Assembly: GCA_951406725.2 (NCBI GenBank)
Contig: CATOCA020000002.1
Span: 186,001 to 250,000, forward strand
DNA length: 64,000 nt
Source: Octopus vulgaris
Lineage: Eukaryota
Reading direction: 5' to 3'
The notes beneath the pieces are model-generated. The model was not told where the DNA came from, searched no databases, and was given only the letters and a program-made list of their open reading frames with translations. The position numbers were made by a program, and so were the translations under genes. Below are positions 1 through 64,000 of this stretch, in pieces (positions within the stretch are counted from its first letter, which is position 1; each line of letters starts with the position of its first letter).

Positions 1-65
1 GTGATGTTTTGTACCAATATATGCATGCGTGTGTGTGTGTATATATATATATATATAATTTATAT

Positions 66-134
<69 letters not shown>

Positions 135-138
<4 letters not shown>

Positions 139-632
139 GAAACTGATGATATTAGCTCAAACTCAGTCACAGGGCCTGATGGATTCCCAGCAATCCTCCT
201 AAAGAAATGCAAAGGAGCTCTAGCAAAACTGCTTTAGATTCTCTTTCAGAGCTTCTTCATGACTGAGAGACTTCCCAAAAGAATTAAAGGAAAGTATAAT
301 ATGCGCTATCCATAAGGGAGGTAGCAGAGTAGATGCTAAAAATTATTGACCTGTATCTCTAACTTCCCATATCAGCAAAGTCATGGAACGCATTGTCAGG
401 AAGAAGCTGCCTTACACAGCTTTTGCAACATTATGACTGGGTGTTGAAACAATTAATCGCTCAAATGTGGATGTACTATATCCAGGCAGGAAACTCAAAA
501 GAGGGCAGCAGAGTCAAACTTCCTCCTTCACCAAAATCCAATCACATAGAATTGACCAGTTTAAGGATGATTACACTGTCGATGCTCCAGCATGGCCACA
601 GCCTCAGGGCTGAAACACATAACAGAATACAC
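135..632 (+). mobile_element. CR1/L2-like LINE remnant (pre-RT segment joined to 3' tail)
   Basis: Broken frames give GPDGFPAILLKKC, PVSLTSHISKVMER and GRSCLTQLLQHYD; tail ccagcatggccacagcctcagggctgaaac is shared with the other CR1 copies in the window. Confidence 0.8.
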
Positions 633-721
633 ACACACGCATATAAGTTTCAGTTGAATTAGGTACTTAAATTGAAGCATCAAGCCAGTTTGGTATAGTC
701 CATGCAGCTCAAAGTCAGGTG

Positions 722-1065
722 AACAAAATGCAAATAAGCAACATGGACGTCCAGATATCAATGCATTACAGCTTTTTTTTAGCGGTTCCATTTAATTGAT
801 CAATGAAAACATTACACCAATTTGGAAGAAACCACTCTCCTCAGTTGCAGATGACCATATATATTTCCAACATAAAGGATAAACCATTTCTAGTATTTAT
901 AGTAAATTTATATCAGTACTAGAAACCTATATGGTCATCTGCAACTGAGGAAAGAGGTTTCTTTCAAACTGATGTAATGTTTTCATTGGCTGATTAAATG
1001 GAACCGCTTGAAATGACCATAATGCATTGATAGCTGGACATTCTTGTTACTTATTTGCATTTTAT
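722..1065. repeat. Diverged fold-back repeat of a PLE pseudo-LTR segment carrying a hammerhead motif in each arm
   Basis: About 722-895 is the reverse complement of about 915-1065; same family as 9590-9720. Confidence 0.8.
940..1026 (+). ncRNA. Degenerate type-I hammerhead ribozyme motif (more decayed minus-strand copy at 761-849)
   Basis: tgcaa CTGAGGA aagaggttt...gaaccgctt GAAA tgacca TA atgca; stem III appears decayed by CpG loss from cggccg. Confidence 0.6.
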
Positions 1066-1119
1066 ATACCCATACATATATATAAATACACACATACACA
1101 CACATATACACATATATAT

Positions 1120-2245
1120 ACAAGGTGTCCATAAAGTCTCTATAATTTCAAAAATTTATTACAAGAGCAAATAAATAGATAAATCTGTGGAAATGATTAC
1201 AAATTAAGGGAAAGATATTGAAGTTTGTTTTGCCTCATTTAATATATCTCTATATGGGTGCTATGAGTTGTAAGAAGCACATCAAGATGGTAATCAATTT
1301 CTTGCCATGTTTACCTTAGCATAGCATCATCAATGGTGGTAATGGCATCGGTGATCCTGTATCTTTATTCAATACATAACCCCATAAAAATTCCAGGGAA
1401 GTGATATCTGAGGACAAGGTGGCCAGGGAATTAGGCCATCCCTTCCAATACACTGGTCTAGAAACGTTTAATTTAGGAACCCACAAACATGCAGTTTCCA
1501 ATGTGGTGATGCACCATCCTGCTCGAAAATGATGGTTGGTTGAAGGTCATCCAGCTATGATGCCACATATTCAGTCAAAAGGTCATGGTAAACATTTGCC
1601 AAAATTGATCTCTCTGAAGAAAAATGGACCAATGATTTCATTGTATATCATCTCCCACCAGACATTCACCTTTGGTCTATCTCGATGAAGTTCCCTAGTC
1701 ACATTGGGGTGTTCTGATTCCCAGATCCTCACATTATGTGTGTTAAGTTTCCCTGAAACATGAAAGGTTGCCTCAGCAGTAAAACGAACTTGGGTGAGGA
1801 AAGCTGCATCCTCAGAAATTCGTTTCAGGATGTTAACTGCAAACTCATTTCATCTTGGTTAATCATTTGGTTTGTGTGCCTGTAAGAGTTGCACTTTGTA
1901 AGTGTACAATCACAAGTTCTTTTGTCGGACTTTGTGCACTGCTGAACGTGGTAGCTGTATCTGTTTGGCAGTGGTACGTATGGACTTTGGAGGAGAACTA
2001 GCAAAGGCTAGTCTTACATGATCAATGTTTTCTTCGGATAATTTTGGTCATCCACCCCTCCCATTACCCAACACTGTTCCTGTTTCTATAAGTTTCTTGT
2101 GCCATGCATGAACTGACAGACATGATACTGGATGTCTTCCATACTTAATTCTGTAGTTTTGCTAGGTCTGCATGTCAGATTTTGTTTCAATAAACCACAA
2201 TACACATGGTGCCTTTTCTTGAAGAGTAGCCATTTTTTGGAAATA
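1120..2245 (-). mobile_element. Degenerate Tc1/mariner transposon, rosa/DD41D-like
   Basis: Minus frames give MATLQEKAPCVLWFIETKS, YKVQLLQ, EATFHVSGKLNTHNVRIW, FEQDGASPH, CIGR and WPP; TIR-like caaggtgtccataaagtc follows TA at about 1120. Confidence 0.8.
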
Positions 2246-2254
2246 TGTAGTGTA

Positions 2255-2850
2255 TGAGAAGACCCAGTAAGCCAAGTGAGACCATAACCCGTGGCCTATG
2301 CCAGGGGTGTAACCAGCCCACTTATGTGCACCTTTCCTACATTGGACACTAAACTCTGCTTGCAAAGACCTGTTGAGGCAAGTGAAATCGAAATCAAATT
2401 CACAAATTCGATGACTGGCACCTGTGCCAGTGGAGAGCTAAGAGCACCATCTTGAGCATGATCACTGCCGGAGCAGCTGACTGGCTTTTGTGCTGGTGAC
2501 ATGTAAAGAGCACCTTTCAAATGTGATCGTTACCAGCGTTGCCTTACTGGCACATGAAAAACATTCAAGTGAGGTCGTTACCAGTGCCACTGGACTGGCT
2601 CCTGTGCAGGTGGCACATAAAAAAACACCACTTGAGTGTAGCCATTGCCAGTACCACCTGACTGGCCCTCGTGCCAGTAGCATGTGAAAGCACCCACTAG
2701 ACTCTCAGAGTGGTTGGTGCTAGGAAGAGCATCCAGCTGTAGAAACTCTGCCAGATCAGATTGGAGCCTGGTGCAGCCATCTGGTTCGCCAGTCCTCGGT
2801 CAATCGTCCAACCCATGCTAGCATGGAAAGCAGACGTTAAATGATGATAT
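2255..2850 (+). mobile_element. 5'-truncated RTE LINE 3' end
   Basis: Matches the 3' UTR of the RTE at 23370-25615; ends gctagcatggaaagcagacgttaaatgatgat. Confidence 0.85.
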
Positions 2851-2868
2851 ATATATATATAGGTATAG

Positions 2869-2915
<47 letters not shown>

Positions 2916-2974
2916 ATATACACATACATATGTATGTATGTATATATATATGTACATACATATATGTAAATGGT

Positions 2975-3130
2975 GAAGGCACATAGCTTGGGTAACATTG
3001 GTGGCATAGAGAGGGGAGGCTGATATGCATGGGTGACAGCTGGACTTCCATAAATAATCTTGCCCAGACTTGTACCTCAGAGGGTAATTTTCTAGGTGCA
3101 ATCCCATGGTCATTTATGACTGAAGGAGGT
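2975..3130 (+). mobile_element. 3' part of tRNA-derived SINE
   Basis: Homologous to 18520-18680. Confidence 0.75.
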
Positions 3131-3149
3131 ATATATATATATATATATA

Positions 3150-3915
3150 TATGCAAATTCATCAGACTTAGAGCACCATATTCATAGGATTAACAGCCAT
3201 AAACTGAGGCGAAGATTAGTCAGCATTCAAAATAACCTTCTCGACATCAACCATAACTCATATGACCAACCTAAAGACAATGTTTATAACTTAAATTATA
3301 CTACCAAACAACAGAGCAATAATTACAATATCCATGATAACTATCCAAAACATAACACCAGCAACAATTCAAATAATAAACTGAGAAAACCTACTGATAA
3401 TAAAACGATAATATTGACAACCAACATACCGAACAGAACCAATCTCTCCAGCGCTCAATGTACACAAGCCAACAAAATCAAACAGTTATGCTCATGCAGA
3501 GATAGATCCAATTGTCCTTTGGATAACCAATGTATGACTAAGAACATGGTATACAAGTGCACTATAAACACTAGAGGAGGCCCCTACTTATATATTGGGG
3601 CATTGGCCAATTTTTTCAAAAATTGATACTGTAACCACATTGCCAGCTTTTGAAATATCCTTAAACGATATGTAACATCACTGGCCAATTTATCTGGAGG
3701 CTTAAGGAGCCAAAGATAAAATACAACCTTACATGGTCAATACTTAGACATGCAAGTCCCTACAACACTATATCTCAGAAATGCCAGTTATACTCCAAGG
3801 AGTCACTCTTGATAATGTTAACAAAGGAGTGCATTATAAATAAATTCATTGAACAATTACCCAGATGTCTAGACACACATTCACATATTACAATCCATGG
3901 CACCCACAACTCTTA
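3150..3915 (+). mobile_element. Penelope-like element fragment (GIY-YIG endonuclease, Naiad-like)
   Basis: CSCRDRSNCPLDNQCMTKNMVYKC...YLYIGA; downstream TSLA, WSIL and KCQL motifs interrupted by stops. Confidence 0.85.
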
Positions 3916-4378
3916 AAACACATGAACTTGAGGAACTATATTTGAATAACTTGCATTTGACATATGATCTTGTAATCTAGATCTATATATATGTATATAA
4001 AAAATATATATAAAAATACAAAATGGGACAAGAACGCAAAACATTCAAATAGACACAAAAAAAACGGACGGGTCATTCAAAGCCTCTAATCTTCAGTCAA
4101 GAACCAGATCATCCTCGCAATTTCAGCTGATTAATCTTGAGATCGCTCCAATCCGGCCAGCCCCAAGGAAAAACTAAGCTACGAGCATTAGATTTCTTGG
4201 AAAAAGGATCGAATGTATACGAAACAAGGACAGAAAAACGGATGATGCCACACAAATATAAATACAAAAAATAATAATAATAATAACAGGACAAAAACAA
4301 CAGGTGTGTTTCGACTTTAAACAGTTCAACTTAGCTTAGCTGGCGTATTTGGAAAATATGTATATGTATATATATATA

Positions 4379-4421
<43 letters not shown>

Positions 4422-4611
4422 ATGCATAAATGTGTGTGTGTATATGTACATATATATAGATATATATGTCTACATATTCATCTGTGTGCATTTGTGTTTT
4501 TATAGGTATATTAGTGTGAATATGTGGATATGTGTATGCAGGCGTGTGTTTATGTGTGCATATGCATACATGTGTGTATATGTGCATAAGTATGTATGTA
4601 TGTATGTAGGT

Positions 4612-5141
4612 ATCATCATCATCATCATCATCATCATTTAACGTCCGCTTTCCATGCTAGCATGGGTTGGACGGTTCAACTGGAGTCTGGGGAGCCCGAA
4701 GGCTGCACCAGGCCAGTCAGATCTGGCAGTGTTTCTACAGCTGGATGCCCTTCCTAACGCCAACTACTCCGAGAGTGTAGTGGGTGATTTTATGTGCCAC
4801 CGACACAGGTGCCAGACGAGGCTGGCGAACGGCCACGCTCGGATGGTGTTTTTTATGTGCCACCGACACAGGTGCCAGACGAGGCTGGCAGACGGCCACG
4901 CTCGGATGGTGTTTTTATGTGCCACTGACACAAGTGCCAGATGAGGCTGGCGAACGGCCACGATCGGATGGTGTTTGTTACGTGCCCACAGCACGGAGGC
5001 CAGTCGATGCGGTACTGGCTACGGCCACGTTCGGATGGTTTTCTTGTGTGCCTCCGGAACTGGTACCACAAAGATACAAATTCCATTGATGTTCATCTAT
5101 TTTGATTTTTTTTGATTTTCACTTGCCTCAACAGGTCTTCA
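4612..5141 (-). mobile_element. RTE LINE 3' end with ~62 bp minisatellite
   Basis: (cat)n ttaacgtccgctttccatgctagc tail; about 4 tandem GC-rich units. Confidence 0.85.
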
Positions 5142-5503
5142 TATGTGTGTGTATATATATATATATGTATATATGTATATATATTTACTTATGTGTATAC
5201 GTGAGTGTATTAACACGTGTCTGTGTCAAACTATGCACAGACGTCTGTATCTTGCTTTACATATGAATATATACACATATTTATCTATGCTATGTATGTA
5301 TATTTATGTATATATATTTGTACGTACCTGCATATGGGTTCCTATACATATATATATATGTATATAGTCATCCATATGTGTGCGTATGCATGTATATCTA
5401 GTTGTATGTATATGCCTATATACTTGGATATATGTGTGAGCATGTATATATATGTGTGTATATATATATATCGTCGTTTAACGTCCGTTCTCCATGCTAG
5501 CAT

Positions 5504-5537
<34 letters not shown>

Positions 5538-6099
5538 CTGTGTATGTATATGTGGATCTAAGCACGAACACAAAAAAATTATCTTCCTTTCAAATTCTAC
5601 TTCCATTTCTTTCTCTTAACAGTTACAAAAGTGAAGGTTCATTATGTCATTTTCTCTAAACTAGAATGTATACTTTTCACGTCCATATTTGGATTTTTTT
5701 GCGTTTCAATAATTTTTCACTGTTTTTACTAATTTTCGAATATGATGGACATATAGCAGTACGTAAGCCAACTCAAGAAATCTCTAGTGAAACTTTTTAT
5801 TGATGAACCTGAAGAGCCCAGAACAGGTCGAAATATGTGTTGTACCCAATAAAGTCTATTACACATTCCATCTCCTATTTTATTATTACTATTACCCCAG
5901 CCACCACTACAAAGTTCCTGCAATAAATCTATGGATAGCAACAGATAATTGAAACTGAGCCAGTGCTTTACTTATCATCTATTTATACATTTGTATAATT
6001 TCTCCATTATATACATAGGTTTATATACATTATATACATAGGTTTATATATATAGACATATATTTTATATGCATACATATATATTTAAAAAAAGGAAAA

Positions 6100-7721
6100 G
6101 AATGACTTCACTGGTAGTTCTAATCAATTTAATTTTGTAATGATATCATGTAACAGTTTGGTTTTTAGATCTAGTAAGTTCTTTGTTAACTTTGGTGGGG
6201 AGATTTTTTAAAGTTTCCTGGTTAACTTTTCAGGAGAACTTTCTTGCATTCATCGGTGGTGATTATCAAACAGATCTCAGGTTGTGTTGTGCTATGTGAT
6301 TCTATATATAAGAGATTTGGGTGTGTCTGGGGTGGGAGTGGGGTTTGTTAATAAATGTGGGAGTGAAAGAGTGTTGATGAACAAGAGCTGAAAGAAAATA
6401 GTGAATGGTAAAAACAAGATAATTTATTGCGGGTGGAGTTGGGAGGTGGTGGGGGTGTTTAAGGAGTGTTTTATGAAGGGCTTATGCCCTCCTGTTGGTT
6501 CCATTTGAATAGTTGACCTTTGATGAAAAATATAATAGTTTTGGAATGTATTTCTGCAAAGATTCCATTCCATCACAAACAGGCTCCACAAAACAATACA
6601 ATTTACCATGGAATGTAATAGAAAGGAACTACCATTTCTGGATATCCTTGTCACTAAAGGGGAAAATATTGAATCAGACTTTATTTTACAAACCAACAGA
6701 CATACACCAATACTTAAATTCCCGATCAGCACACCCCACACATACCATAAGGAACATTTCCTTTAACATGGCAAGGTGCATCTGCACCATAGAAACACTA
6801 CAAGAAAAAAAGATTATATGAACTAAAATGGTGAACTTCATCAATATGGCCATCTCCAAAGCCCAGAACATTCCAGTGACAACACTGAGAAAAACAAACC
6901 AACAAAATAAAAAGGAAAAAACAGTTATCCCTTTTGTTGTCACTCATAACCCACGGAACTTCAACATTGTGAAAGCTGTCAAACAATATCTCCCAATTCT
7001 CTAGCAACCCGCCAAAATGAATGCACTCATAAAAGACTCACTAACAATATACACGCCAAGTACCCAAAATAAAAAAACTGTTCACCAAGGCAAAATTTAT
7101 GTCTACTATTGAAACAATGTAAGTCAAGAAATGTGGGGACCCCTGATGTGGAACTTGTGAATATATTAAAGAGGGTGGACAAATCTCCTTTAAAAACGAG
7201 ATTTTCAAAATTAATGCAAACATGAACTGTAAAGCAAAAAACTTAATTTACTGAACAACTTGCCCACAATGTAAAGAATGCTACGTTGGTGAAACTGGAA
7301 GGGGACTACATTACAGTGTTCATGTACATAAACAATTTAAAGACCCCTCTGTCAGAAACACCAGTTGCAGTGACTACTTTGCATCATGCATAAAGGGAAA
7401 ATTCATAATCTTCCCCTTCTTTAAGTTATAGTTGGACAATGAACATTTCCAGAAATATAAAAAAGAATTCTTTATTAGAAAGTACAAACCACTACTGAAT
7501 ACAAAAAGAAAATGATATTCAACCCACCAATAATGGGATTCTCTCTTTGTTTTGTTTAAAAAAAAAGATGCATATCCAAATAGAAGTGGATGACACCCAC
7601 ACTTTCAATCATTCGATCGTTGAAGAGAACAACCCTCGGAAGTACACTACCATTTCACTAACACCTCTTCCCCAAAGTACATGTGAACTTAAATACTTAA
7701 GTAGTGTAGATATGTATACAA

Positions 7722-7759
<38 letters not shown>

Positions 7760-8620
7760 GCATGTGCAAATATATGGGTTCGTATGAACTAGTAAAAAAT
7801 ATGTGCATGTATGTAGATATATATGTATGTATGTGTACATGGGTATATGTATGTATATTTATTCATGTGTGTATATGTGTATGTGTGTGTATGTATATGT
7901 GCATGTATGTGTGTGCATATATATGTGTGTGTGTGTGTATGTATAAGTGTATGTATATATGTATACATTTTGTTTGTTTATATGTGTGGAGCAAATATGT
8001 GAGCTAGTATGCTCTCTCCCCTGCCTCCCCCTCCAAACCAATATAAAAAATACATTTCTATCAACAGACATTCCAAAACTAAACTTATAACATTTCTATC
8101 AACAGACATTCCAAAACTAAACTTATATATTTTTTTCTCTCTGCTATCATACCCTTTTTATCAAAAGACATGCATCTTACACCTCATTACCCCCACCCCC
8201 CATCTCGACTCACAACTACACCCATCTTTAACATAGAAAATTATTGAAACTTCCCCTTTTGAAATTAAGATAATTGATTTAACCATGACAGAATTTGAAA
8301 AATGTCTGACCATTATATTTTTCACCACAGGTCAACTATTCAAATGGAACCAGCAAGAGGACACTTTCACAAGCCCTAAATAAAAAAATCCTTAAACACG
8401 CCACCATCTTCAAACTCCACTCTCAATCAATAATCTTGTTTTTACCATTCGTTATTTTCTTTCAGCTCTTTTTCATCAACATTACTTCACTCCCACACTT
8501 ATTAACACTTAGGCTCAAAACGTAAAAGACTTTCTCACTTCTTGAGCATTAAACTAATACATCTGTTTGTTGTGTACACACCTGTCTTTGTCTTTTGTTT
8601 TTTGTAAATTCTCACTATAT
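6100..8620 (+). mobile_element. Neptune-like PLE (RT C-terminus + GIY-YIG at about 6530-7520) with an inverted copy of its 3' region at the 5' end
   Basis: FYKPTDIHQYLNSRSAHPTHT, KCGDP*CGTC, CKAKNLIY, CPQCKECYVGETG; about 6330-6530 is the reverse complement of about 8320-8510. Confidence 0.8.
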
Positions 8621-8645
8621 ATATTTGTATTTATGCATATATATA

Positions 8646-9580
8646 CTAGCAGCTAAGCCCGGTTTCACCCGGTCTGTTTGGATGATGTGGCTGTGATTGT
8701 TTTCGGTTAGCCATAATCTATAACAGCGTTTCTCAACCTAATCATTTCAGGTTCCCTGTTTCTATGAAAATTTCCTGACCCCCACCTCTTGTCAAAAAAC
8801 AGCTTCAGGAGTTGTAAAGAACAAATTTGTACATAGTCTGTTTGTGAGAGCTATTCTATTGGACCTCTGTCTAATCATTAAAACATTGATTTAATTATGA
8901 ACATAGAAATAAATTATACATTAATCTCTATTTTTGTAAGCAGTTGTATCCATAAAACTTTTATTTGCAGAGAGCAGAAATTCAAAGAAGATATATGAAA
9001 TGGACGTGTGTGTGTGTGCGCGTATCGTATAAAATTTTTACGATAGTTGATTTATGGAAAAGATTATGTTAAATTTTTGAAATGCAAATAAGTGAATTAA
9101 AATTAAGTTCAGACCTCTCATGGTAGCTTGACCTGGTAGAAATAGTAGCCAAATCTCCCTACTGTCTTAATCCAATAATTCTGCCTATTATGTAGTTTGA
9201 ATGAAAAACTGTAACTAAAGATTAAGATTATTAACCCCACAAAGAGGTGAAAGAAGAGAAACAGCATAGCGAAAGTTTTGGCTGACTGTCATCCTGTACT
9301 CCCCTTGTTGCTAGCGAAATGGTATATGCCGGCTGTGTGAGCAACTGGTTGTTTTAATAGTGGAACAAACAGGGGAATTCCATTAGAAAAGGTTTTAATC
9401 AATTTTCTCAGTAACTATGGGGGCTAAGAAAAAAATAGAAACCGCATTCCAATCTATGTACCCATCTCCACATGAGTACTATTTTTCATGTGAATCCACC
9501 AGCCGTTTGGCTGTGGACCTCAAGACAAGAAAGACTGCAACGATCGCCCATATCCAATTTGTATTATATATATATATAGA
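8646..9580 (-). mobile_element. Non-autonomous Helitron
   Basis: Minus strand starts A|TCTATATAT at 9580 and ends with hairpin ccgggtgaaaccggg followed by CTAG|T at 8646. Confidence 0.75.
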
Positions 9581-9622
9581 TATATATATAATCAAAATAA
9601 GCAACAGGATATCAAGCAGTAA

Positions 9623-9708
9623 TGCAATATGGCCGTTTCAAGTGGCTCCATTTAATTGAACAATGTAAACATTACATCAATATAAATGCAGTACTATCTT
9701 CAGCTGCA
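9623..9708 (-). ncRNA. Type-I hammerhead ribozyme motif in a PLE-type pseudo-LTR
   Basis: tgcag CTGAAGA tagt...actt GAAA cggcca TA ttgca. Confidence 0.65.
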
Positions 9709-10369
9709 CAAAATATAGAATCTTTTAACAAGAATGACACATTAATATAATAGCGAAGTGGCTAAGAATAGACTACAATTTCTTAGAATTGCATGGAGCA
9801 TAGTGGGGTCATAGGGCTGTAATTCATTTCTAATTTATTTATCTCTTTATCACCTATTAAATCTGGGACTAGCCGACTGTGTCTATTTTGAATAAAGAAT
9901 AAGAGTGAGCTGACAGCTCATGGCTAGGTATGGTCATAAATATTATCATAGGTATACTTTTTCTCCAAGAGAAAGGAAATAAGACATTAGGAAGAGTCAA
10001 TTTGATAGAAGTAGCTAAAAAAGAGGCAGGGTAGGGTGGACTTTAAATCCTGATGTTAATTACCAATTGAAGGACACGACACTAAAAAATTTAAGGTGCT
10101 AATACAGGGAAAATTTATTAAGGACATGATGGGGGAACATTTATAAACAATATAGTTATGTTGTATAAAATAAAATTTAAGAATTCCAAAATGATATCAT
10201 AACCAAAATAGCTAAAAGGTATGTATGTAACAATTATAAACATTAAAAAGGAAGATTATGTAGAATCAGTTTAATAGCCATTCTTGCATTTAATCAATTA
10301 ATTGATTATTAGGTGGTTTCTATAAAGACTGCTCTAGGCACTTACATATGGAATATCTGGAAAGTAAAG

Positions 10370-10830
10370 TTGCAAGGAAACTCTGGAAAAATATCTGAAG
10401 TGGTTTCACTAAAGCCTGCTTACATAACTTCAGTAGAATAGCTAGGAAGCCATCAAGACCAGTTGCTGAGATTGATCTCACTTCATTTATGGCCACTGTT
10501 ACATCTGTCTCATCAATATTGATGTCGCCGATAGTTGGCGCCTCCTGTTTTAGAGCTACAATATTAAAAAATTCAGCCAGGTTTTTTACCTGCATGTGTC
10601 CTGGTGGAGTGAAGTCACTTTTAAATAGTCCACTGAATACCACATTAATCCCATCTGGGTCCATGGTTAGTGAGCCATTCCCTTTGAAAGATGGTCTTAT
10701 TTTATATTGTATTGTGGCTGTTTCTTTTGAAAATTTATAGAAAGCTTTAGGGTTTGTTTTTATGCTTTCTGCAGCTCTGTTCTCTCTTTCCTTTTCATGA
10801 GAGTGTTTGATTTGCATTCAATCTCTAGGG
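10370..10830 (-). mobile_element. CR1-like LINE ORF2 fragment
   Basis: IKTNPKAFYKF...SATGLDGFLAILLKLCKQALVKPL. Confidence 0.8.
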
Positions 10831-10832
10831 GT

Positions 10833-12550
10833 CATCATCATCATCATCGTTGTTGTCATTGTTTAACATCCACTTTCCGTACTGGCATGGGTTGGACAGT
10901 TTAACTGAAAACTGGTAAGCCAGGGAGCTGCACCAGATACCAATTTGATTTGGCAAAGTTTCTACGGCCAGATGCCCTTCCCCAAACCAACCAGTTCAAG
11001 TGTAGTAGGTGATTTTCACATGCCACTAGCACAGGTGCAATTGACATGACACCAGCATTGGCCATGACTACAGTCTCACTTGGCTTGACAGGTCTACACA
11101 AGCATGGTATATCGCCAAACGTCTCAGTCACCTATCACTACCTCCATGAGGTCCAATGCTCGAACGGTGCTTTTTATGAGTGACTGGCACAGTTGCCAGT
11201 CAGATGGTACTGGCATCAGCCACAACTACGATTTCACTTAGCTTGACAGGTCTTCTCAGCACAACATTCACCCAACATTTGCAGAGTGCTTTTTACATGT
11301 CAGTTACATGGCACTAGCATCAGCCATGATTACAGTTTCACTGGGCTTGACGGGTCTCCTCAAGCACAGCATAATGCAAAAGGTATCGATTACTAGTAAT
11401 TTCTTCTATGAGGCCCAATATTTGAAGGTCATGCTTCAACATCTTGTCCAATGTCTTCCTGGGTCTATCTCTTCCACAGGTTCCTTCTATCTTTAGAGTT
11501 GCACATCTTCATACAGCTGTCCTCATCTGTACGCATCACATGACTATACCAGCACAGTCGTCTCTCTTGCACACCACATCTGATGCCACTTATGCCCAAC
11601 TTTTCTCTCAGGATGATTACACTTTGTCATGCATGCACAGTGACATTACACATCCAGTGAAGCATACTAGCTTCATTTCTTTCAAGCCTTAACATGTCCT
11701 TAGCAGTCACAGCCCATGTTTCACTGCTGTGTAGCATGGTTGTTCACACACAGGCATCATACTGTCTGCCTTTCACTCTGAGAGAGTGGCCCTTTGTTAC
11801 CAGCAGAGGTAGGAGCTCTCTGAACTTTGCCCAGCCTATTCTTATTCTAGCAGCTACATGCTCAGAGCATCTGAGAGTGTGACCCAATGACTGGTGTAGC
11901 AGTACCAAAGTCAACTGCCACAAAGGTAAAGGTGATGCATTAGATACAAATAATTACAGAGGTATCAAGTTGTTGGATCAGGTAATGAAAGTCACGGAGA
12001 GGGTCATAGCCCAACTAATTAGGAAGAGAGTTAGTTTAGATGTGATGCAGGAGAAATACCTAACCAAAAATAAACCTCTGTACCTGGCTTTTGTTGACAT
12101 GAAGAAAGCCTTTGTCAGGATCCTCCGATCCCTTATCTTGTGGTGAATGGTTAGTGAGAGCTGTGCAAGTCATGTACAGGGATGCTATCAGTAAGGTGAG
12201 GGTTGGCAATGAGTATAGTGAAGAATTCCGGGTAAGTTCTTAGCCCTCTCTTACTCATCATAGTCCTTCAGGCAATAACAGAGGAATTCAAGATAGGATG
12301 CCCCTGGGAGCTCCTCTATGCTGATGACCTTGCTCTAACAGTTGAGACCCTATCAGAACTAGAGGAGAAGTTTCAGGTGTGGAAGCAAGGTCTAAAATTG
12401 AAAAGCCTTAGAGTCAATCTAACAAAAACCAAAGTCTTAATAAGTAGGAAGGCAGACAAATCACAAATCTCTTCAGGTAGATGGCCCTGCCCGATCTGTA
12501 GAAAAGGCATAGGTAGAAATTCCATAAGATGTACCCAGTGTAAGCTTTGA
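10833..12550 (-). mobile_element. RTE LINE with 5' inversion (minus 10833-11875, plus 11878-12550)
   Basis: Minus part: tail, 3' UTR and RIGWAKFRELL; plus part: PNDWCSS, YRGIKLL, LYADDL, CTQCKL. Confidence 0.85.
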
Positions 12551-13439
12551 CATTGTTGTAACATTAACAGACACAAAAATAACATAGACATATAAACAGT
12601 TAATACCACAAACAACACACACCAGTTACCCCCACCTGCATACACACACATGCATGTGCATGGACATATTCTGTGAAAGAAAGAACTTTTCATTCTCCAT
12701 CCATTTCCAGTCATTCCAAAAAGTAACTACATGTGGATTGTTGGCAATTTTTTTCCTCTGTTTTCCTTTTCTCTTGGACTTTCCTCTGTCTCCTGTTTCT
12801 GAAGAAGACCTTTGACCGAAATGTAAAACACTCTTTCTTTCCTTCACTGAGCATCTTTTAATACTATGCATGTACCACATCTTTGCATTGTTGTTTTTTC
12901 TTGTAGTATTTTTTCTTCATTTTTTTCTGGATTAATTATATATATATGAGTGTGTGTATTACACACACACACACACAATAATGGAGAAAGCTGCTTATTA
13001 ATTAGGCATGTAACAATTACTAAAAGTACTAAAAGAAAGCAATATTAAAAGCTTGACTGTCTGAAAATATTTTCATAAATTCATGTTCTAAGAAATTTCC
13101 TATAATTTCAATTTCTGAAGTTTTAAAATGTTCTAACACCAAATTCTTTCATATTTAAATATTCATTGCATTCACTGCACCCAATTCTTCATAAATTTAA
13201 ATATTCATTGTATTTACTGCGGAGTAGATCTTAATGTTTAATAATAACCACTATAAATTCATTGCAAGCAACATTTATGTTTTTATTTGCAACAGTTTCT
13301 CATCTTCACTTGCCTCTCTTTTAATTAATGATAATTTAATAATAGCTATATACAAGACACAATTTCAAGAATATTATCAGTTTTCGGAGTTTGTTAAATG
13401 AATATTTTTGATAAAATGAAAATCTTTAATGTTCTTTCC

Positions 13440-13504
<65 letters not shown>

Positions 13505-13559
13505 ACACTCCAAGTTTGATTTCATTATTACACAAATATCACGTTTGCATTTTGCAATT

Positions 13560-14642
13560 CAACATGGGGCATCCAAAAAATATGCAACTGAAAAAAAAAA
13601 ATTTAGCAGCAAAGGCACAACATCAGAGAGAAAGAGTAAAACCAGGGCAAAGCGACTGAAACAGATGTTTGAATATGCACAGAGACATAGACATGATTCT
13701 GTTTCTGTTACACATGACCAACTGGTTAGGGTATCTCGAGAGGAGAATATTCTTCTTCAAAATAATGCTGTCAGATCACAAATTGTTGATGCAACACTAA
13801 AGAGATAATTTCTTTGGGATCATGTGGATGTAGTGGAATTGACAACCAATCTAAGACTTCTTACAGAAGGTTGTTCTGATGAAAGAGAGTTTGCTAATTA
13901 CCTTCTTGATGTAGGAAATGGTAACATTTCTGTTGAACTAGCCTAGGTGAATTCAAAATCAAACTACCCAATGACCTTGAAAGTTGTACTCTTTCAGATC
14001 TATGTGATTTTGTATATGCTGACCTCAAAAATAACTTCACAAACCCTGTGTGGCTTGCAAATAGAACATTACTACTCCAACAAATGAAGCAGCACAAGTT
14101 GTGATTGATTTTCTGTTGACTAGGATCCCTGGTAAGCTAAAAATATACAGAAGCTCAGATACAGTTGATAATGAAACGCTGTACCCAACTGAGTTTATCG
14201 ACAAACTTACACCATCAGGGTTTCCACCACACATTCTCAAACTAAAGAAAATATGCTGCATAATGCTTCTGAGAAATTTAGATGCTACTAATGGATATTG
14301 CAATGGCATATGCTACATCATTATCAGTTTACATGATCATGTTATTGAGGCTGAAGTTGCTTCTGGTCCTTATGCAGGACCAACTCTGCTAAACCCAAGA
14401 ATACCACATGTATCTCCAAGAAATGGAATTTCCATTCACATTTACATGCAAACAATTTCCTGCCAAGCCAGCTTTTGACTTGACATCCAACAAGGCACAG
14501 TGATAGACTTTTGAACAAATTGTAATATATCTTCTGACACAATTCTTCTCAGAAGGTCAGATGTACGTTGCATTATGTAGAGTTTGAAAGAAGGTTAATG
14601 TAAAAATATTGGCTGAGAGAAATGGAAACAGTATGATTACTG

Positions 14643-14650
<8 letters not shown>
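13560..14650 (+). pseudogene. Helitron Rep/Hel fragment (PIF1-like helicase C-terminus)
   Basis: LLDVGNG, YPTEFIDKLTPSGFPPHILKLK, IMLLRNLD...CNG, PRI, QFPAKPAFDLTSNKAQ, GQMYVALCRV. Confidence 0.85.
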
Positions 14651-14682
<32 letters not shown>

Positions 14683-14793
14683 CGACGGGCTTCTTTCAGT
14701 TTCCATCTATCAAATCCACTCACATGGCTTTGGTAGGCCTGAAGGTTAATGTAAAAATATTGGCTGAGAGAAATGGAAACAGTATGATTACTG

Positions 14794-14841
<48 letters not shown>

Positions 14842-14842
<1 letters not shown>

Positions 14843-15000
14843 GACGGGCTTCTTTCAGTTTCCGTCTATCAAATCCACTCACATGGCTTTGGTAGGCCTG
14901 AGGCTATAGTACAAAACACTTACCCAAGGTGCCATGCAGTGAGACTGAGCCCAAAACCATGTGGTTGGTAAGCAAGCTACTTACCACATAACCACTCCAT
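14842..15000 (-). mobile_element. Short SINE (same family as 55175-55336, 63110-63256, 63300-63440)
   Basis: Head ggagtgg..tgtggtaagtagcttgct, core gcaccttggg.aagtg, tail gaaagaagcccgtcg. Confidence 0.8.
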
Positions 15001-15060
15001 AGGTATTATATATATATATATATACACATACATATAGATATTATGTATATGTTTATATGT

Positions 15061-15304
15061 GGCGGCACATGGCCTAGTGGCTAGAGCAGCAGACTGGCGG
15101 TCAAGGAATTGTGGGTTCGAATCTCAGACCAGGTGATATGTGTGTTTATGAGCAAAACACCTAAGCTCCACACGGCCCCAAAAGAAGGTAATGGCGAAGC
15201 TCTGCTGACTCTTTTACCACAACTTTCTTTCCTCCTGCATCTTGCAGCTCACCTGCAACAGACCGGCGTGGGGAACCTATACACAAGGGAAACCGGGAAA
15301 CCAG

Positions 15305-15305
<1 letters not shown>
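15061..15305 (+). mobile_element. tRNA-derived SINE
   Basis: A box tggcctagtgg, B box ggttcgaatct, then gtgtttatgagcaaaacacctaa. Confidence 0.8.
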
Positions 15306-15383
<78 letters not shown>

Positions 15384-15628
15384 TATAGATATTATATATA
15401 TATATATAGATATTATATATATATAGATATAGATATTATATATATATATATATATATATAGATAGATATAGATATAGATATATATATATATAGATATTAT
15501 ATATATATAGATATAGATATTATATATATATATATAGATATTATATATATATAGATATAGATATTATATATATATATATAGATATATATATGTGTGTGTG
15601 TGTGTGTGTGTATGTATATATATATATG
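15306..15628. repeat. Compound (TA)n/(TAGA)/(TG)n microsatellite, representative of dozens across the window
   Basis: Directly visible. Confidence 0.95.
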
Positions 15629-16136
15629 TCAGCTCACTTTCGAGTGCTTGTCGGGGAGTAAACCGGCAACCCCACCAAGCTTGCTTGGTGAGGTGGGTGT
15701 TTATTGGACACCCTGCGGGATGATAACAAAACCCGCCAAAGGGCGGAGGAACTCTTGAGAGTCAACGGCCATCCAATAAATGTCTTAAGGCTGTATCATG
15801 CGCGGGGACATAGAAATAATCGGACTGAATACCCAATCGTGCGGTTAAACCATTGGGAGTGAGGGATGCCTAGCCTTTGTTAGGGCATCCTTCTAGGTGA
15901 AGGTAACTCAGGTAACTGGGATAACTCCGACATAAAACCTGCGGCTCAGTGGCTACCGATGATGTTGACTTGTTCTTCTTTTCAGATTATGGCTGCTGTT
16001 GCTTTGTGAGTGGGACTGACTCAGTGCACAGCCTTTCCTCACTTAAAAAAAATCTTCTTGCACAGGCATTGCATGATAACAACATTGATTAAGCTTCGTG
16101 CAATGGTCATACTCGATAACGAGGGGGCAGCCACCA
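15629..16136 (+). mobile_element. ORF-less, GC-rich, highly structured ~0.5 kb insertion (possibly RTE 5'-UTR-derived)
   Basis: Sharp boundaries between (TA)n tracts; several perfect hairpins; motif agggcatccttctaggtgaaggtaactc. Confidence 0.5.
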
Positions 16137-16473
16137 TATATATATATAATTTCCTCTAATCGCCATTTTGAGGAGAAATCTTGGTTTCAACAAAAAGGAA
16201 GAAATGTATTGGTATTTGCATTTTTCTTGTTCTATTTCACATTTAAACACAGACATTTTTATTCTGATGTATAATTTTATATCTTATATAATTTGTATTT
16301 GACATTATGTACTTGACTTTGTAAGGTTGATATTTATAATGTATAATTTATAAGTTTTAATTCTTAATATTACAAAGTATAATTTTTATTTTTAATTTTT
16401 AATTTTTTATTTGCTTAATTTAACACTTATTTTTTAAAGGGATGTAAAATTAGATTAACAATACTTTGAAAAA

Positions 16474-16607
16474 GAACCTGAAGATGTGCTGGAATAATTA
16501 TAAATCTGATGATTACACATATATATATTTATATATGTATATATATATGTATACATTTGTGTGTATGTATATATTGTAATCTTCCAATACTGAAACACGA
16601 GTAGTTC
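16474..16607 (+). ncRNA. Type-I hammerhead ribozyme with a microsatellite in loop II
   Basis: gaac CTGAAGA tgtgctgga...tccaatact GAAA cacgag TA gttc. Confidence 0.75.
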
Positions 16608-18344
16608 CGTCATGATAAATTTAAGTGTTAACTTAAGTAGGAAATAATTAAGGAAGTATATTATGTACCCTGCTGACATACTGTTTATATCCTTTAAAGT
16701 ATTATTTCATGACGTGCAAATGGATACCATGAGTTTACTATTGGATATACCCATTAGGTTATTTTTTTTTGTATTATCTGAAATAGAATACCCGCATATC
16801 TATTAATCCCCCAAAACTGAATTATTATTGACTTTTATCAGATACTTTGTATATTTCTAGATAAATATATAAATATATGATAAAGAATATCCCAAGGTAT
16901 GATATGTAGATGCATGTAATGCTGAAGGGTTGTACCTGATTGATTTGGAAATTCATTTTCCCACATTATTTAAATTAATCATACAATATGGATCTATTAG
17001 GTAGGATTGAGGTGATAGAGTGGAACTCATCTTTGAAGGATATACCTATTCCTAGTAGGAAAGAATATACACAGGACCTGATTAACCAGCGAAAAGAATT
17101 TATAAATAGAATGAAATGGAAGGCTCACTACTGCAATAACAACAATCCTAATAAGAATAATGCTAACATGGAAGATATAGACTACATAAAAAGAAACTTC
17201 AAATCTAAGCAGGAACCTCCCAATAATAGAATTATACAGGACTTTGAGGAGAAAATATGGAATATGGTGAAAAATATCAAATTCAAAAAATACCCTAACA
17301 GACACAACAAGCACCTCAGCAACTTAGCTAGAAAAATAGAAATATTAAAGAACTAAGATGGTGTTATAGTACAATCTGATGAGACCAGGAATTTATACAG
17401 ACTAGATACACCACTTCATGATAACCTACTAGAAAAGGAAATAATGAAAAAAATATAAGGTAGTTAATAAGAATTATTTAGATAATCCCCCCACCCAATT
17501 ATGGTTAAATATGGTATTGAAAATACAATTGAAGCATATGTCCTGATGCATCCAAAAATAAGGATTAAAGACCATAAGGATAATTTTTACTCAAACCTCC
17601 AAGTAAGGCTAATATGCCCAAGCAAGTCAGATATAGGCAGATTAGTAAATTAATATTAGATAAATATATCGTTAAATTAAATAGGATAGGTAACCTTAAA
17701 CTCTGGAATTGTATCCGAGATACTATAAAATGGTTTAATAATATTCAGGATAAAAATAGATGTAAATTCCTTCAAATTGATGTAGAGAATTATTATTCAT
17801 CTATAAATGAAGTGGTTTTAAATAAGGCCCTATCATATGCCATGAGAAAGGTAAATATGTCATTTGAAGAAGTCAAAGTGGTGTTGGCCACGATGAAGTC
17901 TATTATAACTACCTACTACTTATATCTAGGAACTGTACTAATAGGCCATTAGAATGCCTTACAAAGAAAATGTACAAGTTCTTTAAGAATTATGGCCTAG
18001 GGATATCTATAGAGAATGAACAATATGCAGTAAGTTATGTAGACATCAACCTTAATCTAGTCACTAATAAGACCCATCCATTCTATAAGTTGAATGAAAG
18101 CTTAAAGTATATTAGTTCTTTAAGTAACCATCCTAGATCAGTTAAAGAAGTTTTAATAGATGATATAAGCAAAAGAATATCTATGTTATCCTCAGATTAT
18201 GACACTTTTAATAAACATGCTCCATATTATAATAAAGCATTAAAAGAAGCAGGATATAACTCTAATATAAAATTCTTTAATTATTACGAACACAATAATA
18301 GAACAAGTAATCCTAATAAAACTAATAATAATTCTAACTGTGAA

Positions 18345-18680
18345 GGCGCATGGCTCAGTGGTTAGAGCGTCGAGCTTACGATCGTGAGGTTGTGAGCTCG
18401 AATCCCGGACCGGGCTGCGTGTTGTGTTCTTGAGCAAGACACTATATTTCACGTTGCTCCAGTTCACTCAGCTGTAGAAATGAGTTGCGACGTCACGAGT
18501 GCCAAGCTGTATCGGCCTTTGCCTTTCCCTTGGATAACACTGGTGGCGTGGAGAGGGGAGGCCGGTATGCATGGGCGACTGCTGGTCTTCCATAAACAAC
18601 CATGCCCAGACTTGTGACTAGGAGGGTAACTTTCTAGGTGCAATCCCATGGTCAGTGTCGTGACCGAAGGGGGTCCCGGA
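18345..18680 (+). mobile_element. Full-length tRNA-derived SINE nested in PLE
   Basis: A box tggctcagtgg, B box-like gagctcgaatccc, core gtgttcttgagcaagacact; possible TSD aattctaa. Confidence 0.9.
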
Positions 18681-19518
18681 TCCCGGAATTCTAATAGTAA
18701 AAATATGAATAATAATAAAAGACAATATAACAAACTAAATATGGATCAAAACAATATAGATGTTATTAATGATTACAATAATAATAGTAATATTGATAAT
18801 GAGAATATGATCAATAGTAAGAAAAATAGTAAATTATACAGAGATATAATACACCTGAGAATAACAATTTAATAACGACAATGTCTAATAATGATAATAT
18901 AAAAATAAAAAGTATATTATATGGTTAATTATTCTGTATGGGGCTCAAGTGATAACTAATATTATTAAGGAGACACTTAAAATTGTAAGAATTTTTTTTT
19001 TAAAAAAGGATAACAGTTATTCAAATATATTTTCCAATAAAACCATAAGAGTGGGATACTCAACACCGAGAAATGTTGATAATATCATTTCCTCTATAAA
19101 TAATAGCAAATTAAATAATTATTATAATAGCATAATAAATAATAGCTCTAGCCATAATACAACCGATAGTGATAAAAGTCTTAATCAACATACAGAAAAA
19201 TGTTCATGTTGTGATAAGACTAAATGTAAGCTCTCTAATAATTGTAATATTGATAATGTGATTTATAAATGTATACTAAGCCCCAAGAACAATAATAATA
19301 AAATTATAAGGTTTATATTGGATCAACAGCTACTGAAATTAAAAAAAGAATATCCCAACACTATCAGACCTTCAAACATCCTAATTTAAGTAAGTCCATG
19401 TCATAAGGTATGTTATTAATAATATTACAAGGATGGTTACTCTGTGCATGTATATCAGTAATATTGTTATTGGGTTTATAGTATGGTTGGTAAAATGATG
19501 TAGTGAGGTTAAAATTTA

Positions 19519-19559
<41 letters not shown>

Positions 19560-19639
19560 TGTATGTATATATATTATGTGTGTGTCTCTCTCTCTATATA
19601 TATATACATATACAGATATGTGTGTGTGTGTGCATGTGT

Positions 19640-20670
19640 ATGACAGGGACCTTCACTTTGTGGCTGGCAACTTCAATGGGCATGTTGGACAACATACAGG
19701 AGCTCCCATGGTATACATGGAGGCTATGATTTTGGTTTCCGCACTGAGGAGGGAACCAGGCTGCTGGAGTTCTGCGATGCAAATGATCTTATGGTTTGTA
19801 ATTCTAACTTCAGGAAACCTGTTAGTCACCTATTCACCTACCTATCTGGTGGACACACTAGTCAAATTGACTACATCCTTGTCAGGAAACAGGAAAGATG
19901 GCTAAAACCTTCCCAGGTGAAAAATGCATCCCACGACAGATTAGTCATTAGTGACTTCAGGATCAGGGCTAAAGATGCCTAGAAGACAACCAGCATTGAG
20001 AAGAAGTGTCTGGAAGCTTAAGGATCCTGCAAATGGACAGAGATTTAGAGATGTAATACTCAAAGCTTCTGACAAAATAGAGGAGGATATAGCAACACAT
20101 GATGTGTAAGACAACAGGCGGATTCTACGAGACAAGTTATTGAGGGCTACTGACCAGATCTGTGTATGGTGCAATGTCTCCTCTTGACCCAAGGTAATGT
20201 AGTGGTAGAACAATGTAGTTGACAGGGCCATTAGGGAAAAGAAACAGGCATGAAAGGACTGGAAGAATGGTGGTAGCAGGGAATTATATAAGACTGCCAG
20301 AAGGGAAGCTAGGAGACAGGTTCACTGAGCCAGAGGAGAAGCAGATAAGAAAAAAAATTGTCAGTGTTCTACATTGTGAGGACCAAAGACTTGAAGTGTT
20401 TTGTGTTGCAAGACAGTGTGTGAGAGAGAATCGTGATGTCATAGGAGAGAAACATGTCTGTATGAATGATGGCTCACTTGCATTTAATGAGGCTTCAAGG
20501 AGAGAGACTCTGAGACACCACTATAAAAGTTGCTAAATGAAGAGAATGAATGGGAGAAAGAGAGTCTGCCGAATGTCATCCCAAAATTAGGGACCAGTTA
20601 TCCGAATTGACAGTACCTTGATAGATAAAGCAAATAAGAGTATGAAGACAGGGAAAGCCCCCAGCCCATC
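19640..20670 (+). mobile_element. RTE LINE fragment (APE endonuclease to pre-RT)
   Basis: AGNFNGHVG, NSNFRKP...SQIDYILVR, RLVISDF, KTGKAP. Confidence 0.85.
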
Positions 20671-20674
20671 AATA

Positions 20675-23045
20675 ACTTTCTTATTGACTCCTCAGTTAAA
20701 TTGATTTGTCCTTCTAAATCTAATATAGGTATTATTAGTAAAAAAAATCATTGACAGGGTAATACCTGTCCTTAAGTCTAAAATTAGATTAGCCCTCTGG
20801 TCTGATATCCTAGAGGTGGTTGAATGGTTCAAGCTTCTAGAAATTAGTAAGACTAGTAAATTCTTGCAACTAGATATAAAGAGTTACTATGCCACTATCA
20901 ACCTGATTGTTCTTAATCAAGCCATGATTTTTAGCATAAAAATTCCGATTTGTCCCGACGTGAAACAGATGTTATACTTGCAGTGCGAGCTACTCTAGTA
21001 GATTCTGATGGTAGATTATGGAGTAGATTAGATACAGAAAATGCATTTGATATAACAATGGGCCCACACAATTCTGCTCAGGCCAGTGACCTAGTCAGAA
21101 TATATATCCTTTCATTAATCCAGACTTCCTTTCTGGAAATAACAGGGGGTCTATACAGGTATGATGCCTTATTTTTTCTAGAAAGAAGTAGTAAAGTACA
21201 GTTAGAAAGGCATAGGAAATATTTCTTCAGACTTTTCAAAAATTTAGGACTAAACATTACTATATGTAAAGGTTATCATAGAGTGAATTTTCTTGATTCC
21301 ACCTTCTGTCTTGATACTGGATTATTTGAATCATTTCATAAGCCAAATGATCATATTAAGTACATTAACATAGCATCCAATCATCCACCCTTAATTATAT
21401 GGGGTCTAGTTAAGAATATTTCTATAAGAATCTCTAGATCATCTGCTAACAATAACATTTTCGAATTTTATGCATCTTATTATAATGATGCTCTAGCAAG
21501 AAGCAGGCATAAGCAATGCTAGTAATTCCTACAACTACAATGCATATCATATACCACCACAATGTTACTGTTTGAGAACTCACTTGGATAAAGAATACAG
21601 GCCAGAAAGAAGTGGTCATATCAATGAACTACCAATGAAACTCATAGACACAAGTGACATAATAATCTAACTGCTTGTTCCAATCCTGTACAACACACTC
21701 AATCAAATAAGCCTAACAACAGATATAGGAATCAGGATGTCCTCTGGCTCAACCCCATTTTTGATTTGCATGTTTCAACCAAGATTGCTGGAAAATTTGT
21801 TGCTGCTTTGGACAAGTGATTTCCTAAATCTAATCAGTATTTAGAGCAGCTTATGCATTGCCTAAACAATAGCAAAATGTGTTAAAGTTTCAATAACCCA
21901 CCTACTGGATCTAGCAAACATTTGCATTTAGATGTAAACCGCATTGATAAACCCCAACTACAACCAATTTGTAGTAGTAGAAATACTCATGGTACAGCTG
22001 GCACAGTAACAACGCTGGTTAATGGAGTCAGGGATGTCTTATATACAAATAAATACGATAAATGCTCATGCAGAGAAAAATCAAAACGTCCTTTGATGAA
22101 TATCTGTTTGAGTACAAATTTTGTATATAAATCTACTGTGCACACAAGGGGAGGGCCATATGTTTACATTGGGCAGACGGCTGATGCATTTAAGAATCGT
22201 TATCATAACCATGTTGCCAACTTTAAGACAATCAATAAGAGACATTCAACATCTTTGGCATATTTTGTATGGTGACTGAAGGAGAATAAAACAAAGTACA
22301 GCATTAACTGGTCCATAGTAAGGTAAGCAAAACCATACAATATAATTTCCAGAAGATGCAGTCTCTGATCCAAGGAATCCCTGTCTCTTCTGTGGACTAA
22401 TGAGAAAATAATTGATAGAATTTTTGAACAACTCTCAAGATGCCTACATGCATATAAATGTACTTTCACACAATGCAGTGAGAATGAATTTTGAGTAACC
22501 ATTAACTTAATTTAATTCAATTTAATTTAAGGTATACATGACTTAAGTTTACTTTTAACCTCCCCATTCTTATAAACACCAAGTAAATAACTAACTTTGT
22601 GATCATGAGTGCAACAAACCTTACATGTGCATATGCTCACAATTTTGCAGATGCTTGAATGAGCCTGTGTACCATGCAGCTTGCCCAATGGCGTTTATGC
22701 ATCTATATCTGTTAACAGTTATTTTTATTATGTTTCTGGCTGGATTACATGTTCGTTCCTCTTTTTGTCATCTGTGATTTTATTTTAGATCTTCTATATA
22801 AATGAAGATATATCCTCTGTCAGGCTGTTTTTCTCTCTATAAAATGGAAAGTTAGATTGTGGAAGAGTCATTTTAACAAGTATTTATTTATCACCTGATG
22901 AGATACATCTGCACCACTGGATGCTCTTGAACCAGTTGTTGAGCGTCCCACTCAAGAGGAATCGATGCTGGATGTGTCAAAACAATTGTCGTGATTAATA
23001 ATTCTCATATGTTCTATCTTCTGTCTTTCATTTGTTATATAAATA
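20675..23045 (+). mobile_element. Naiad-like PLE, 5'-truncated, with 3' pseudo-LTR
   Basis: FLQLDIKSYY, FDITMG, GGLYRYD, SNHPP, CSCREKSK, VYK...YIGQT...FKNRY. Confidence 0.9.
22890..22995 (+). ncRNA. Type-I hammerhead motif (GAAA mutated to AAAA)
   Basis: atcac CTGATGA gatacatc...gatgtgtc aAAA caattg TC gtgat. Confidence 0.75.
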
Positions 23046-23227
23046 TTATATATATATATATATGAAAATTAGAAAAAACCACCTTTTATCAATTCAAAAT
23101 GAACAATTAAATTACACCATCTAGAAAATTACATATAATAGAAATATTAAAATTAAAATAACAATAATATACCGATGATTAAGTAAATTGCAAAATAATT
23201 ATAAAAACGTATATATATTTGGTAGAA

Positions 23228-23332
23228 TAATGACACGTGTTTCGTGGCTATATTTAAGAAATGATTATAGTAAAAAAATTAATAGTAGTAGTAAAATCAC
23301 TTCAATATAAATATAGCCACTCATCAGGTTAA
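23228..23332 (-). ncRNA. Type-I hammerhead ribozyme in a solo pseudo-LTR fragment
   Basis: aac CTGATGA gtggctatattta...taaatatagccac GAAA cacgtg TC att. Confidence 0.8.
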
Positions 23333-23369
23333 AAATAAACTAGAATAATAAAATAATTAATTAATATAT

Positions 23370-25615
23370 ATCATCATCATCATCATCATCGTTTAACATC
23401 CGCTTTCCATGCTAGCATGGGTTGGACAGTTCAACTGGGGTCTGGGAAGCCAGAAGGCTGCACCAGACCCAGTCTGATCTGGCAGTGTTTCTACAGCTGG
23501 ATGCCCTTCCTAACACCAACCACTCTGTGAGTGTAGTGGGTGCCTTTTACGTGCCACCGGCACAGGTGCCAGACGAGGCTGGCAAACGGCCACGATCGGA
23601 TGGTGCTTTTAACATGCCACCGGCACGGAGGCCAGACGAGGCTGGCAATGGCCACAATCGGATGGTGCTTTTTACGTGCCACCGGCATGGAGGCCAGTTG
23701 GGGCGGCGCTGGCAATGGCCACATTCGGATGGTTCTCTTATGTGCCACCGGCACTGGTATCGCAGCTACAATTTTCATTGATGTTGATCGATTTCGATTT
23801 TGATTTTCACTTGCCTCAACAGGTCTTCACAAGTAGAGTTTTGTGTCCCAAGAAGGGAAGGTATGCATAAGTGGACTGGCTACATCCCAGGTAGAGGCCA
23901 CGGGTTATGGTCTCACTTGTCCTGCCGGGTCTTCCCACGCCAAGCATACTTCCAAAGGTCTCGGTCTCTAGTCATTTCCTTGGTGAGACCTAAAGTTCGA
24001 AGGTCGTGCGTCACCACCTCGTCCCAGGTTTTGCTGGGTCTACCTCTTCCACAGGTACCCTAAACCGCTAGGGTATGGCACTTTTTCACACAACTATCTT
24101 CATCCATTCTCGCCACATGACAATACCAGCGCAAACGTCTCTCTTGCACACCACAACTGATGCTTCTTAGGTCCAACTTTTCTCTCAAGGTACTTACACA
24201 CTGTCGAGTATGAACACTGATATTACACATCTATCGGAGCATACTGGCTTCATTTCTTGCGAGCTTACGCATATCCTCAGCAGTCATGGCCCATGTTTCA
24301 CTGCCATCTAGCATGGCTGTTCATACACATGCATCATACAGTCTGCCTTTTACTCTGAGCGAGAGGCCTTTTGTCACCAGCAGAGGTAAGAGCTCCCTGA
24401 ACTTTGCCCAGGCTATTCTTACTCTAGCAGTTACACTTTCAGCACACCCGCCCCCGCTGCTGACTTGGTCCCCTAGGTAACGGAAGCTATCAACTATTTC
24501 TAGTTTTCCTCCCTGGAATGAGGCGGAAGTTGGTCTCTGCGCATTTTCAGTGTTTATTGCTCCTGAGCATCTGCCACATACAAAAACTATCTTCCTAGTT
24601 AGCCTTCCTTTGACATTGCATCTCTTATGTATCCATAGCTTACACTTGGTGCATCTTATAGAGTTTCTACCAACACCTTTTCTACAGATCGAGCAGGGTC
24701 ATCTACCTGAAGGCATTTGTGATTTGCCTGCCTTCCTACGAAATAGGACTTTGGTTTTAGCTAGGTTGACCCTAAGGCCTTTCGATTCTAATCCTTGTCT
24801 CCACACTTGAAACTTTGCCTCTAGTTCTGATAGTGACTTAGCAATTAGAGCAAGGTCATCAGCGTAGAGGAGCTCCCAGGGGCATCCTGTCTTGAATTCC
24901 TCCGTTATTGCCTGGAGGACTATGATAAATAGGAGGGGGCTAAGAACTGAAGCTTGGTGGACTCCTACCTCTACCCGGAATTCTTCACTGTACTCATTGC
25001 CAACACTCACCTTACAGCGTCCCTGTACATGGCTTGCACAGCTCTCACTAACCATTCATCTATCCCTAGTTTCCTCATTGACCACCAGATAAGGGATTGG
25101 GGGACCATGTCAAAGGCTTTCTCCATGTCAACGAAAGCCAGGTACAGGGGCTTATCTTCGGTTAGGTATTTCTCCTGCTGCTGTCTTACCAGAAATATGG
25201 CATCAGTGGTACTTTTCCCTTGCACGAACCCAAACTGCATCTCATCTAAACTAACTCTCTCTCTAATTAGTTGGGCTTTGACCTTCTCCGTAACCTTCAT
25301 TACCTGATCCAACAGCTTGATACCTCTGTAATTATTTGTATCTAGGGCGTCACCTTTACCTTTGTAGCAGTTGACTATCATGCTGCTACACCAGTCATTG
25401 GGTATGACTCCTTCGTGTATCACTTGGTTAACTATATGGGTGACTAGGCTATAGCCGACACTACCAGATATTTTAAGCATCTCTGCAGTAATTCCTGATG
25501 GGCCTGGGACTTTCCCTGTCTTCATGCTTCTAATTGCCTTAACTACTAAGGAACTGTCAACTCGGATAGCTGGTCCCTCTGTTGGGTTGACATTTGGCAG
25601 ACTCTCTTTATCCCC
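23370..25615 (-). mobile_element. RTE LINE, 5'-truncated (RT, Cys-rich insert, 3' UTR, (GAT)n tail)
   Basis: ORFs 25007-25525 and 24699-25055: YRGIKLL, QFGF, DMEKAFD, HQASVLSP, LYADDL. Confidence 0.92.
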
Positions 25616-25664
25616 TTCTATAAATCCATTATATAAACTAAGTATATTATTAATATGTATTTAT

Positions 25665-28392
25665 TTTTTTTTTATTTTATCTAGTTTCAGCTCATGAGCT
25701 GTGGCCATGCTGGGGCATCGCCAATATCTATAGATTTAATATTTCACACAATAATAAAAATATTACCTAATTATTAAAAAAGGAATACTCTAACGAAACT
25801 AATTCTCAACTCCTGCTGCAGGTGTGCAACATTGCTGGGGTTCTGTATTTTCTGCAAGATTTTCGTATCATCTGCATAGCTTCCCAGAGTGGCTATCTGG
25901 GCATTTGAGGGCATATCTGAGAGGGCCACTATAAAAAGCAGTGGTCCCAAGACAGTGCCCTGTGGAACACCGCTCACTATTTGTGTGTTCATAGAGGTGG
26001 CTCCATTAACCACTACGGCCTGACTCCTACCTTTCAGAAAGTCATGTAACCACTCTCCAAGTTTTCCAGCTTTGCCAAGGTCATGCAGTTTGTGGCATAT
26101 CATATCATGATCTACCTTGTCAAAAGCTTTTGCAAAATCAAGGTATATTACGTCCACATTTGATTTGTTGAGTAACTGCCTCAACACCCAGTCATAATGT
26201 TGTAAGAGCTGGGTCAGGCAGCTCCTACCTGGTCAAAAACCATGCTGGGTATCACTCAGCAAGTTATTTTCCTCAAGGAATGTGATTAGTTTCTTTCTGA
26301 CTATCCGATCCATGATTTTACTGATGTGTGAAGTCAGAGAGATAGGTCTATAGTTTTTGGCATCTGCTCTACTTCCCCCTTTATGTATTGGGCATATTAT
26401 TCCCTCCTTTAGCTTGCTTGGCAGTCTGCCATTTGTAAGAAAGCTCTGGAAGAGAATCTGGAGGGGTTTTGCCAGGGCATGCTTACACGCTTTGAGGAGG
26501 ATTGCTGGGAAACCATCAGGACCAGCAGTTGAGTTTGTGTCCACTTCATCTATGGCTAGTAGTATATCTTCTTCGCTAATGTCAATGTATTCCATTGTAA
26601 CTGCCTTGCTGGTTATAGGTGAGGCAGCAAAGAAGACCACTGGTTCGTTCACTTGTCTGTGTTCTAACGGGGTGGTAAAGACACTTTTGAACTGGTCATT
26701 CAGTATCTCACTGATCTTAGTTGGACTGTCTGTGAGAGAGCTATCCTCTTGAGGAGGGGTCCTATCTTGAAGTGCATTGAGGCTGTTTCTTTCGCGTAAT
26801 GAAAGAAGGCCTTTGTGTTTGACTTAATGTTTTTTATAACCCAGGCTTCTTTGTCTGCGTTCTCCCTCACATAGGATTGTTGCAGCCTTTTTTCAATCTC
26901 CATCAGTGTTGTTTTTAGGCAGGACGTTTCGCTACTTTTGGGATGTTGGTTGAGTCGATTTGCAAACTTCGTCTGTGGTCTCATGAGGATCTTCCTCTCC
27001 CTTGGAATCTTGCTCCTATTTGTTTTGGCCTTGTGTTCTGGGACATATTACTGGCATATGGCTTGCACAGAAGACATGAAACATTCTAGTTTCATGTCAA
27101 TGTCTGGTGTGGAGAGACATTTCAGCCAGTCCTCTCTGAGGATCTCTTTTTGGATTGATTTCCAATCTGCTTTGTGGAAGTTCAGATTGGAGAGATTTCG
27201 GGTGCTTCCTTTAGACTGTATGTCTCTGGTTACTTTCGACCCAAACATAGACAGCTCTATTATGTTGTGATCCAAGACTAATGTCGGTGTCACTTTCACA
27301 TCACGAATGATGTCCATATTGTTCGTGAAGCAGAGATCCAGAATGTTATTTGCCCTAGTTGGTCTGAGTACAGCTTGCTCTATGAATAGGCATTGGTGAG
27401 GTTGAGCAGGGACTCACACCTGTGCTTGCTTGCAATGAGTCATTCCTGAGAGTATGAGACCTTCAGGCCATTTGACGTTGGGGAAGTTGAAATCACACAT
27501 AAGAAATATGGTCACTTGGTGTTCCAGATTCATGAGGATTTCTTTAATTTTTGTGAGGCAATCTTCAAACTTGCCTATAAGGTTTGGGACATCTGGTGGG
27601 CAATATGTATTGCATATGACTATATTATGTTCTCTTATGTATACAATTAGAGTGTCACATACCGAATTTGAGTATGACAGTAAGAGCTGGGGTGTGAGGT
27701 CATCACAGATGTATACAGCAACTCCACCATGGCTCCTTTCCCTTCTGTCTGTTCGCAGTATGGCATAGTTTCGTATGTATACTTCTGCGTCCTCTATATC
27801 AGGGCTGAGGTGAGTTTCCACGAGTGCTATGCATAGGGCTTGATTGCATGCAGTAAGATCTCTCAGGAAAGAAATTTGTTTCTATTTTGATGCAACAGGT
27901 CCTCAATATTTAGTAAAAGTATTGGGGTGACAGCTGTGCAGGCGTTAGAGGAGGCCATCCCGTGTCTGTTGACTGTGGTCTTGCATAGGGGTGGGCAAGG
28001 TTCCTTCTTTGTGCTTAGTATAGCCAGGTTAGCTGCTGTACAATCCTTTGAGCCATGCACAAAAAAGACTCTTGCTCAGCTGCTGCATTCTGCAGAACAT
28101 CTGAGGAGCACACTTCTTTTCTGAATGTTTTCCTTGGAGACATCTGTTGTCCTTCTTCAGTGAAGTTTCTCTTTTTAAGGCCCCTGTAGTTCTGGCAGGG
28201 TGTCGGGTGGGCAAACCGGTAGTTTTTGCCGTCCTCCCCATGCCAACATTTGCCCTGCAGGTAAAATTTGCAGGTTCTTGAGTGCCTTCCAGATTTCTTC
28301 TTTCTTGTAGGGTTTGGGATAGCATAGGATTCTCCATGGGATTTTCTGTTGTTTATTTGGTGGGTCGGGGTTTCGTTTTGGTCGTTTTGCCT
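25665..28392 (-). mobile_element. CR1-like LINE (ORF1 remnant, APE endonuclease, RT, internally deleted 3' end and tail)
   Basis: ETHL, RTDR...HGGVAVY, DFNFP, LDLCF, DHNII, YRPISLTS, DFAKAFD, GVPQGTVLGP, YADD; tail at 25680-25722. Confidence 0.92.
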
Positions 28393-28453
<61 letters not shown>

Positions 28454-29265
28454 TCAAGAGTTAAGTAAACATTTTTATTTAAGAAATATTATTGTATTCT
28501 ATATAACTATTGATTGTTAAATTTGTATTTATAATTATCTTAGTTGTTAATGATAATTTAGATATGTACATTTATTTAATTATTATTCATATATAATTAT
28601 TATAACTGAACTTAAATTTTAAGATATTAGTTAGTCACTGTGGTATATAGATCATAAAAATTTTTTTTGATAATGATGATGATAGTGATGATAACAGTAA
28701 TAATAAGATTGTTTTAAAGATAGGTTATACGGTTTTAATTTGATTTTTCAATTTTTCAATTGTATTTTATAAATATATTCTATAGATATTTATAATATTT
28801 ATGTAAGTAATAATGGACTAATTTATTTTTGGTTATACGCTTATATATTTATTGATAGAGAAAATTTTAGATTTTTAATCACTATATTTGTTGATTATAA
28901 TTTAGATACTTAATGTTTTGCATTTTTTATTTTATAATTATTAGATGTGAACTTAAATCTAAAAATATTAATAGTGATAATTTTGTTAAATAATTTGGTA
29001 ATTAAATATTGGAGTATAACTGAGTTAAAGATATTCGATAATTTATTATGTTTTTTAAGCCAAATTATATCTTCAAAAATAAATACATATTTACCTTAAA
29101 AATTAAATATTTAACATAATGAATGTGTTGTAGGAAATAATCATAATGTTTTAAGTTTCAAATTTAGTTAAATGGAGTTTTTTCTATAAGAAAAATTATT
29201 ACTTTATTTATTTTTTAAATAAATATTGTTTAACTCTATTTGCTCATTTATTTAACTATTAACAT

Positions 29266-29368
29266 TAAGATGAAGACTGACTATAATTTTAAATCGAATT
29301 TATTTCAATTGAATTTAGACTTAATTGTAATTCGAATTTAATTGTAGCCATGAAACGTACGTAGTTTT
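29266..29368 (+). ncRNA. Degenerate hammerhead motif at the end of a very AT-rich PLE-type 3' region
   Basis: aTGAAGA ctgactataatt...aattgtagccat GAAA cgtacg TA gttt. Confidence 0.55.
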
Positions 29369-29532
29369 TTTTACTTATTATATATTGATCATTCATTTTA
29401 TACATTTTGAGATCTAGTTATATGTTTTATAAAAATATATATTTGTTATTTATGTTTTGGTTTATGTCTATCACTGTTTGAGTCGCATAATAGTGGTTTT
29501 ATCTCTAATTTATATTTTATATATATATATAG

Positions 29533-29564
<32 letters not shown>

Positions 29565-29846
29565 TTAATTAATAAGGGTGAGAGAATTAGATACTAATTT
29601 AATAGTATATTTATTCAACACCAAGTGGCCTAGTGCTTCGAGAAACCTGGATTATTATAATATTTTATAACATATTATAATATTTTTACAAAATAAATAT
29701 AAGAGAGTGGTCACTATATTGCTCACTCTAGCACCAGTTAATCCAAAAGGTTTCAACCACGAAAATACATGCTTACCATGAAAGTCAGTACGATTGTTAG
29801 CTCACACGGACAGGGCAAATAAAAAATAACAAAAATACAGATTATT

Positions 29847-29926
29847 TTGGGACAATTGTTTCGCTATTAATGAATTAAATGTAATTTTACTTACAAAAAA
29901 AAATCCATTTGTAGCTCGTCAGCCAA
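29847..29926 (-). ncRNA. Type-I hammerhead ribozyme
   Basis: Reverse complement of the motif at 30885-30963. Confidence 0.85.
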
Positions 29927-30884
29927 GACTATCTGGATGAAATCCGCTCAATCACACGCCAGATTTTACCATAACGATAAATACGCGTGTGGTTCAATTG
30001 ATTACATCCGACGTTATAATTCAAATGCCCCAACCAACAGCGCGCCAAACTTACACGGAAAACAAATACAGCATTTAGAAATAAATGCAGCATAATTATA
30101 ATTAATTAATAAGGGTGAGAGAATTAGATACTAATTTAATAGTATATTTATTCAACACCAAGTGGCCTAGTGCTTCGAGAAACCTGGATTATTATAATAT
30201 TTTATAACATATTATAATATTTTTACAAAATAAATATAAGAGAGTGGTCACTATATTGCTCACTCTAGCACCAGTTAATCCAAAAGGTTTCAACCACGAA
30301 AATACATGCTTACCATGAAAGTCAGTACGATTGTTAGCTCACACGGACAGGGCAAATAAAAAATAACAAAAATACAGATTATTTTGGGACAATTGTTTCG
30401 CTATTAATGAATTAAATGTAATTTTAAAATAATCTGTATTTTTGTTATTTTTTATTTGCCCTGTCCGTGTGAGCTAACAATCGTACTGACTTTCATGGTA
30501 AGCATGTATTTTCGTGGTTGAAACCTTTTGGATTAACTGGTGCTAGAGTGAGCAATATAGTGACCACTCTCTTATATTTATTTTGTAAAAATATTATAAT
30601 ATGTTATAAAATATTATAATAATCCAGGTTTCTCGAAGCACTAGGCCACTTGGTGTTGAATAAATATACTATTAAATTAGTATCTAATTCTCTCACCCTT
30701 ATTAATTAATTATAATTATGCTGCATTTATTTCTAAATGCTGTATTTGTTTTCCGTGTAAGTTTGGCGCGCTGTTGGTTGGGGCATTTGAATTATAACGT
30801 CGGATGTAATCAATTGAACCACACGCGTATTTATCGTTATGGTAAAATATGGCGTGTGATTGAGCGGATTTCATCCAGATAGTC

Positions 30885-30963
30885 TTGGCTGACGAGCTAC
30901 AAATGGATTTTTTTTGTAAGTAAAATTACATTTAATTCATTAATAGCGAAACAATTGTCCCAA
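30885..30963 (+). ncRNA. Type-I hammerhead ribozyme
   Basis: ttgg CTGACGA gcta...tagc GAAA caattg TC ccaa; predicted cleavage after 30959. Confidence 0.88.
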
Positions 30964-31420
30964 AATAATCTGTATTTTTGTTATTTTTTATTTGCCCTGT
31001 CCGTGTGAGCTAACAATCGTACTGACTTTCATGGTAAGCATGTATTTTCGTGGTTGAAACCTTTTGGATTAACTGGTGCTAGAGTGAGCAATATAGTGAC
31101 CACTCTCTTATATTTATTTTGTAAAAATATTATAATATGTTATAAAATATTATAATAATCCAGGTTTCTCGAAGCACTAGGCCACTTGGTGTTGAATAAA
31201 TATACTATTAAATTAGTATCTAATTCTCTCACCCTTATTAATTAATTATAATTATGCTGCATTTATTTCTAAATGCTGTATTTGTTTTCCGTGTAAGTTT
31301 GGCGCGCTGTTGGTTGGGGCATTTGAATTATAACGTCGGATGTAATCAATTGAACCACACGCGTATTTATCGTTATGGTAAAATCTGGCGTGTGATTGAG
31401 CGGATTTCATCCAGATAGTC

Positions 31421-31499
31421 TTGGCTGACGAGCTACAAATGGATTTTTTTTGTAAGTAAAATTACATTTAATTCATTAATAGCGAAACAATTGTCCCAA
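31421..31499 (+). ncRNA. Type-I hammerhead ribozyme
   Basis: Identical motif one unit downstream; predicted cleavage after 31495. Confidence 0.88.
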
Positions 31500-31653
31500 A
31501 ATAATCTGTATTTTTGTTATTTTTTATTTGCCCTGTCCGTGTGAGCTAACAATCGTACTGACTTTCATGGTAAGCATGTATTTTCGTGGTTGAAACCTTT
31601 TGGATTAACTGGTGCTAGAGTGAGCAATATAGTGACCACTCTCTTATATTTAT

Positions 31654-31696
<43 letters not shown>

Positions 31697-31909
31697 CAAA
31701 ATTAGAAAATGGAGAAACATACTTAAATCAATCAAACATCAACCATCAGATGATACCCAATCAATACTGTATTACACCATTACATAACAGTAAAGGCATT
31801 GTTGGGTACCTCTCTAGCAGTATATTGGATATATATTATCCCACGGTGGGTTGAATTTTCAACCCTTATCTCATTTTATAACTGATATATATATATATAT
31901 ATATATATA

Positions 31910-32310
31910 TAGTAATATAAATATTTTATAATTATATACATAATTATAGCAAGGGCTTTGCTTGCACCTCACCACACACTGAAAACTAGACGTCAAAAGA
32001 CACTATTGCCACCGTAAATTCTCCAAGAAAAACACACTGCACATAGGCCAGTAGAAGAAAGAACATGAAATACAAACTTTGGTTAATCCCGTACATGATC
32101 GTGTTTCGGTTAAAGTAATACAAAACTATACCTGTTTGCCCTCATCAGCAACGGTATACCCAACCATATAAACACTCGTATTTATATGGCTGGGTATACC
32201 GTCGCTGATGAGGGCAAAAAGGTAAAGTTTTGTATTACTTTAAGCCCGAAACACGATCATGTATGCATTTAACCAAAGTTTGTAATTCATGTTTTTTCTT
32301 GTACTGTGTG
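31910..32310. mobile_element. Fold-back pseudo-LTR fragment with a hammerhead in both arms (32088-32152 minus, 32201-32266 plus)
   Basis: CTGATGA gggc...gccc GAAA cacgatcat GTA; arms about 32045-32172 and 32181-32305; related copy at 33580-33850. Confidence 0.75.
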
Positions 32311-32332
32311 TGTGTGTATGGTTATATATATA

Positions 32333-32364
<32 letters not shown>

Positions 32365-32365
<1 letters not shown>

Positions 32366-32545
32366 CATCATTGTCATCGTTTAGCGTCCGCTTTCCATGA
32401 TAGTATGGGTTGGACAGTTCAACTGGGGTCTGGGAAGCTAGAAGGCTGCACCAGGCCAGTCTGATCTGGCAATGTTTCTACAGCTGAATGCCCATCCTAA
32501 TGCCAGCCACTCCGTGAGTGTAGTGGGTGCTTTTTACGTGCCAAT
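32365..32545 (-). mobile_element. RTE 3' tail
   Basis: catcgtttagcgtccgctttccatg...gcccatcctaatgcc. Confidence 0.8.
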
Positions 32546-32565
32546 ACATATATATATATTACTAT

Positions 32566-33141
32566 AGAACTAAGTTTGTAAAAGTTTTTAATTTTCATCT
32601 CATTAAATTTATCCAGCTTTTGTGTATCTAGTACACACTTCGCCTTTTAATGTACTTATATATGAATAATATATGGCGTGTCCTAGAACACCAGCGATAA
32701 TAATTAATTTTATTGTATCGCATTTGACTTTGTTTACGTATTTTCTCGATAAAATTTTGAGCGTTAGACGTTATACCAGAAAACCCTATTTTGTTGGGTA
32801 CGTTCTGAGTCTGCGCAGTGATTTGAATAGTTTAGAAAGAGCAATTTAATAGACGCATGTGCCTCTATTGATGTGCGCTTCCCATAATAACAGGAATCTT
32901 ACTGAAGAGCCTACCTGAGTAAATAAATATTATTTTTATTGCTGAAATAGGCGAAACTGCAGTCTAAGAAGAACTAAGTTTGTAAAAGTTTTTAATTTTC
33001 ATCTCATTAAATTTATCCAGCTTTTGTGTATCTAGTACACACTTCGCCTTTTAATGTACTTATATATGAATAATATATGGCGTGTCCTAGAACACCAGCG
33101 ATAATAATTAATTTTATTGTATCGCATTTGACTTTGTTTAC

Positions 33142-33143
<2 letters not shown>
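32566..33143 (+). mobile_element. ORF-less 404-bp unit plus ~174-bp terminal redundancy with hammerhead; retrozyme-like
   Basis: 32566-32739 is repeated at 32970-33143; flanked by (TA)n. Confidence 0.85.
32897..32969 (+). ncRNA. Type-I hammerhead ribozyme
   Basis: tctta CTGAAGA gccta...taggc GAAA ctgcag TC taaga; all three stems perfect. Confidence 0.9.
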
Positions 33144-33208
<65 letters not shown>

Positions 33209-33226
33209 CAGATATAGATATATATA

Positions 33227-33535
33227 GTGAGTGCAGTGGGTGTTTTTTACGTGCCACCGGCACAGGAGCCAGAGCAGACTGGCAAATGGCCACGATTGGT
33301 TGGTGCTTTTAAGTGTCACCGACACGGACACCAGTCAGGCGACGCTAGTATATGCCACATTCGAACAGCGCTTTTTACATGTCACCGGCACGGGTGTCTT
33401 AACTACAATTTCAATTTGAATTTTGATTTTGATGTTGACGAACTTGACTCAACAGGTCTCCTCAAGAACAGCGGTTCATTCTACGATCCAAGGTTAGCAC
33501 AGCAGGCTGCCCTGCGAGCCATGAACTCACTTCAT
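33227..33535 (-). mobile_element. RTE 3' UTR fragment
   Basis: Minisatellite units tttacgtgccaccggcacagg. Confidence 0.75.
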
Positions 33536-33536
33536 T

Positions 33537-33576
<40 letters not shown>

Positions 33577-33925
33577 TACTATAATAATAATAAAGGGTAA
33601 ATTCATAAATGAGTTTTACCAAGTAGTCAGTGTGAAAATAAAACCTCGTAGGTCAATTAATATAAATATTTTATCATTATATACATAATTATAGTAAGGG
33701 CTTGGCTTTCACCTCACAATGCACTAAAAAATAGACATCAAAAGACACTATTTCCACCATAAATTCTCCGAGAAAAGCACACTGCATGTAAGTGTAGTGT
33801 GTTTTTCTCGGAGAATTTATGGTGGAAATAGTGTTTTTTTACGTCTATTTATACATATGTACTCATCATATATATATATGAATAGATATATGTATATATA
33901 TGTGTATATATTTTTTACATACATA

Positions 33926-33984
<59 letters not shown>

Positions 33985-34064
33985 CATATATGCATATATA
34001 GGTATTATTTATATTATATATATATGTATATATGGATAGATATATATACATATTGTTTATATAT

Positions 34065-34141
<77 letters not shown>

Positions 34142-34159
34142 AAAAAGGAGATGTGGAAC

Positions 34160-34879
34160 ACGAGTTGTGATATATAAAAAAGGAAATGAAGAAAATGCTG
34201 ACAAAATAAATTAAGTAATTTAAGTAATTTAATTAGGTGAAAGTTCTTTTTACCGGTTGCGCATTTGTTATGCTTATCAAAAGAAATTTTTTTAAGAGAG
34301 ATAGAGTTTCTTTCTGATAGATATTTTCCTCTTATCTGACTTTATGTTGGGTTTGCTATCTCTTATATGTGAAAAAAGAGGCTCCAGAGTTGTTTAAGAT
34401 TTGCTTGGTTTCGCGCCTAAAATTTCTTGTGGACAATGGTCAATACAATTTTGATTGGTCATTATGAAGAGGTCACGTGAATGTTTGAATGGAAGTTGGT
34501 GTTGGGGTAAGAAAAAAGGCTCCAGAAGTTAAAATTTGGCTAGTGTCACGCCTAAAATTTCTTATTGGTCATAATAAAGAGGTCACGTGGATGTGGTCAT
34601 AATAGAGAGGTCACGTGTCAAAATTGTATTGACCATTGTCCACAAGAAATTTTAGGCGCGAAACCAAGCAAATCTTAAACAACTCTGGAGCCTCTTTTTC
34701 ACATATAAGAGACAGCAAACCCAACATAAAGTCAGATAAGAGGAAAAAATCTATCAGAAAGAAACTCTATCTCTCTTAAAAAAATTTCTTTTGATAAGCA
34801 TAACAAATGCGCAACCGGTAAAAAGAACTTTCACCTAATTAAATTACTTAAATTATTTTGTCAGCATTTTCTTCATTTC

Positions 34880-34886
<7 letters not shown>
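34160..34886. repeat. Near-perfect ~290 bp inverted repeat with internally repetitive spacer
   Basis: About 34170-34452 is the reverse complement of about 34619-34886; gaggtcacgtg occurs three times in the spacer. Confidence 0.85.
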
Positions 34887-34940
<54 letters not shown>

Positions 34941-35205
34941 AAAATATTAGAAAAAAACCCACCTTTTATCAATTCAAAACGAATAATTAAATTACACCAT
35001 CTAGAAAATTACATATAGTAGAAAAGTTGAAATTATAATAACAATAAAAAGTAAAGATAAAGTAAATTACATTTTGAATTGATAAAAGGTGTTTTTTTTC
35101 TAATATTTTATATATATATATTATATTGTGTGGAATTTGATTTAATATTTCTAAATTAAATTCTTTTTCCTTGTAAGTTTGGATTTTATTCCCTCAAATA
35201 AAAAT

Positions 35206-35261
<56 letters not shown>

Positions 35262-35407
35262 GGATGAGTGTATTTTACCTTGTTAACAATTAACACGGAT
35301 AAATGAATGAATAGTTACCAGGGCAGCAAAAATCTCACAGTGGAATTTTTGAAATATATGTAGAAAGTAAAAATACTTGTTTAAACCTGCGTTAACTCCA
35401 TTTTTTA

Positions 35408-35446
<39 letters not shown>

Positions 35447-35468
35447 TGTTTTTATTTATATATATATA

Positions 35469-38400
35469 TCATCATCATCGTTTAACATCCGTTTTCCATG
35501 CTAGCATGGGTTGGACGGTTCGACCGGGGTCTGGGAAGTCAGGAGGCTGCACCAGGCTCCAGTCTGATCTGGCAGTGTTTCTACAACTGGATGCCCTTCC
35601 TAACGCCAACAACTCCGTGAGTGTAGTGGGTGATTTTTATGTGCCAGGGGAGGCTTGCAACGGCCATGATCGGTTGGTGCATTTTACGTGCTGCCAGCAT
35701 GGAAGCCAGCCATGGTGGCGCTGGCACTGACTGCGTACGGATGGTGCTTTTTACATGCCACCGGCACAGGTGCCAGGGGAGGCTGGAAATGGACACGATC
35801 GGTTGGTGGTTTTTATGTGCCACTGACACGGAAGCCAGTCAAGGCGGTACTGGTATCGGCCACGTATGGACGGTGCTTTTTACATGCCACAGGATAGGCT
35901 GTCAATGGCCACGAACAGTTGGTGCTTTTTATGTGCCACCGGCACGGAAGCCAGTCAAGATGGTGCTGGCATCAGCCACGTACAGATGCTGCTTTTTACG
36001 TGCCACCGGCACAGGTGGCAGGGGAGGCTGGCAGCGGCCTCAATTGGTAGGTGCTTTTTACAAGCTACCGGCACGGAAGCCAGTCAATGCGGCGCTGGCT
36101 TCGGCCATGTACGGATGGTGCATTTGTCATGCCACCGGCACAGGTATCGCAACCACAATTTCCATTTGATTTTTGAATCGGTAGGTCTCCTCAAGCACAG
36201 CAGGTCACCCTACGATCCAAGGCACTTTGGAAGGGTTGGGGCTTCTATGTGAAGCTGGTGTAGGAAACAGCCATGAACTCACATTATTTGTTGGGTCTTC
36301 GCAGTCACAGCATATCTCCAGAGGTCTCGGTCTTCCGTTATTGCCAACATTCGAAGGTCATGCTTGTCTTCCAGGGTCTACTCTACTCCGGATTCCTTCA
36401 ACTTTTTGGGAGTGGCACATCTTCACACATCTCTCCTCATCTATCTGTAGTACATGACCATACCAGCGCAGACACTTTCTTGCATGCCACATCCAATGCT
36501 TCTTATGTCCAGCATTTCTCTCAGGGCACTTACACTCTGTCGGGTATGCACACTGACATTACACATCCAGCGGATCATGCAAGTTTCATTTCTTTCGAGC
36601 CTACGCATGTCCTCTGCACTCACAGACCATGTTTCACTACCATGACGCATGGCAGTTCGTACACATGTGTCATACAATCTACCTTTCATTCTGAGTGAGA
36701 GACCCTTTGTCACCAGTAGGGGTAGGAGCTTTCTGAACTTTACCCAGGCTATTCTTATTCTATTGGTAACACTCTCTGAGCATCCACCCCCACTACTAAC
36801 TTGGTCACCTAGGTAGCGGAAACTATCAACTACTTCTAGTTTCTTCCCCAGGAGTGTAATGGAATCTGTTTTCTCAGTATCAATGGTGTCTATTGCCCCT
36901 GTGCATCTGCTGCACACGAAAGCTATCTTCTCGGTTAATTTTCCTTTGATGTTGCTGCACCTCTTATGTGTCCATAGCATACACTGAGTACATCTTATGG
37001 AGTTTCTACCTAAACCTTTTCTACAGATTGAGCAAGGCCACCTACCTGAGGGTGTGTGTGGCGTGTTTGCCTTCCTACTTACTAGAACTTTGGTTTTTGC
37101 TACATTGGTCTTTGCTACATTGACTCTAAGGCCTTTTGATTCTAAATCTAGCTTCCACACCTGAAATTTCTTTTCTAGTTCTGGTAGTGATTCTATGAGG
37201 GCCAGGTCATCAGCATAGAGGAGCTCCAAGGGGCATCCTGTTTTGAATTCCTCTGTTATTGCCTGGAGGACTATGATGAATAAAAGGGGACTGAGAGCTG
37301 AACCTTGGTGGACCCCTACTTCTATACTCATTGCCAATCCTAACCTTGCTGACAGCCTCTCTGTAGAGGGCCTGTACAGCCTTTATTAACCATTCGACAA
37401 TCTCCAGTTTCCGTATCGCCCACCAGATAAGGGATCGGGGGACCCTGTCAAAGGCTTTCTTCAAGTCCATGAAAGCTATGTAGAGGGGTTTATCTTTAGC
37501 TAGGTATTTCCCCTGCAGTTGTTGAACCAGGAATATGGCATCAGTGGTGCTTCTACCCAGCACAAAACCGAACTGCATCTCATCTAAGCAAACTCTCTCC
37601 CTAATGAGATGGGCTATAACCCTCTCTGTGACCTTCATCACCTGATCCAACAGTTTAATACCCCTGTAGTTATTTCTATCTAGAGCATCACCTTTACTCT
37701 TGTAGCAGTTGACTATGGTGCTGCTACGCCAGTCATTGGGTATGACTCCATTATGAACTACCTGGTTTACAATGCGGGTGACTAGGCCATAGCCCACACC
37801 ACCAGATGTTTTAAGCATCTCAGTAGTGATTCCTGATGGGCTGGGGGGCTTTACCTGGTTTCATACCCTTAATTGCTTTATCTACTAGGGAGCTGTCTAT
37901 TTGGATAGCTGGTCCCTCTACGGGGTCAACATTTGGCAGGCTCCCTCCTCCCATTCATTTTCCACATTCAGCAGTCTCTCATAATGGCTTCTCCAAGCCT
38001 CTTTCTTTTCAGAAACATTGAAAGCAAGTGCATCATCATCCATGCGGACGCATTTCTCTCCTGTGATATCACAATTTTCTCTCACACACTGTCTTGCAAT
38101 CCGAAATACCTCAGTTCATTGGTCCTCATGTTGCTGGACATTGGCAACATTCTTCTTTTTTGCTTCACCCTTGGCTATGTATACCTGCCGCCCAGCCTCC
38201 CTTTTGGCTACCTGGTACAGTTCCCTGCTACCCCCATCCCTCCAGGTTTTCCAGGCCTGTTTCTTTGCTCTAATGGCTTTGTCTACTGTACTATTCCACC
38301 ACCATGTAACTCTAGGTCTGGAAGGGACTTTGCACCATCCACAGACATGTCTGTCTGCAAGCTGTCCCGTAAGAATTTCCAGTTACTTTCTATGTCCGAC

Positions 38401-38982
38401 GTCTGTAACTCCTCCTCCCTCTCATCAAATTTCTTGATGAGGATGTCCCTAAATCTCTGACCATGTGAAGGGTTCTTTAGCTTCCAAATCCTTCTTTTCT
38501 GTATTGGTCTGCTCCTTGGTATCTTTCTGGCCTCAAGCCTAAAGTCACTAATGACTAACCTATGCTGAGGGGTACATTCTTTACCTGGGAGGGTCTTTGT
38601 ATTTAAGAGCAACCCTTCGTCCCGCTGTCTGGTGAGGATGAAATCTATTTGGCTAGCAGAGTCCCCTGACTGATAGGTTAGAAGGTGGCTGTCTGGCTTC
38701 CTGAAGTTAGTGTTGCAGATTAAAAGGTTACATGTATCACAGAATTCCAGTAGTCTAGTTCCCTCATCGTTTCGGGTGCCAATACCATGGCCACCGTGTA
38801 CCCCAGTGAAGATACCCGATTCCTGCCCAACATGCCCATTAAAGTCGCCAGCCACAAAGATGAGGTTATTGCCACTCGTCTTTGAGGTAGCCTGTAGAAG
38901 GGTATCATAAAAGTGGTCCTTCTGATCATTTGGTAACCCCACATGTGGGGCATAGGTAGAGATAATTGTAGCTGTGCCATTA
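35469..38982 (-). mobile_element. Near-complete RTE LINE (APE, RT, PHD-like Cys cluster, 3' UTR minisatellite), frameshifted
   Basis: ORFs 38283-38942 (GDFNGHVG, SQIDFIL, QHRLV), 37210-37818 and 36441-37337 (HQGSALSP, YADD). Confidence 0.93.
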
Positions 38983-39299
38983 TATATATATATATATAAA
39001 TATATATATATAAATAGATGGGTGTATTTTTACCTTATTAACAATTAACACGGGAAAAATAAATAAATAGTTACCAGGGTAGCAAAAATCTCACAAGTAA
39101 AGATGTTGTAACTCCTTGTTTATAAAGGTAGAAACTTTGTGTTTACGTGGATATATTTTGAATAATATATGAATAAATAAATGGAGTTTAACGCTGGTGT
39201 AAATCGAATATTTTTACTTTCGACACATGTTTCGAAAATTCCACTGATACTATTCAAAAGAATAAATGGTATAAACAATGCAATCTTCTTGTTTATGTG

Positions 39300-41490
39300 G
39301 TAAAGTCTGCAAGAACTGCCATGGCCTAAAGATCCACCAAGCGAAAATGAAGTGCCAGTTGGGACAAAGGTGTCCAACCTGGTGAGATACAGGAGGAGCA
39401 AGGCCTGGAGTCAACCCATAGTTCCTGGAACTGCCAATTGGTGGAAACTAATCCCCTGAGCATCAAATCTGACTGGAGGTGGATCAAATGACCAGCAGCT
39501 AACATGACCTCACTGTGGAAGCAGTTCGATGATGATGCCGACCAAATTCTAGAGGCAGTGGTAAAGGGAAAGGCTGACAAGAGGCAAGAAGCTATGGCAA
39601 CAATCATTGTGAACTTTGTAGCCAGATGATTTGGCAAGGAGGAGAAGAGAAGCTTACTCAAAGAATCAAAGAGTTGTTAGGATCCATGACATCAGGCAGG
39701 ATATGAAGGCACTGAAGTCTCAATACAAAGAAGGCTAGAGATGAGGAAGGTATTGGCTAATGTGTAGCCTACAGAAAAATATCAGGGTTCTCTGCCAAGC
39801 TGAATGGCACTGAAGGTGATGCTGTGAGAGGGCGCACAAGTGTGCTGCCTTTATTGCTAACCCCTTCAAGTTCACTAAGGATTTGTTAGGGCAGAAGTGC
39901 AGTGGTAAACTAGCCTCCTCAGAGGAAGACATAGACCAGCATCTGAACCATATGTATAGTGATCCCGCAAGAGAGCATGAGTTGGGAGACCACCCCGCTG
40001 AACCAGAGGTGGAGTTTGACATGACAGAACTGCAGCTAAAGGAAGTCAGGGAGGTTGTCTGCAGAGCAAGGGCAAGCTCTGCTCCAGGACCGAGTGGCAC
40101 TTCATACAAAGTATATAAGAACTGTCCCAAACTTCTGCTGCATCTGTGGAATATCTTGTGAGTTTCCTGGAGAAGAGGGAGGATCCCAAAATAATGGATA
40201 GTAGCTGAGGGGTGTGTGGATCCTGAAGGACGAAAACTCCACCCAGATAGACCAACCAATTTTGCATCATATCCCTGCTGTGTGCGGAGGCAAAGATCTT
40301 CTTCAGCATTGTTTCCAAATGGCTGTGTGCCTGCCTGGGTCAAAACACCTACATTGATACATCTGTCCAGAAGGGTGGCATTTTGAGAATGCCAGGCTAT
40401 CTGGAGCATACCAGTGTGGTATTCAAGAGGCAAGAGAGAACAGGGGTAACCTGCCTGTGCCTGGCAAATGCATTCGGTTCAATTCCACACAAGCTGGTTC
40501 AGCTCACGTGACAAAACATCATGTCCCCAGCAGGTATAGAGACCTCATCCCTGATTACTACACCAATTTCAGGATGAGGGTCCCTTTTGGAGCAATAACA
40601 TCACGCAGGCACAAGGTGGAAATTAGCTTCATCACAGGGTGCACTATCTCTGAGACACTATTCTCCCTATCCATGAACATGCTTACCAAGTCTGCTGAGT
40701 CAGAGTGCAGAGGGTCCCAATCGAAATCCGGACAAAGGCAACCACCCATTAGGGCGTTCATGGATGACCTCACAGTCATGACAGAATCAGCCCTAGGCTG
40801 CCAGTGGATTCTGCAGGGACTCAAAAAGATGATGGAGTGAGCTCAGATGCATTTCAAACCAACCCAAATCAAGATCTATGGTGCTGCGGAAAGGAAAGGT
40901 GGAGGACAAGTTCTGGTTTAACATCACAGGAACAGCCATTCCAACAATCACAGAGAAACCAGTCAAGAGCCTAGGCAAGATTTTCAACAGCTCATCGAGA
41001 GATACTACATCTATGTAGTCAGCTTGCATTGAGTTGGATGGCTGGCTGAAATCCGTGGTCAAGTCAGGCCCACTCGAGAAGTTCAAAGCCTGGGTCTACC
41101 ATCGCGGCATTCTTCCCAGAATCCCTCTTGTCCATGCAGTCCCCATCTCAACAGTAAGACCTTAGAGATGAGGGTCAGCAACCACCTCTGGAGATGGCTT
41201 GGAATATCAAGAAGCCTGAGCAGCATCGTACTCTACGGCAACACCATCAAATTGCAGTTGCCCTTCAAATCATTGGAAGAGGAATTCAAGGTGGCAAGAG
41301 CCAGAGAAGTGGTAAAGTACAGGGACTCTTGTGATTCGAAGGTGGCTTAAGCAGGGATCCAAGTGAGGACTGGCAGGAAGTGGAGAGCAGAATATGCAGT
41401 TAAAGAGGCAGAGGCAAGGCTGCACCAAAGGAGACTTGTGGGAGTGGTCACATGGGACAGAACTGGACCAGGCTCCTTTCCAACTCCCCA
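39300..41490 (+). mobile_element. Degenerate early-branching non-LTR retrotransposon, Hero/R2-like RT
   Basis: ASSAPGPSGTSYKVYKNCPKLL, IDTSVQKGG, AFGSIPH, ITGCTIS, RAFMDDLTV, SLEEEFKV, RTGRKW. Confidence 0.8.
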
Positions 41491-41749
41491 AACAAACATA
41501 TACACACACACAATGCACACACACACACACACGTGCACACACACAACGCACACACACACATACAACCCACACAACACTCACACAACATACATATATATAA
41601 TGCATGCGCGTGCGTGCCGCGTATGTATGTGGTCAATGCCTGCTAGTGTGCCCTATGTGCCGATGCGTGCATGTGACCGCCTGCATGATATGTTGAGAGT
41701 GTGCACGTGTCCTTGTGTGCTTGCTCTGGATGTGTGCCTAGGGGGTATG

Positions 41750-44100
41750 TTAGAGTATGTTTAGTTGTGGTCTGTATTTTTGAATAAGATTACTTTCCCT
41801 ATTTATTCGTGTTTGGTCTGTGGTGTTGTCCGAGCATTGGTATAGTGGGAAGACTAAGAATTTGGGGGACTTATTGTGTGCACAAAGGTCTAAGTGTCCA
41901 CTTAGTGGTATCTGTCTTGTGGAGGGGTCCCTCAGTTGTTGTTGGTGAACTGTCATTCTTTCTCTGAGGGTAAGGCTCGTTTGCCCTATGTAGTCTTCGT
42001 GGCATCCTTCACACCTTATGACGTAGAGTAAATTTTTTGATGCGCATGTGAAATTATTTTTTATGATGAATGTGTGTCCCGACCGGAACTTGTACGTCGA
42101 TCCCTCAATGAGGTGGATGCAAGTCCTGCAGTTGGGGCGACCACATTTTTTGATGGTGGGCGGTGGGTTTGTGTTGTGTAATTTTGCGTTGTTGAGGAGG
42201 TTTTTTAGGGATTTAGGTTGTCTCTTAGTTTTTATTATTTTATGAGCTGCCAGTAATTTTTTCAGGTGTGGGTCTTGATTTAGTTGTGGAATGTTGTTGT
42301 ATATAATAGTGTAAGCTTCTGCATTCCTTGGGTTGTGTGTTGAGAGATAGGGGAGGCTATTTACTGTACTGTGGATGTGTTTAGGTTTTTGTAGGTCTTG
42401 AGTGTTGATTGATTTGGCCTGTTCTATTCCGTTGTCTACTAGTGATGCCGGGTAATGTCTTTCGAGAAGAATTGCCCTTAGTTCCCGGAGTCTTCTATTT
42501 CATGTTGTGTCATTTGAGACAATTGTGCAGATTCTTCTCGCTAGGTTGAAGGGGATATTTGTCTTTGTGTGTTTTGGGTGATTGGAGGTGAATAGAAGGT
42601 ATTGTTTAGAGTCAGTGGGTTTGTAATGGATGTCAGTTTCAATGTTGACGCCTTTTTTAATGATTAGAATGTCAAGAAAAGGGAGTTGGTCCTGACTATA
42701 TTCCATTGTGAATTGAATGTTGTTATTTACACTGTTGATAAGGTTTTTGAAGTCTATAAGTTGGTCGAGTGTGTGGGACCATAGGATGAGGCAATCATCT
42801 AAGTAGCGTTTCCAGTTCTCCAACAGGTATTTGTGGAAAGACTGGCTGTACTTATATTTGGATTTTTCATAGATATGTGATTCCAGGTAGGCCATCACCA
42901 GGTTTGCATAGGTAGGTGCAACTTTCGTACCCATTGCAGTTCCTGAAACCTGTCTGTAAGTGTTGTTATTGAAATACATGAAGTTGTTTTGCAGAATAAA
43001 TTTGAGGCCCTCAATTATGAATTCTTTTTTTATTCTTTCCGGGATCTCATTGGGATATTTATCCAGCCAGAATTTAATGGCTTCCAGTCCATATTCATGT
43101 GGGATTGTGGTGTAAAGATTAATTACATCAAAGGAAACGATTAAAGTGTCTTTATCGGTATGTTTGGGGAGATGATTTAATAGGTCCAGGTCATCTCTTA
43201 CAATACTTGGAATGTGTTTCAGTATTGGTTTTAGGATGATATCTATAAAGTTGCTAAGTCTGTGTGTTTCACAACTTGGGCCTGCCACTATTGGTCTCAG
43301 TTTGAGATCAGTGGGATGTGGTATAGTGATGCAGGTTGAAGTGGACTTTTTGCAAGCTTCTGTGATAATTTGACTCTTGTGTATTTTTGGAAGCCCATAG
43401 AGTGTGCTGGTTTTGCAATTAAAGTTTGTAATGTAGTCGCATTCCTTTGCTGTTAAGTCATTCCGGTGTTGGTAAATGAGTGCCTTCAGTTTGGTCATTG
43501 TTTTGGATTGCTGGTAGTCGACTACTCTTTCATAGTATGTGGTATCCTCTAAAAGGAGAGATACAGAGTTTTTATACTGCTCAGTATTCATAATAACGAC
43601 CGTACTACCCTTATCAGCTTCCTTTATTGTGACGTCATGATTGTCTCGTAGCGTATGGATGATTTCCCATTCTCTTTTACTGGTGTTGGGTTTGGGTTTA
43701 GGTTGTGGGAGTTCACCATAAGGGAAGTTTGAGATGTAATCGCAAAATTTGTCTAAGGTTTTGTTTTTGCCTTTTACGGGATTATAGCTGCTTTTGTTAC
43801 GGACCATTGATTCGTCGTTATTATTAGTTTCCTTGTCAAAGAATTCCTCTGTGAGTCGTAATTTTCTGCAAAAGTGTGAGATGTCATCCTGTATTTCCCT
43901 CAGGTTAGGGTATTGCGGAGTTGGGGTGAATTTTAGTCCTCTTGAAAGGATTTTTATTTGTGGTGTTGACAGGTTTAGGTTAGAAAGATTCACTATTTTT
44001 GGTTTTTCGGGGTTGGTATCTACCATCTGGTGTCGTGGAAACTGATGCCCTTGCCTAAAAAAGGAATCCTGGGGGTTCTTCTATCTGCGGTATTTTGCTG
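41750..44100 (-). mobile_element. Young Neptune-like PLE; RT + GIY-YIG ORF of about 758 codons broken by one TGA at 42500-42502
   Basis: LSRGLKFTP, EADKG, YGLPKIHK, RPIV, GTAMG, RYLDD; in-frame continuation KCGRPNCRTC, LLYVIRC, YIGQT, H...H. Confidence 0.93.
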
Positions 44101-44109
44101 TATGTGATT

Positions 44110-44258
44110 ATATATACATGTAATGTGGCAATTTGCAACAACCAATAATTAACGCAACCAAACTTCCATATGTTACTTTTGACAATCTTTTTCCAAAGAG
44201 TGAAACCGGTTAAGTAAATAAACATCTTTTAAATTGCATTTTCAAACCTTCTTTCGTA
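44110..44258 (+). repeat. Pseudo-LTR end copy with variant hammerhead (44173-44217); duplicate of 45484-45632
   Basis: ttactt TTGACAA tcttt ttcc aaaga gt GAAA ccgg TT aagtaa. Confidence 0.65.
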
Positions 44259-44269
44259 TATATATATAT

Positions 44270-44307
<38 letters not shown>

Positions 44308-45099
44308 TTATCGTCCGTTTTCCATGCTAGCATGGGTTGCTAGCACGGTTCAACTGGGGTTTGTGAAGCCGGAAGGCTGCATCAGGCCCAGTCAGATCTG
44401 TTGTGTGTGTGTATATTATGTGTGTGTGTTGTGTGTGTGTGTGGTGTCTGTGTGTATGATGTGTGTGTGTGTGTGTGTATATGTATATGTAGTGTGTGTG
44501 TATGGCCCGCACAGACACGTAGACGGGCACGCGCACACATGCGCGCGGGCACGCATACATACACACACCATCCTACCTCAAAAAATTCTTTAAACAACAC
44601 ACATCTATTTTCGCCACCCTGGAACCAATCAAAAACAGCCCCCACACACACGCAGACGCTTGTATACGTGTATGTGCACGCACACAGGGACACACACACT
44701 CACACCAATCTCACCTCCATGCAGGCACATATATACACACGCAGCACCATGCCAAATGCCATCCACACTCATGCATGCGTACACACGCACGCACACGCGC
44801 ACACACACACACGCACGCACACACAACACCATGACAACCACACACACTTGACAAACAGACGCCATCTGACCAGATACTACAGACACACAGACACATCTAT
44901 TCACACCACATGTATATGTATGCATGCACACATACGCGCAGAGACACACATATTCACCTCATCCTAACCCCAAAATCATTGATGCTTGAAGGAAAGCCAA
45001 AAAAAGAAAAAAACGAGTACATCTTTTTCAATTCCACATCTCTGCTAAAACGGACAGGTCAGTAAACAATCTCGCCACTACATTGATATAAATCTTAAT

Positions 45100-45630
45100 G
45101 TAAAATTTTTTTGAATTCATAATATTCTGTACTGAACTTTTTTTGATATTTCCTCCTAGAAATTACCCTGAGATGTATAATATATTTGTTTTAATCTTTT
45201 CTGCCCATTGTTTCAAATATTCTCATCATACTGTTGTACTTTTTTATGTCCTAAACATGTCCCTGTTACCAAAGACTGTATATATACATGTAATGTGGCA
45301 ATTATGAAAATTTTTTTGAATTCATAATATTCTGTACTGAACTTTTTTTGATATTTCCTCCTGGAAATTACCCTGAGATGTATAATATATTTGTTTTAAT
45401 CTTTTCTGCCCATTTTTTCAAATATTCTCATCATACTGTTGTACTTTTTTATGTCCTTAACATGTCCCTGTTACCAAAGACTGTATATATACATGTAATG
45501 TGGCAATTTGCAACAACCAATAATTAACGCAACCAAACTTCCATATGTTACTTTTGACAATCTTTTTCCAAAGAGTGAAACCGGTTAAGTAAATAAACAT
45601 CTTTTAAATTGCATTTTCAAACCTTCTTTC

Positions 45631-45632
<2 letters not shown>
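45100..45632 (+). repeat. Pseudo-LTR with ~205 bp tandem duplication and variant hammerhead (45548-45592)
   Basis: About 45100-45303 is repeated at about 45307-45508. Confidence 0.7.
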
Positions 45633-45662
<30 letters not shown>

Positions 45663-45666
<4 letters not shown>

Positions 45667-46055
45667 TCATCATCATAATCATCATTTAGCGTCCGTTTTC
45701 CATGCTAGCATGGGTTGGACGGTTCAACTGGGGTCTGTGAAGCTGGAGGGCTGCATCAGGCCCAGTCAGATCTGGCAGTGTTTCTACGGCTGGATGCCCT
45801 TCCTAACGCCAACCACTCCGTGAGTGTAGTGGGTGCTTTTTACGTGTCACCCGCACAGGTGCCAGACGAAGCTGGCAAACGGACACGAACGGATGGTGCT
45901 TTTACGTGCCACCGGCACGGGGGCCGGGCGAGGCTGACAACGGACACGAACGGATGGTGCTTTTACATGCCAGGCGAGGCTGGCAATGGACACGAACGGA
46001 TGGTGCTTTTACGTGCCACCAGCACGGGGGCCAGGGGAGGCTGGCAGCAGACACG
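45663..46055 (-). mobile_element. RTE 3' end
   Basis: (cat)n tail plus minisatellite units. Confidence 0.85.
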
Positions 46056-46074
46056 ATACACACATATATATATA

Positions 46075-46398
46075 CAGTTGCGGCCAAAATGTTCAGAATG
46101 ACATAAGTTTTCGCCAGAAAAGTAGGTATAAGTTTTTATCAAAGTTGTTTTATATTCTATAATTTTCACACACAATAAATACGATAGTAATTGTTATTGT
46201 CTGAGATTTTGGTGTAATTTGAGAGGATAATACAAAAGTTATGGATGATTTAGTGATTACACTAAAATCTCAGACAATAACAATTAATATCGTATTTATT
46301 GTCTGTGAAAATTATAGAACATAAAACAACTTTAATAAAAACTTATTCCTACATTTCTGGTGAAAACAATGCCGTTCTGAACATTTTGGCCGCAACTG
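46075..46398. mobile_element. MITE derived from the Tc1 family at 49578-50564
   Basis: TA|CAGTTGCGGCCAAAATGTTCAGAA ... TTCTGAACATTTTGGCCGCAACTG|TA; consists almost entirely of the two TIRs. Confidence 0.92.
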
Positions 46399-46437
46399 TA
46401 TATATACATATATATATACATATACTATATATACATA

Positions 46438-46485
<48 letters not shown>

Positions 46486-46499
46486 TATGTAGATATATA

Positions 46500-46897
46500 T
46501 CCTCATCATCCTCATCATCGTTTAGCGTCCGCTTTCCATGCTGGCATGGGTTGGATGGTACAACTGGGAAGCCAGAAGGCTGCACCAGGCCCAGTCTGAT
46601 CTGGCAATGTTTCTACAGCTGGATGCCCTTCCTAACGCCAACCACTCCATGAGTGTTGTGGGTGCTTTTTACATGCCACTGGCACAGGTGCCAGACGAGG
46701 CTGGCAATCGACCACGATCGGATAGTGCTTTTTACGTGCCACCGGCACGGAAGCCAGTCGGGGCAGCTCTGGCAACGGCCACGTTCAGATGGTTCTCTTA
46801 TGTGCCACTGGCACTGGTATCACAGCTACAATTTTCATTGATGTTGATCGATTTTAATTTTTGATTTTGATTTTCACTTGCCTCAACAGGTCTTCAT
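46500..46897 (-). mobile_element. RTE 3' end
   Basis: Same tail and UTR as 23370-23830. Confidence 0.85.
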
Positions 46898-46937
46898 ATA
46901 TATATACTGTAAATATATATATATATATATACATACT

Positions 46938-47685
46938 ATGTCATTTAACGCCTTCCATCCGGCCCTTACTCTCCGTGAGATCTCCTTTTTGATATCTCGG
47001 CACATATTCACTTCCTGTCCCTGGTAGACATATTCCTTTACCTCCTCTATTTCATCACTGCCGATCACCATTCGACCTGTTGGTACGTTGTCTGACCGCA
47101 TGAACTTCGTCTTCATGCAGTTCATCTTGAGACCTACTGCAGAACTTTTGATATCGAGCTCCGTCAGCATAGTCTGAAGCTGATCCGTGGTTATGCTCAA
47201 GGGAAGGTTGGACAGGACCACCCACACCAACCTCATCAACAGTACAGTTCTACCTGCAATATTATATGGTAGTGAAACATGGGCTACAACAAAGTGAAAA
47301 GAGCAGAGACTGGTAACGGCTCAAAGAGCCATAGAAAGGTCAATGCTTGGTATCTCGAGAGAGCACATCAGTAGCGAGATCATCAGAAAGAAGTCCGGCA
47401 TGAGGGATGTCATCGCAGAGTATACACGCAGCAAGTTTAGATGGGCTGAACACATCGCCTGGCTCACCGCTAATCAGTGGACTCGTGCAGTTGTCGAGTG
47501 GTACCCGCGCAAGCGGAAACGACCACTCGGAATGCCTCCACGGCAGTGGAGTTATGATTTCAGGAGGACGATTGTGATCATGTGGATGAGAAAGGCGTGA
47601 TCCAGAGAGGAGTGGACAGCGTGCTGTGACCAGCAGTGTCAAATGGACGCCCAATGGACTGGTTGGTGAAGATGATCGAGGTGAT
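46938..47685 (+). mobile_element. Second RTE family, 3' end with 5' inversion (minus 46938-47190, plus 47193-47685)
   Basis: Minus: VGLKMNCMKTKFM...RRVRAGWKALND; plus: LKGRLDRT...VLPAILYGSETW...WAEHIA. Confidence 0.85.
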
Positions 47686-47699
47686 ATATACTATGTGTA

Positions 47700-49575
47700 T
47701 ATATATTTTTTAGGGAATAATAATTCTGGCATAACAGAGGTTCAAATTATTCTCAATGAAGAAATATATTTTAATTTAGAGATAGTATATACCCCTACTT
47801 TTCACCAAATAAAAAGAATTTTTATTTTTACTTTAAATACCTACTGTTTTAGTACTTGGCAACACGTGTTTCATGAGGTACATCCTCGGGTTCTTAAACC
47901 ACTCCGTGTTTCCCTGGAACCCCTCTCAAGATGCAACCCCAATCATCAGGCCCTTATATAACTTTATCAACGTTCAATACAATAAACTATATTTTAATTT
48001 ATAAATCCCATAAATATGTGCAAAATAAGTATGTTTAAATTAGGTATGTTTAGTTTCGCTGGACTCTACAGTACAAGCCATAATTCAGATAAAAATTCAA
48101 ATAAAGATAAAAAGTTACAGAAATAAAAGTTACACGAATAAAGTAAGGAATAAAAATCACAAAAAAATATACGTAAATTTACAAAAACTATGTTAGTTAT
48201 ATATAGTGTTCCAAATAAAATTAAATTTACAAATACTATGTTAATAATATATAAAAAATGTGAACAGAAATAATGAAAGTAATACGAATAAAAGTAAATA
48301 CAAGTAACAATAAAAATAAAAATAAAAATAAAGAGCTCATAAGCTGAAACTGGAAAAATCAAAATCAAAATCAAAATCAATAAAAATAAACGGGATGGCA
48401 AGGAAAATATACACGAATAAAAGTTAATAAACATGGAGGCAATTACGAAAAGATAATTTCAAATAAAAGTTCTAATACGAACTGCAAAATTTCAAGTGAT
48501 ACGAATGGTAACTTTTTTTTAAAATTTACAAAGTAAAATAAAATAAAATAAATATAACTTGATGGTAAAGTAAGGAAAATATGCAATTCACTGATAGCTC
48601 CATTATCCTACAACATCCTAATTATGGCCCAACATTGCAAAGTCCAGTGAAGTACTCACACCCTATTCCCTGCTACTTTAAAATCTTATTTAATTAACAT
48701 ATTGTCTAAATAGTAAAACATAGTTCATGAAGCTTAAAAAATGCATCATGGGAATATTGCTTTCTTTATTTTGTATAATTCCGTATTATTCTGCCCATTC
48801 AATCACTCATTAGTTATTATTCATCCCCCCATCTAATGGTAAGTTTTTATTTCTATTAAAAAATTATATAATTATAGTATTAACAATACTTACGCTAAAA
48901 TTTAGGGTTATGCGTTATTAATAAGGCATTTTAGTCTATGTTTACATTTAATTTTACGTTCATCCTGAGCATTAAGAAGTTCTGTTTTAGCCTATAATAT
49001 CGCCATGAATTCATGGGTACATAATAAACATGACCTATTTCCTATTCTATAAGAATAGCTTTACATATTATCTCCCACTTTAATTCATAATTAATTTCTT
49101 TCATTTTTAAACTCCAAACGTATTTACTTAGTCCTGTAGAATTCCTAAGTTTCTTATTTTTACATGAATTCAAGTGCTGTGCTATTCGCTGTTTAATTTT
49201 ATTCGAAGTCAAACCTATGTACATTCTATCTGGGTATTTTTCAATATCTGTATTATTTATACCACTATTTTCATTCCCATCTCCTTTTACCAAAACCACA
49301 CATTTATATACTACATCACTAACATTACATCTTCCATTAAATTGGCTTTTATCTCTACAGGTACAACTATTATGGTCTCTATAACTCCTATTCATATCCT
49401 TATTTAATTTGTCATGGTAATATTTATTCAACCTATGCTTATTAATTGATGATATAATATTCCCTACGTTATTAGTCGTTGAGTACCCCACTCCTATATT
49501 ATTTTTAGAGAGTATTTTGATATATTTTTTATTTTCCATAATAAACGATTCAATTGTGTTAGTAATATCTTTACT
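47700..49575 (-). mobile_element. Naiad-like PLE 3' part with pseudo-LTR
   Basis: ORF 49042-49539: CTCRDK, VVYKC, YIGLT...KQRI, STGLSKYVW. Confidence 0.88.
47858..47952 (-). ncRNA. Type-I hammerhead ribozyme
   Basis: ggc CTGATGA ttggggttgcatc...gatgtacctcat GAAA cacgtg TT gcc. Confidence 0.75.
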
Positions 49576-49577
49576 GA

Positions 49578-50564
49578 TTTATCTCGAAAAACTGTGTCTC
49601 GTCGTTTAGTTGAACATGATCTACAAGCAAGATCACCTGCAGTGAAGCCACTGATCAGCTCCAAGAATAAAAAGTGTCATCTTACCTTTGCAACCGAACA
49701 TGTGTTGTGGTCTCAAGAAAAATGGCAAATGGTGCATTTCAGTGATGAATCTAAGTTTATGTTATTTGGCTCAAATGGGAAAAGGTACGTTAATCGAAAA
49801 GTAGGTGAAAAATTGTCGCCTAAATGCCTTAAGACTAGTATTAAATTTGGTGGATGAAGTGTCATGGTTTGGGGGATGATATCTGGAGATGGTGTGGGCC
49901 CTTTGGTGCGATTACATGGAAAGGTAAATGCAGGAGTTTATAAACAACTTGTAAAAGATCATGTCTTGCCTGTGCTGAGAAATTCAACTAAGCGACCACC
50001 TATATTCATGCAGGACAATGCCCCATGTCACAAGGTGGTCATGAACTTCCTCAAGGCTGAAAAGGTTATTGTTATGGATTGGCCTGCTCAAAGCCCAGAT
50101 CTCAATCCTATTGAAAATGTGTGGAATATTCTAGGAGAACGTTTGAAAGCCAGAAATCCTAAAACAAGTGAGCAATTATGGAATGCCCTTCGAGAAGAAT
50201 GGAATAAGATCACCCAGCAAGAAATTGAAAATTTAATTTCCTCATGCAGTCGAAGATGTCAAAGTGTGATTGAAGCTAAAGGGCTTCACACTAAATATTA
50301 AATAATTCCAGTATTCTCTGTCATTTTTTATTATTTTGTTATTTTTTCAACCGTTCTGATCATTTTGGCCACCATGGGTTCTGCAGTAAATCACTAAATC
50401 ATCCATAACTTTTGTATTATCCTCTCAAATTACACTAAAACCTCAGACAATAACAATTAATATCGTATTTATTGTCTGTGAAAATTATAAAACAATTTTG
50501 ATAAAAACTTATACCTACTTTTCTGACAAAAACAATGCCATTCTGAACATTTTGGCCGCAACTG
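49578..50564 (+). mobile_element. 5'-truncated Tc1 transposon (DDE transposase with one stop) and 3' IR-DR type TIR
   Basis: HFSDESKF, KFGG*SVMVWG, FMQDNAPCH, SPDLNPIENVW; inner repeat ttctgatcattttggcc (about 50353) and outer ttctgaacattttggccgcaactg|TA. Confidence 0.93.
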
Positions 50565-50644
50565 TATAATCCACTCGCGGAGTGGTTGGCGTTAGGAAGG
50601 GCATCCAGCCGTAGAAACTCTGCCAGATCAGACTGGAGCCTGGA

Positions 50645-51816
50645 GAGGCCTCTAACTCCGCACTCAACTCATACTAACGATAATTCTAATTTAAACTCCA
50701 AACAACGTATAGGAAATAGGCGAACTAATAGAATAACACACAATAGTAACCCTCCCGATGAGAGCAATATAGATCCTATTAGGAGAAATAGAAGGGATAA
50801 TAGTAGATTACGCAAATATATATGGTTCAACATACCATACAACTTAGCAGTTAGGGGTAAGTTATGTAAGAGAATATTCTCTATCATTTCCAACAACTTC
50901 CAACCCACCCATAAGTATAGAAGTATCTTCTCCAACAAAACCATTAGGATTTCCTACTCTACCCTGCCCAACATGAGCTGCCTCATAGCTAAACATAACT
51001 ATATCAATATTAGAACAGCTAGATCAAGAGCAAGCTATAGCGACCAACCGAACCCCCCTCATCCAGATAGTAGGCAATATAATCAGACTGGCAGCCATAT
51101 TACCCAAACAGTTAGTAATAACACCCGCCAACACAACAGAGGCAATACCACACCCATCAACAACCAGGAGGATATCAACGCCCCCACACGTATTGCAACA
51201 CCTCCGCCTGGGATTGGCAGCACACGACCGAATAATGCAATGCACTGCAACTGCATATGTGCATCCGAGTGTCCGCTACAGGGCGCATGTAGGGCGAAAA
51301 ACGTAATATATTCATGTGAGGTGAGTACCCAGTTTAACACACTCACCTACATACGTTGCTCAACCTCCTGGAAATCCAGATACTACAACCACCGGTCCTC
51401 GCTGAAACACAGACATAAGGCTAACAGCACCTCCCTTTCTAAAAAAATTTGGGAATTAAAAGACAAATGCATAGGCTTCAAACTCAGGTGGTCCATCATC
51501 GGATCAGCTGCACCTTATTTAAATAATAGAGTGGGATGCCAACTATGTTGTGTAGAACTCCTGAACATCTTAAAATTCAAAGACAAACACAATCTTATTA
51601 ACAAAAGGTCAGAGTTCAAACCATCCTGTATACACAAACTTATTAATACTTTCAAATACTACAAAGCTTAGGTTATTATACCAACTCCCCCATGCAATTT
51701 CCTCCCACCCGGTGCAACCTGTTGGCTCCAGCACATCCTACTTTCCTATATGTGCTTGTATATGTGTATGTGTGTGCGTATATATATGTATGTGCACATA
51801 TGTGTATGTATATGTG

Positions 51817-51877
<61 letters not shown>

Positions 51878-53815
51878 ATATATGTTTCCCTGCATTTTCC
51901 TCCTATATATACACATTTTGTCTCCCATATATGTCTTTTTTCCCTACATATTTCTTCTCCTACACCCATATCCTTCCTATATAGTCTCTTTATTTCCCTA
52001 TATCTATACCCTTTCACATTTCTAACTCGGATGTTGAACGCACACCGCCAAACTCCACTTCCCACCCTTCCAATTTTCGGTTCCCCCCGCCCGCCCCTAC
52101 ATGGGCACCTTTAACACACACCTCTAACTTTCAACCACCTTCATCTCATGTTAAACTTTACCAGATTATATTTTTATTTTATTTTATTTTTATTTTTATT
52201 TTGCTTTATCCTATTCTATTTCGCTTTACCTTTATTCTCATTTTTATTTTCATCCCTTATCTTAATTCTTATAATTTTTATAATTTTTATATTTCATTTC
52301 TAACTTTTACATTGTATTTCTTATTTTATATTGTATTTCTTACTTTTATTTCTAATTTTTATTCTTACCCTCATTCTTACCCCTAACTTATCGCTTTATA
52401 TCTCTATATATGTCTATTTTTTTTGCTTATCCCTTATTTACTTACCTATGGATCCGCTTTATGATTATACGAGCGTCCGTGTACGTATGTATACGTATAC
52501 ATATGTGTACATATGTACGAGTAAACATCTACGTCTGGATGTGCATACCCCGTATTTCTTTACATTTTTTTACATGTTTTCTTATATTCATATGTTTACA
52601 CCTATTTGTATACATCTTTTAATATCTTATAGCTATACCCATATGCGCGTATGTCTCTGTGTGTGTATGTAAGTGTATATGTGCACGCACATATGGACAC
52701 ACAGCCGTGTGTGCGTGCACGTGTAGACGTGAGTGCGTGATTCTTTACATACGTTCTTATATACATCCTTTAATATCTTATATATAAACCTGGAAGCGTG
52801 TGTATGTGTATGTAAGGATGGACGCACGTAAGTATATATGGGTGTGTACACGTATAATGTCCGTGTATATATGCGCATATTCTGTTGTATGTATATGTAC
52901 GCGCGTGCGTGTGGGTGTATGTGTGTTTATGTACATGTTTACACGTGAGTGCGTGTGTATGCTTATAGGCTTGGAGCCGTGTATGCGCGCGTATATGTGC
53001 GCGTGTATATGGGTGTATGTATCCATGATGGTATGTATGTACAAGATGACCAATTAATTCAAAGAACTAGATTAACCGCTCAACAGCTCTGATTTACAAT
53101 ACACTAGGTCCCCAGACGACCCTGTTGATTTATTGACACCCAAAGCTTCTACAACTAAATTTTATCAATCTCCTGACCACCATGTTTGGTCCGTAACCTC
53201 TATACATCCCTTATCTTTATATTTTTTTACATTTTTATCATGTTTATTCCTATTTTTTTTTTTTACTTTTTACTTTTATTTCTATTTCTATTTTTACTTT
53301 ATAACCTTATGCCTTTACATTCATTTATATTTCTTTATATTCTTTATATCCCCTTTATATCTCCTTATATCTCTTTATATCTTTATACTCTACATTTTTA
53401 TATTTTTCTATACTTACACTTTTTATACATTTTTTATCCCTCGTCCTGAATTCTCGCCCCTCCATCTTCACGTCTATATATGTATTTATTTATTTACATT
53501 ACTTCAACATCCAAATTTCCTCATTCTACATTGAGAGAAGAAAGAGATGGACGCTTCAATTCTATGCTGTTGCCGCATTATGTCGTACGCGAATGAGAGG
53601 ATTTGCATCCCCATCCAAGAATTTTTGATGTAACACATGTCCTTGTAGAAGCTGTTGTGCGCGGCTGAAGAAGGCCACAGACATACATTATGCATTGTTA
53701 TAAATCTGTCTATTTTGATCAATTTACTCCACCACCTACACCACCAAACGGTATACACAGGTGCTTATAATTATCAAGTACTCACCCCGAATTTCTATAC
53801 TCAACTATAAATATA
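50645..53815 (+). mobile_element. Naiad-like PLE 3' part (open linker + GIY-YIG frame to 51671) with long low-complexity 3' region
   Basis: IWFNIPY, ISYSTLPNM, CNCICASECPLQGAC, VIYSC, WKSRYYNH, STSLSKKIW, CQLC. Confidence 0.85.
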
Positions 53816-53842
53816 TATATATATATAAATATATATATATAT

Positions 53843-54085
53843 TATCATCATCATCATCATTTAGTGTCTGCTTTCCATGCTGGCATGGGTTGGACGGTTC
53901 AACTGGGATCTGTGAAGCCAGAAGGCTACATCAGGCCCAGTCTGATCTGGCAGTGTTTCTACGGCTGGATGCCCTTCCTAACGCCAACCACTCCCTGAGT
54001 GTAGTGGGTGCTTTTTACGTGCCACCCGCACAGGTGCCAGACGGAGCTGGCAAACGGCCACGGACGGATGGTGCTTTTTACGTGA
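53843..54085 (-). mobile_element. RTE 3' end
   Basis: (cat)n tail. Confidence 0.85.
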
Positions 54086-54101
54086 CATATATATATATAT
54101 A

Positions 54102-54354
54102 CATGCTAGAAAGAAAAGCTAGGTTCTATAACCACAAAAGTTAGGGATAAAATTTGACAGGAATAAATTTAGAAATGAAAACCATTTACCATCTAGTTTC
54201 CTGGACCATTTGGTTTCTGACTCGCTAAAATAAGATCAGAAACCAAATGGTCTAGGAAACTAGATGGTAAATGGTTTTCATTTCTAAATTTATTCCTGTC
54301 AAATTTTATCCCTAACTTTTGTGGTTATAGAACCTAGCTTTTCTTTCTAGCGTG
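54102..54354. repeat. Near-perfect ~118 bp fold-back
   Basis: 54102-54220 versus 54235-54354, 15 nt loop. Confidence 0.88.
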
Positions 54355-54529
54355 TAGAATCCCTATATGTGGATTCCTTATGTGTTTAAATATACACTAT
54401 ATCGTATGACTAGTATATAATCTTTTTGACTAATTTTTTTTACACGTTAGACCACTGGAAATGTAAATTTTAATTAATTTCCATTTCCCTTTGATATGAT
54501 TAAATATATATATATATATTATTTACCTA

Positions 54530-55105
54530 GATCTGTCTAGATGTTTTCCTGGAACACCGACAAAAGCATAACAGTCACATTTAAGGCCAATGAAAGAAAT
54601 TTGGGTAAATTAAGAATTAAGGAAGCTATACTCATACACAGACTAGGGTACCAAATTAACAACAGGCTGGAGGTTGGTAATCAATATACTATTTAGTTAC
54701 ATCTGGATGCATGTATGTTCATTTTTGATAACATGCTCATATATTGTTTATAACAAAAAAAAGAGGAAAATAAGAAGGGAAGCTACACATATAACACATA
54801 ACTTAGAAGCAGTGCTAAGAATGTGTTAGCACACACGAGATTCAGACATGGCAGAACTCATGCACTTCTCATGAGGAATTCTAGAAGGAGCTTCATGAGA
54901 CACTGCTGAGAGGCTTCCGAAAAAAAAAAAGAAAAGCCGTTGGAAAACCGATTATAGCAGCAACTCCATCAATTCCTAGGGATATCTGAAGAAGGAATTT
55001 TATTCTGAAATATCATATCAGACAATGCATGATTAAATTATAACGGTTATTATAGTCCGTTGTTTATATTATAGTGCATTGTTGTGTCGTTCAAAATATT
55101 TTATT
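54530..55105 (+). mobile_element. PLE extreme 3' end with decayed minimal hammerhead (54981-55019)
   Basis: KLRIKEAILIHRL..INNRLE; gatat CTGAAGA aggaat ttt attct GAAA tatc atatc. Confidence 0.65.
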
Positions 55106-55106
55106 C

Positions 55107-55148
<42 letters not shown>

Positions 55149-55174
55149 CACACACACACATATATATATATAAG

Positions 55175-55336
55175 TGCAGGAGTGGCTGTGTGGTAAGTAG
55201 CTTGCTTATCAACCACATAGTTCCGGGTTCAGTCCCACTGCATGGCACCTTGGGCAAGTGTCTTCTACTTTAGCCTCGGGCCAACCAAAGCCTTGTGAGG
55301 GGGTTTGGTAGACGGAAAGTGAAAGAAGCCCGTCAT
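55175..55336 (+). mobile_element. Short SINE
   Basis: gcaggagtggctgtgtggtaagtagc...ccgggttcagtcccactg...gaaagaagcccgtc. Confidence 0.8.
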
Positions 55337-55343
55337 ATATATG

Positions 55344-55382
<39 letters not shown>

Positions 55383-55399
55383 GCTGAGGATAATAATAT

Positions 55400-56379
55400 G
55401 CAGTTTAATGCAGAACAGCATCCAAAATTGAATATGAAACTTACAGGGTACACCGGTCCACAGGGAATTTCAATCCACAAGGAATTTCAATCCCAGAGCC
55501 TAAGTCAGTGAGGTAACTGAGTATTGACATGAGTGATGATACCTCTTTCCAAGTGCACATTACCAGGATGGCGACAAAGTCAGACGACTGGCTCGATGGA
55601 CCCTAAGAACATTCAGAACCAGAGATAAGGAAACCATGATGGTCCTCTGGCAGATATTCGTCCTCAGCCGACTGAGGTTGGTAATCAATATACTATTTAG
55701 TTACATCTGGATGCATGTAGGTTCATCTGGATGCATGTAGCTGCTCACAGCTATGGTCACCCACCAGTGTGAAATTAACATCTGGATGCACGTAGCTGCT
55801 CACAGCTATGGTCACCCACCAGTGTGAAATTAACAGCGGACCTTGAAGCAATCCAGAGAAGATTTACAAAGAAGATCGTCTCTTTGTAACAGCTCAGCTA
55901 CTGGGAAAGGTGGAAACAGTTAAGACTCTACTCCCTGGAGAGAAGACGGGAGGGGTATGCAGTAATATATATCTGGAAAATCCTGGAAAGAATTATGCCA
56001 AATTTTGGCATTGAAAGCTACACCAATGCCAGAACGGGACGACACTGCACAGTGCCAAAGGTCCCAGCAATGCCATCATGCTTCAGGACCAGTTACTGCA
56101 ACAGCCTGGGTTTCAAGGGCCCATAGCTTTTTAATATTCTCCCAAAGAGTCTGAGGAACTTGCACAAGGTAGATGTAGGAGTTTTTAAATCAAAGCTGGA
56201 CCTCTTCCTGTCGAGAATCCCAAATGAACCTATCTAATGGCAAGAGATGCAAATGAGGGTAGCTATATCAAACTCCATGCTTCACCAAGTGCCACGTATT
56301 AGAGGAGGCTCTTAGTAATAACAGTGTAGCAAAACGAAGGTGCATCAGCATGGCCACAGCTCTGAGCTGAAACTATAGA

Positions 56380-56385
<6 letters not shown>
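55400..56385 (+). mobile_element. CR1-like LINE 3' end
   Basis: LRTFRTRDKETM, QLWSP, LEAIQRRFTK, LYSLERRR, YIWKI, FKSKLD; tail cagcatggccacagctctgagctgaaac. Confidence 0.85.
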
Positions 56386-56418
<33 letters not shown>

Positions 56419-56419
56419 T

Positions 56420-56636
56420 ATGTGTGTGTATATGTTTGTGTGTCTGTGTTTGTCCTCCCAACATCGCTTGACAACTGATGCTGGTGTGTTTATGTCCCCA
56501 TAACTTAGCAGTTTAGCAAATGAGACTGATAGAATAAGTACTAGGCTTACAAAGAATAAGTCCTGGGGTCGATTTGCTCAACTAAAGGCAGTGCTCCAGC
56601 ATGGCTGTAGTCAAATGACTGAAACAAGTAAAAGAG
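56420..56636 (+). mobile_element. SINE 3' part with CR1-like tail
   Basis: gatagaataagtac...ggggtcgatt...ctccagcatggctgtagtcaaatgactgaaac. Confidence 0.7.
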
Positions 56637-56820
56637 CATATCTAGTATCTATAATATATATATATATATATACAAAAAGCAATAAAGATTCAAGTTAATT
56701 TAAATGAATTTACTTGAATATGGTACCTAACTTAGATGCACCAAAAAAACTATACTGATTTAACAATACAGTAATGTGGGGTGATTATAAGCGAGAATGA
56801 AGCAACAAGAATGGATAGGT

Positions 56821-56911
56821 TTTTAGTACAATCGTTTCATACAAGGACAGGTTTTATTAAAAGTTGCAAAAATTACAGCATATAAACGTGTCCCGTACTC
56901 ATCAGCTAAAA
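56821..56911 (-). ncRNA. Type-I hammerhead ribozyme
   Basis: Reverse complement of 57844-57934. Confidence 0.85.
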
Positions 56912-57843
56912 TACATGTGAGTTCTCTAGACATACTAGTGGTTGAGGCTATACTCATGAAGTAATGTAGATAATTAAGTAACATAAACAGATTTCAAAAG
57001 TTCATTAAAGTTCTTTAAAGATGATGTACAGTCTTATCACAGAATTTTAAAAAAGTTTTAATAGTATCACAGAGGAGGTGACCTAATCCATAGTGCACAT
57101 ATGAATTTCCAGAGATATGATGAGGGATTACATACATATAAATGCTTATTATATGATTACATACATATAAATGCTTATTAGCATTACAGAGAGGGTGAAT
57201 TAATCCTTTGTATAGATGCACAATTTCCAATGGTGTAGATGTAAATTTCTAAGGAATTTCATATTCACAGGCGATAAATTTATCAATGGTTGAACACAAT
57301 GAGGTAGGTATCAATTCTTGTTATATGATTAGGTATTTGCCACATTAATCACATTACTGCTATTTAGCAGTAAATAGCAGTAATGTGATTAATGTGGCAA
57401 ATACCTAATCATATAACAAGAATTGATACCTACCTCATTGTGTTCAACCATTGATAAATTTATCGCCTGTGAATATGAAATTCCTTAGAAATTTACATCT
57501 ACACCATTGGAAATTGTGCATCTATACAAAGGATTAATTCACCCTCTCTGTAATGCTAATAAGCAGGAATTGAAACCCACCTCGTTGTAATTAACAATGG
57601 ATAAATTTGTCTTCTGTGAGTATGTAATCCCTCATCATATCTCTGGAAATTCATATGTGCACTATGGATTAGGTCACCTCCTCTGTGATGCTATTAAAAC
57701 TTTTTTAAAATTCTGTGATAAGACTGTACATCATCTTTAAAGAACTTTAATGAACTTTTGAAATCTGTTTATGTTACTTAATTATCTACATTACTTCATG
57801 AGTATAGCCTCAACCACTAGGATGTCTAGAGAACTCACATGTA

Positions 57844-57934
57844 TTTTAGCTGATGAGTACGGGACACGTTTATATGCTGTAATTTTTGCAACTTTTAATA
57901 AAACCTGTCCTTGTATGAAACGATTGTACTAAAA
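57844..57934 (+). ncRNA. Type-I hammerhead ribozyme
   Basis: ttttag CTGATGA gtacgggaca...tgtccttgtat GAAA cgattg TA ctaaaa. Confidence 0.85.
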
Positions 57935-58089
57935 ACCTATCCATTCTTGTTGCTTCATTCTCGCGTATATATATATATATATAAGTACAAAGTGAGATAG
58001 GGGATATGAGTGTAGCCCACTATGAGATATGAGTTATCCAATATACTGCTAGTGAAGTACCCAAAAGGCAAATACATAAATGCTTATAA

Positions 58090-60033
58090 TCTCTATATAT
58101 AAAACTGAAATGCGTTTTTACCGCTTGGATCGCTTTCAATGCCACTACGTCCTGTCCGATTTGCTCCAAAATTTACAGGGACATGTAGAATGAGTTGACG
58201 ATGCCCGTGGGCTACCTTAGAAATCCCTAGCTTAAAAGGTGTGGTTGCTAGGGGCCATCTTCCTCACTCACGCTATCTCCTCCTTTCCCTCTCTTACTCC
58301 CCTTCATTTATAACTTTGAGAGGTCCACTCCCGTTATTTAATGTATTCCCCTCAACTCCCTTTCACTTTCCCTTTATAAGTTCGTCAGACGGCTTTCTTT
58401 GATGTATCTGTCAGCATTCATAGGGAGAATTATCATCGCCACAACTTATGTATATGTCTTCCTCACTCACTCACTCTTTTTCCTAATGATAATTATCATC
58501 GCCACCACCACCACCAACACACAATACTGACTCTATTTCATACAAACGGCCTTCTTTTATGTATCTGTGTGAAAGAGACAGATAACTCAAATTTTTTACT
58601 CGGTTTTTGTAGTGCGTGCGTGTGTATGCATGTATGTGTATATGTATGTATGCATGTATGTGTGTGCATGTATGTATCTATGTATGTGTGTGTGTGTGTA
58701 TGTATGTATGTGTGTGTGTGTATGTATGTGTGAGCGTGTATGTATGTATGTACCTTTGCCTGTTTATGTAACGGTCTGCTATGTAGAAAATAATGAGGTT
58801 GACTCAATGGAAATACTTACATACACACACACATACATACACACACATACACACACACATACATACACATACATACACACACACACATACATAGATGCAG
58901 ACCTATGTTAAAAGTGCTGGCAAGTTTGCATGACAACTATTTTTTTTCCTCAAATGAAAGGCGTCACCTCTAGGACAAAATTCCTCATCTTATAAAATGT
59001 GGCCCCAGTACACCCGAATGAAATCGCGTTATATTAACCAAAATGTGAAAAGGTGTCTAAATGGGGCTAGAAGGGGATTAAAATTTAAAGGAGCGGGTGT
59101 TTAGGAATTCTCTGTTACATCAAGCTAACAAATTTGTGCCAGCCTTTTAATCGTCAATGTGTTGCCGTCCATGATGAAGAAGTTTTGAATGCTTGTCATG
59201 GTGAGTCTACTGTTGTGAAAAAGAATCACTTCAAAACTTGGTGTTTAGGGATTTTCTTTTACATCAAGTTCAAAATTTTACGTCAGCCGTTAAACTGTCA
59301 AAACGTTGCTGTCCGTCGTTAAGAAATGCCAGCCATGCTGACTCTACTACCCTCAGATTCTATCCCTTCAAACTTTGGTTTCCAATATTTTATTATCTTT
59401 ATTCAGCTCGCAAGTTTGTCTGTCCCTTTTAAATGTTAGTGTTTTGCTGTCTGCCTTGAAGCAGACCTTTCCGTTGTTACTGCCTGATATTTATGATTGA
59501 TCTTTCTAAATATTTTATTTCTCAACTTACTCAAGATCTTTTGTGGTTTATAAATGGGAGAGAGATAGATAAAGATAGAGAGTAAGAGAAAGCGAGGTAG
59601 AGTCCGAGAGAAAGGAAGAGTAAGAGAGTGGGGAAAGTGAGAGAGAAACAAAGAGGGAGAATCATCATCATCGTTTAACGTCCGTTTTCCGTGCTAGCAC
59701 GGGTTGGACAGTTTGACAGGGGTCTGGGAAGCCAGGAGGCTGCACCAGGCTCCAGTCTGATCTGGCAGTGTTTCTACAGGTGGATGCCCTTCCTAACGCC
59801 AACCACTCTGTGAGCGTAGTGGGTGCTTTTTTCGTGCCGCCGGCACAGGTGCCAGGGGGGCTGGCAATGGCCACGATCGGTTGGTGCTTTTTACGTGCCA
59901 CCAGCACAGAAGCCAGTCAAGGCGGCACTGCAATCCACCACGTTCGGATGGTGCTTTTTACGTGCTGAAAGGAAGCAACAGAAAGTAACAACCACACTCT
60001 TACCCGCGCGTAGAGCGGGTCACCTTCAGCTAG
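58090..60033 (+). mobile_element. Non-autonomous Helitron containing a nested RTE tail
   Basis: Starts A|TCTCTATATATAAAAC; ends with hairpin acccgc...gcgggt followed by CTAG|T. Confidence 0.78.
59662..59966 (-). mobile_element. RTE 3' end
   Basis: (cat)n gtttaacgtccg tail. Confidence 0.85.
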
Positions 60034-60328
60034 TTATATATGTAACTCATTTTAAATGTATATTACCTCAATACATATGACTAATATAGGCACAATGAGA
60101 TACCTTTATCAACAGGCTGAAACAGCTGTAAGATCCATTTTATATGTATTATGTTTATGGTATTATCTTACTTATTGATGTATATTGTTTTATTCTGTTG
60201 GATTTGGATGTTCCTATTTAAGTAGTTAATAAACAAATAATATGAATTGGCATTATCTGTAAGTTGATGATTGAAAGAAATCTGTTCCTCCATTTTCTTA
60301 TTTGTATTATATATATATATATATATAT

Positions 60329-60366
<38 letters not shown>

Positions 60367-60494
60367 AAATACAATATATATATATATATATACACTATAT
60401 ATATAAATAAATACTACATATATATATATAAATACTATATATATTTATATATATATATATGTATGTATATATAACTATTTTAAACTATTCTAAA

Positions 60495-60820
60495 ATGTTT
60501 CAGCTCCAAAGCTGTGGTCATGCTGAAGCACCACCATTGACTGAACTATACCATTATTTGAAACCTCCTCTGATATGTGGCAATTGATCAATAAGGGAGT
60601 TTGATGCTGCTGCCCTCATCTATGTCTCTTGCTGTGAGGTAGGCTCGTCTGGGACCTGCAACAGGAAAAGATCCAGTTTTGTTTTAAAGACACTTACATC
60701 CACACCATGCAGATCTCTCAGGCATTTTGGAAAAATATTAAAGAGCTGTGGACCCTTGAAGCCCAAACTGTTGTAGTATCTGTTCCTGTATTTTGATGGC
60801 AATGCTGAGATCTTTGGTAA
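60495..60820 (-). mobile_element. CR1-like LINE 3' end
   Basis: NSLGFKGPQLFNIFPKCLR...FKTKLDLFL..VPDEP plus tail. Confidence 0.82.
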
Positions 60821-60829
60821 CTATAGATA

Positions 60830-62910
60830 CTATTCAACTTTCAAGAGTAAATTTAAATTCGAACCCACAAAATAACATTCTCTATAGTACAACAATATAT
60901 TGCCATTTGGTTATAATGTAAAAAATGAAAAAAGCTCCCACCAGCCCTCCTAATAATTTCCATAACTTGTATGACTCTTATATAAAACATAAATTAATTA
61001 ATACTTGCAAAACCATTTAATACATTTTTGGTGCAAACACTATTCTTTTCTTTTTCCCAGATGATGGGAGCATTCCTTGGAAGTAAATCGTAAGATTCAC
61101 ATGTAGTCTTTGAACGAACTCTAGAAACGATCGTCGGAATACTTAATTTCCTTTAAATATGGTACCAAAAACTCTTTTAAAACATCTATTACTCCCTCCA
61201 TTCCATAATTTATTTTGAATTTTTAAAAGAAATGTCTCTCTATATTTCATTATTCTTATCTATATTTTTATTTATACTCTATTATATTTATATATCTATA
61301 TATTTATTTGTCCTTGCATATTTTTAACATTCATATATATTTTTATATTTCTATATCTTTATATTCTGAATGTATTAATATATGTTTTAGACAATTCTAT
61401 CATATTAAATCCGTATATGTCTACACCAATTGTAGTCTGCCTGAGTTGAACTTCTCTGTATCTCTTGTACTTGTCTAGCATCTTGGGTTCGACTTGAGCA
61501 CTTCCTTGCTTTCTATGCTTTTCTAAAGAAAATTTATAATTATACACTTTGGCTCTAATGAGCACTTCTCGTAGATAGTAATAATGGAGAAGTAAATCGT
61601 AGGCATGTCTACGAAAAACATTCCTATACCATCCAAGGACACATATATGGATTTCCTTCTACATAATACTACAGAATTCATAAACAGATTAAGATGGAGA
61701 GCCTTCTTCTATGACAATAAATCCAAACAACCTAACAAAAAGGACAACTATAATTTAAAATGATACAAAATCCTCCCTCTAACCCAGCATTGGTTAATTT
61801 TGAAAAAAGACTCGATGCAGCTCATAAAAAACTTGAAGTTCTCTAAACACACCAACCCCTTCCAGAAAAAGCTTTCAGAAATTATTTCAAAGATAAAATG
61901 ATCTCCTAACCTAACTGTGCTGACAAAACGGGCAATATTTATTCAATGCCATGTTATACCCATAATAAACTCGTTTTGATGGAATTAAATACCAAATATA
62001 AACATGCAAAGGATACTGTACTCGTAAACTCCCTCTATGGAATTCAACAGGTGATGTTATAACATGGTTCCATTGCCTCTTAGGTAAGCATAAAACTTTC
62101 TTATACAATTCAACATTTTGAATTATAATGCCACTATTTCCCTGATATTATTAAATAAGACATTGATATTTGCCTGGGATTTTGTCAACATCCTTCAATC
62201 TGATATTGATATTATCCTAACTGTGGGCAAAAACGTTGATAAATTTAAAAAATTATAATTGGATTAGAAGCAACTCGACAAACTACTTTGATATTACCAT
62301 GGGTTTGTCAGATTCAGTCCAAGTGACAGAACTAGTGGGTCTCTATCTACTGTCTCAAATTAGGAAAAGCTACCTAAACATATCTGGTGGGCTATACAAG
62401 GATGATGCTCTATTTGCAGTAAAAGGTTTATCTAAACCAGAGATTGAATGAATTAAGAAGTCATTAAGAACATTTCTTTTGAATTTCTTTAATCTCAATA
62501 TTGTATTCAAGACCGACACAAAAATAGTCAACTTTCTACATGTCACATTAAATTTAAACACTAAGTTATACTACCCATACAGTAAACCAAATCAAACATT
62601 GCAGTATATTAACATCTCTTCTAATCATCTGAAATTAACCATCTACAGTATTATCACTGCCATCTCCATTAGAATGTTCAACCTACCAGTAAACGAGGAG
62701 ATCTTTAATGCACACACACCAATTTATAATCATGCCCTGAAATCAAGCAGCTTTCATGACAATATTTTCTACATCCCTGACACCAAACTTAAAATTAAAA
62801 TAGTAACTCTGATATGATTAAAATAACCCACCCATTAAATTATAAACCTATAAGAAGACCTGTCATTAACCCTGTTAAATTTTATAATCCTAATACTAAA
62901 AATTTTAATA
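60830..62910 (+). mobile_element. Degenerate Naiad-like PLE 5' part with pseudo-LTR
   Basis: STKNIPIPS, FINRLRWRA, ADKTGNIY, FDITMG, GGLYKDD, SSNH. Confidence 0.87.
61054..61139 (+). ncRNA. Type-I hammerhead motif (CAGATGA core variant)
   Basis: ttcc cAGATGA tgggag...ctcta GAAA cgatcg TC ggaa. Confidence 0.72.
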
Positions 62911-63109
62911 AACATGCTCTCTCTCTCTCTATAAGTGAAATATATATATACATACTGATAAATACTTATAACATATTGGTGTTGTCCCTCCAGCACCTGG
63001 TACTTACTCTATCACTCTCTTTTTGTGAAACTAAGTTAGAGAGATGTAAGCACTCCAACACCAGTTGTCAAAAGGTGGTGGGGAATAAACACACACACAC
63101 ACACACATA

Positions 63110-63440
63110 TGACAAGCTTCTTTCAGTTTTTGTCTACCAAATCTACCCAGAAGTCTTTGTTTGGCCTGAGGTTATAGTAGACACTTGCCCAGGGTGCTAT
63201 GCAGAACCATGTAGTTGGGAAGCAAGCTTCTTACCACAGAACCACACCTGTGCCTGACTATAAATATGCATACATACATACACTCACATATATTGGTACA
63301 ATGAGCTTCCACTAAATTCATTCACAAAGCATTGGTTGGCCTAGGACTAAAGTAGAAGACATTTGCCCAAGCTGTCAAACAGTGGGACTGAACCTGAAAC
63401 CCTGTGGTTGGGAAGCAAGCTTCTTAACCATATAGCCATG
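63110..63440 (-). mobile_element. Two adjacent short SINE copies
   Basis: Homologous to 14842-15000. Confidence 0.75.
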
Positions 63441-63494
63441 AATGACCATATATTAACAATATCACACTGCCAAGTTATCCCACTAATCAACATC

Positions 63495-63640
63495 CTCATC
63501 ATCATTTAATATCCATTGTCCATGCTGGCATAGGTTGACCGGCTTGATTAGAGCTGGCAAGCTGAGGAGTTGCACCAGACTTCAGTTTGATTTGGCATGG
63601 TTTCCACGGCTGGGTGCCCTTCCTAACGCCAACCACTTTA
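63495..63640 (-). mobile_element. RTE 3' tail
   Basis: gcccttcctaacgccaaccac. Confidence 0.75.
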
Positions 63641-64000
63641 GATATATATATAAATTTATAGAACATAAAAAAAAAACAAAGACAGATGTATGAACAAGTA
63701 AGTGTATTAACTTGATGCTCGGGAAAAATGAAAAAGTTTTTTGTTTCAAGCCTACACTCTTCAAAAGAAAGAAATAAGAGAAAATAAACAGAGAGAGAAT
63801 GAAAAAAATTATAGATTTCAGTGGTGCAACATGGTGAATGGGTCGAAAAACAAAAGAGGTTGAAAGAAAGGAAGATGATAATAAAAAAGAAGTTGGATGA
63901 ACAATATACATCATGGCTTCCATCCAGGAAGAAGTTGCCTCAGACAACTCCTACTGCACTATGACTGAGTTTTGAAACAACTATTTCACCATTTAGATGT

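Follow-up and report, generated by a model that had tools for sequence, protein, structure and literature searches.

How did a repeat that carries a predicted self-cleaving ribozyme and no coding frame come to lie, in several copies and on both strands, inside a TA microsatellite of Octopus vulgaris? The question is raised by an array of 536-537-nt units at one locus of a 64,000-nucleotide stretch of DNA (the window). The answer to which we give somewhat better than even weight is that the unit is a non-coding hammerhead retrozyme, copied in trans by the RT/endonuclease of a Hydra-clade PLE from a probably circular 536-nt RNA.

Anatomy of the array

The array was placed by the preliminary description at 29560-31658; its location is right, but the precise start is 29561 and the right end 31656. 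It consists of two arms arranged head-to-head with a 1-nt overlap at 30426. The left arm (29561-30426, minus strand) holds 1.62 units and runs from a 5′ end at unit position 496 to a 3′ end at unit position 288, whereas the right arm (30426-31656, plus strand) holds 2.30 units and runs from unit position 1 to unit position 159 (position 1 of the unit is window 30962). The arms are more than 99.8% alike; the period is 536 in the plus arm and 537 in the minus arm, which has one additional T, and a single substitution separates the two full plus units. The claim of near-identical units without an ORF, embedded in (TA)n, is thereby confirmed, as are the predicted ribozyme cuts after 30959 and 31495, exactly 536 nt apart. 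These cuts bound a monomer at 30960-31495 (plus strand; 536 nt, 32% GC) that is highly self-paired, its folding beating that of 100 out of 100 shuffles (z −5.5). No coding frame was found in the concatenated unit (the longest ATG-started frame has 54 codons and the longest stop-free frame 69), a tRNA gene search of 29000-33500 returned none, and Rfam gave 0 matches to the array at gathering score. The Rfam matches by E-value were rejected as fold-back or AT-rich chance matches; the one of MIR841 type is the fold-back of the array, and no hammerhead model matched.

(TA)n tracts flank the array at 29518-29560 and 31657-31694, and because the array ends lie within (TA)n, a target-site duplication is unreadable. 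Each arm closes with its own motif. The right arm ends in ATAGTG-N5-TCTCT followed by an AT-rich run (31629-31656, plus strand), 161 nt past the predicted cut, and the left arm in TCACCCT followed by an AT-rich run (29561-29582, minus strand), about 291 nt past it; these two sites, S1 and S2, are 3′ ends family-wide. The array is inserted in the (TA)n tail of an older Hydra-type element, whose 3′ end at 29270-29517 (plus strand) retains a decayed hammerhead (cut near 29363) and then a site-1 end. We note similar nesting at three other loci (L059_60, L082 and L103).

Contigs of four out of four public runs, from four studies (one possibly the window's own source), cover all 30 bins of the unit. 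Those of three runs, presumed to be RNA, bridge the cut position, where circles, multimers and DNA are indistinguishable. Of 21 public entries listed, 20 contain the stretch, and none is recorded as RNA.

Several other elements are present in the window. A second, unrelated retrozyme-like insert at 32566-33145 (plus strand), with (TA)n on both sides, has a 404-nt period and 1.4 units; its own hammerhead at 32902 has a CTGCAG palindromic helix III, and its 3′ end lies 178 nt past the predicted cut. Decayed Hydra-like coding fragments occur at 16988-19397, 20674-22359, 48917-49578 and 61608-62790, and hammerhead-like motifs with a palindromic helix III at 23327 and 47949 (both minus strand). Broken LINE-type elements with RVT_1 and endonuclease domains lie at 24321-28488 and 36441-40478 (both minus strand).

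The hammerhead ribozyme

Every complete unit was said to contain an intact type-I hammerhead, and we find three complete ones: two on the plus strand at 30885-30963 and 31421-31499, with predicted cuts after 30959 and 31495, and one on the minus strand at 29847-29926, predicted to be cut between 29851 and 29850. At its truncated 5′ end, the left arm adds a hammerhead 3′ half (30385-30426, minus strand), which reaches the fold-back junction at 30426. In the copy at 30885-30963, helix I is UUGG/CCAA, the core is CUGACGA...GAAA and helix II is GCUA/UAGC. Helix II has a long branched extension of 40 nt, and helix III consists of 2 bp with a palindromic loop. The palindrome is predicted to be able to pair between two RNA copies; dimeric PLE hammerheads have reportedly been described.

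When the unit was dinucleotide-shuffled 3000 times, the full hammerhead descriptor matched 0 of the shuffles, and it finds 245 of the 258 complete hammerhead regions in the retrieved array loci intact. When the hammerheads of the unit and its relatives, 11 related sequences in all, are aligned, 95% of 193 cells are paired, compared with 25-41% in slid controls; eight helix pairs have changes on both sides, and the core CUGANGA/GAAA/NUH is invariant in 11 of 11. The sequences being related, shuffle counts for them are not probabilities. Read from this alignment, pairs that change together from one subfamily to another show that the ribozyme fold has long been under selection. We predict that hammerheads cleave the unit RNA, in which the active fold is calculated to lie 5.6 kcal/mol above the minimum-energy fold.

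A young family dispersed in the genome

An exact 30-mer of the unit has 2,654 matches in the 2.8-Gb genome (reversed control 0); extrapolation from the first 100 of them, which make up 39 loci, gives about 1,000 loci. We mapped 79 loci, about 8% of this estimated total: the window, 39 loci from the best similarity matches (a set biased to full units) and 39 chromosome-1 loci of the 30-mer (biased to arms with unit positions 255-284). Units of one arm diverge by 0.20% and units of different loci by 1.9% (by 2.85% among the chromosome-1 loci), and arrays reach 12.7 units per arm. The family is thus young and dispersed, and takes the form of tandem arrays. Older subfamilies (L291-L300, L202-L204 and L067:8342-8851), which are 60-79% identical and have periods of about 493-534 nt, use the same end sites; by these subfamilies, the lineage has seen several waves.

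Matches to two PLE query proteins showed the unit contiguous with a PLE ORF in 0 of the 79 loci. Separate PLE pieces lie 385-6442 bp from the array in seven of the 79, and the 35 single-arm loci have no common upstream sequence at one shared unit position. We therefore rejected the possibility that the unit is the pLTR of an autonomous PLE: it is joined to an ORF in none of the 79 loci and has no homology to the PLE leaders examined. Its earlier interpretation as a retrozyme-type element separate from a PLE ORF holds across the 79 loci.

Array ends and the two-site rule

It is the 3′ ends, and not the 5′ ends, that are diagnostic of these arrays. Across 130 arms in the 79 loci, 63 end at S2 (unit 274-295), 57 at S1 (150-165) and 10 elsewhere, and (TA)n follows the 3′ end in nearly all arms. 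S1 is 161 nt beyond the predicted cut and S2 291 nt, which leaves a 130-nt tail between them. There are 43 divergent pairs in the 79 loci; in 37 of these each end is at S1 or S2, and 37 out of 37 are mixed, one arm ending at each site. The remaining six have one irregular end each. At the inversion junction the arms overlap by 0-6 nt in 35 of the 43 pairs. A remnant of the opposite end, 7-19 nt long, is found at eight of the 35 single-arm loci (a same-end match, of 7 nt, at one of 35), so that a single arm may be one of a pair whose other member is vestigial. The older subfamilies keep both end sites, and their clearly inverted copies are mixed in four cases out of four.

The 5′ ends, by comparison, are scattered. 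They fall within 5 nt of the cut in three of 120 arms, where about 2.5 would be expected, and within 20 nt in 14 against 9.2 expected (p 0.075, a mild excess), and there are 267 read-throughs of the cut position. The plus arm of the window array does begin 2 nt past the cut position, as the preliminary description observed, but with 5′ ends scattered family-wide we attribute this to chance; it is no family trait, and the proposal built upon it, a template whose start is the point of self-cleavage, is not supported. The same description envisaged multi-round copying together with an inverted arm produced by a second-strand event. Both the copying and the arm are borne out, but the event is not an incidental one, as two fixed priming sites are used regularly. 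Its attribution of the insertion to a PLE is upheld by the two fixed 3′ ends, the (TA)n target and the inverted copies; 5′ truncation, inverted 5′-truncated copies and a microsatellite target are all PLE-type marks. That PLE machinery mobilises the unit is, we believe, very probable.

A candidate partner

Hammerheads with the same helix III as the unit have 2,004 matches in the genome (control 10), and most of the matches listed belong to one family, the end of a PLE with open frames of 838-841 aa (L241). The 10 copies listed are 98.2-99.4% identical. The protein contains KWK (a variant of RWK), DKT, CxCx5C, CxxC and CxH motifs, all of them marks of the Hydra clade, with GIY-YIG at its C-terminus; by eye, its N-terminus is like that of Hydra-1_Obim. 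Pfam does not recognise the protein, and its homologues carry PF26215. By these motifs, its hammerhead and its (TA)n target, L241 is assigned to the Hydra-clade PLEs. The copy at L241:2136-8446 is a young AT-rich element some 6.3 kb long; it has an 841-aa frame, an insert rich in asparagine and, as its 3′ region, 3.5 kb of GT-rich sequence. From hammerhead to hammerhead it measures 6310 nt, and two further loci measure 6838 nt (L250) and 5556 nt (L251), all longer than the norm of less than 3 kb for the clade.

The L241 hammerhead shares with the unit the helix III GAAACAATTGT. Among 56 hammerheads of the L241 family, 23 run to a first end (at about +98), 27 to a second (about +183), four into the ORF and two slightly short of a site; 50 of the 56 thus end at one of two sites, in (TA)n. 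By eye, divergent pairs of this family are mixed in 14 of 16 cases, and the two of the same type are compound loci with mixed outer ends. L241 and the unit have in common ATAGTG-N5/6-TCTCT before the first end and CCCT with an AT run before the second. Local alignment of the unit with the L241 leader gave scores that 213 and 326 of 500 shuffles also reached, and none of the PLE leaders examined has significant DNA homology to the unit. Without leader homology, the partnership with L241 rests on the short motifs and the shared behaviour. We regard a Hydra-clade PLE as the probable mobiliser, and consider the chances for and against the L241 family itself to be evenly balanced.

Other young PLE families with (TA)n-rich flanks are also present in the genome. 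A second young Hydra family (L263 and L269; C4 and C18) has about 40% protein identity to L241, and many L263-family copies match just the first 309 query residues, which suggests an amplified deletion derivative. In another young family (L141-L156), a 781-aa RT/GIY-YIG frame follows a separate 479-aa frame; a broken relative lies in the window at 41750-44080 (minus strand). The mobiliser might be one of these (L263, the 781-aa two-ORF family) or a Naiad, and not the L241 family, a reading to which the youth of these families, their flanks and the missing leader homology to L241 lend some plausibility. However, the same helix III, the ATAGTG..TCTCT first site and the CCCT second site were seen in L241-type elements only. 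In the single hammerhead observed next to an L263-family ORF, helix III is different and the end comes 40 nt past the cut, as seen within the 1.5-kb flanks to which our view of the 3′ ends of that family extends. The 781-aa family was rejected as source or partner: BLAST of the unit against its loci gave no match, so that DNA similarity to the unit is lacking, and the descriptor found no canonical hammerhead next to the end of the 781-aa frame, let alone a matching one. On balance, we consider a PLE other than the L241 family doubtful as the mobiliser.

Circle or multimer as template

Copying starts downstream of the cut and passes through it, so the template must have been circular or else an uncleaved multimer. 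The arm opposite within the same locus is, for 36 of 38 pairs, closer than the median foreign arm (0.23% vs 1.4%). Among the 14 long arrays (at least four units), nine have no minority substitution shared between units, yet their fixed differences from the window unit number 2-17. Uniform arrays with array-wide fixed differences imply a bottleneck of one unit, as rolling-circle copying gives. The other five of the 14 contain recurring minority variants, which point to multimeric or switched templates or to later conversion; L051_52, a 16-unit array in which two haplotypes of the family are mixed and a four-unit periodicity is partly present, is the clearest case against a single monomer template. 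We incline, with measured confidence, to a circular monomer as the template, and it is from the bottleneck that we infer circularity of the unit RNA.

The same PLE machinery could, at the same sites, have copied an uncleaved linear multimer, with the hammerhead idle at insertion. The 267 read-throughs of the cut fit such a template equally well, the recurring variants in five of the 14 long arrays are in keeping with it, the active fold is not the predicted minimum, and ribozyme mutants were without effect on PLE insertion in vitro (PMC11167929). However, arms copied from a linear multimer could only shorten with each generation, yet they reach 12.7 units, and the nine long arrays that bear up to 17 fixed differences without any internal pattern imply passage through a single unit. 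Long selection on the ribozyme fold, as judged from its covariation, also sits badly with an idle hammerhead. We suggest that a linear multimer is unlikely. It is far less plausible that a monomer or pLTR fragment inserted once and then grew in place into a satellite through unequal crossing-over or conversion; concerted evolution also yields uniform arrays, and some arrays do have recurring variants, but this does not account for inverted loci in which both arms are multi-unit and identical (L109: 0 substitutions over 18,761 compared bases), with precise S1 and S2 ends and random 5′ ends. A linear cleaved-monomer template with jumps at the cut, or a fold-back that is an assembly artefact, scarcely deserves credence: the window plus arm does have its start 2 nt past the cut, and long reads are known to produce fold-backs as an artefact, but the former is largely refuted by the lack of a 5′-end pile-up at the cut (three stops against 2.6 expected) and by the 245 of 258 copies whose hammerhead is intact across the junction, and the latter is countered by 43 inversions with different junctions that obey a strict end rule no artefact would follow.

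Relation to known systems

With its hammerhead-bearing tandem units, no coding capacity, GC below 50% and high self-pairing, the unit family is a member of the animal non-LTR retrozymes, one with unusually clear mobiliser footprints. The account of these retrozymes by Cervera & de la Pena (2020, PMC7229834) describes non-coding, AT-rich, folded tandem units with a type-I hammerhead in genomes that contain PLEs, and weak palindromic helices III in salamander motifs like that of the unit, and it proposes multimeric cDNA templated by circles. The unit differs in its length (536 nt, above the 150-450 nt or so given there), in the long branched helix II, and in its two fixed sites, mapped in (TA)n, with inversion as a regular feature; that the unit RNA is cleaved and forms circles is a prediction. 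Its length does fall inside the 51-972 bp range of vertebrate retrozymes, according to a preprint (Li, Clavereau & Pollet 2026, bioRxiv 2026.07.22.740005) that also links retrozymes to PLEs, as non-autonomous derivatives of them. There the link is made by co-occurrence and pLTR homology, whereas here it comes from insertion ends and without pLTR homology. In that preprint, eight of nine Xenopus retrozyme dimers were uncleaved in vitro and local tandem expansion is suggested; the insertion ends in the octopus favour arrays that were inserted ready-made, not expanded locally. Movement of retrozymes by PLEs is a published hypothesis, and a 2020 review (PMC7761336) states that animal retrozyme repeats have no motif indicating the mobiliser. 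Unlike in that account, such marks are present in the unit family.

A pair of neighbouring RT start sites, downstream of the hammerhead, is a biochemically shown signature of PLEs (PMC11167929; Frangieh et al. 2024). In Poseidon PAc of Anolis, the one PLE tested in vitro in that work, two internal RT starts lie past the hammerhead with a "tail" between them and an AT-rich target is cut on both strands, all of which resembles the unit family, and uncleaved RNA is the main substrate. PAc is autonomous and its tail is 30-40 bp; the unit is non-coding, has a 130-nt tail and uses one site per end in 37 of 37 pairs. In Craig et al. 2021 (PMC8557442), Hydra-clade PLEs share with L241 the protein motifs, the hammerhead, the (TA)n target, inverted 5′-truncated copies and a tail at one end, but are generally below 3 kb, where L241-type elements span 5.6-6.8 kb in three loci and have an 85-nt tail, and the L241 hammerhead differs from that of Hydra-1_Obim. 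A tail at one end and inverted 5′-truncated copies also appear for PLEs in Arkhipova et al. 2013. In the literature searched, we found no octopus or cephalopod retrozyme and no end-mapping of a retrozyme; subscription papers, Repbase and preprint supplements may describe the family. What is new here is the strict one-site-per-end rule (37 of 37) in a non-coding retrozyme, and its 130-nt tail; the one-end tail is known qualitatively in autonomous PLEs.

Proposed mechanism and implications

We propose that arrays would be transcribed, that the hammerheads would cut the transcript, probably as dimers, and that the monomers would be closed to circles. A PLE protein, as the array ends suggest, may then cut both strands of a (TA)n tract, and one target end would prime at S1 and the other at S2; the genomic pattern of this step is plain, while its chemistry is conjectural. 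Each enzyme would travel round that one template over a length between a few bases and about 13 units, stopping at random, and the two cDNA ends would be joined over the 0-6-nt overlap, which would give a head-to-head array that ends at S1 on one side and at S2 on the other. More tentatively, and with less than even confidence, we raise the possibility that a dimeric PLE enzyme acts on one circle with two start sites, that either end of the cut (TA)n target primes one of its active sites, and that both roll independently, so that every insertion is two-armed.

The mobiliser of animal retrozymes, the use of circles as templates and the role of the hammerhead in PLEs are open questions in the literature. 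The octopus family is young and of high copy number, its record follows a strict end rule, two start sites are mapped, and the same genome contains a candidate partner with open reading frames; the existing in vitro PLE assay can therefore test trans-mobilisation and the use of circles directly. For PLE biochemistry, an RNA of 536 nt that steers two-ended insertion into TA repeats would also provide a compact model cargo. If the two-armed mechanism is true and the 6-kb autonomous Hydra element follows the same rule, the hammerheads of PLEs would serve to make circular transposition intermediates, and the pseudo-LTRs, tails and inversions of PLEs would all be by-products of two-site rolling-circle priming.

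Follow-up and report, generated by a model that had tools for sequence, protein, structure and literature searches.

Non-LTR retrozymes of metazoans have been described from coral, mussel and axolotl; circular RNAs have been shown, and a helper role has been proposed for Penelope-like elements (PLEs) (PMC7229834, PMC7761336, PMC4209133). The retrozyme circles shown in mussel are 350-390 nt long (PMC7229834). A 2026 preprint ties retrozymes to the pseudo-LTRs of PLEs and reports cleavage in one of nine dimers tested (10.64898/2026.07.22.740005). In Penelope elements (Craig et al. 2021, PMC8557442), the 3′ end is fixed and the 5′ side truncated, and partial tandems, inverted arms and (TA)n occur. 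In vitro, the purified Poseidon of Anolis cuts AT-rich DNA on both strands, and both strands prime (Frangieh et al. 2024, PMC11167929); it initiates internally, at two sites located downstream of its hammerhead, uses uncleaved RNA and does not require cleavage. Mobilisation of animal retrozymes by PLEs and via circles has been proposed in print, but the texts consulted do not demonstrate it from the anatomy of the insertions. Within the literature covered, one search being thinly sampled, no literature on retrozyme insertion ends or on cephalopod retrozymes was found.

Here we analysed a window of 64,000 nt from Octopus vulgaris (contig CATOCA020000002.1, positions 186,001 to 250,000 of the forward strand), in which positions are counted from the first letter. 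The element under study is a young copy of a small mobile repeat that encodes no protein and carries an RNA motif predicted to cut itself; its class is already known, and the 404-nt family to which it belongs is a newly found member. The family resembles the metazoan non-LTR retrozymes, as portrayed in the main texts of Cervera and de la Pena (2020) and Li, Clavereau and Pollet (2026), in its AT-rich unit, which is non-coding and measures a few hundred bp, its single type I hammerhead per unit, its tandem or solo copies, its size close to that of the mussel repeats (350-390 bp) and the co-occurrence of PLEs. Measured against the criteria for retrozymes, among them a unit of ~150-450 bp, or as much as 972 bp according to the 2026 preprint (10.64898/2026.07.22.740005), the family has a short non-coding unit, unit following directly upon unit, and somewhere at least two consecutive hammerheads. 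Unlike the described retrozymes, it consists mostly of dispersed copies ranging from less than one unit to two units, and its stem II extension is long; circles have been shown in mussel, and the expression, cleavage and circles of the 404-nt family are putative. With PLEs including Poseidon, as far as these are described in the same sources, it shares a fixed 3′ end located inside the RNA downstream of the hammerhead, 5′ truncation, partial tandems and AT-rich or (TA)n targets, but it differs from them in having no ORF, one start zone instead of two and rarely inverted 5′ arms.

The window copy and its surroundings comprise the following features:
32514-32543, plus strand: left copy of a 30-bp host-repeat duplication, 28/30 identical to the right copy
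32544-32565, no strand: short TA-like spacer at the 5′ junction
32566-33145, plus strand: whole retrozyme insertion of 580 nt, 5′-truncated at +6 after the predicted cut, with the fixed 3′ end at about +178 to +181
32566-32969, plus strand: one full 404-nt unit, non-coding
32970-33145, plus strand: terminal redundancy, an exact repeat of 32566-32741 and putatively the part copied first
33137-33145, plus strand: family-wide fixed 3′ end (+173 to +181), the putative start of reverse transcription
33143-33226, no strand: (TA)n tract at the 3′ end of the copy
33227-33256, plus strand: right copy of the 30-bp host-repeat duplication, where the interrupted host repeat resumes

A preliminary description of this locus had reported a 404-bp unit with a repeat of its first ~174 bp, a hammerhead and (TA)n, all of which were recovered in place. 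The period-404 identity is free of mismatches over 176 nt (32566-32741 and 32970-33145), and the last 2-3 letters of the repeat blend into the TA tract. On the 404-nt ring, the longest stop-free stretches are 59 aa (plus strand) and 67 aa (minus strand). The insertion indeed starts about 6 nt after the predicted cut and, because of this start, contains a single hammerhead; monomer release would be impossible from such a copy, which would be a dead end. The absence of a sequence relationship with a 536-bp hammerhead family in the same window was likewise confirmed, as comparison of the two units yielded no meaningful similarity (best blastn E 0.37). Moreover, the reversed pattern had no matches in the genome compared to 100 for the real pattern, and the 404-nt family is therefore not a product of chance. 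The interrupted host repeat, SINE-like in our reading, begins near 32355, and its paralogues have no TA tract at the place of insertion. The TA sequence around the window copy may derive from an older event or may have been made during insertion. Target duplications of 30-44 bp with two mismatches each frame the insertion together with its TA tracts in the window copy and in loci L044 and L078.

The hammerhead is made up of these elements:
32897-32969, plus strand: predicted type I hammerhead, cut predicted after 32964 (GUC)
32897-32901/32965-32969, plus strand: stem I, UCUUA/UAAGA
32902-32908, plus strand: core CUGAAGA
32909-32913/32948-32952, plus strand: stem II, 5 bp, with a long AU-rich extension
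32953-32956, plus strand: GAAA
32958-32961, plus strand: palindromic loop UGCA of helix III, closed by an A-U and a C-G, two pairs

This motif had been called perfect. The type I core and stems were found at the proposed position, but the term overstates the case, as helix III is weak and the free fold of the stretch is a non-catalytic alternative (−15.4 kcal/mol versus −9.5 kcal/mol for the constrained hammerhead). The Rfam model RF00163 (Hammerhead_1) matched 32896-32970 at E 1e-4; its score of 30.6 bits falls short of the gathering threshold of 34, and scanning the whole window against Rfam gave no hit at gathering level; in locus L020 the model matched once per unit. Rfam microRNA matches, also below threshold, originated from hairpins and TA tracts and were dismissed. 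Helix III, consisting of two pairs and a palindromic tetraloop, does not fold by itself, and a duplex of two helix III strands was calculated at −11.1 kcal/mol. This combination, which is also found in the axolotl HHR_Amex1 (PMC7229834), suggests that cleavage would probably proceed as a hammerhead dimer, in the manner reported for hammerheads with weak helix III (PMC7229834, PMC4209133). Within subfamily B, conservation of the hammerhead does not exceed that of the remaining unit (5.0% versus 3.6%).

Searching the source genome (2.8 Gb) at the DNA level assigned the 404-nt family to subfamilies with 95-100% and ~89% identity. As a list of top-scoring loci favours copies covering the whole query, the family was resampled with anchors; since the 404-nt query also favours starts near its first base, top-scoring loci were kept out of the end statistics unless they were matched by an anchor as well. 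Set A was obtained with a 19-mer anchor at +155 to +173 (100 matches in 81 loci, all mapped) and set B with a degenerate anchor for subfamily B (first 100 of 174 matches, representing 78 loci, of which 64 were mapped). Set H was obtained with a hammerhead anchor (122 matches), and 20 of its loci outside sets A and B were mapped. After exclusion of the complex inverted locus L172, 164 mapped loci were available in total; L015 and L016, probably one duplicated insertion, were counted twice in the end statistics. The mapped copies are 23-2319 nt long, with a median of 285 nt in sets A and B, and two complete hammerheads are present in 13 of 141 copies. The unit of 404 or 401 nt is closed, and tandems reach 5.8 units (L288, subfamily B).

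The real rule of the 404-nt family is a fixed 3′ end. It is located at +162 to +182 after the predicted cut in 161 of the 164 loci, mostly in (TA)n, the three exceptional ends lying at +2, +27 and +136; in set H, which was not chosen by a 3′ anchor, all 20 loci had the fixed 3′ end. TA-rich sequence directly follows 147 of the 164 copies, and in 144 (TA)3 occurs at most 30 nt upstream. The positions of the 5′ ends are scattered, stops being more common where TA microhomology exists at the junction. An empty-site paralogue was found for 14 of the 164 loci; most of these sites already carry TA-like tracts, whereas those of L001, L078 and perhaps L066 do not. From this footprint of fixed 3′ end, 5′ truncation, partial tandem and (TA)n, which is of the PLE type, we infer a Penelope-type enzyme. 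Coding elements with both reverse transcriptase and GIY-YIG and with long open frames exist in this genome, and degenerate pieces of PLE reverse transcriptase adjoin the same TA tracts as the 404-nt family.

The family is probably a non-LTR retrozyme that borrows a Penelope-like reverse transcriptase, with a fixed internal start ~176 nt past the cut from which synthesis likely proceeds round a circular RNA. According to this model, the minority of loci with two hammerheads would be transcribed and cut, probably as a hammerhead dimer, and the monomer would be ligated into a circle, whose lone hammerhead would be a poor cutter. A Penelope-type GIY-YIG endonuclease would nick TA repeats, and reverse transcription would start at +173 to +181 in UA-rich RNA and stop approximately at random, with help from TA microhomology and with a slightly raised frequency once a full lap has been completed. 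For the window copy, the stop would have occurred after 1.44 laps, 6 nt short of the second pass of the cut site. The earlier proposal of reverse transcription from a circular or tandem RNA is supported in its choice of template, but not in its assumption that insertions start at the cleavage site.

Several observations bear on the shape of the template. With TA microhomology allowed for, 5′ ends at one lap were in excess (11 versus 4.2 expected, OR 2.6, p 0.008), in an interval picked after subfamily A had been seen; subfamily B alone gave 5 versus 1.6 (p 0.025). This interval coincides with a TA-like stretch, and the intervals 535-550 and 660-685 showed higher ratios on fewer copies. L156 and L161, which have odd 3′ ends, are also about one lap long. 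Laps within one locus differ by 0.6% in subfamily A (20 loci) and 1.2% in subfamily B (23 loci), compared to 2.6% and 4.9% between loci, and variants shared by the laps and private to one sampled locus numbered 6 and 9, respectively. Such identity of laps also follows from a homogeneous tandem source. On these sequence patterns, a circular template appears the better choice for the 404-nt family. The 404-nt ring folds slightly better than shuffled sequences (z −1.65 circular, −1.54 linear) and is not unusually structured, and no excess of A>G over T>C was found as a sign of editing of the template RNA (9 versus 13; 20 versus 27). Sequence words of this stretch occur in sequencing runs from four organisms, and none of the runs listed is on record as RNA. 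Contigs of runs presumed to be RNA cover the 404-nt unit, and four contig sets contain neither joints nor ends, contigs being unable to display RNA ends or circles; neither observation enters the argument. The contigs of two runs include diverged relatives.

Instead of a circle, the Penelope-type internal start might be made on a linear tandem transcript that stays uncleaved and stems from a small number of multimeric source loci, with the hammerhead being slow or incidental. Tandem loci such as L288 in subfamily B could supply this transcript, the weak helix III predicts poor cleavage, and the anole element works from unprocessed RNA in vitro (PMC11167929). Furthermore, the laps are discordant in L175 (14 differences in 259 nt) and L133 (11 in 399). 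However, this reading leaves the excess of 5′ ends at one lap without a reason, tandem sources are few, the longest copy of subfamily A among 81 anchor loci being shorter than two units, and locus-private variants are common to the laps. We regard it as rather unlikely, though worth serious consideration.

Far less probable is that the unit represents the pseudo-LTR of a coding Penelope element, all copies being truncated forms of that element. In Xenopus, PLE termini are matched by retrozymes (bioRxiv 10.64898/2026.07.22.740005), and PLE protein matches occur in the flanks of 15 of 170 loci. Nevertheless, units run directly into units, up to 5.8 laps in succession, before a copy ends in TA, and in the three PLE matches that were inspected, TA tracts or other sequence intervene between the match and the element. 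An ORF for reverse transcriptase and GIY-YIG joined to the 404-nt unit was found in none of the 164 loci, which include part of subfamily B, in agreement with the initial view that the unit is not the terminal piece of a long coding PLE. An origin of the 404-nt unit from a pseudo-LTR is possible. The PLE family present in the window was considered as partner and rejected, as the unit and 30 loci of that family have no similarity.

The near-cut start of the window copy had led to the proposal that insertions begin at the cleavage site as a general rule. Such a rule would be expected if self-cleaved linear monomers were the template, longer copies then requiring template jumps. Apart from the window copy (+6), 5′ ends close to the cut were found in L011 (+8), L026 (−2) and L027 (+1), the last belonging to the biased set of top-scoring matches, and L003 (G000:C1, near 98061434) is the sole copy whose 3′ end is located at the predicted cut, followed by TA. 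Among the 126 copies of sufficient length, however, only 4 5′ ends fell within 10 nt of the cut compared to 7.4 expected (OR 0.72, p 0.5), so that the test suggested with the proposal went against it, and the predicted cut site was crossed 113 times without a break in 141 copies. For the 536-bp family, which had been thought to share the rule, stops at most 10 nt from the cut numbered 2 versus 2.5 expected (70 pieces, 40 loci); a near-cut excess in a first, multimer-biased sample of this family was gone in the end-anchored sample. That a further class of copies might have its 3′ end at the cut was likewise rejected, as the cut-plus-TA junction matches once in the genome; L003 itself possibly reflects priming on a cleaved RNA end. 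In the loci sampled, the scatter of the 5′ ends refutes linear monomers as the template, and we give this reading next to no credence. Because the copies have fixed right and scattered left ends, the start of the window copy beside the predicted cut is a matter of chance. The element is thus real and was correctly spotted, whereas its mechanism was placed at the wrong end, and a tempting false rule is removed. Equally implausible is spread at the DNA level, by satellite amplification or reinsertion of circular DNA, to which the high identity of tandem units within a locus would fit, but a fixed end opposite a truncated one, oriented according to the hammerhead strand, together with TA flanks, is characteristic of target-primed reverse transcription.

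The 536-bp family allowed a comparison within the same window, where it occupies one locus:
29561-31656, no strand: head-to-head arms of the 536-bp hammerhead family, minus arm 29561-30426 to +290, plus arm 30426-31656 to +161

This family and a 419-nt sister family are like the 404-nt family in having a hammerhead unit, TA flanks, fixed 3′ ends and scattered 5′ ends. Unlike the 404-nt family, both are usually two-armed, with ends at +161/+291 and about +110/+190, respectively. Exact junction matches for the two fixed 3′ ends of the 536-bp family numbered 432 (+161) and 855 (+291). Among 47 +161 ends listed, 22 are accompanied by a +291 partner that lies head to head and no more than 15 kb away; a 161-161 pair was not seen, and the single 291-291 pair was distant and convergent. 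The claim that both families share the same geometry did not hold, as an inverted arm is present in 25 of 40 loci of the 536-bp family, compared to both-strand pieces in 5 of 150 loci of the nearly always one-armed 404-nt family. Four of these both-strand loci were inspected, two being explained by neighbouring copies of the sister family, one having a clean second arm (L131) and one being complex. The paired ends of the 536-bp family amount to a 130-nt version of the Penelope tail, and long arrays occur.

The sister family (L293-L321; 1382 first-look candidates) has a unit of 419 nt with a hammerhead and is 67-70% identical to the 404-nt family in blast alignments spanning most of the ring. 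Its stem I reads UCCCA/UGGGA in place of UCUUA/UAAGA, and the closing pair of stem II is A-U in place of G-C; these two-sided changes support the hammerhead fold. Helix III of the sister is a stable hairpin. Its fixed ends are located at about +105-111 and +182-194; counted with a query that favoured the upstream end, 15 of the 28 distinct loci showed head-to-head pairing. In alignment, the downstream end corresponds to the 3′ end of the 404-nt family and is homologous to it. An 11-nt segment directly preceding the upstream end is absent from the 404-nt unit. L131 keeps such a segment, but the end of its second arm is at ~+73 instead of at the homologous site; the link between the segment and a second start is therefore a lead only. 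One might speculate, and we do so with considerable doubt, that a Penelope-type reverse transcriptase circles one RNA from a set point, that the 404-nt and 419-nt families form a natural mutant pair, and that the 11-nt segment is perhaps a signal for second-strand priming. If true, this would pin down the cis signal responsible for the inverted 5′ copies and the 'tail' of Penelope, which lack an explanation. The young 404-nt family provides a dataset for the start site, the read-through of the cut and the one-lap stop, together with a sister that differs in the number of start sites.

The window further contains a 5′-truncated PLE at 41753-44077 (minus strand), encoding a reverse transcriptase with a C-terminal GIY-YIG domain and one in-frame stop near 42500, and a second GIY-YIG piece at 49045-49578 (minus strand). 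Many genome copies of this PLE family possess open frames of 776 aa with 97-98% identity. A degenerate hammerhead-like stretch at about 44175-44260 (plus strand), which ends in (TA)n, is fused to the PLE where the 5′ end of the latter is truncated; it was considered as the end of the adjacent coding PLE and rejected, being absent from 29 other loci of this element. Further hammerhead-like cores with a long stem II were noticed at 32205 and 57850 (plus strand) and at 56905 and 23327 (minus strand), two of them in inverted structures. Broken LINE-type pieces with matches to reverse transcriptase, endonuclease and PHD, as well as a DDE_3 transposase piece, are located at 24324-27881 and 36444-39029 (minus strand) and at 49858-50298 (plus strand).
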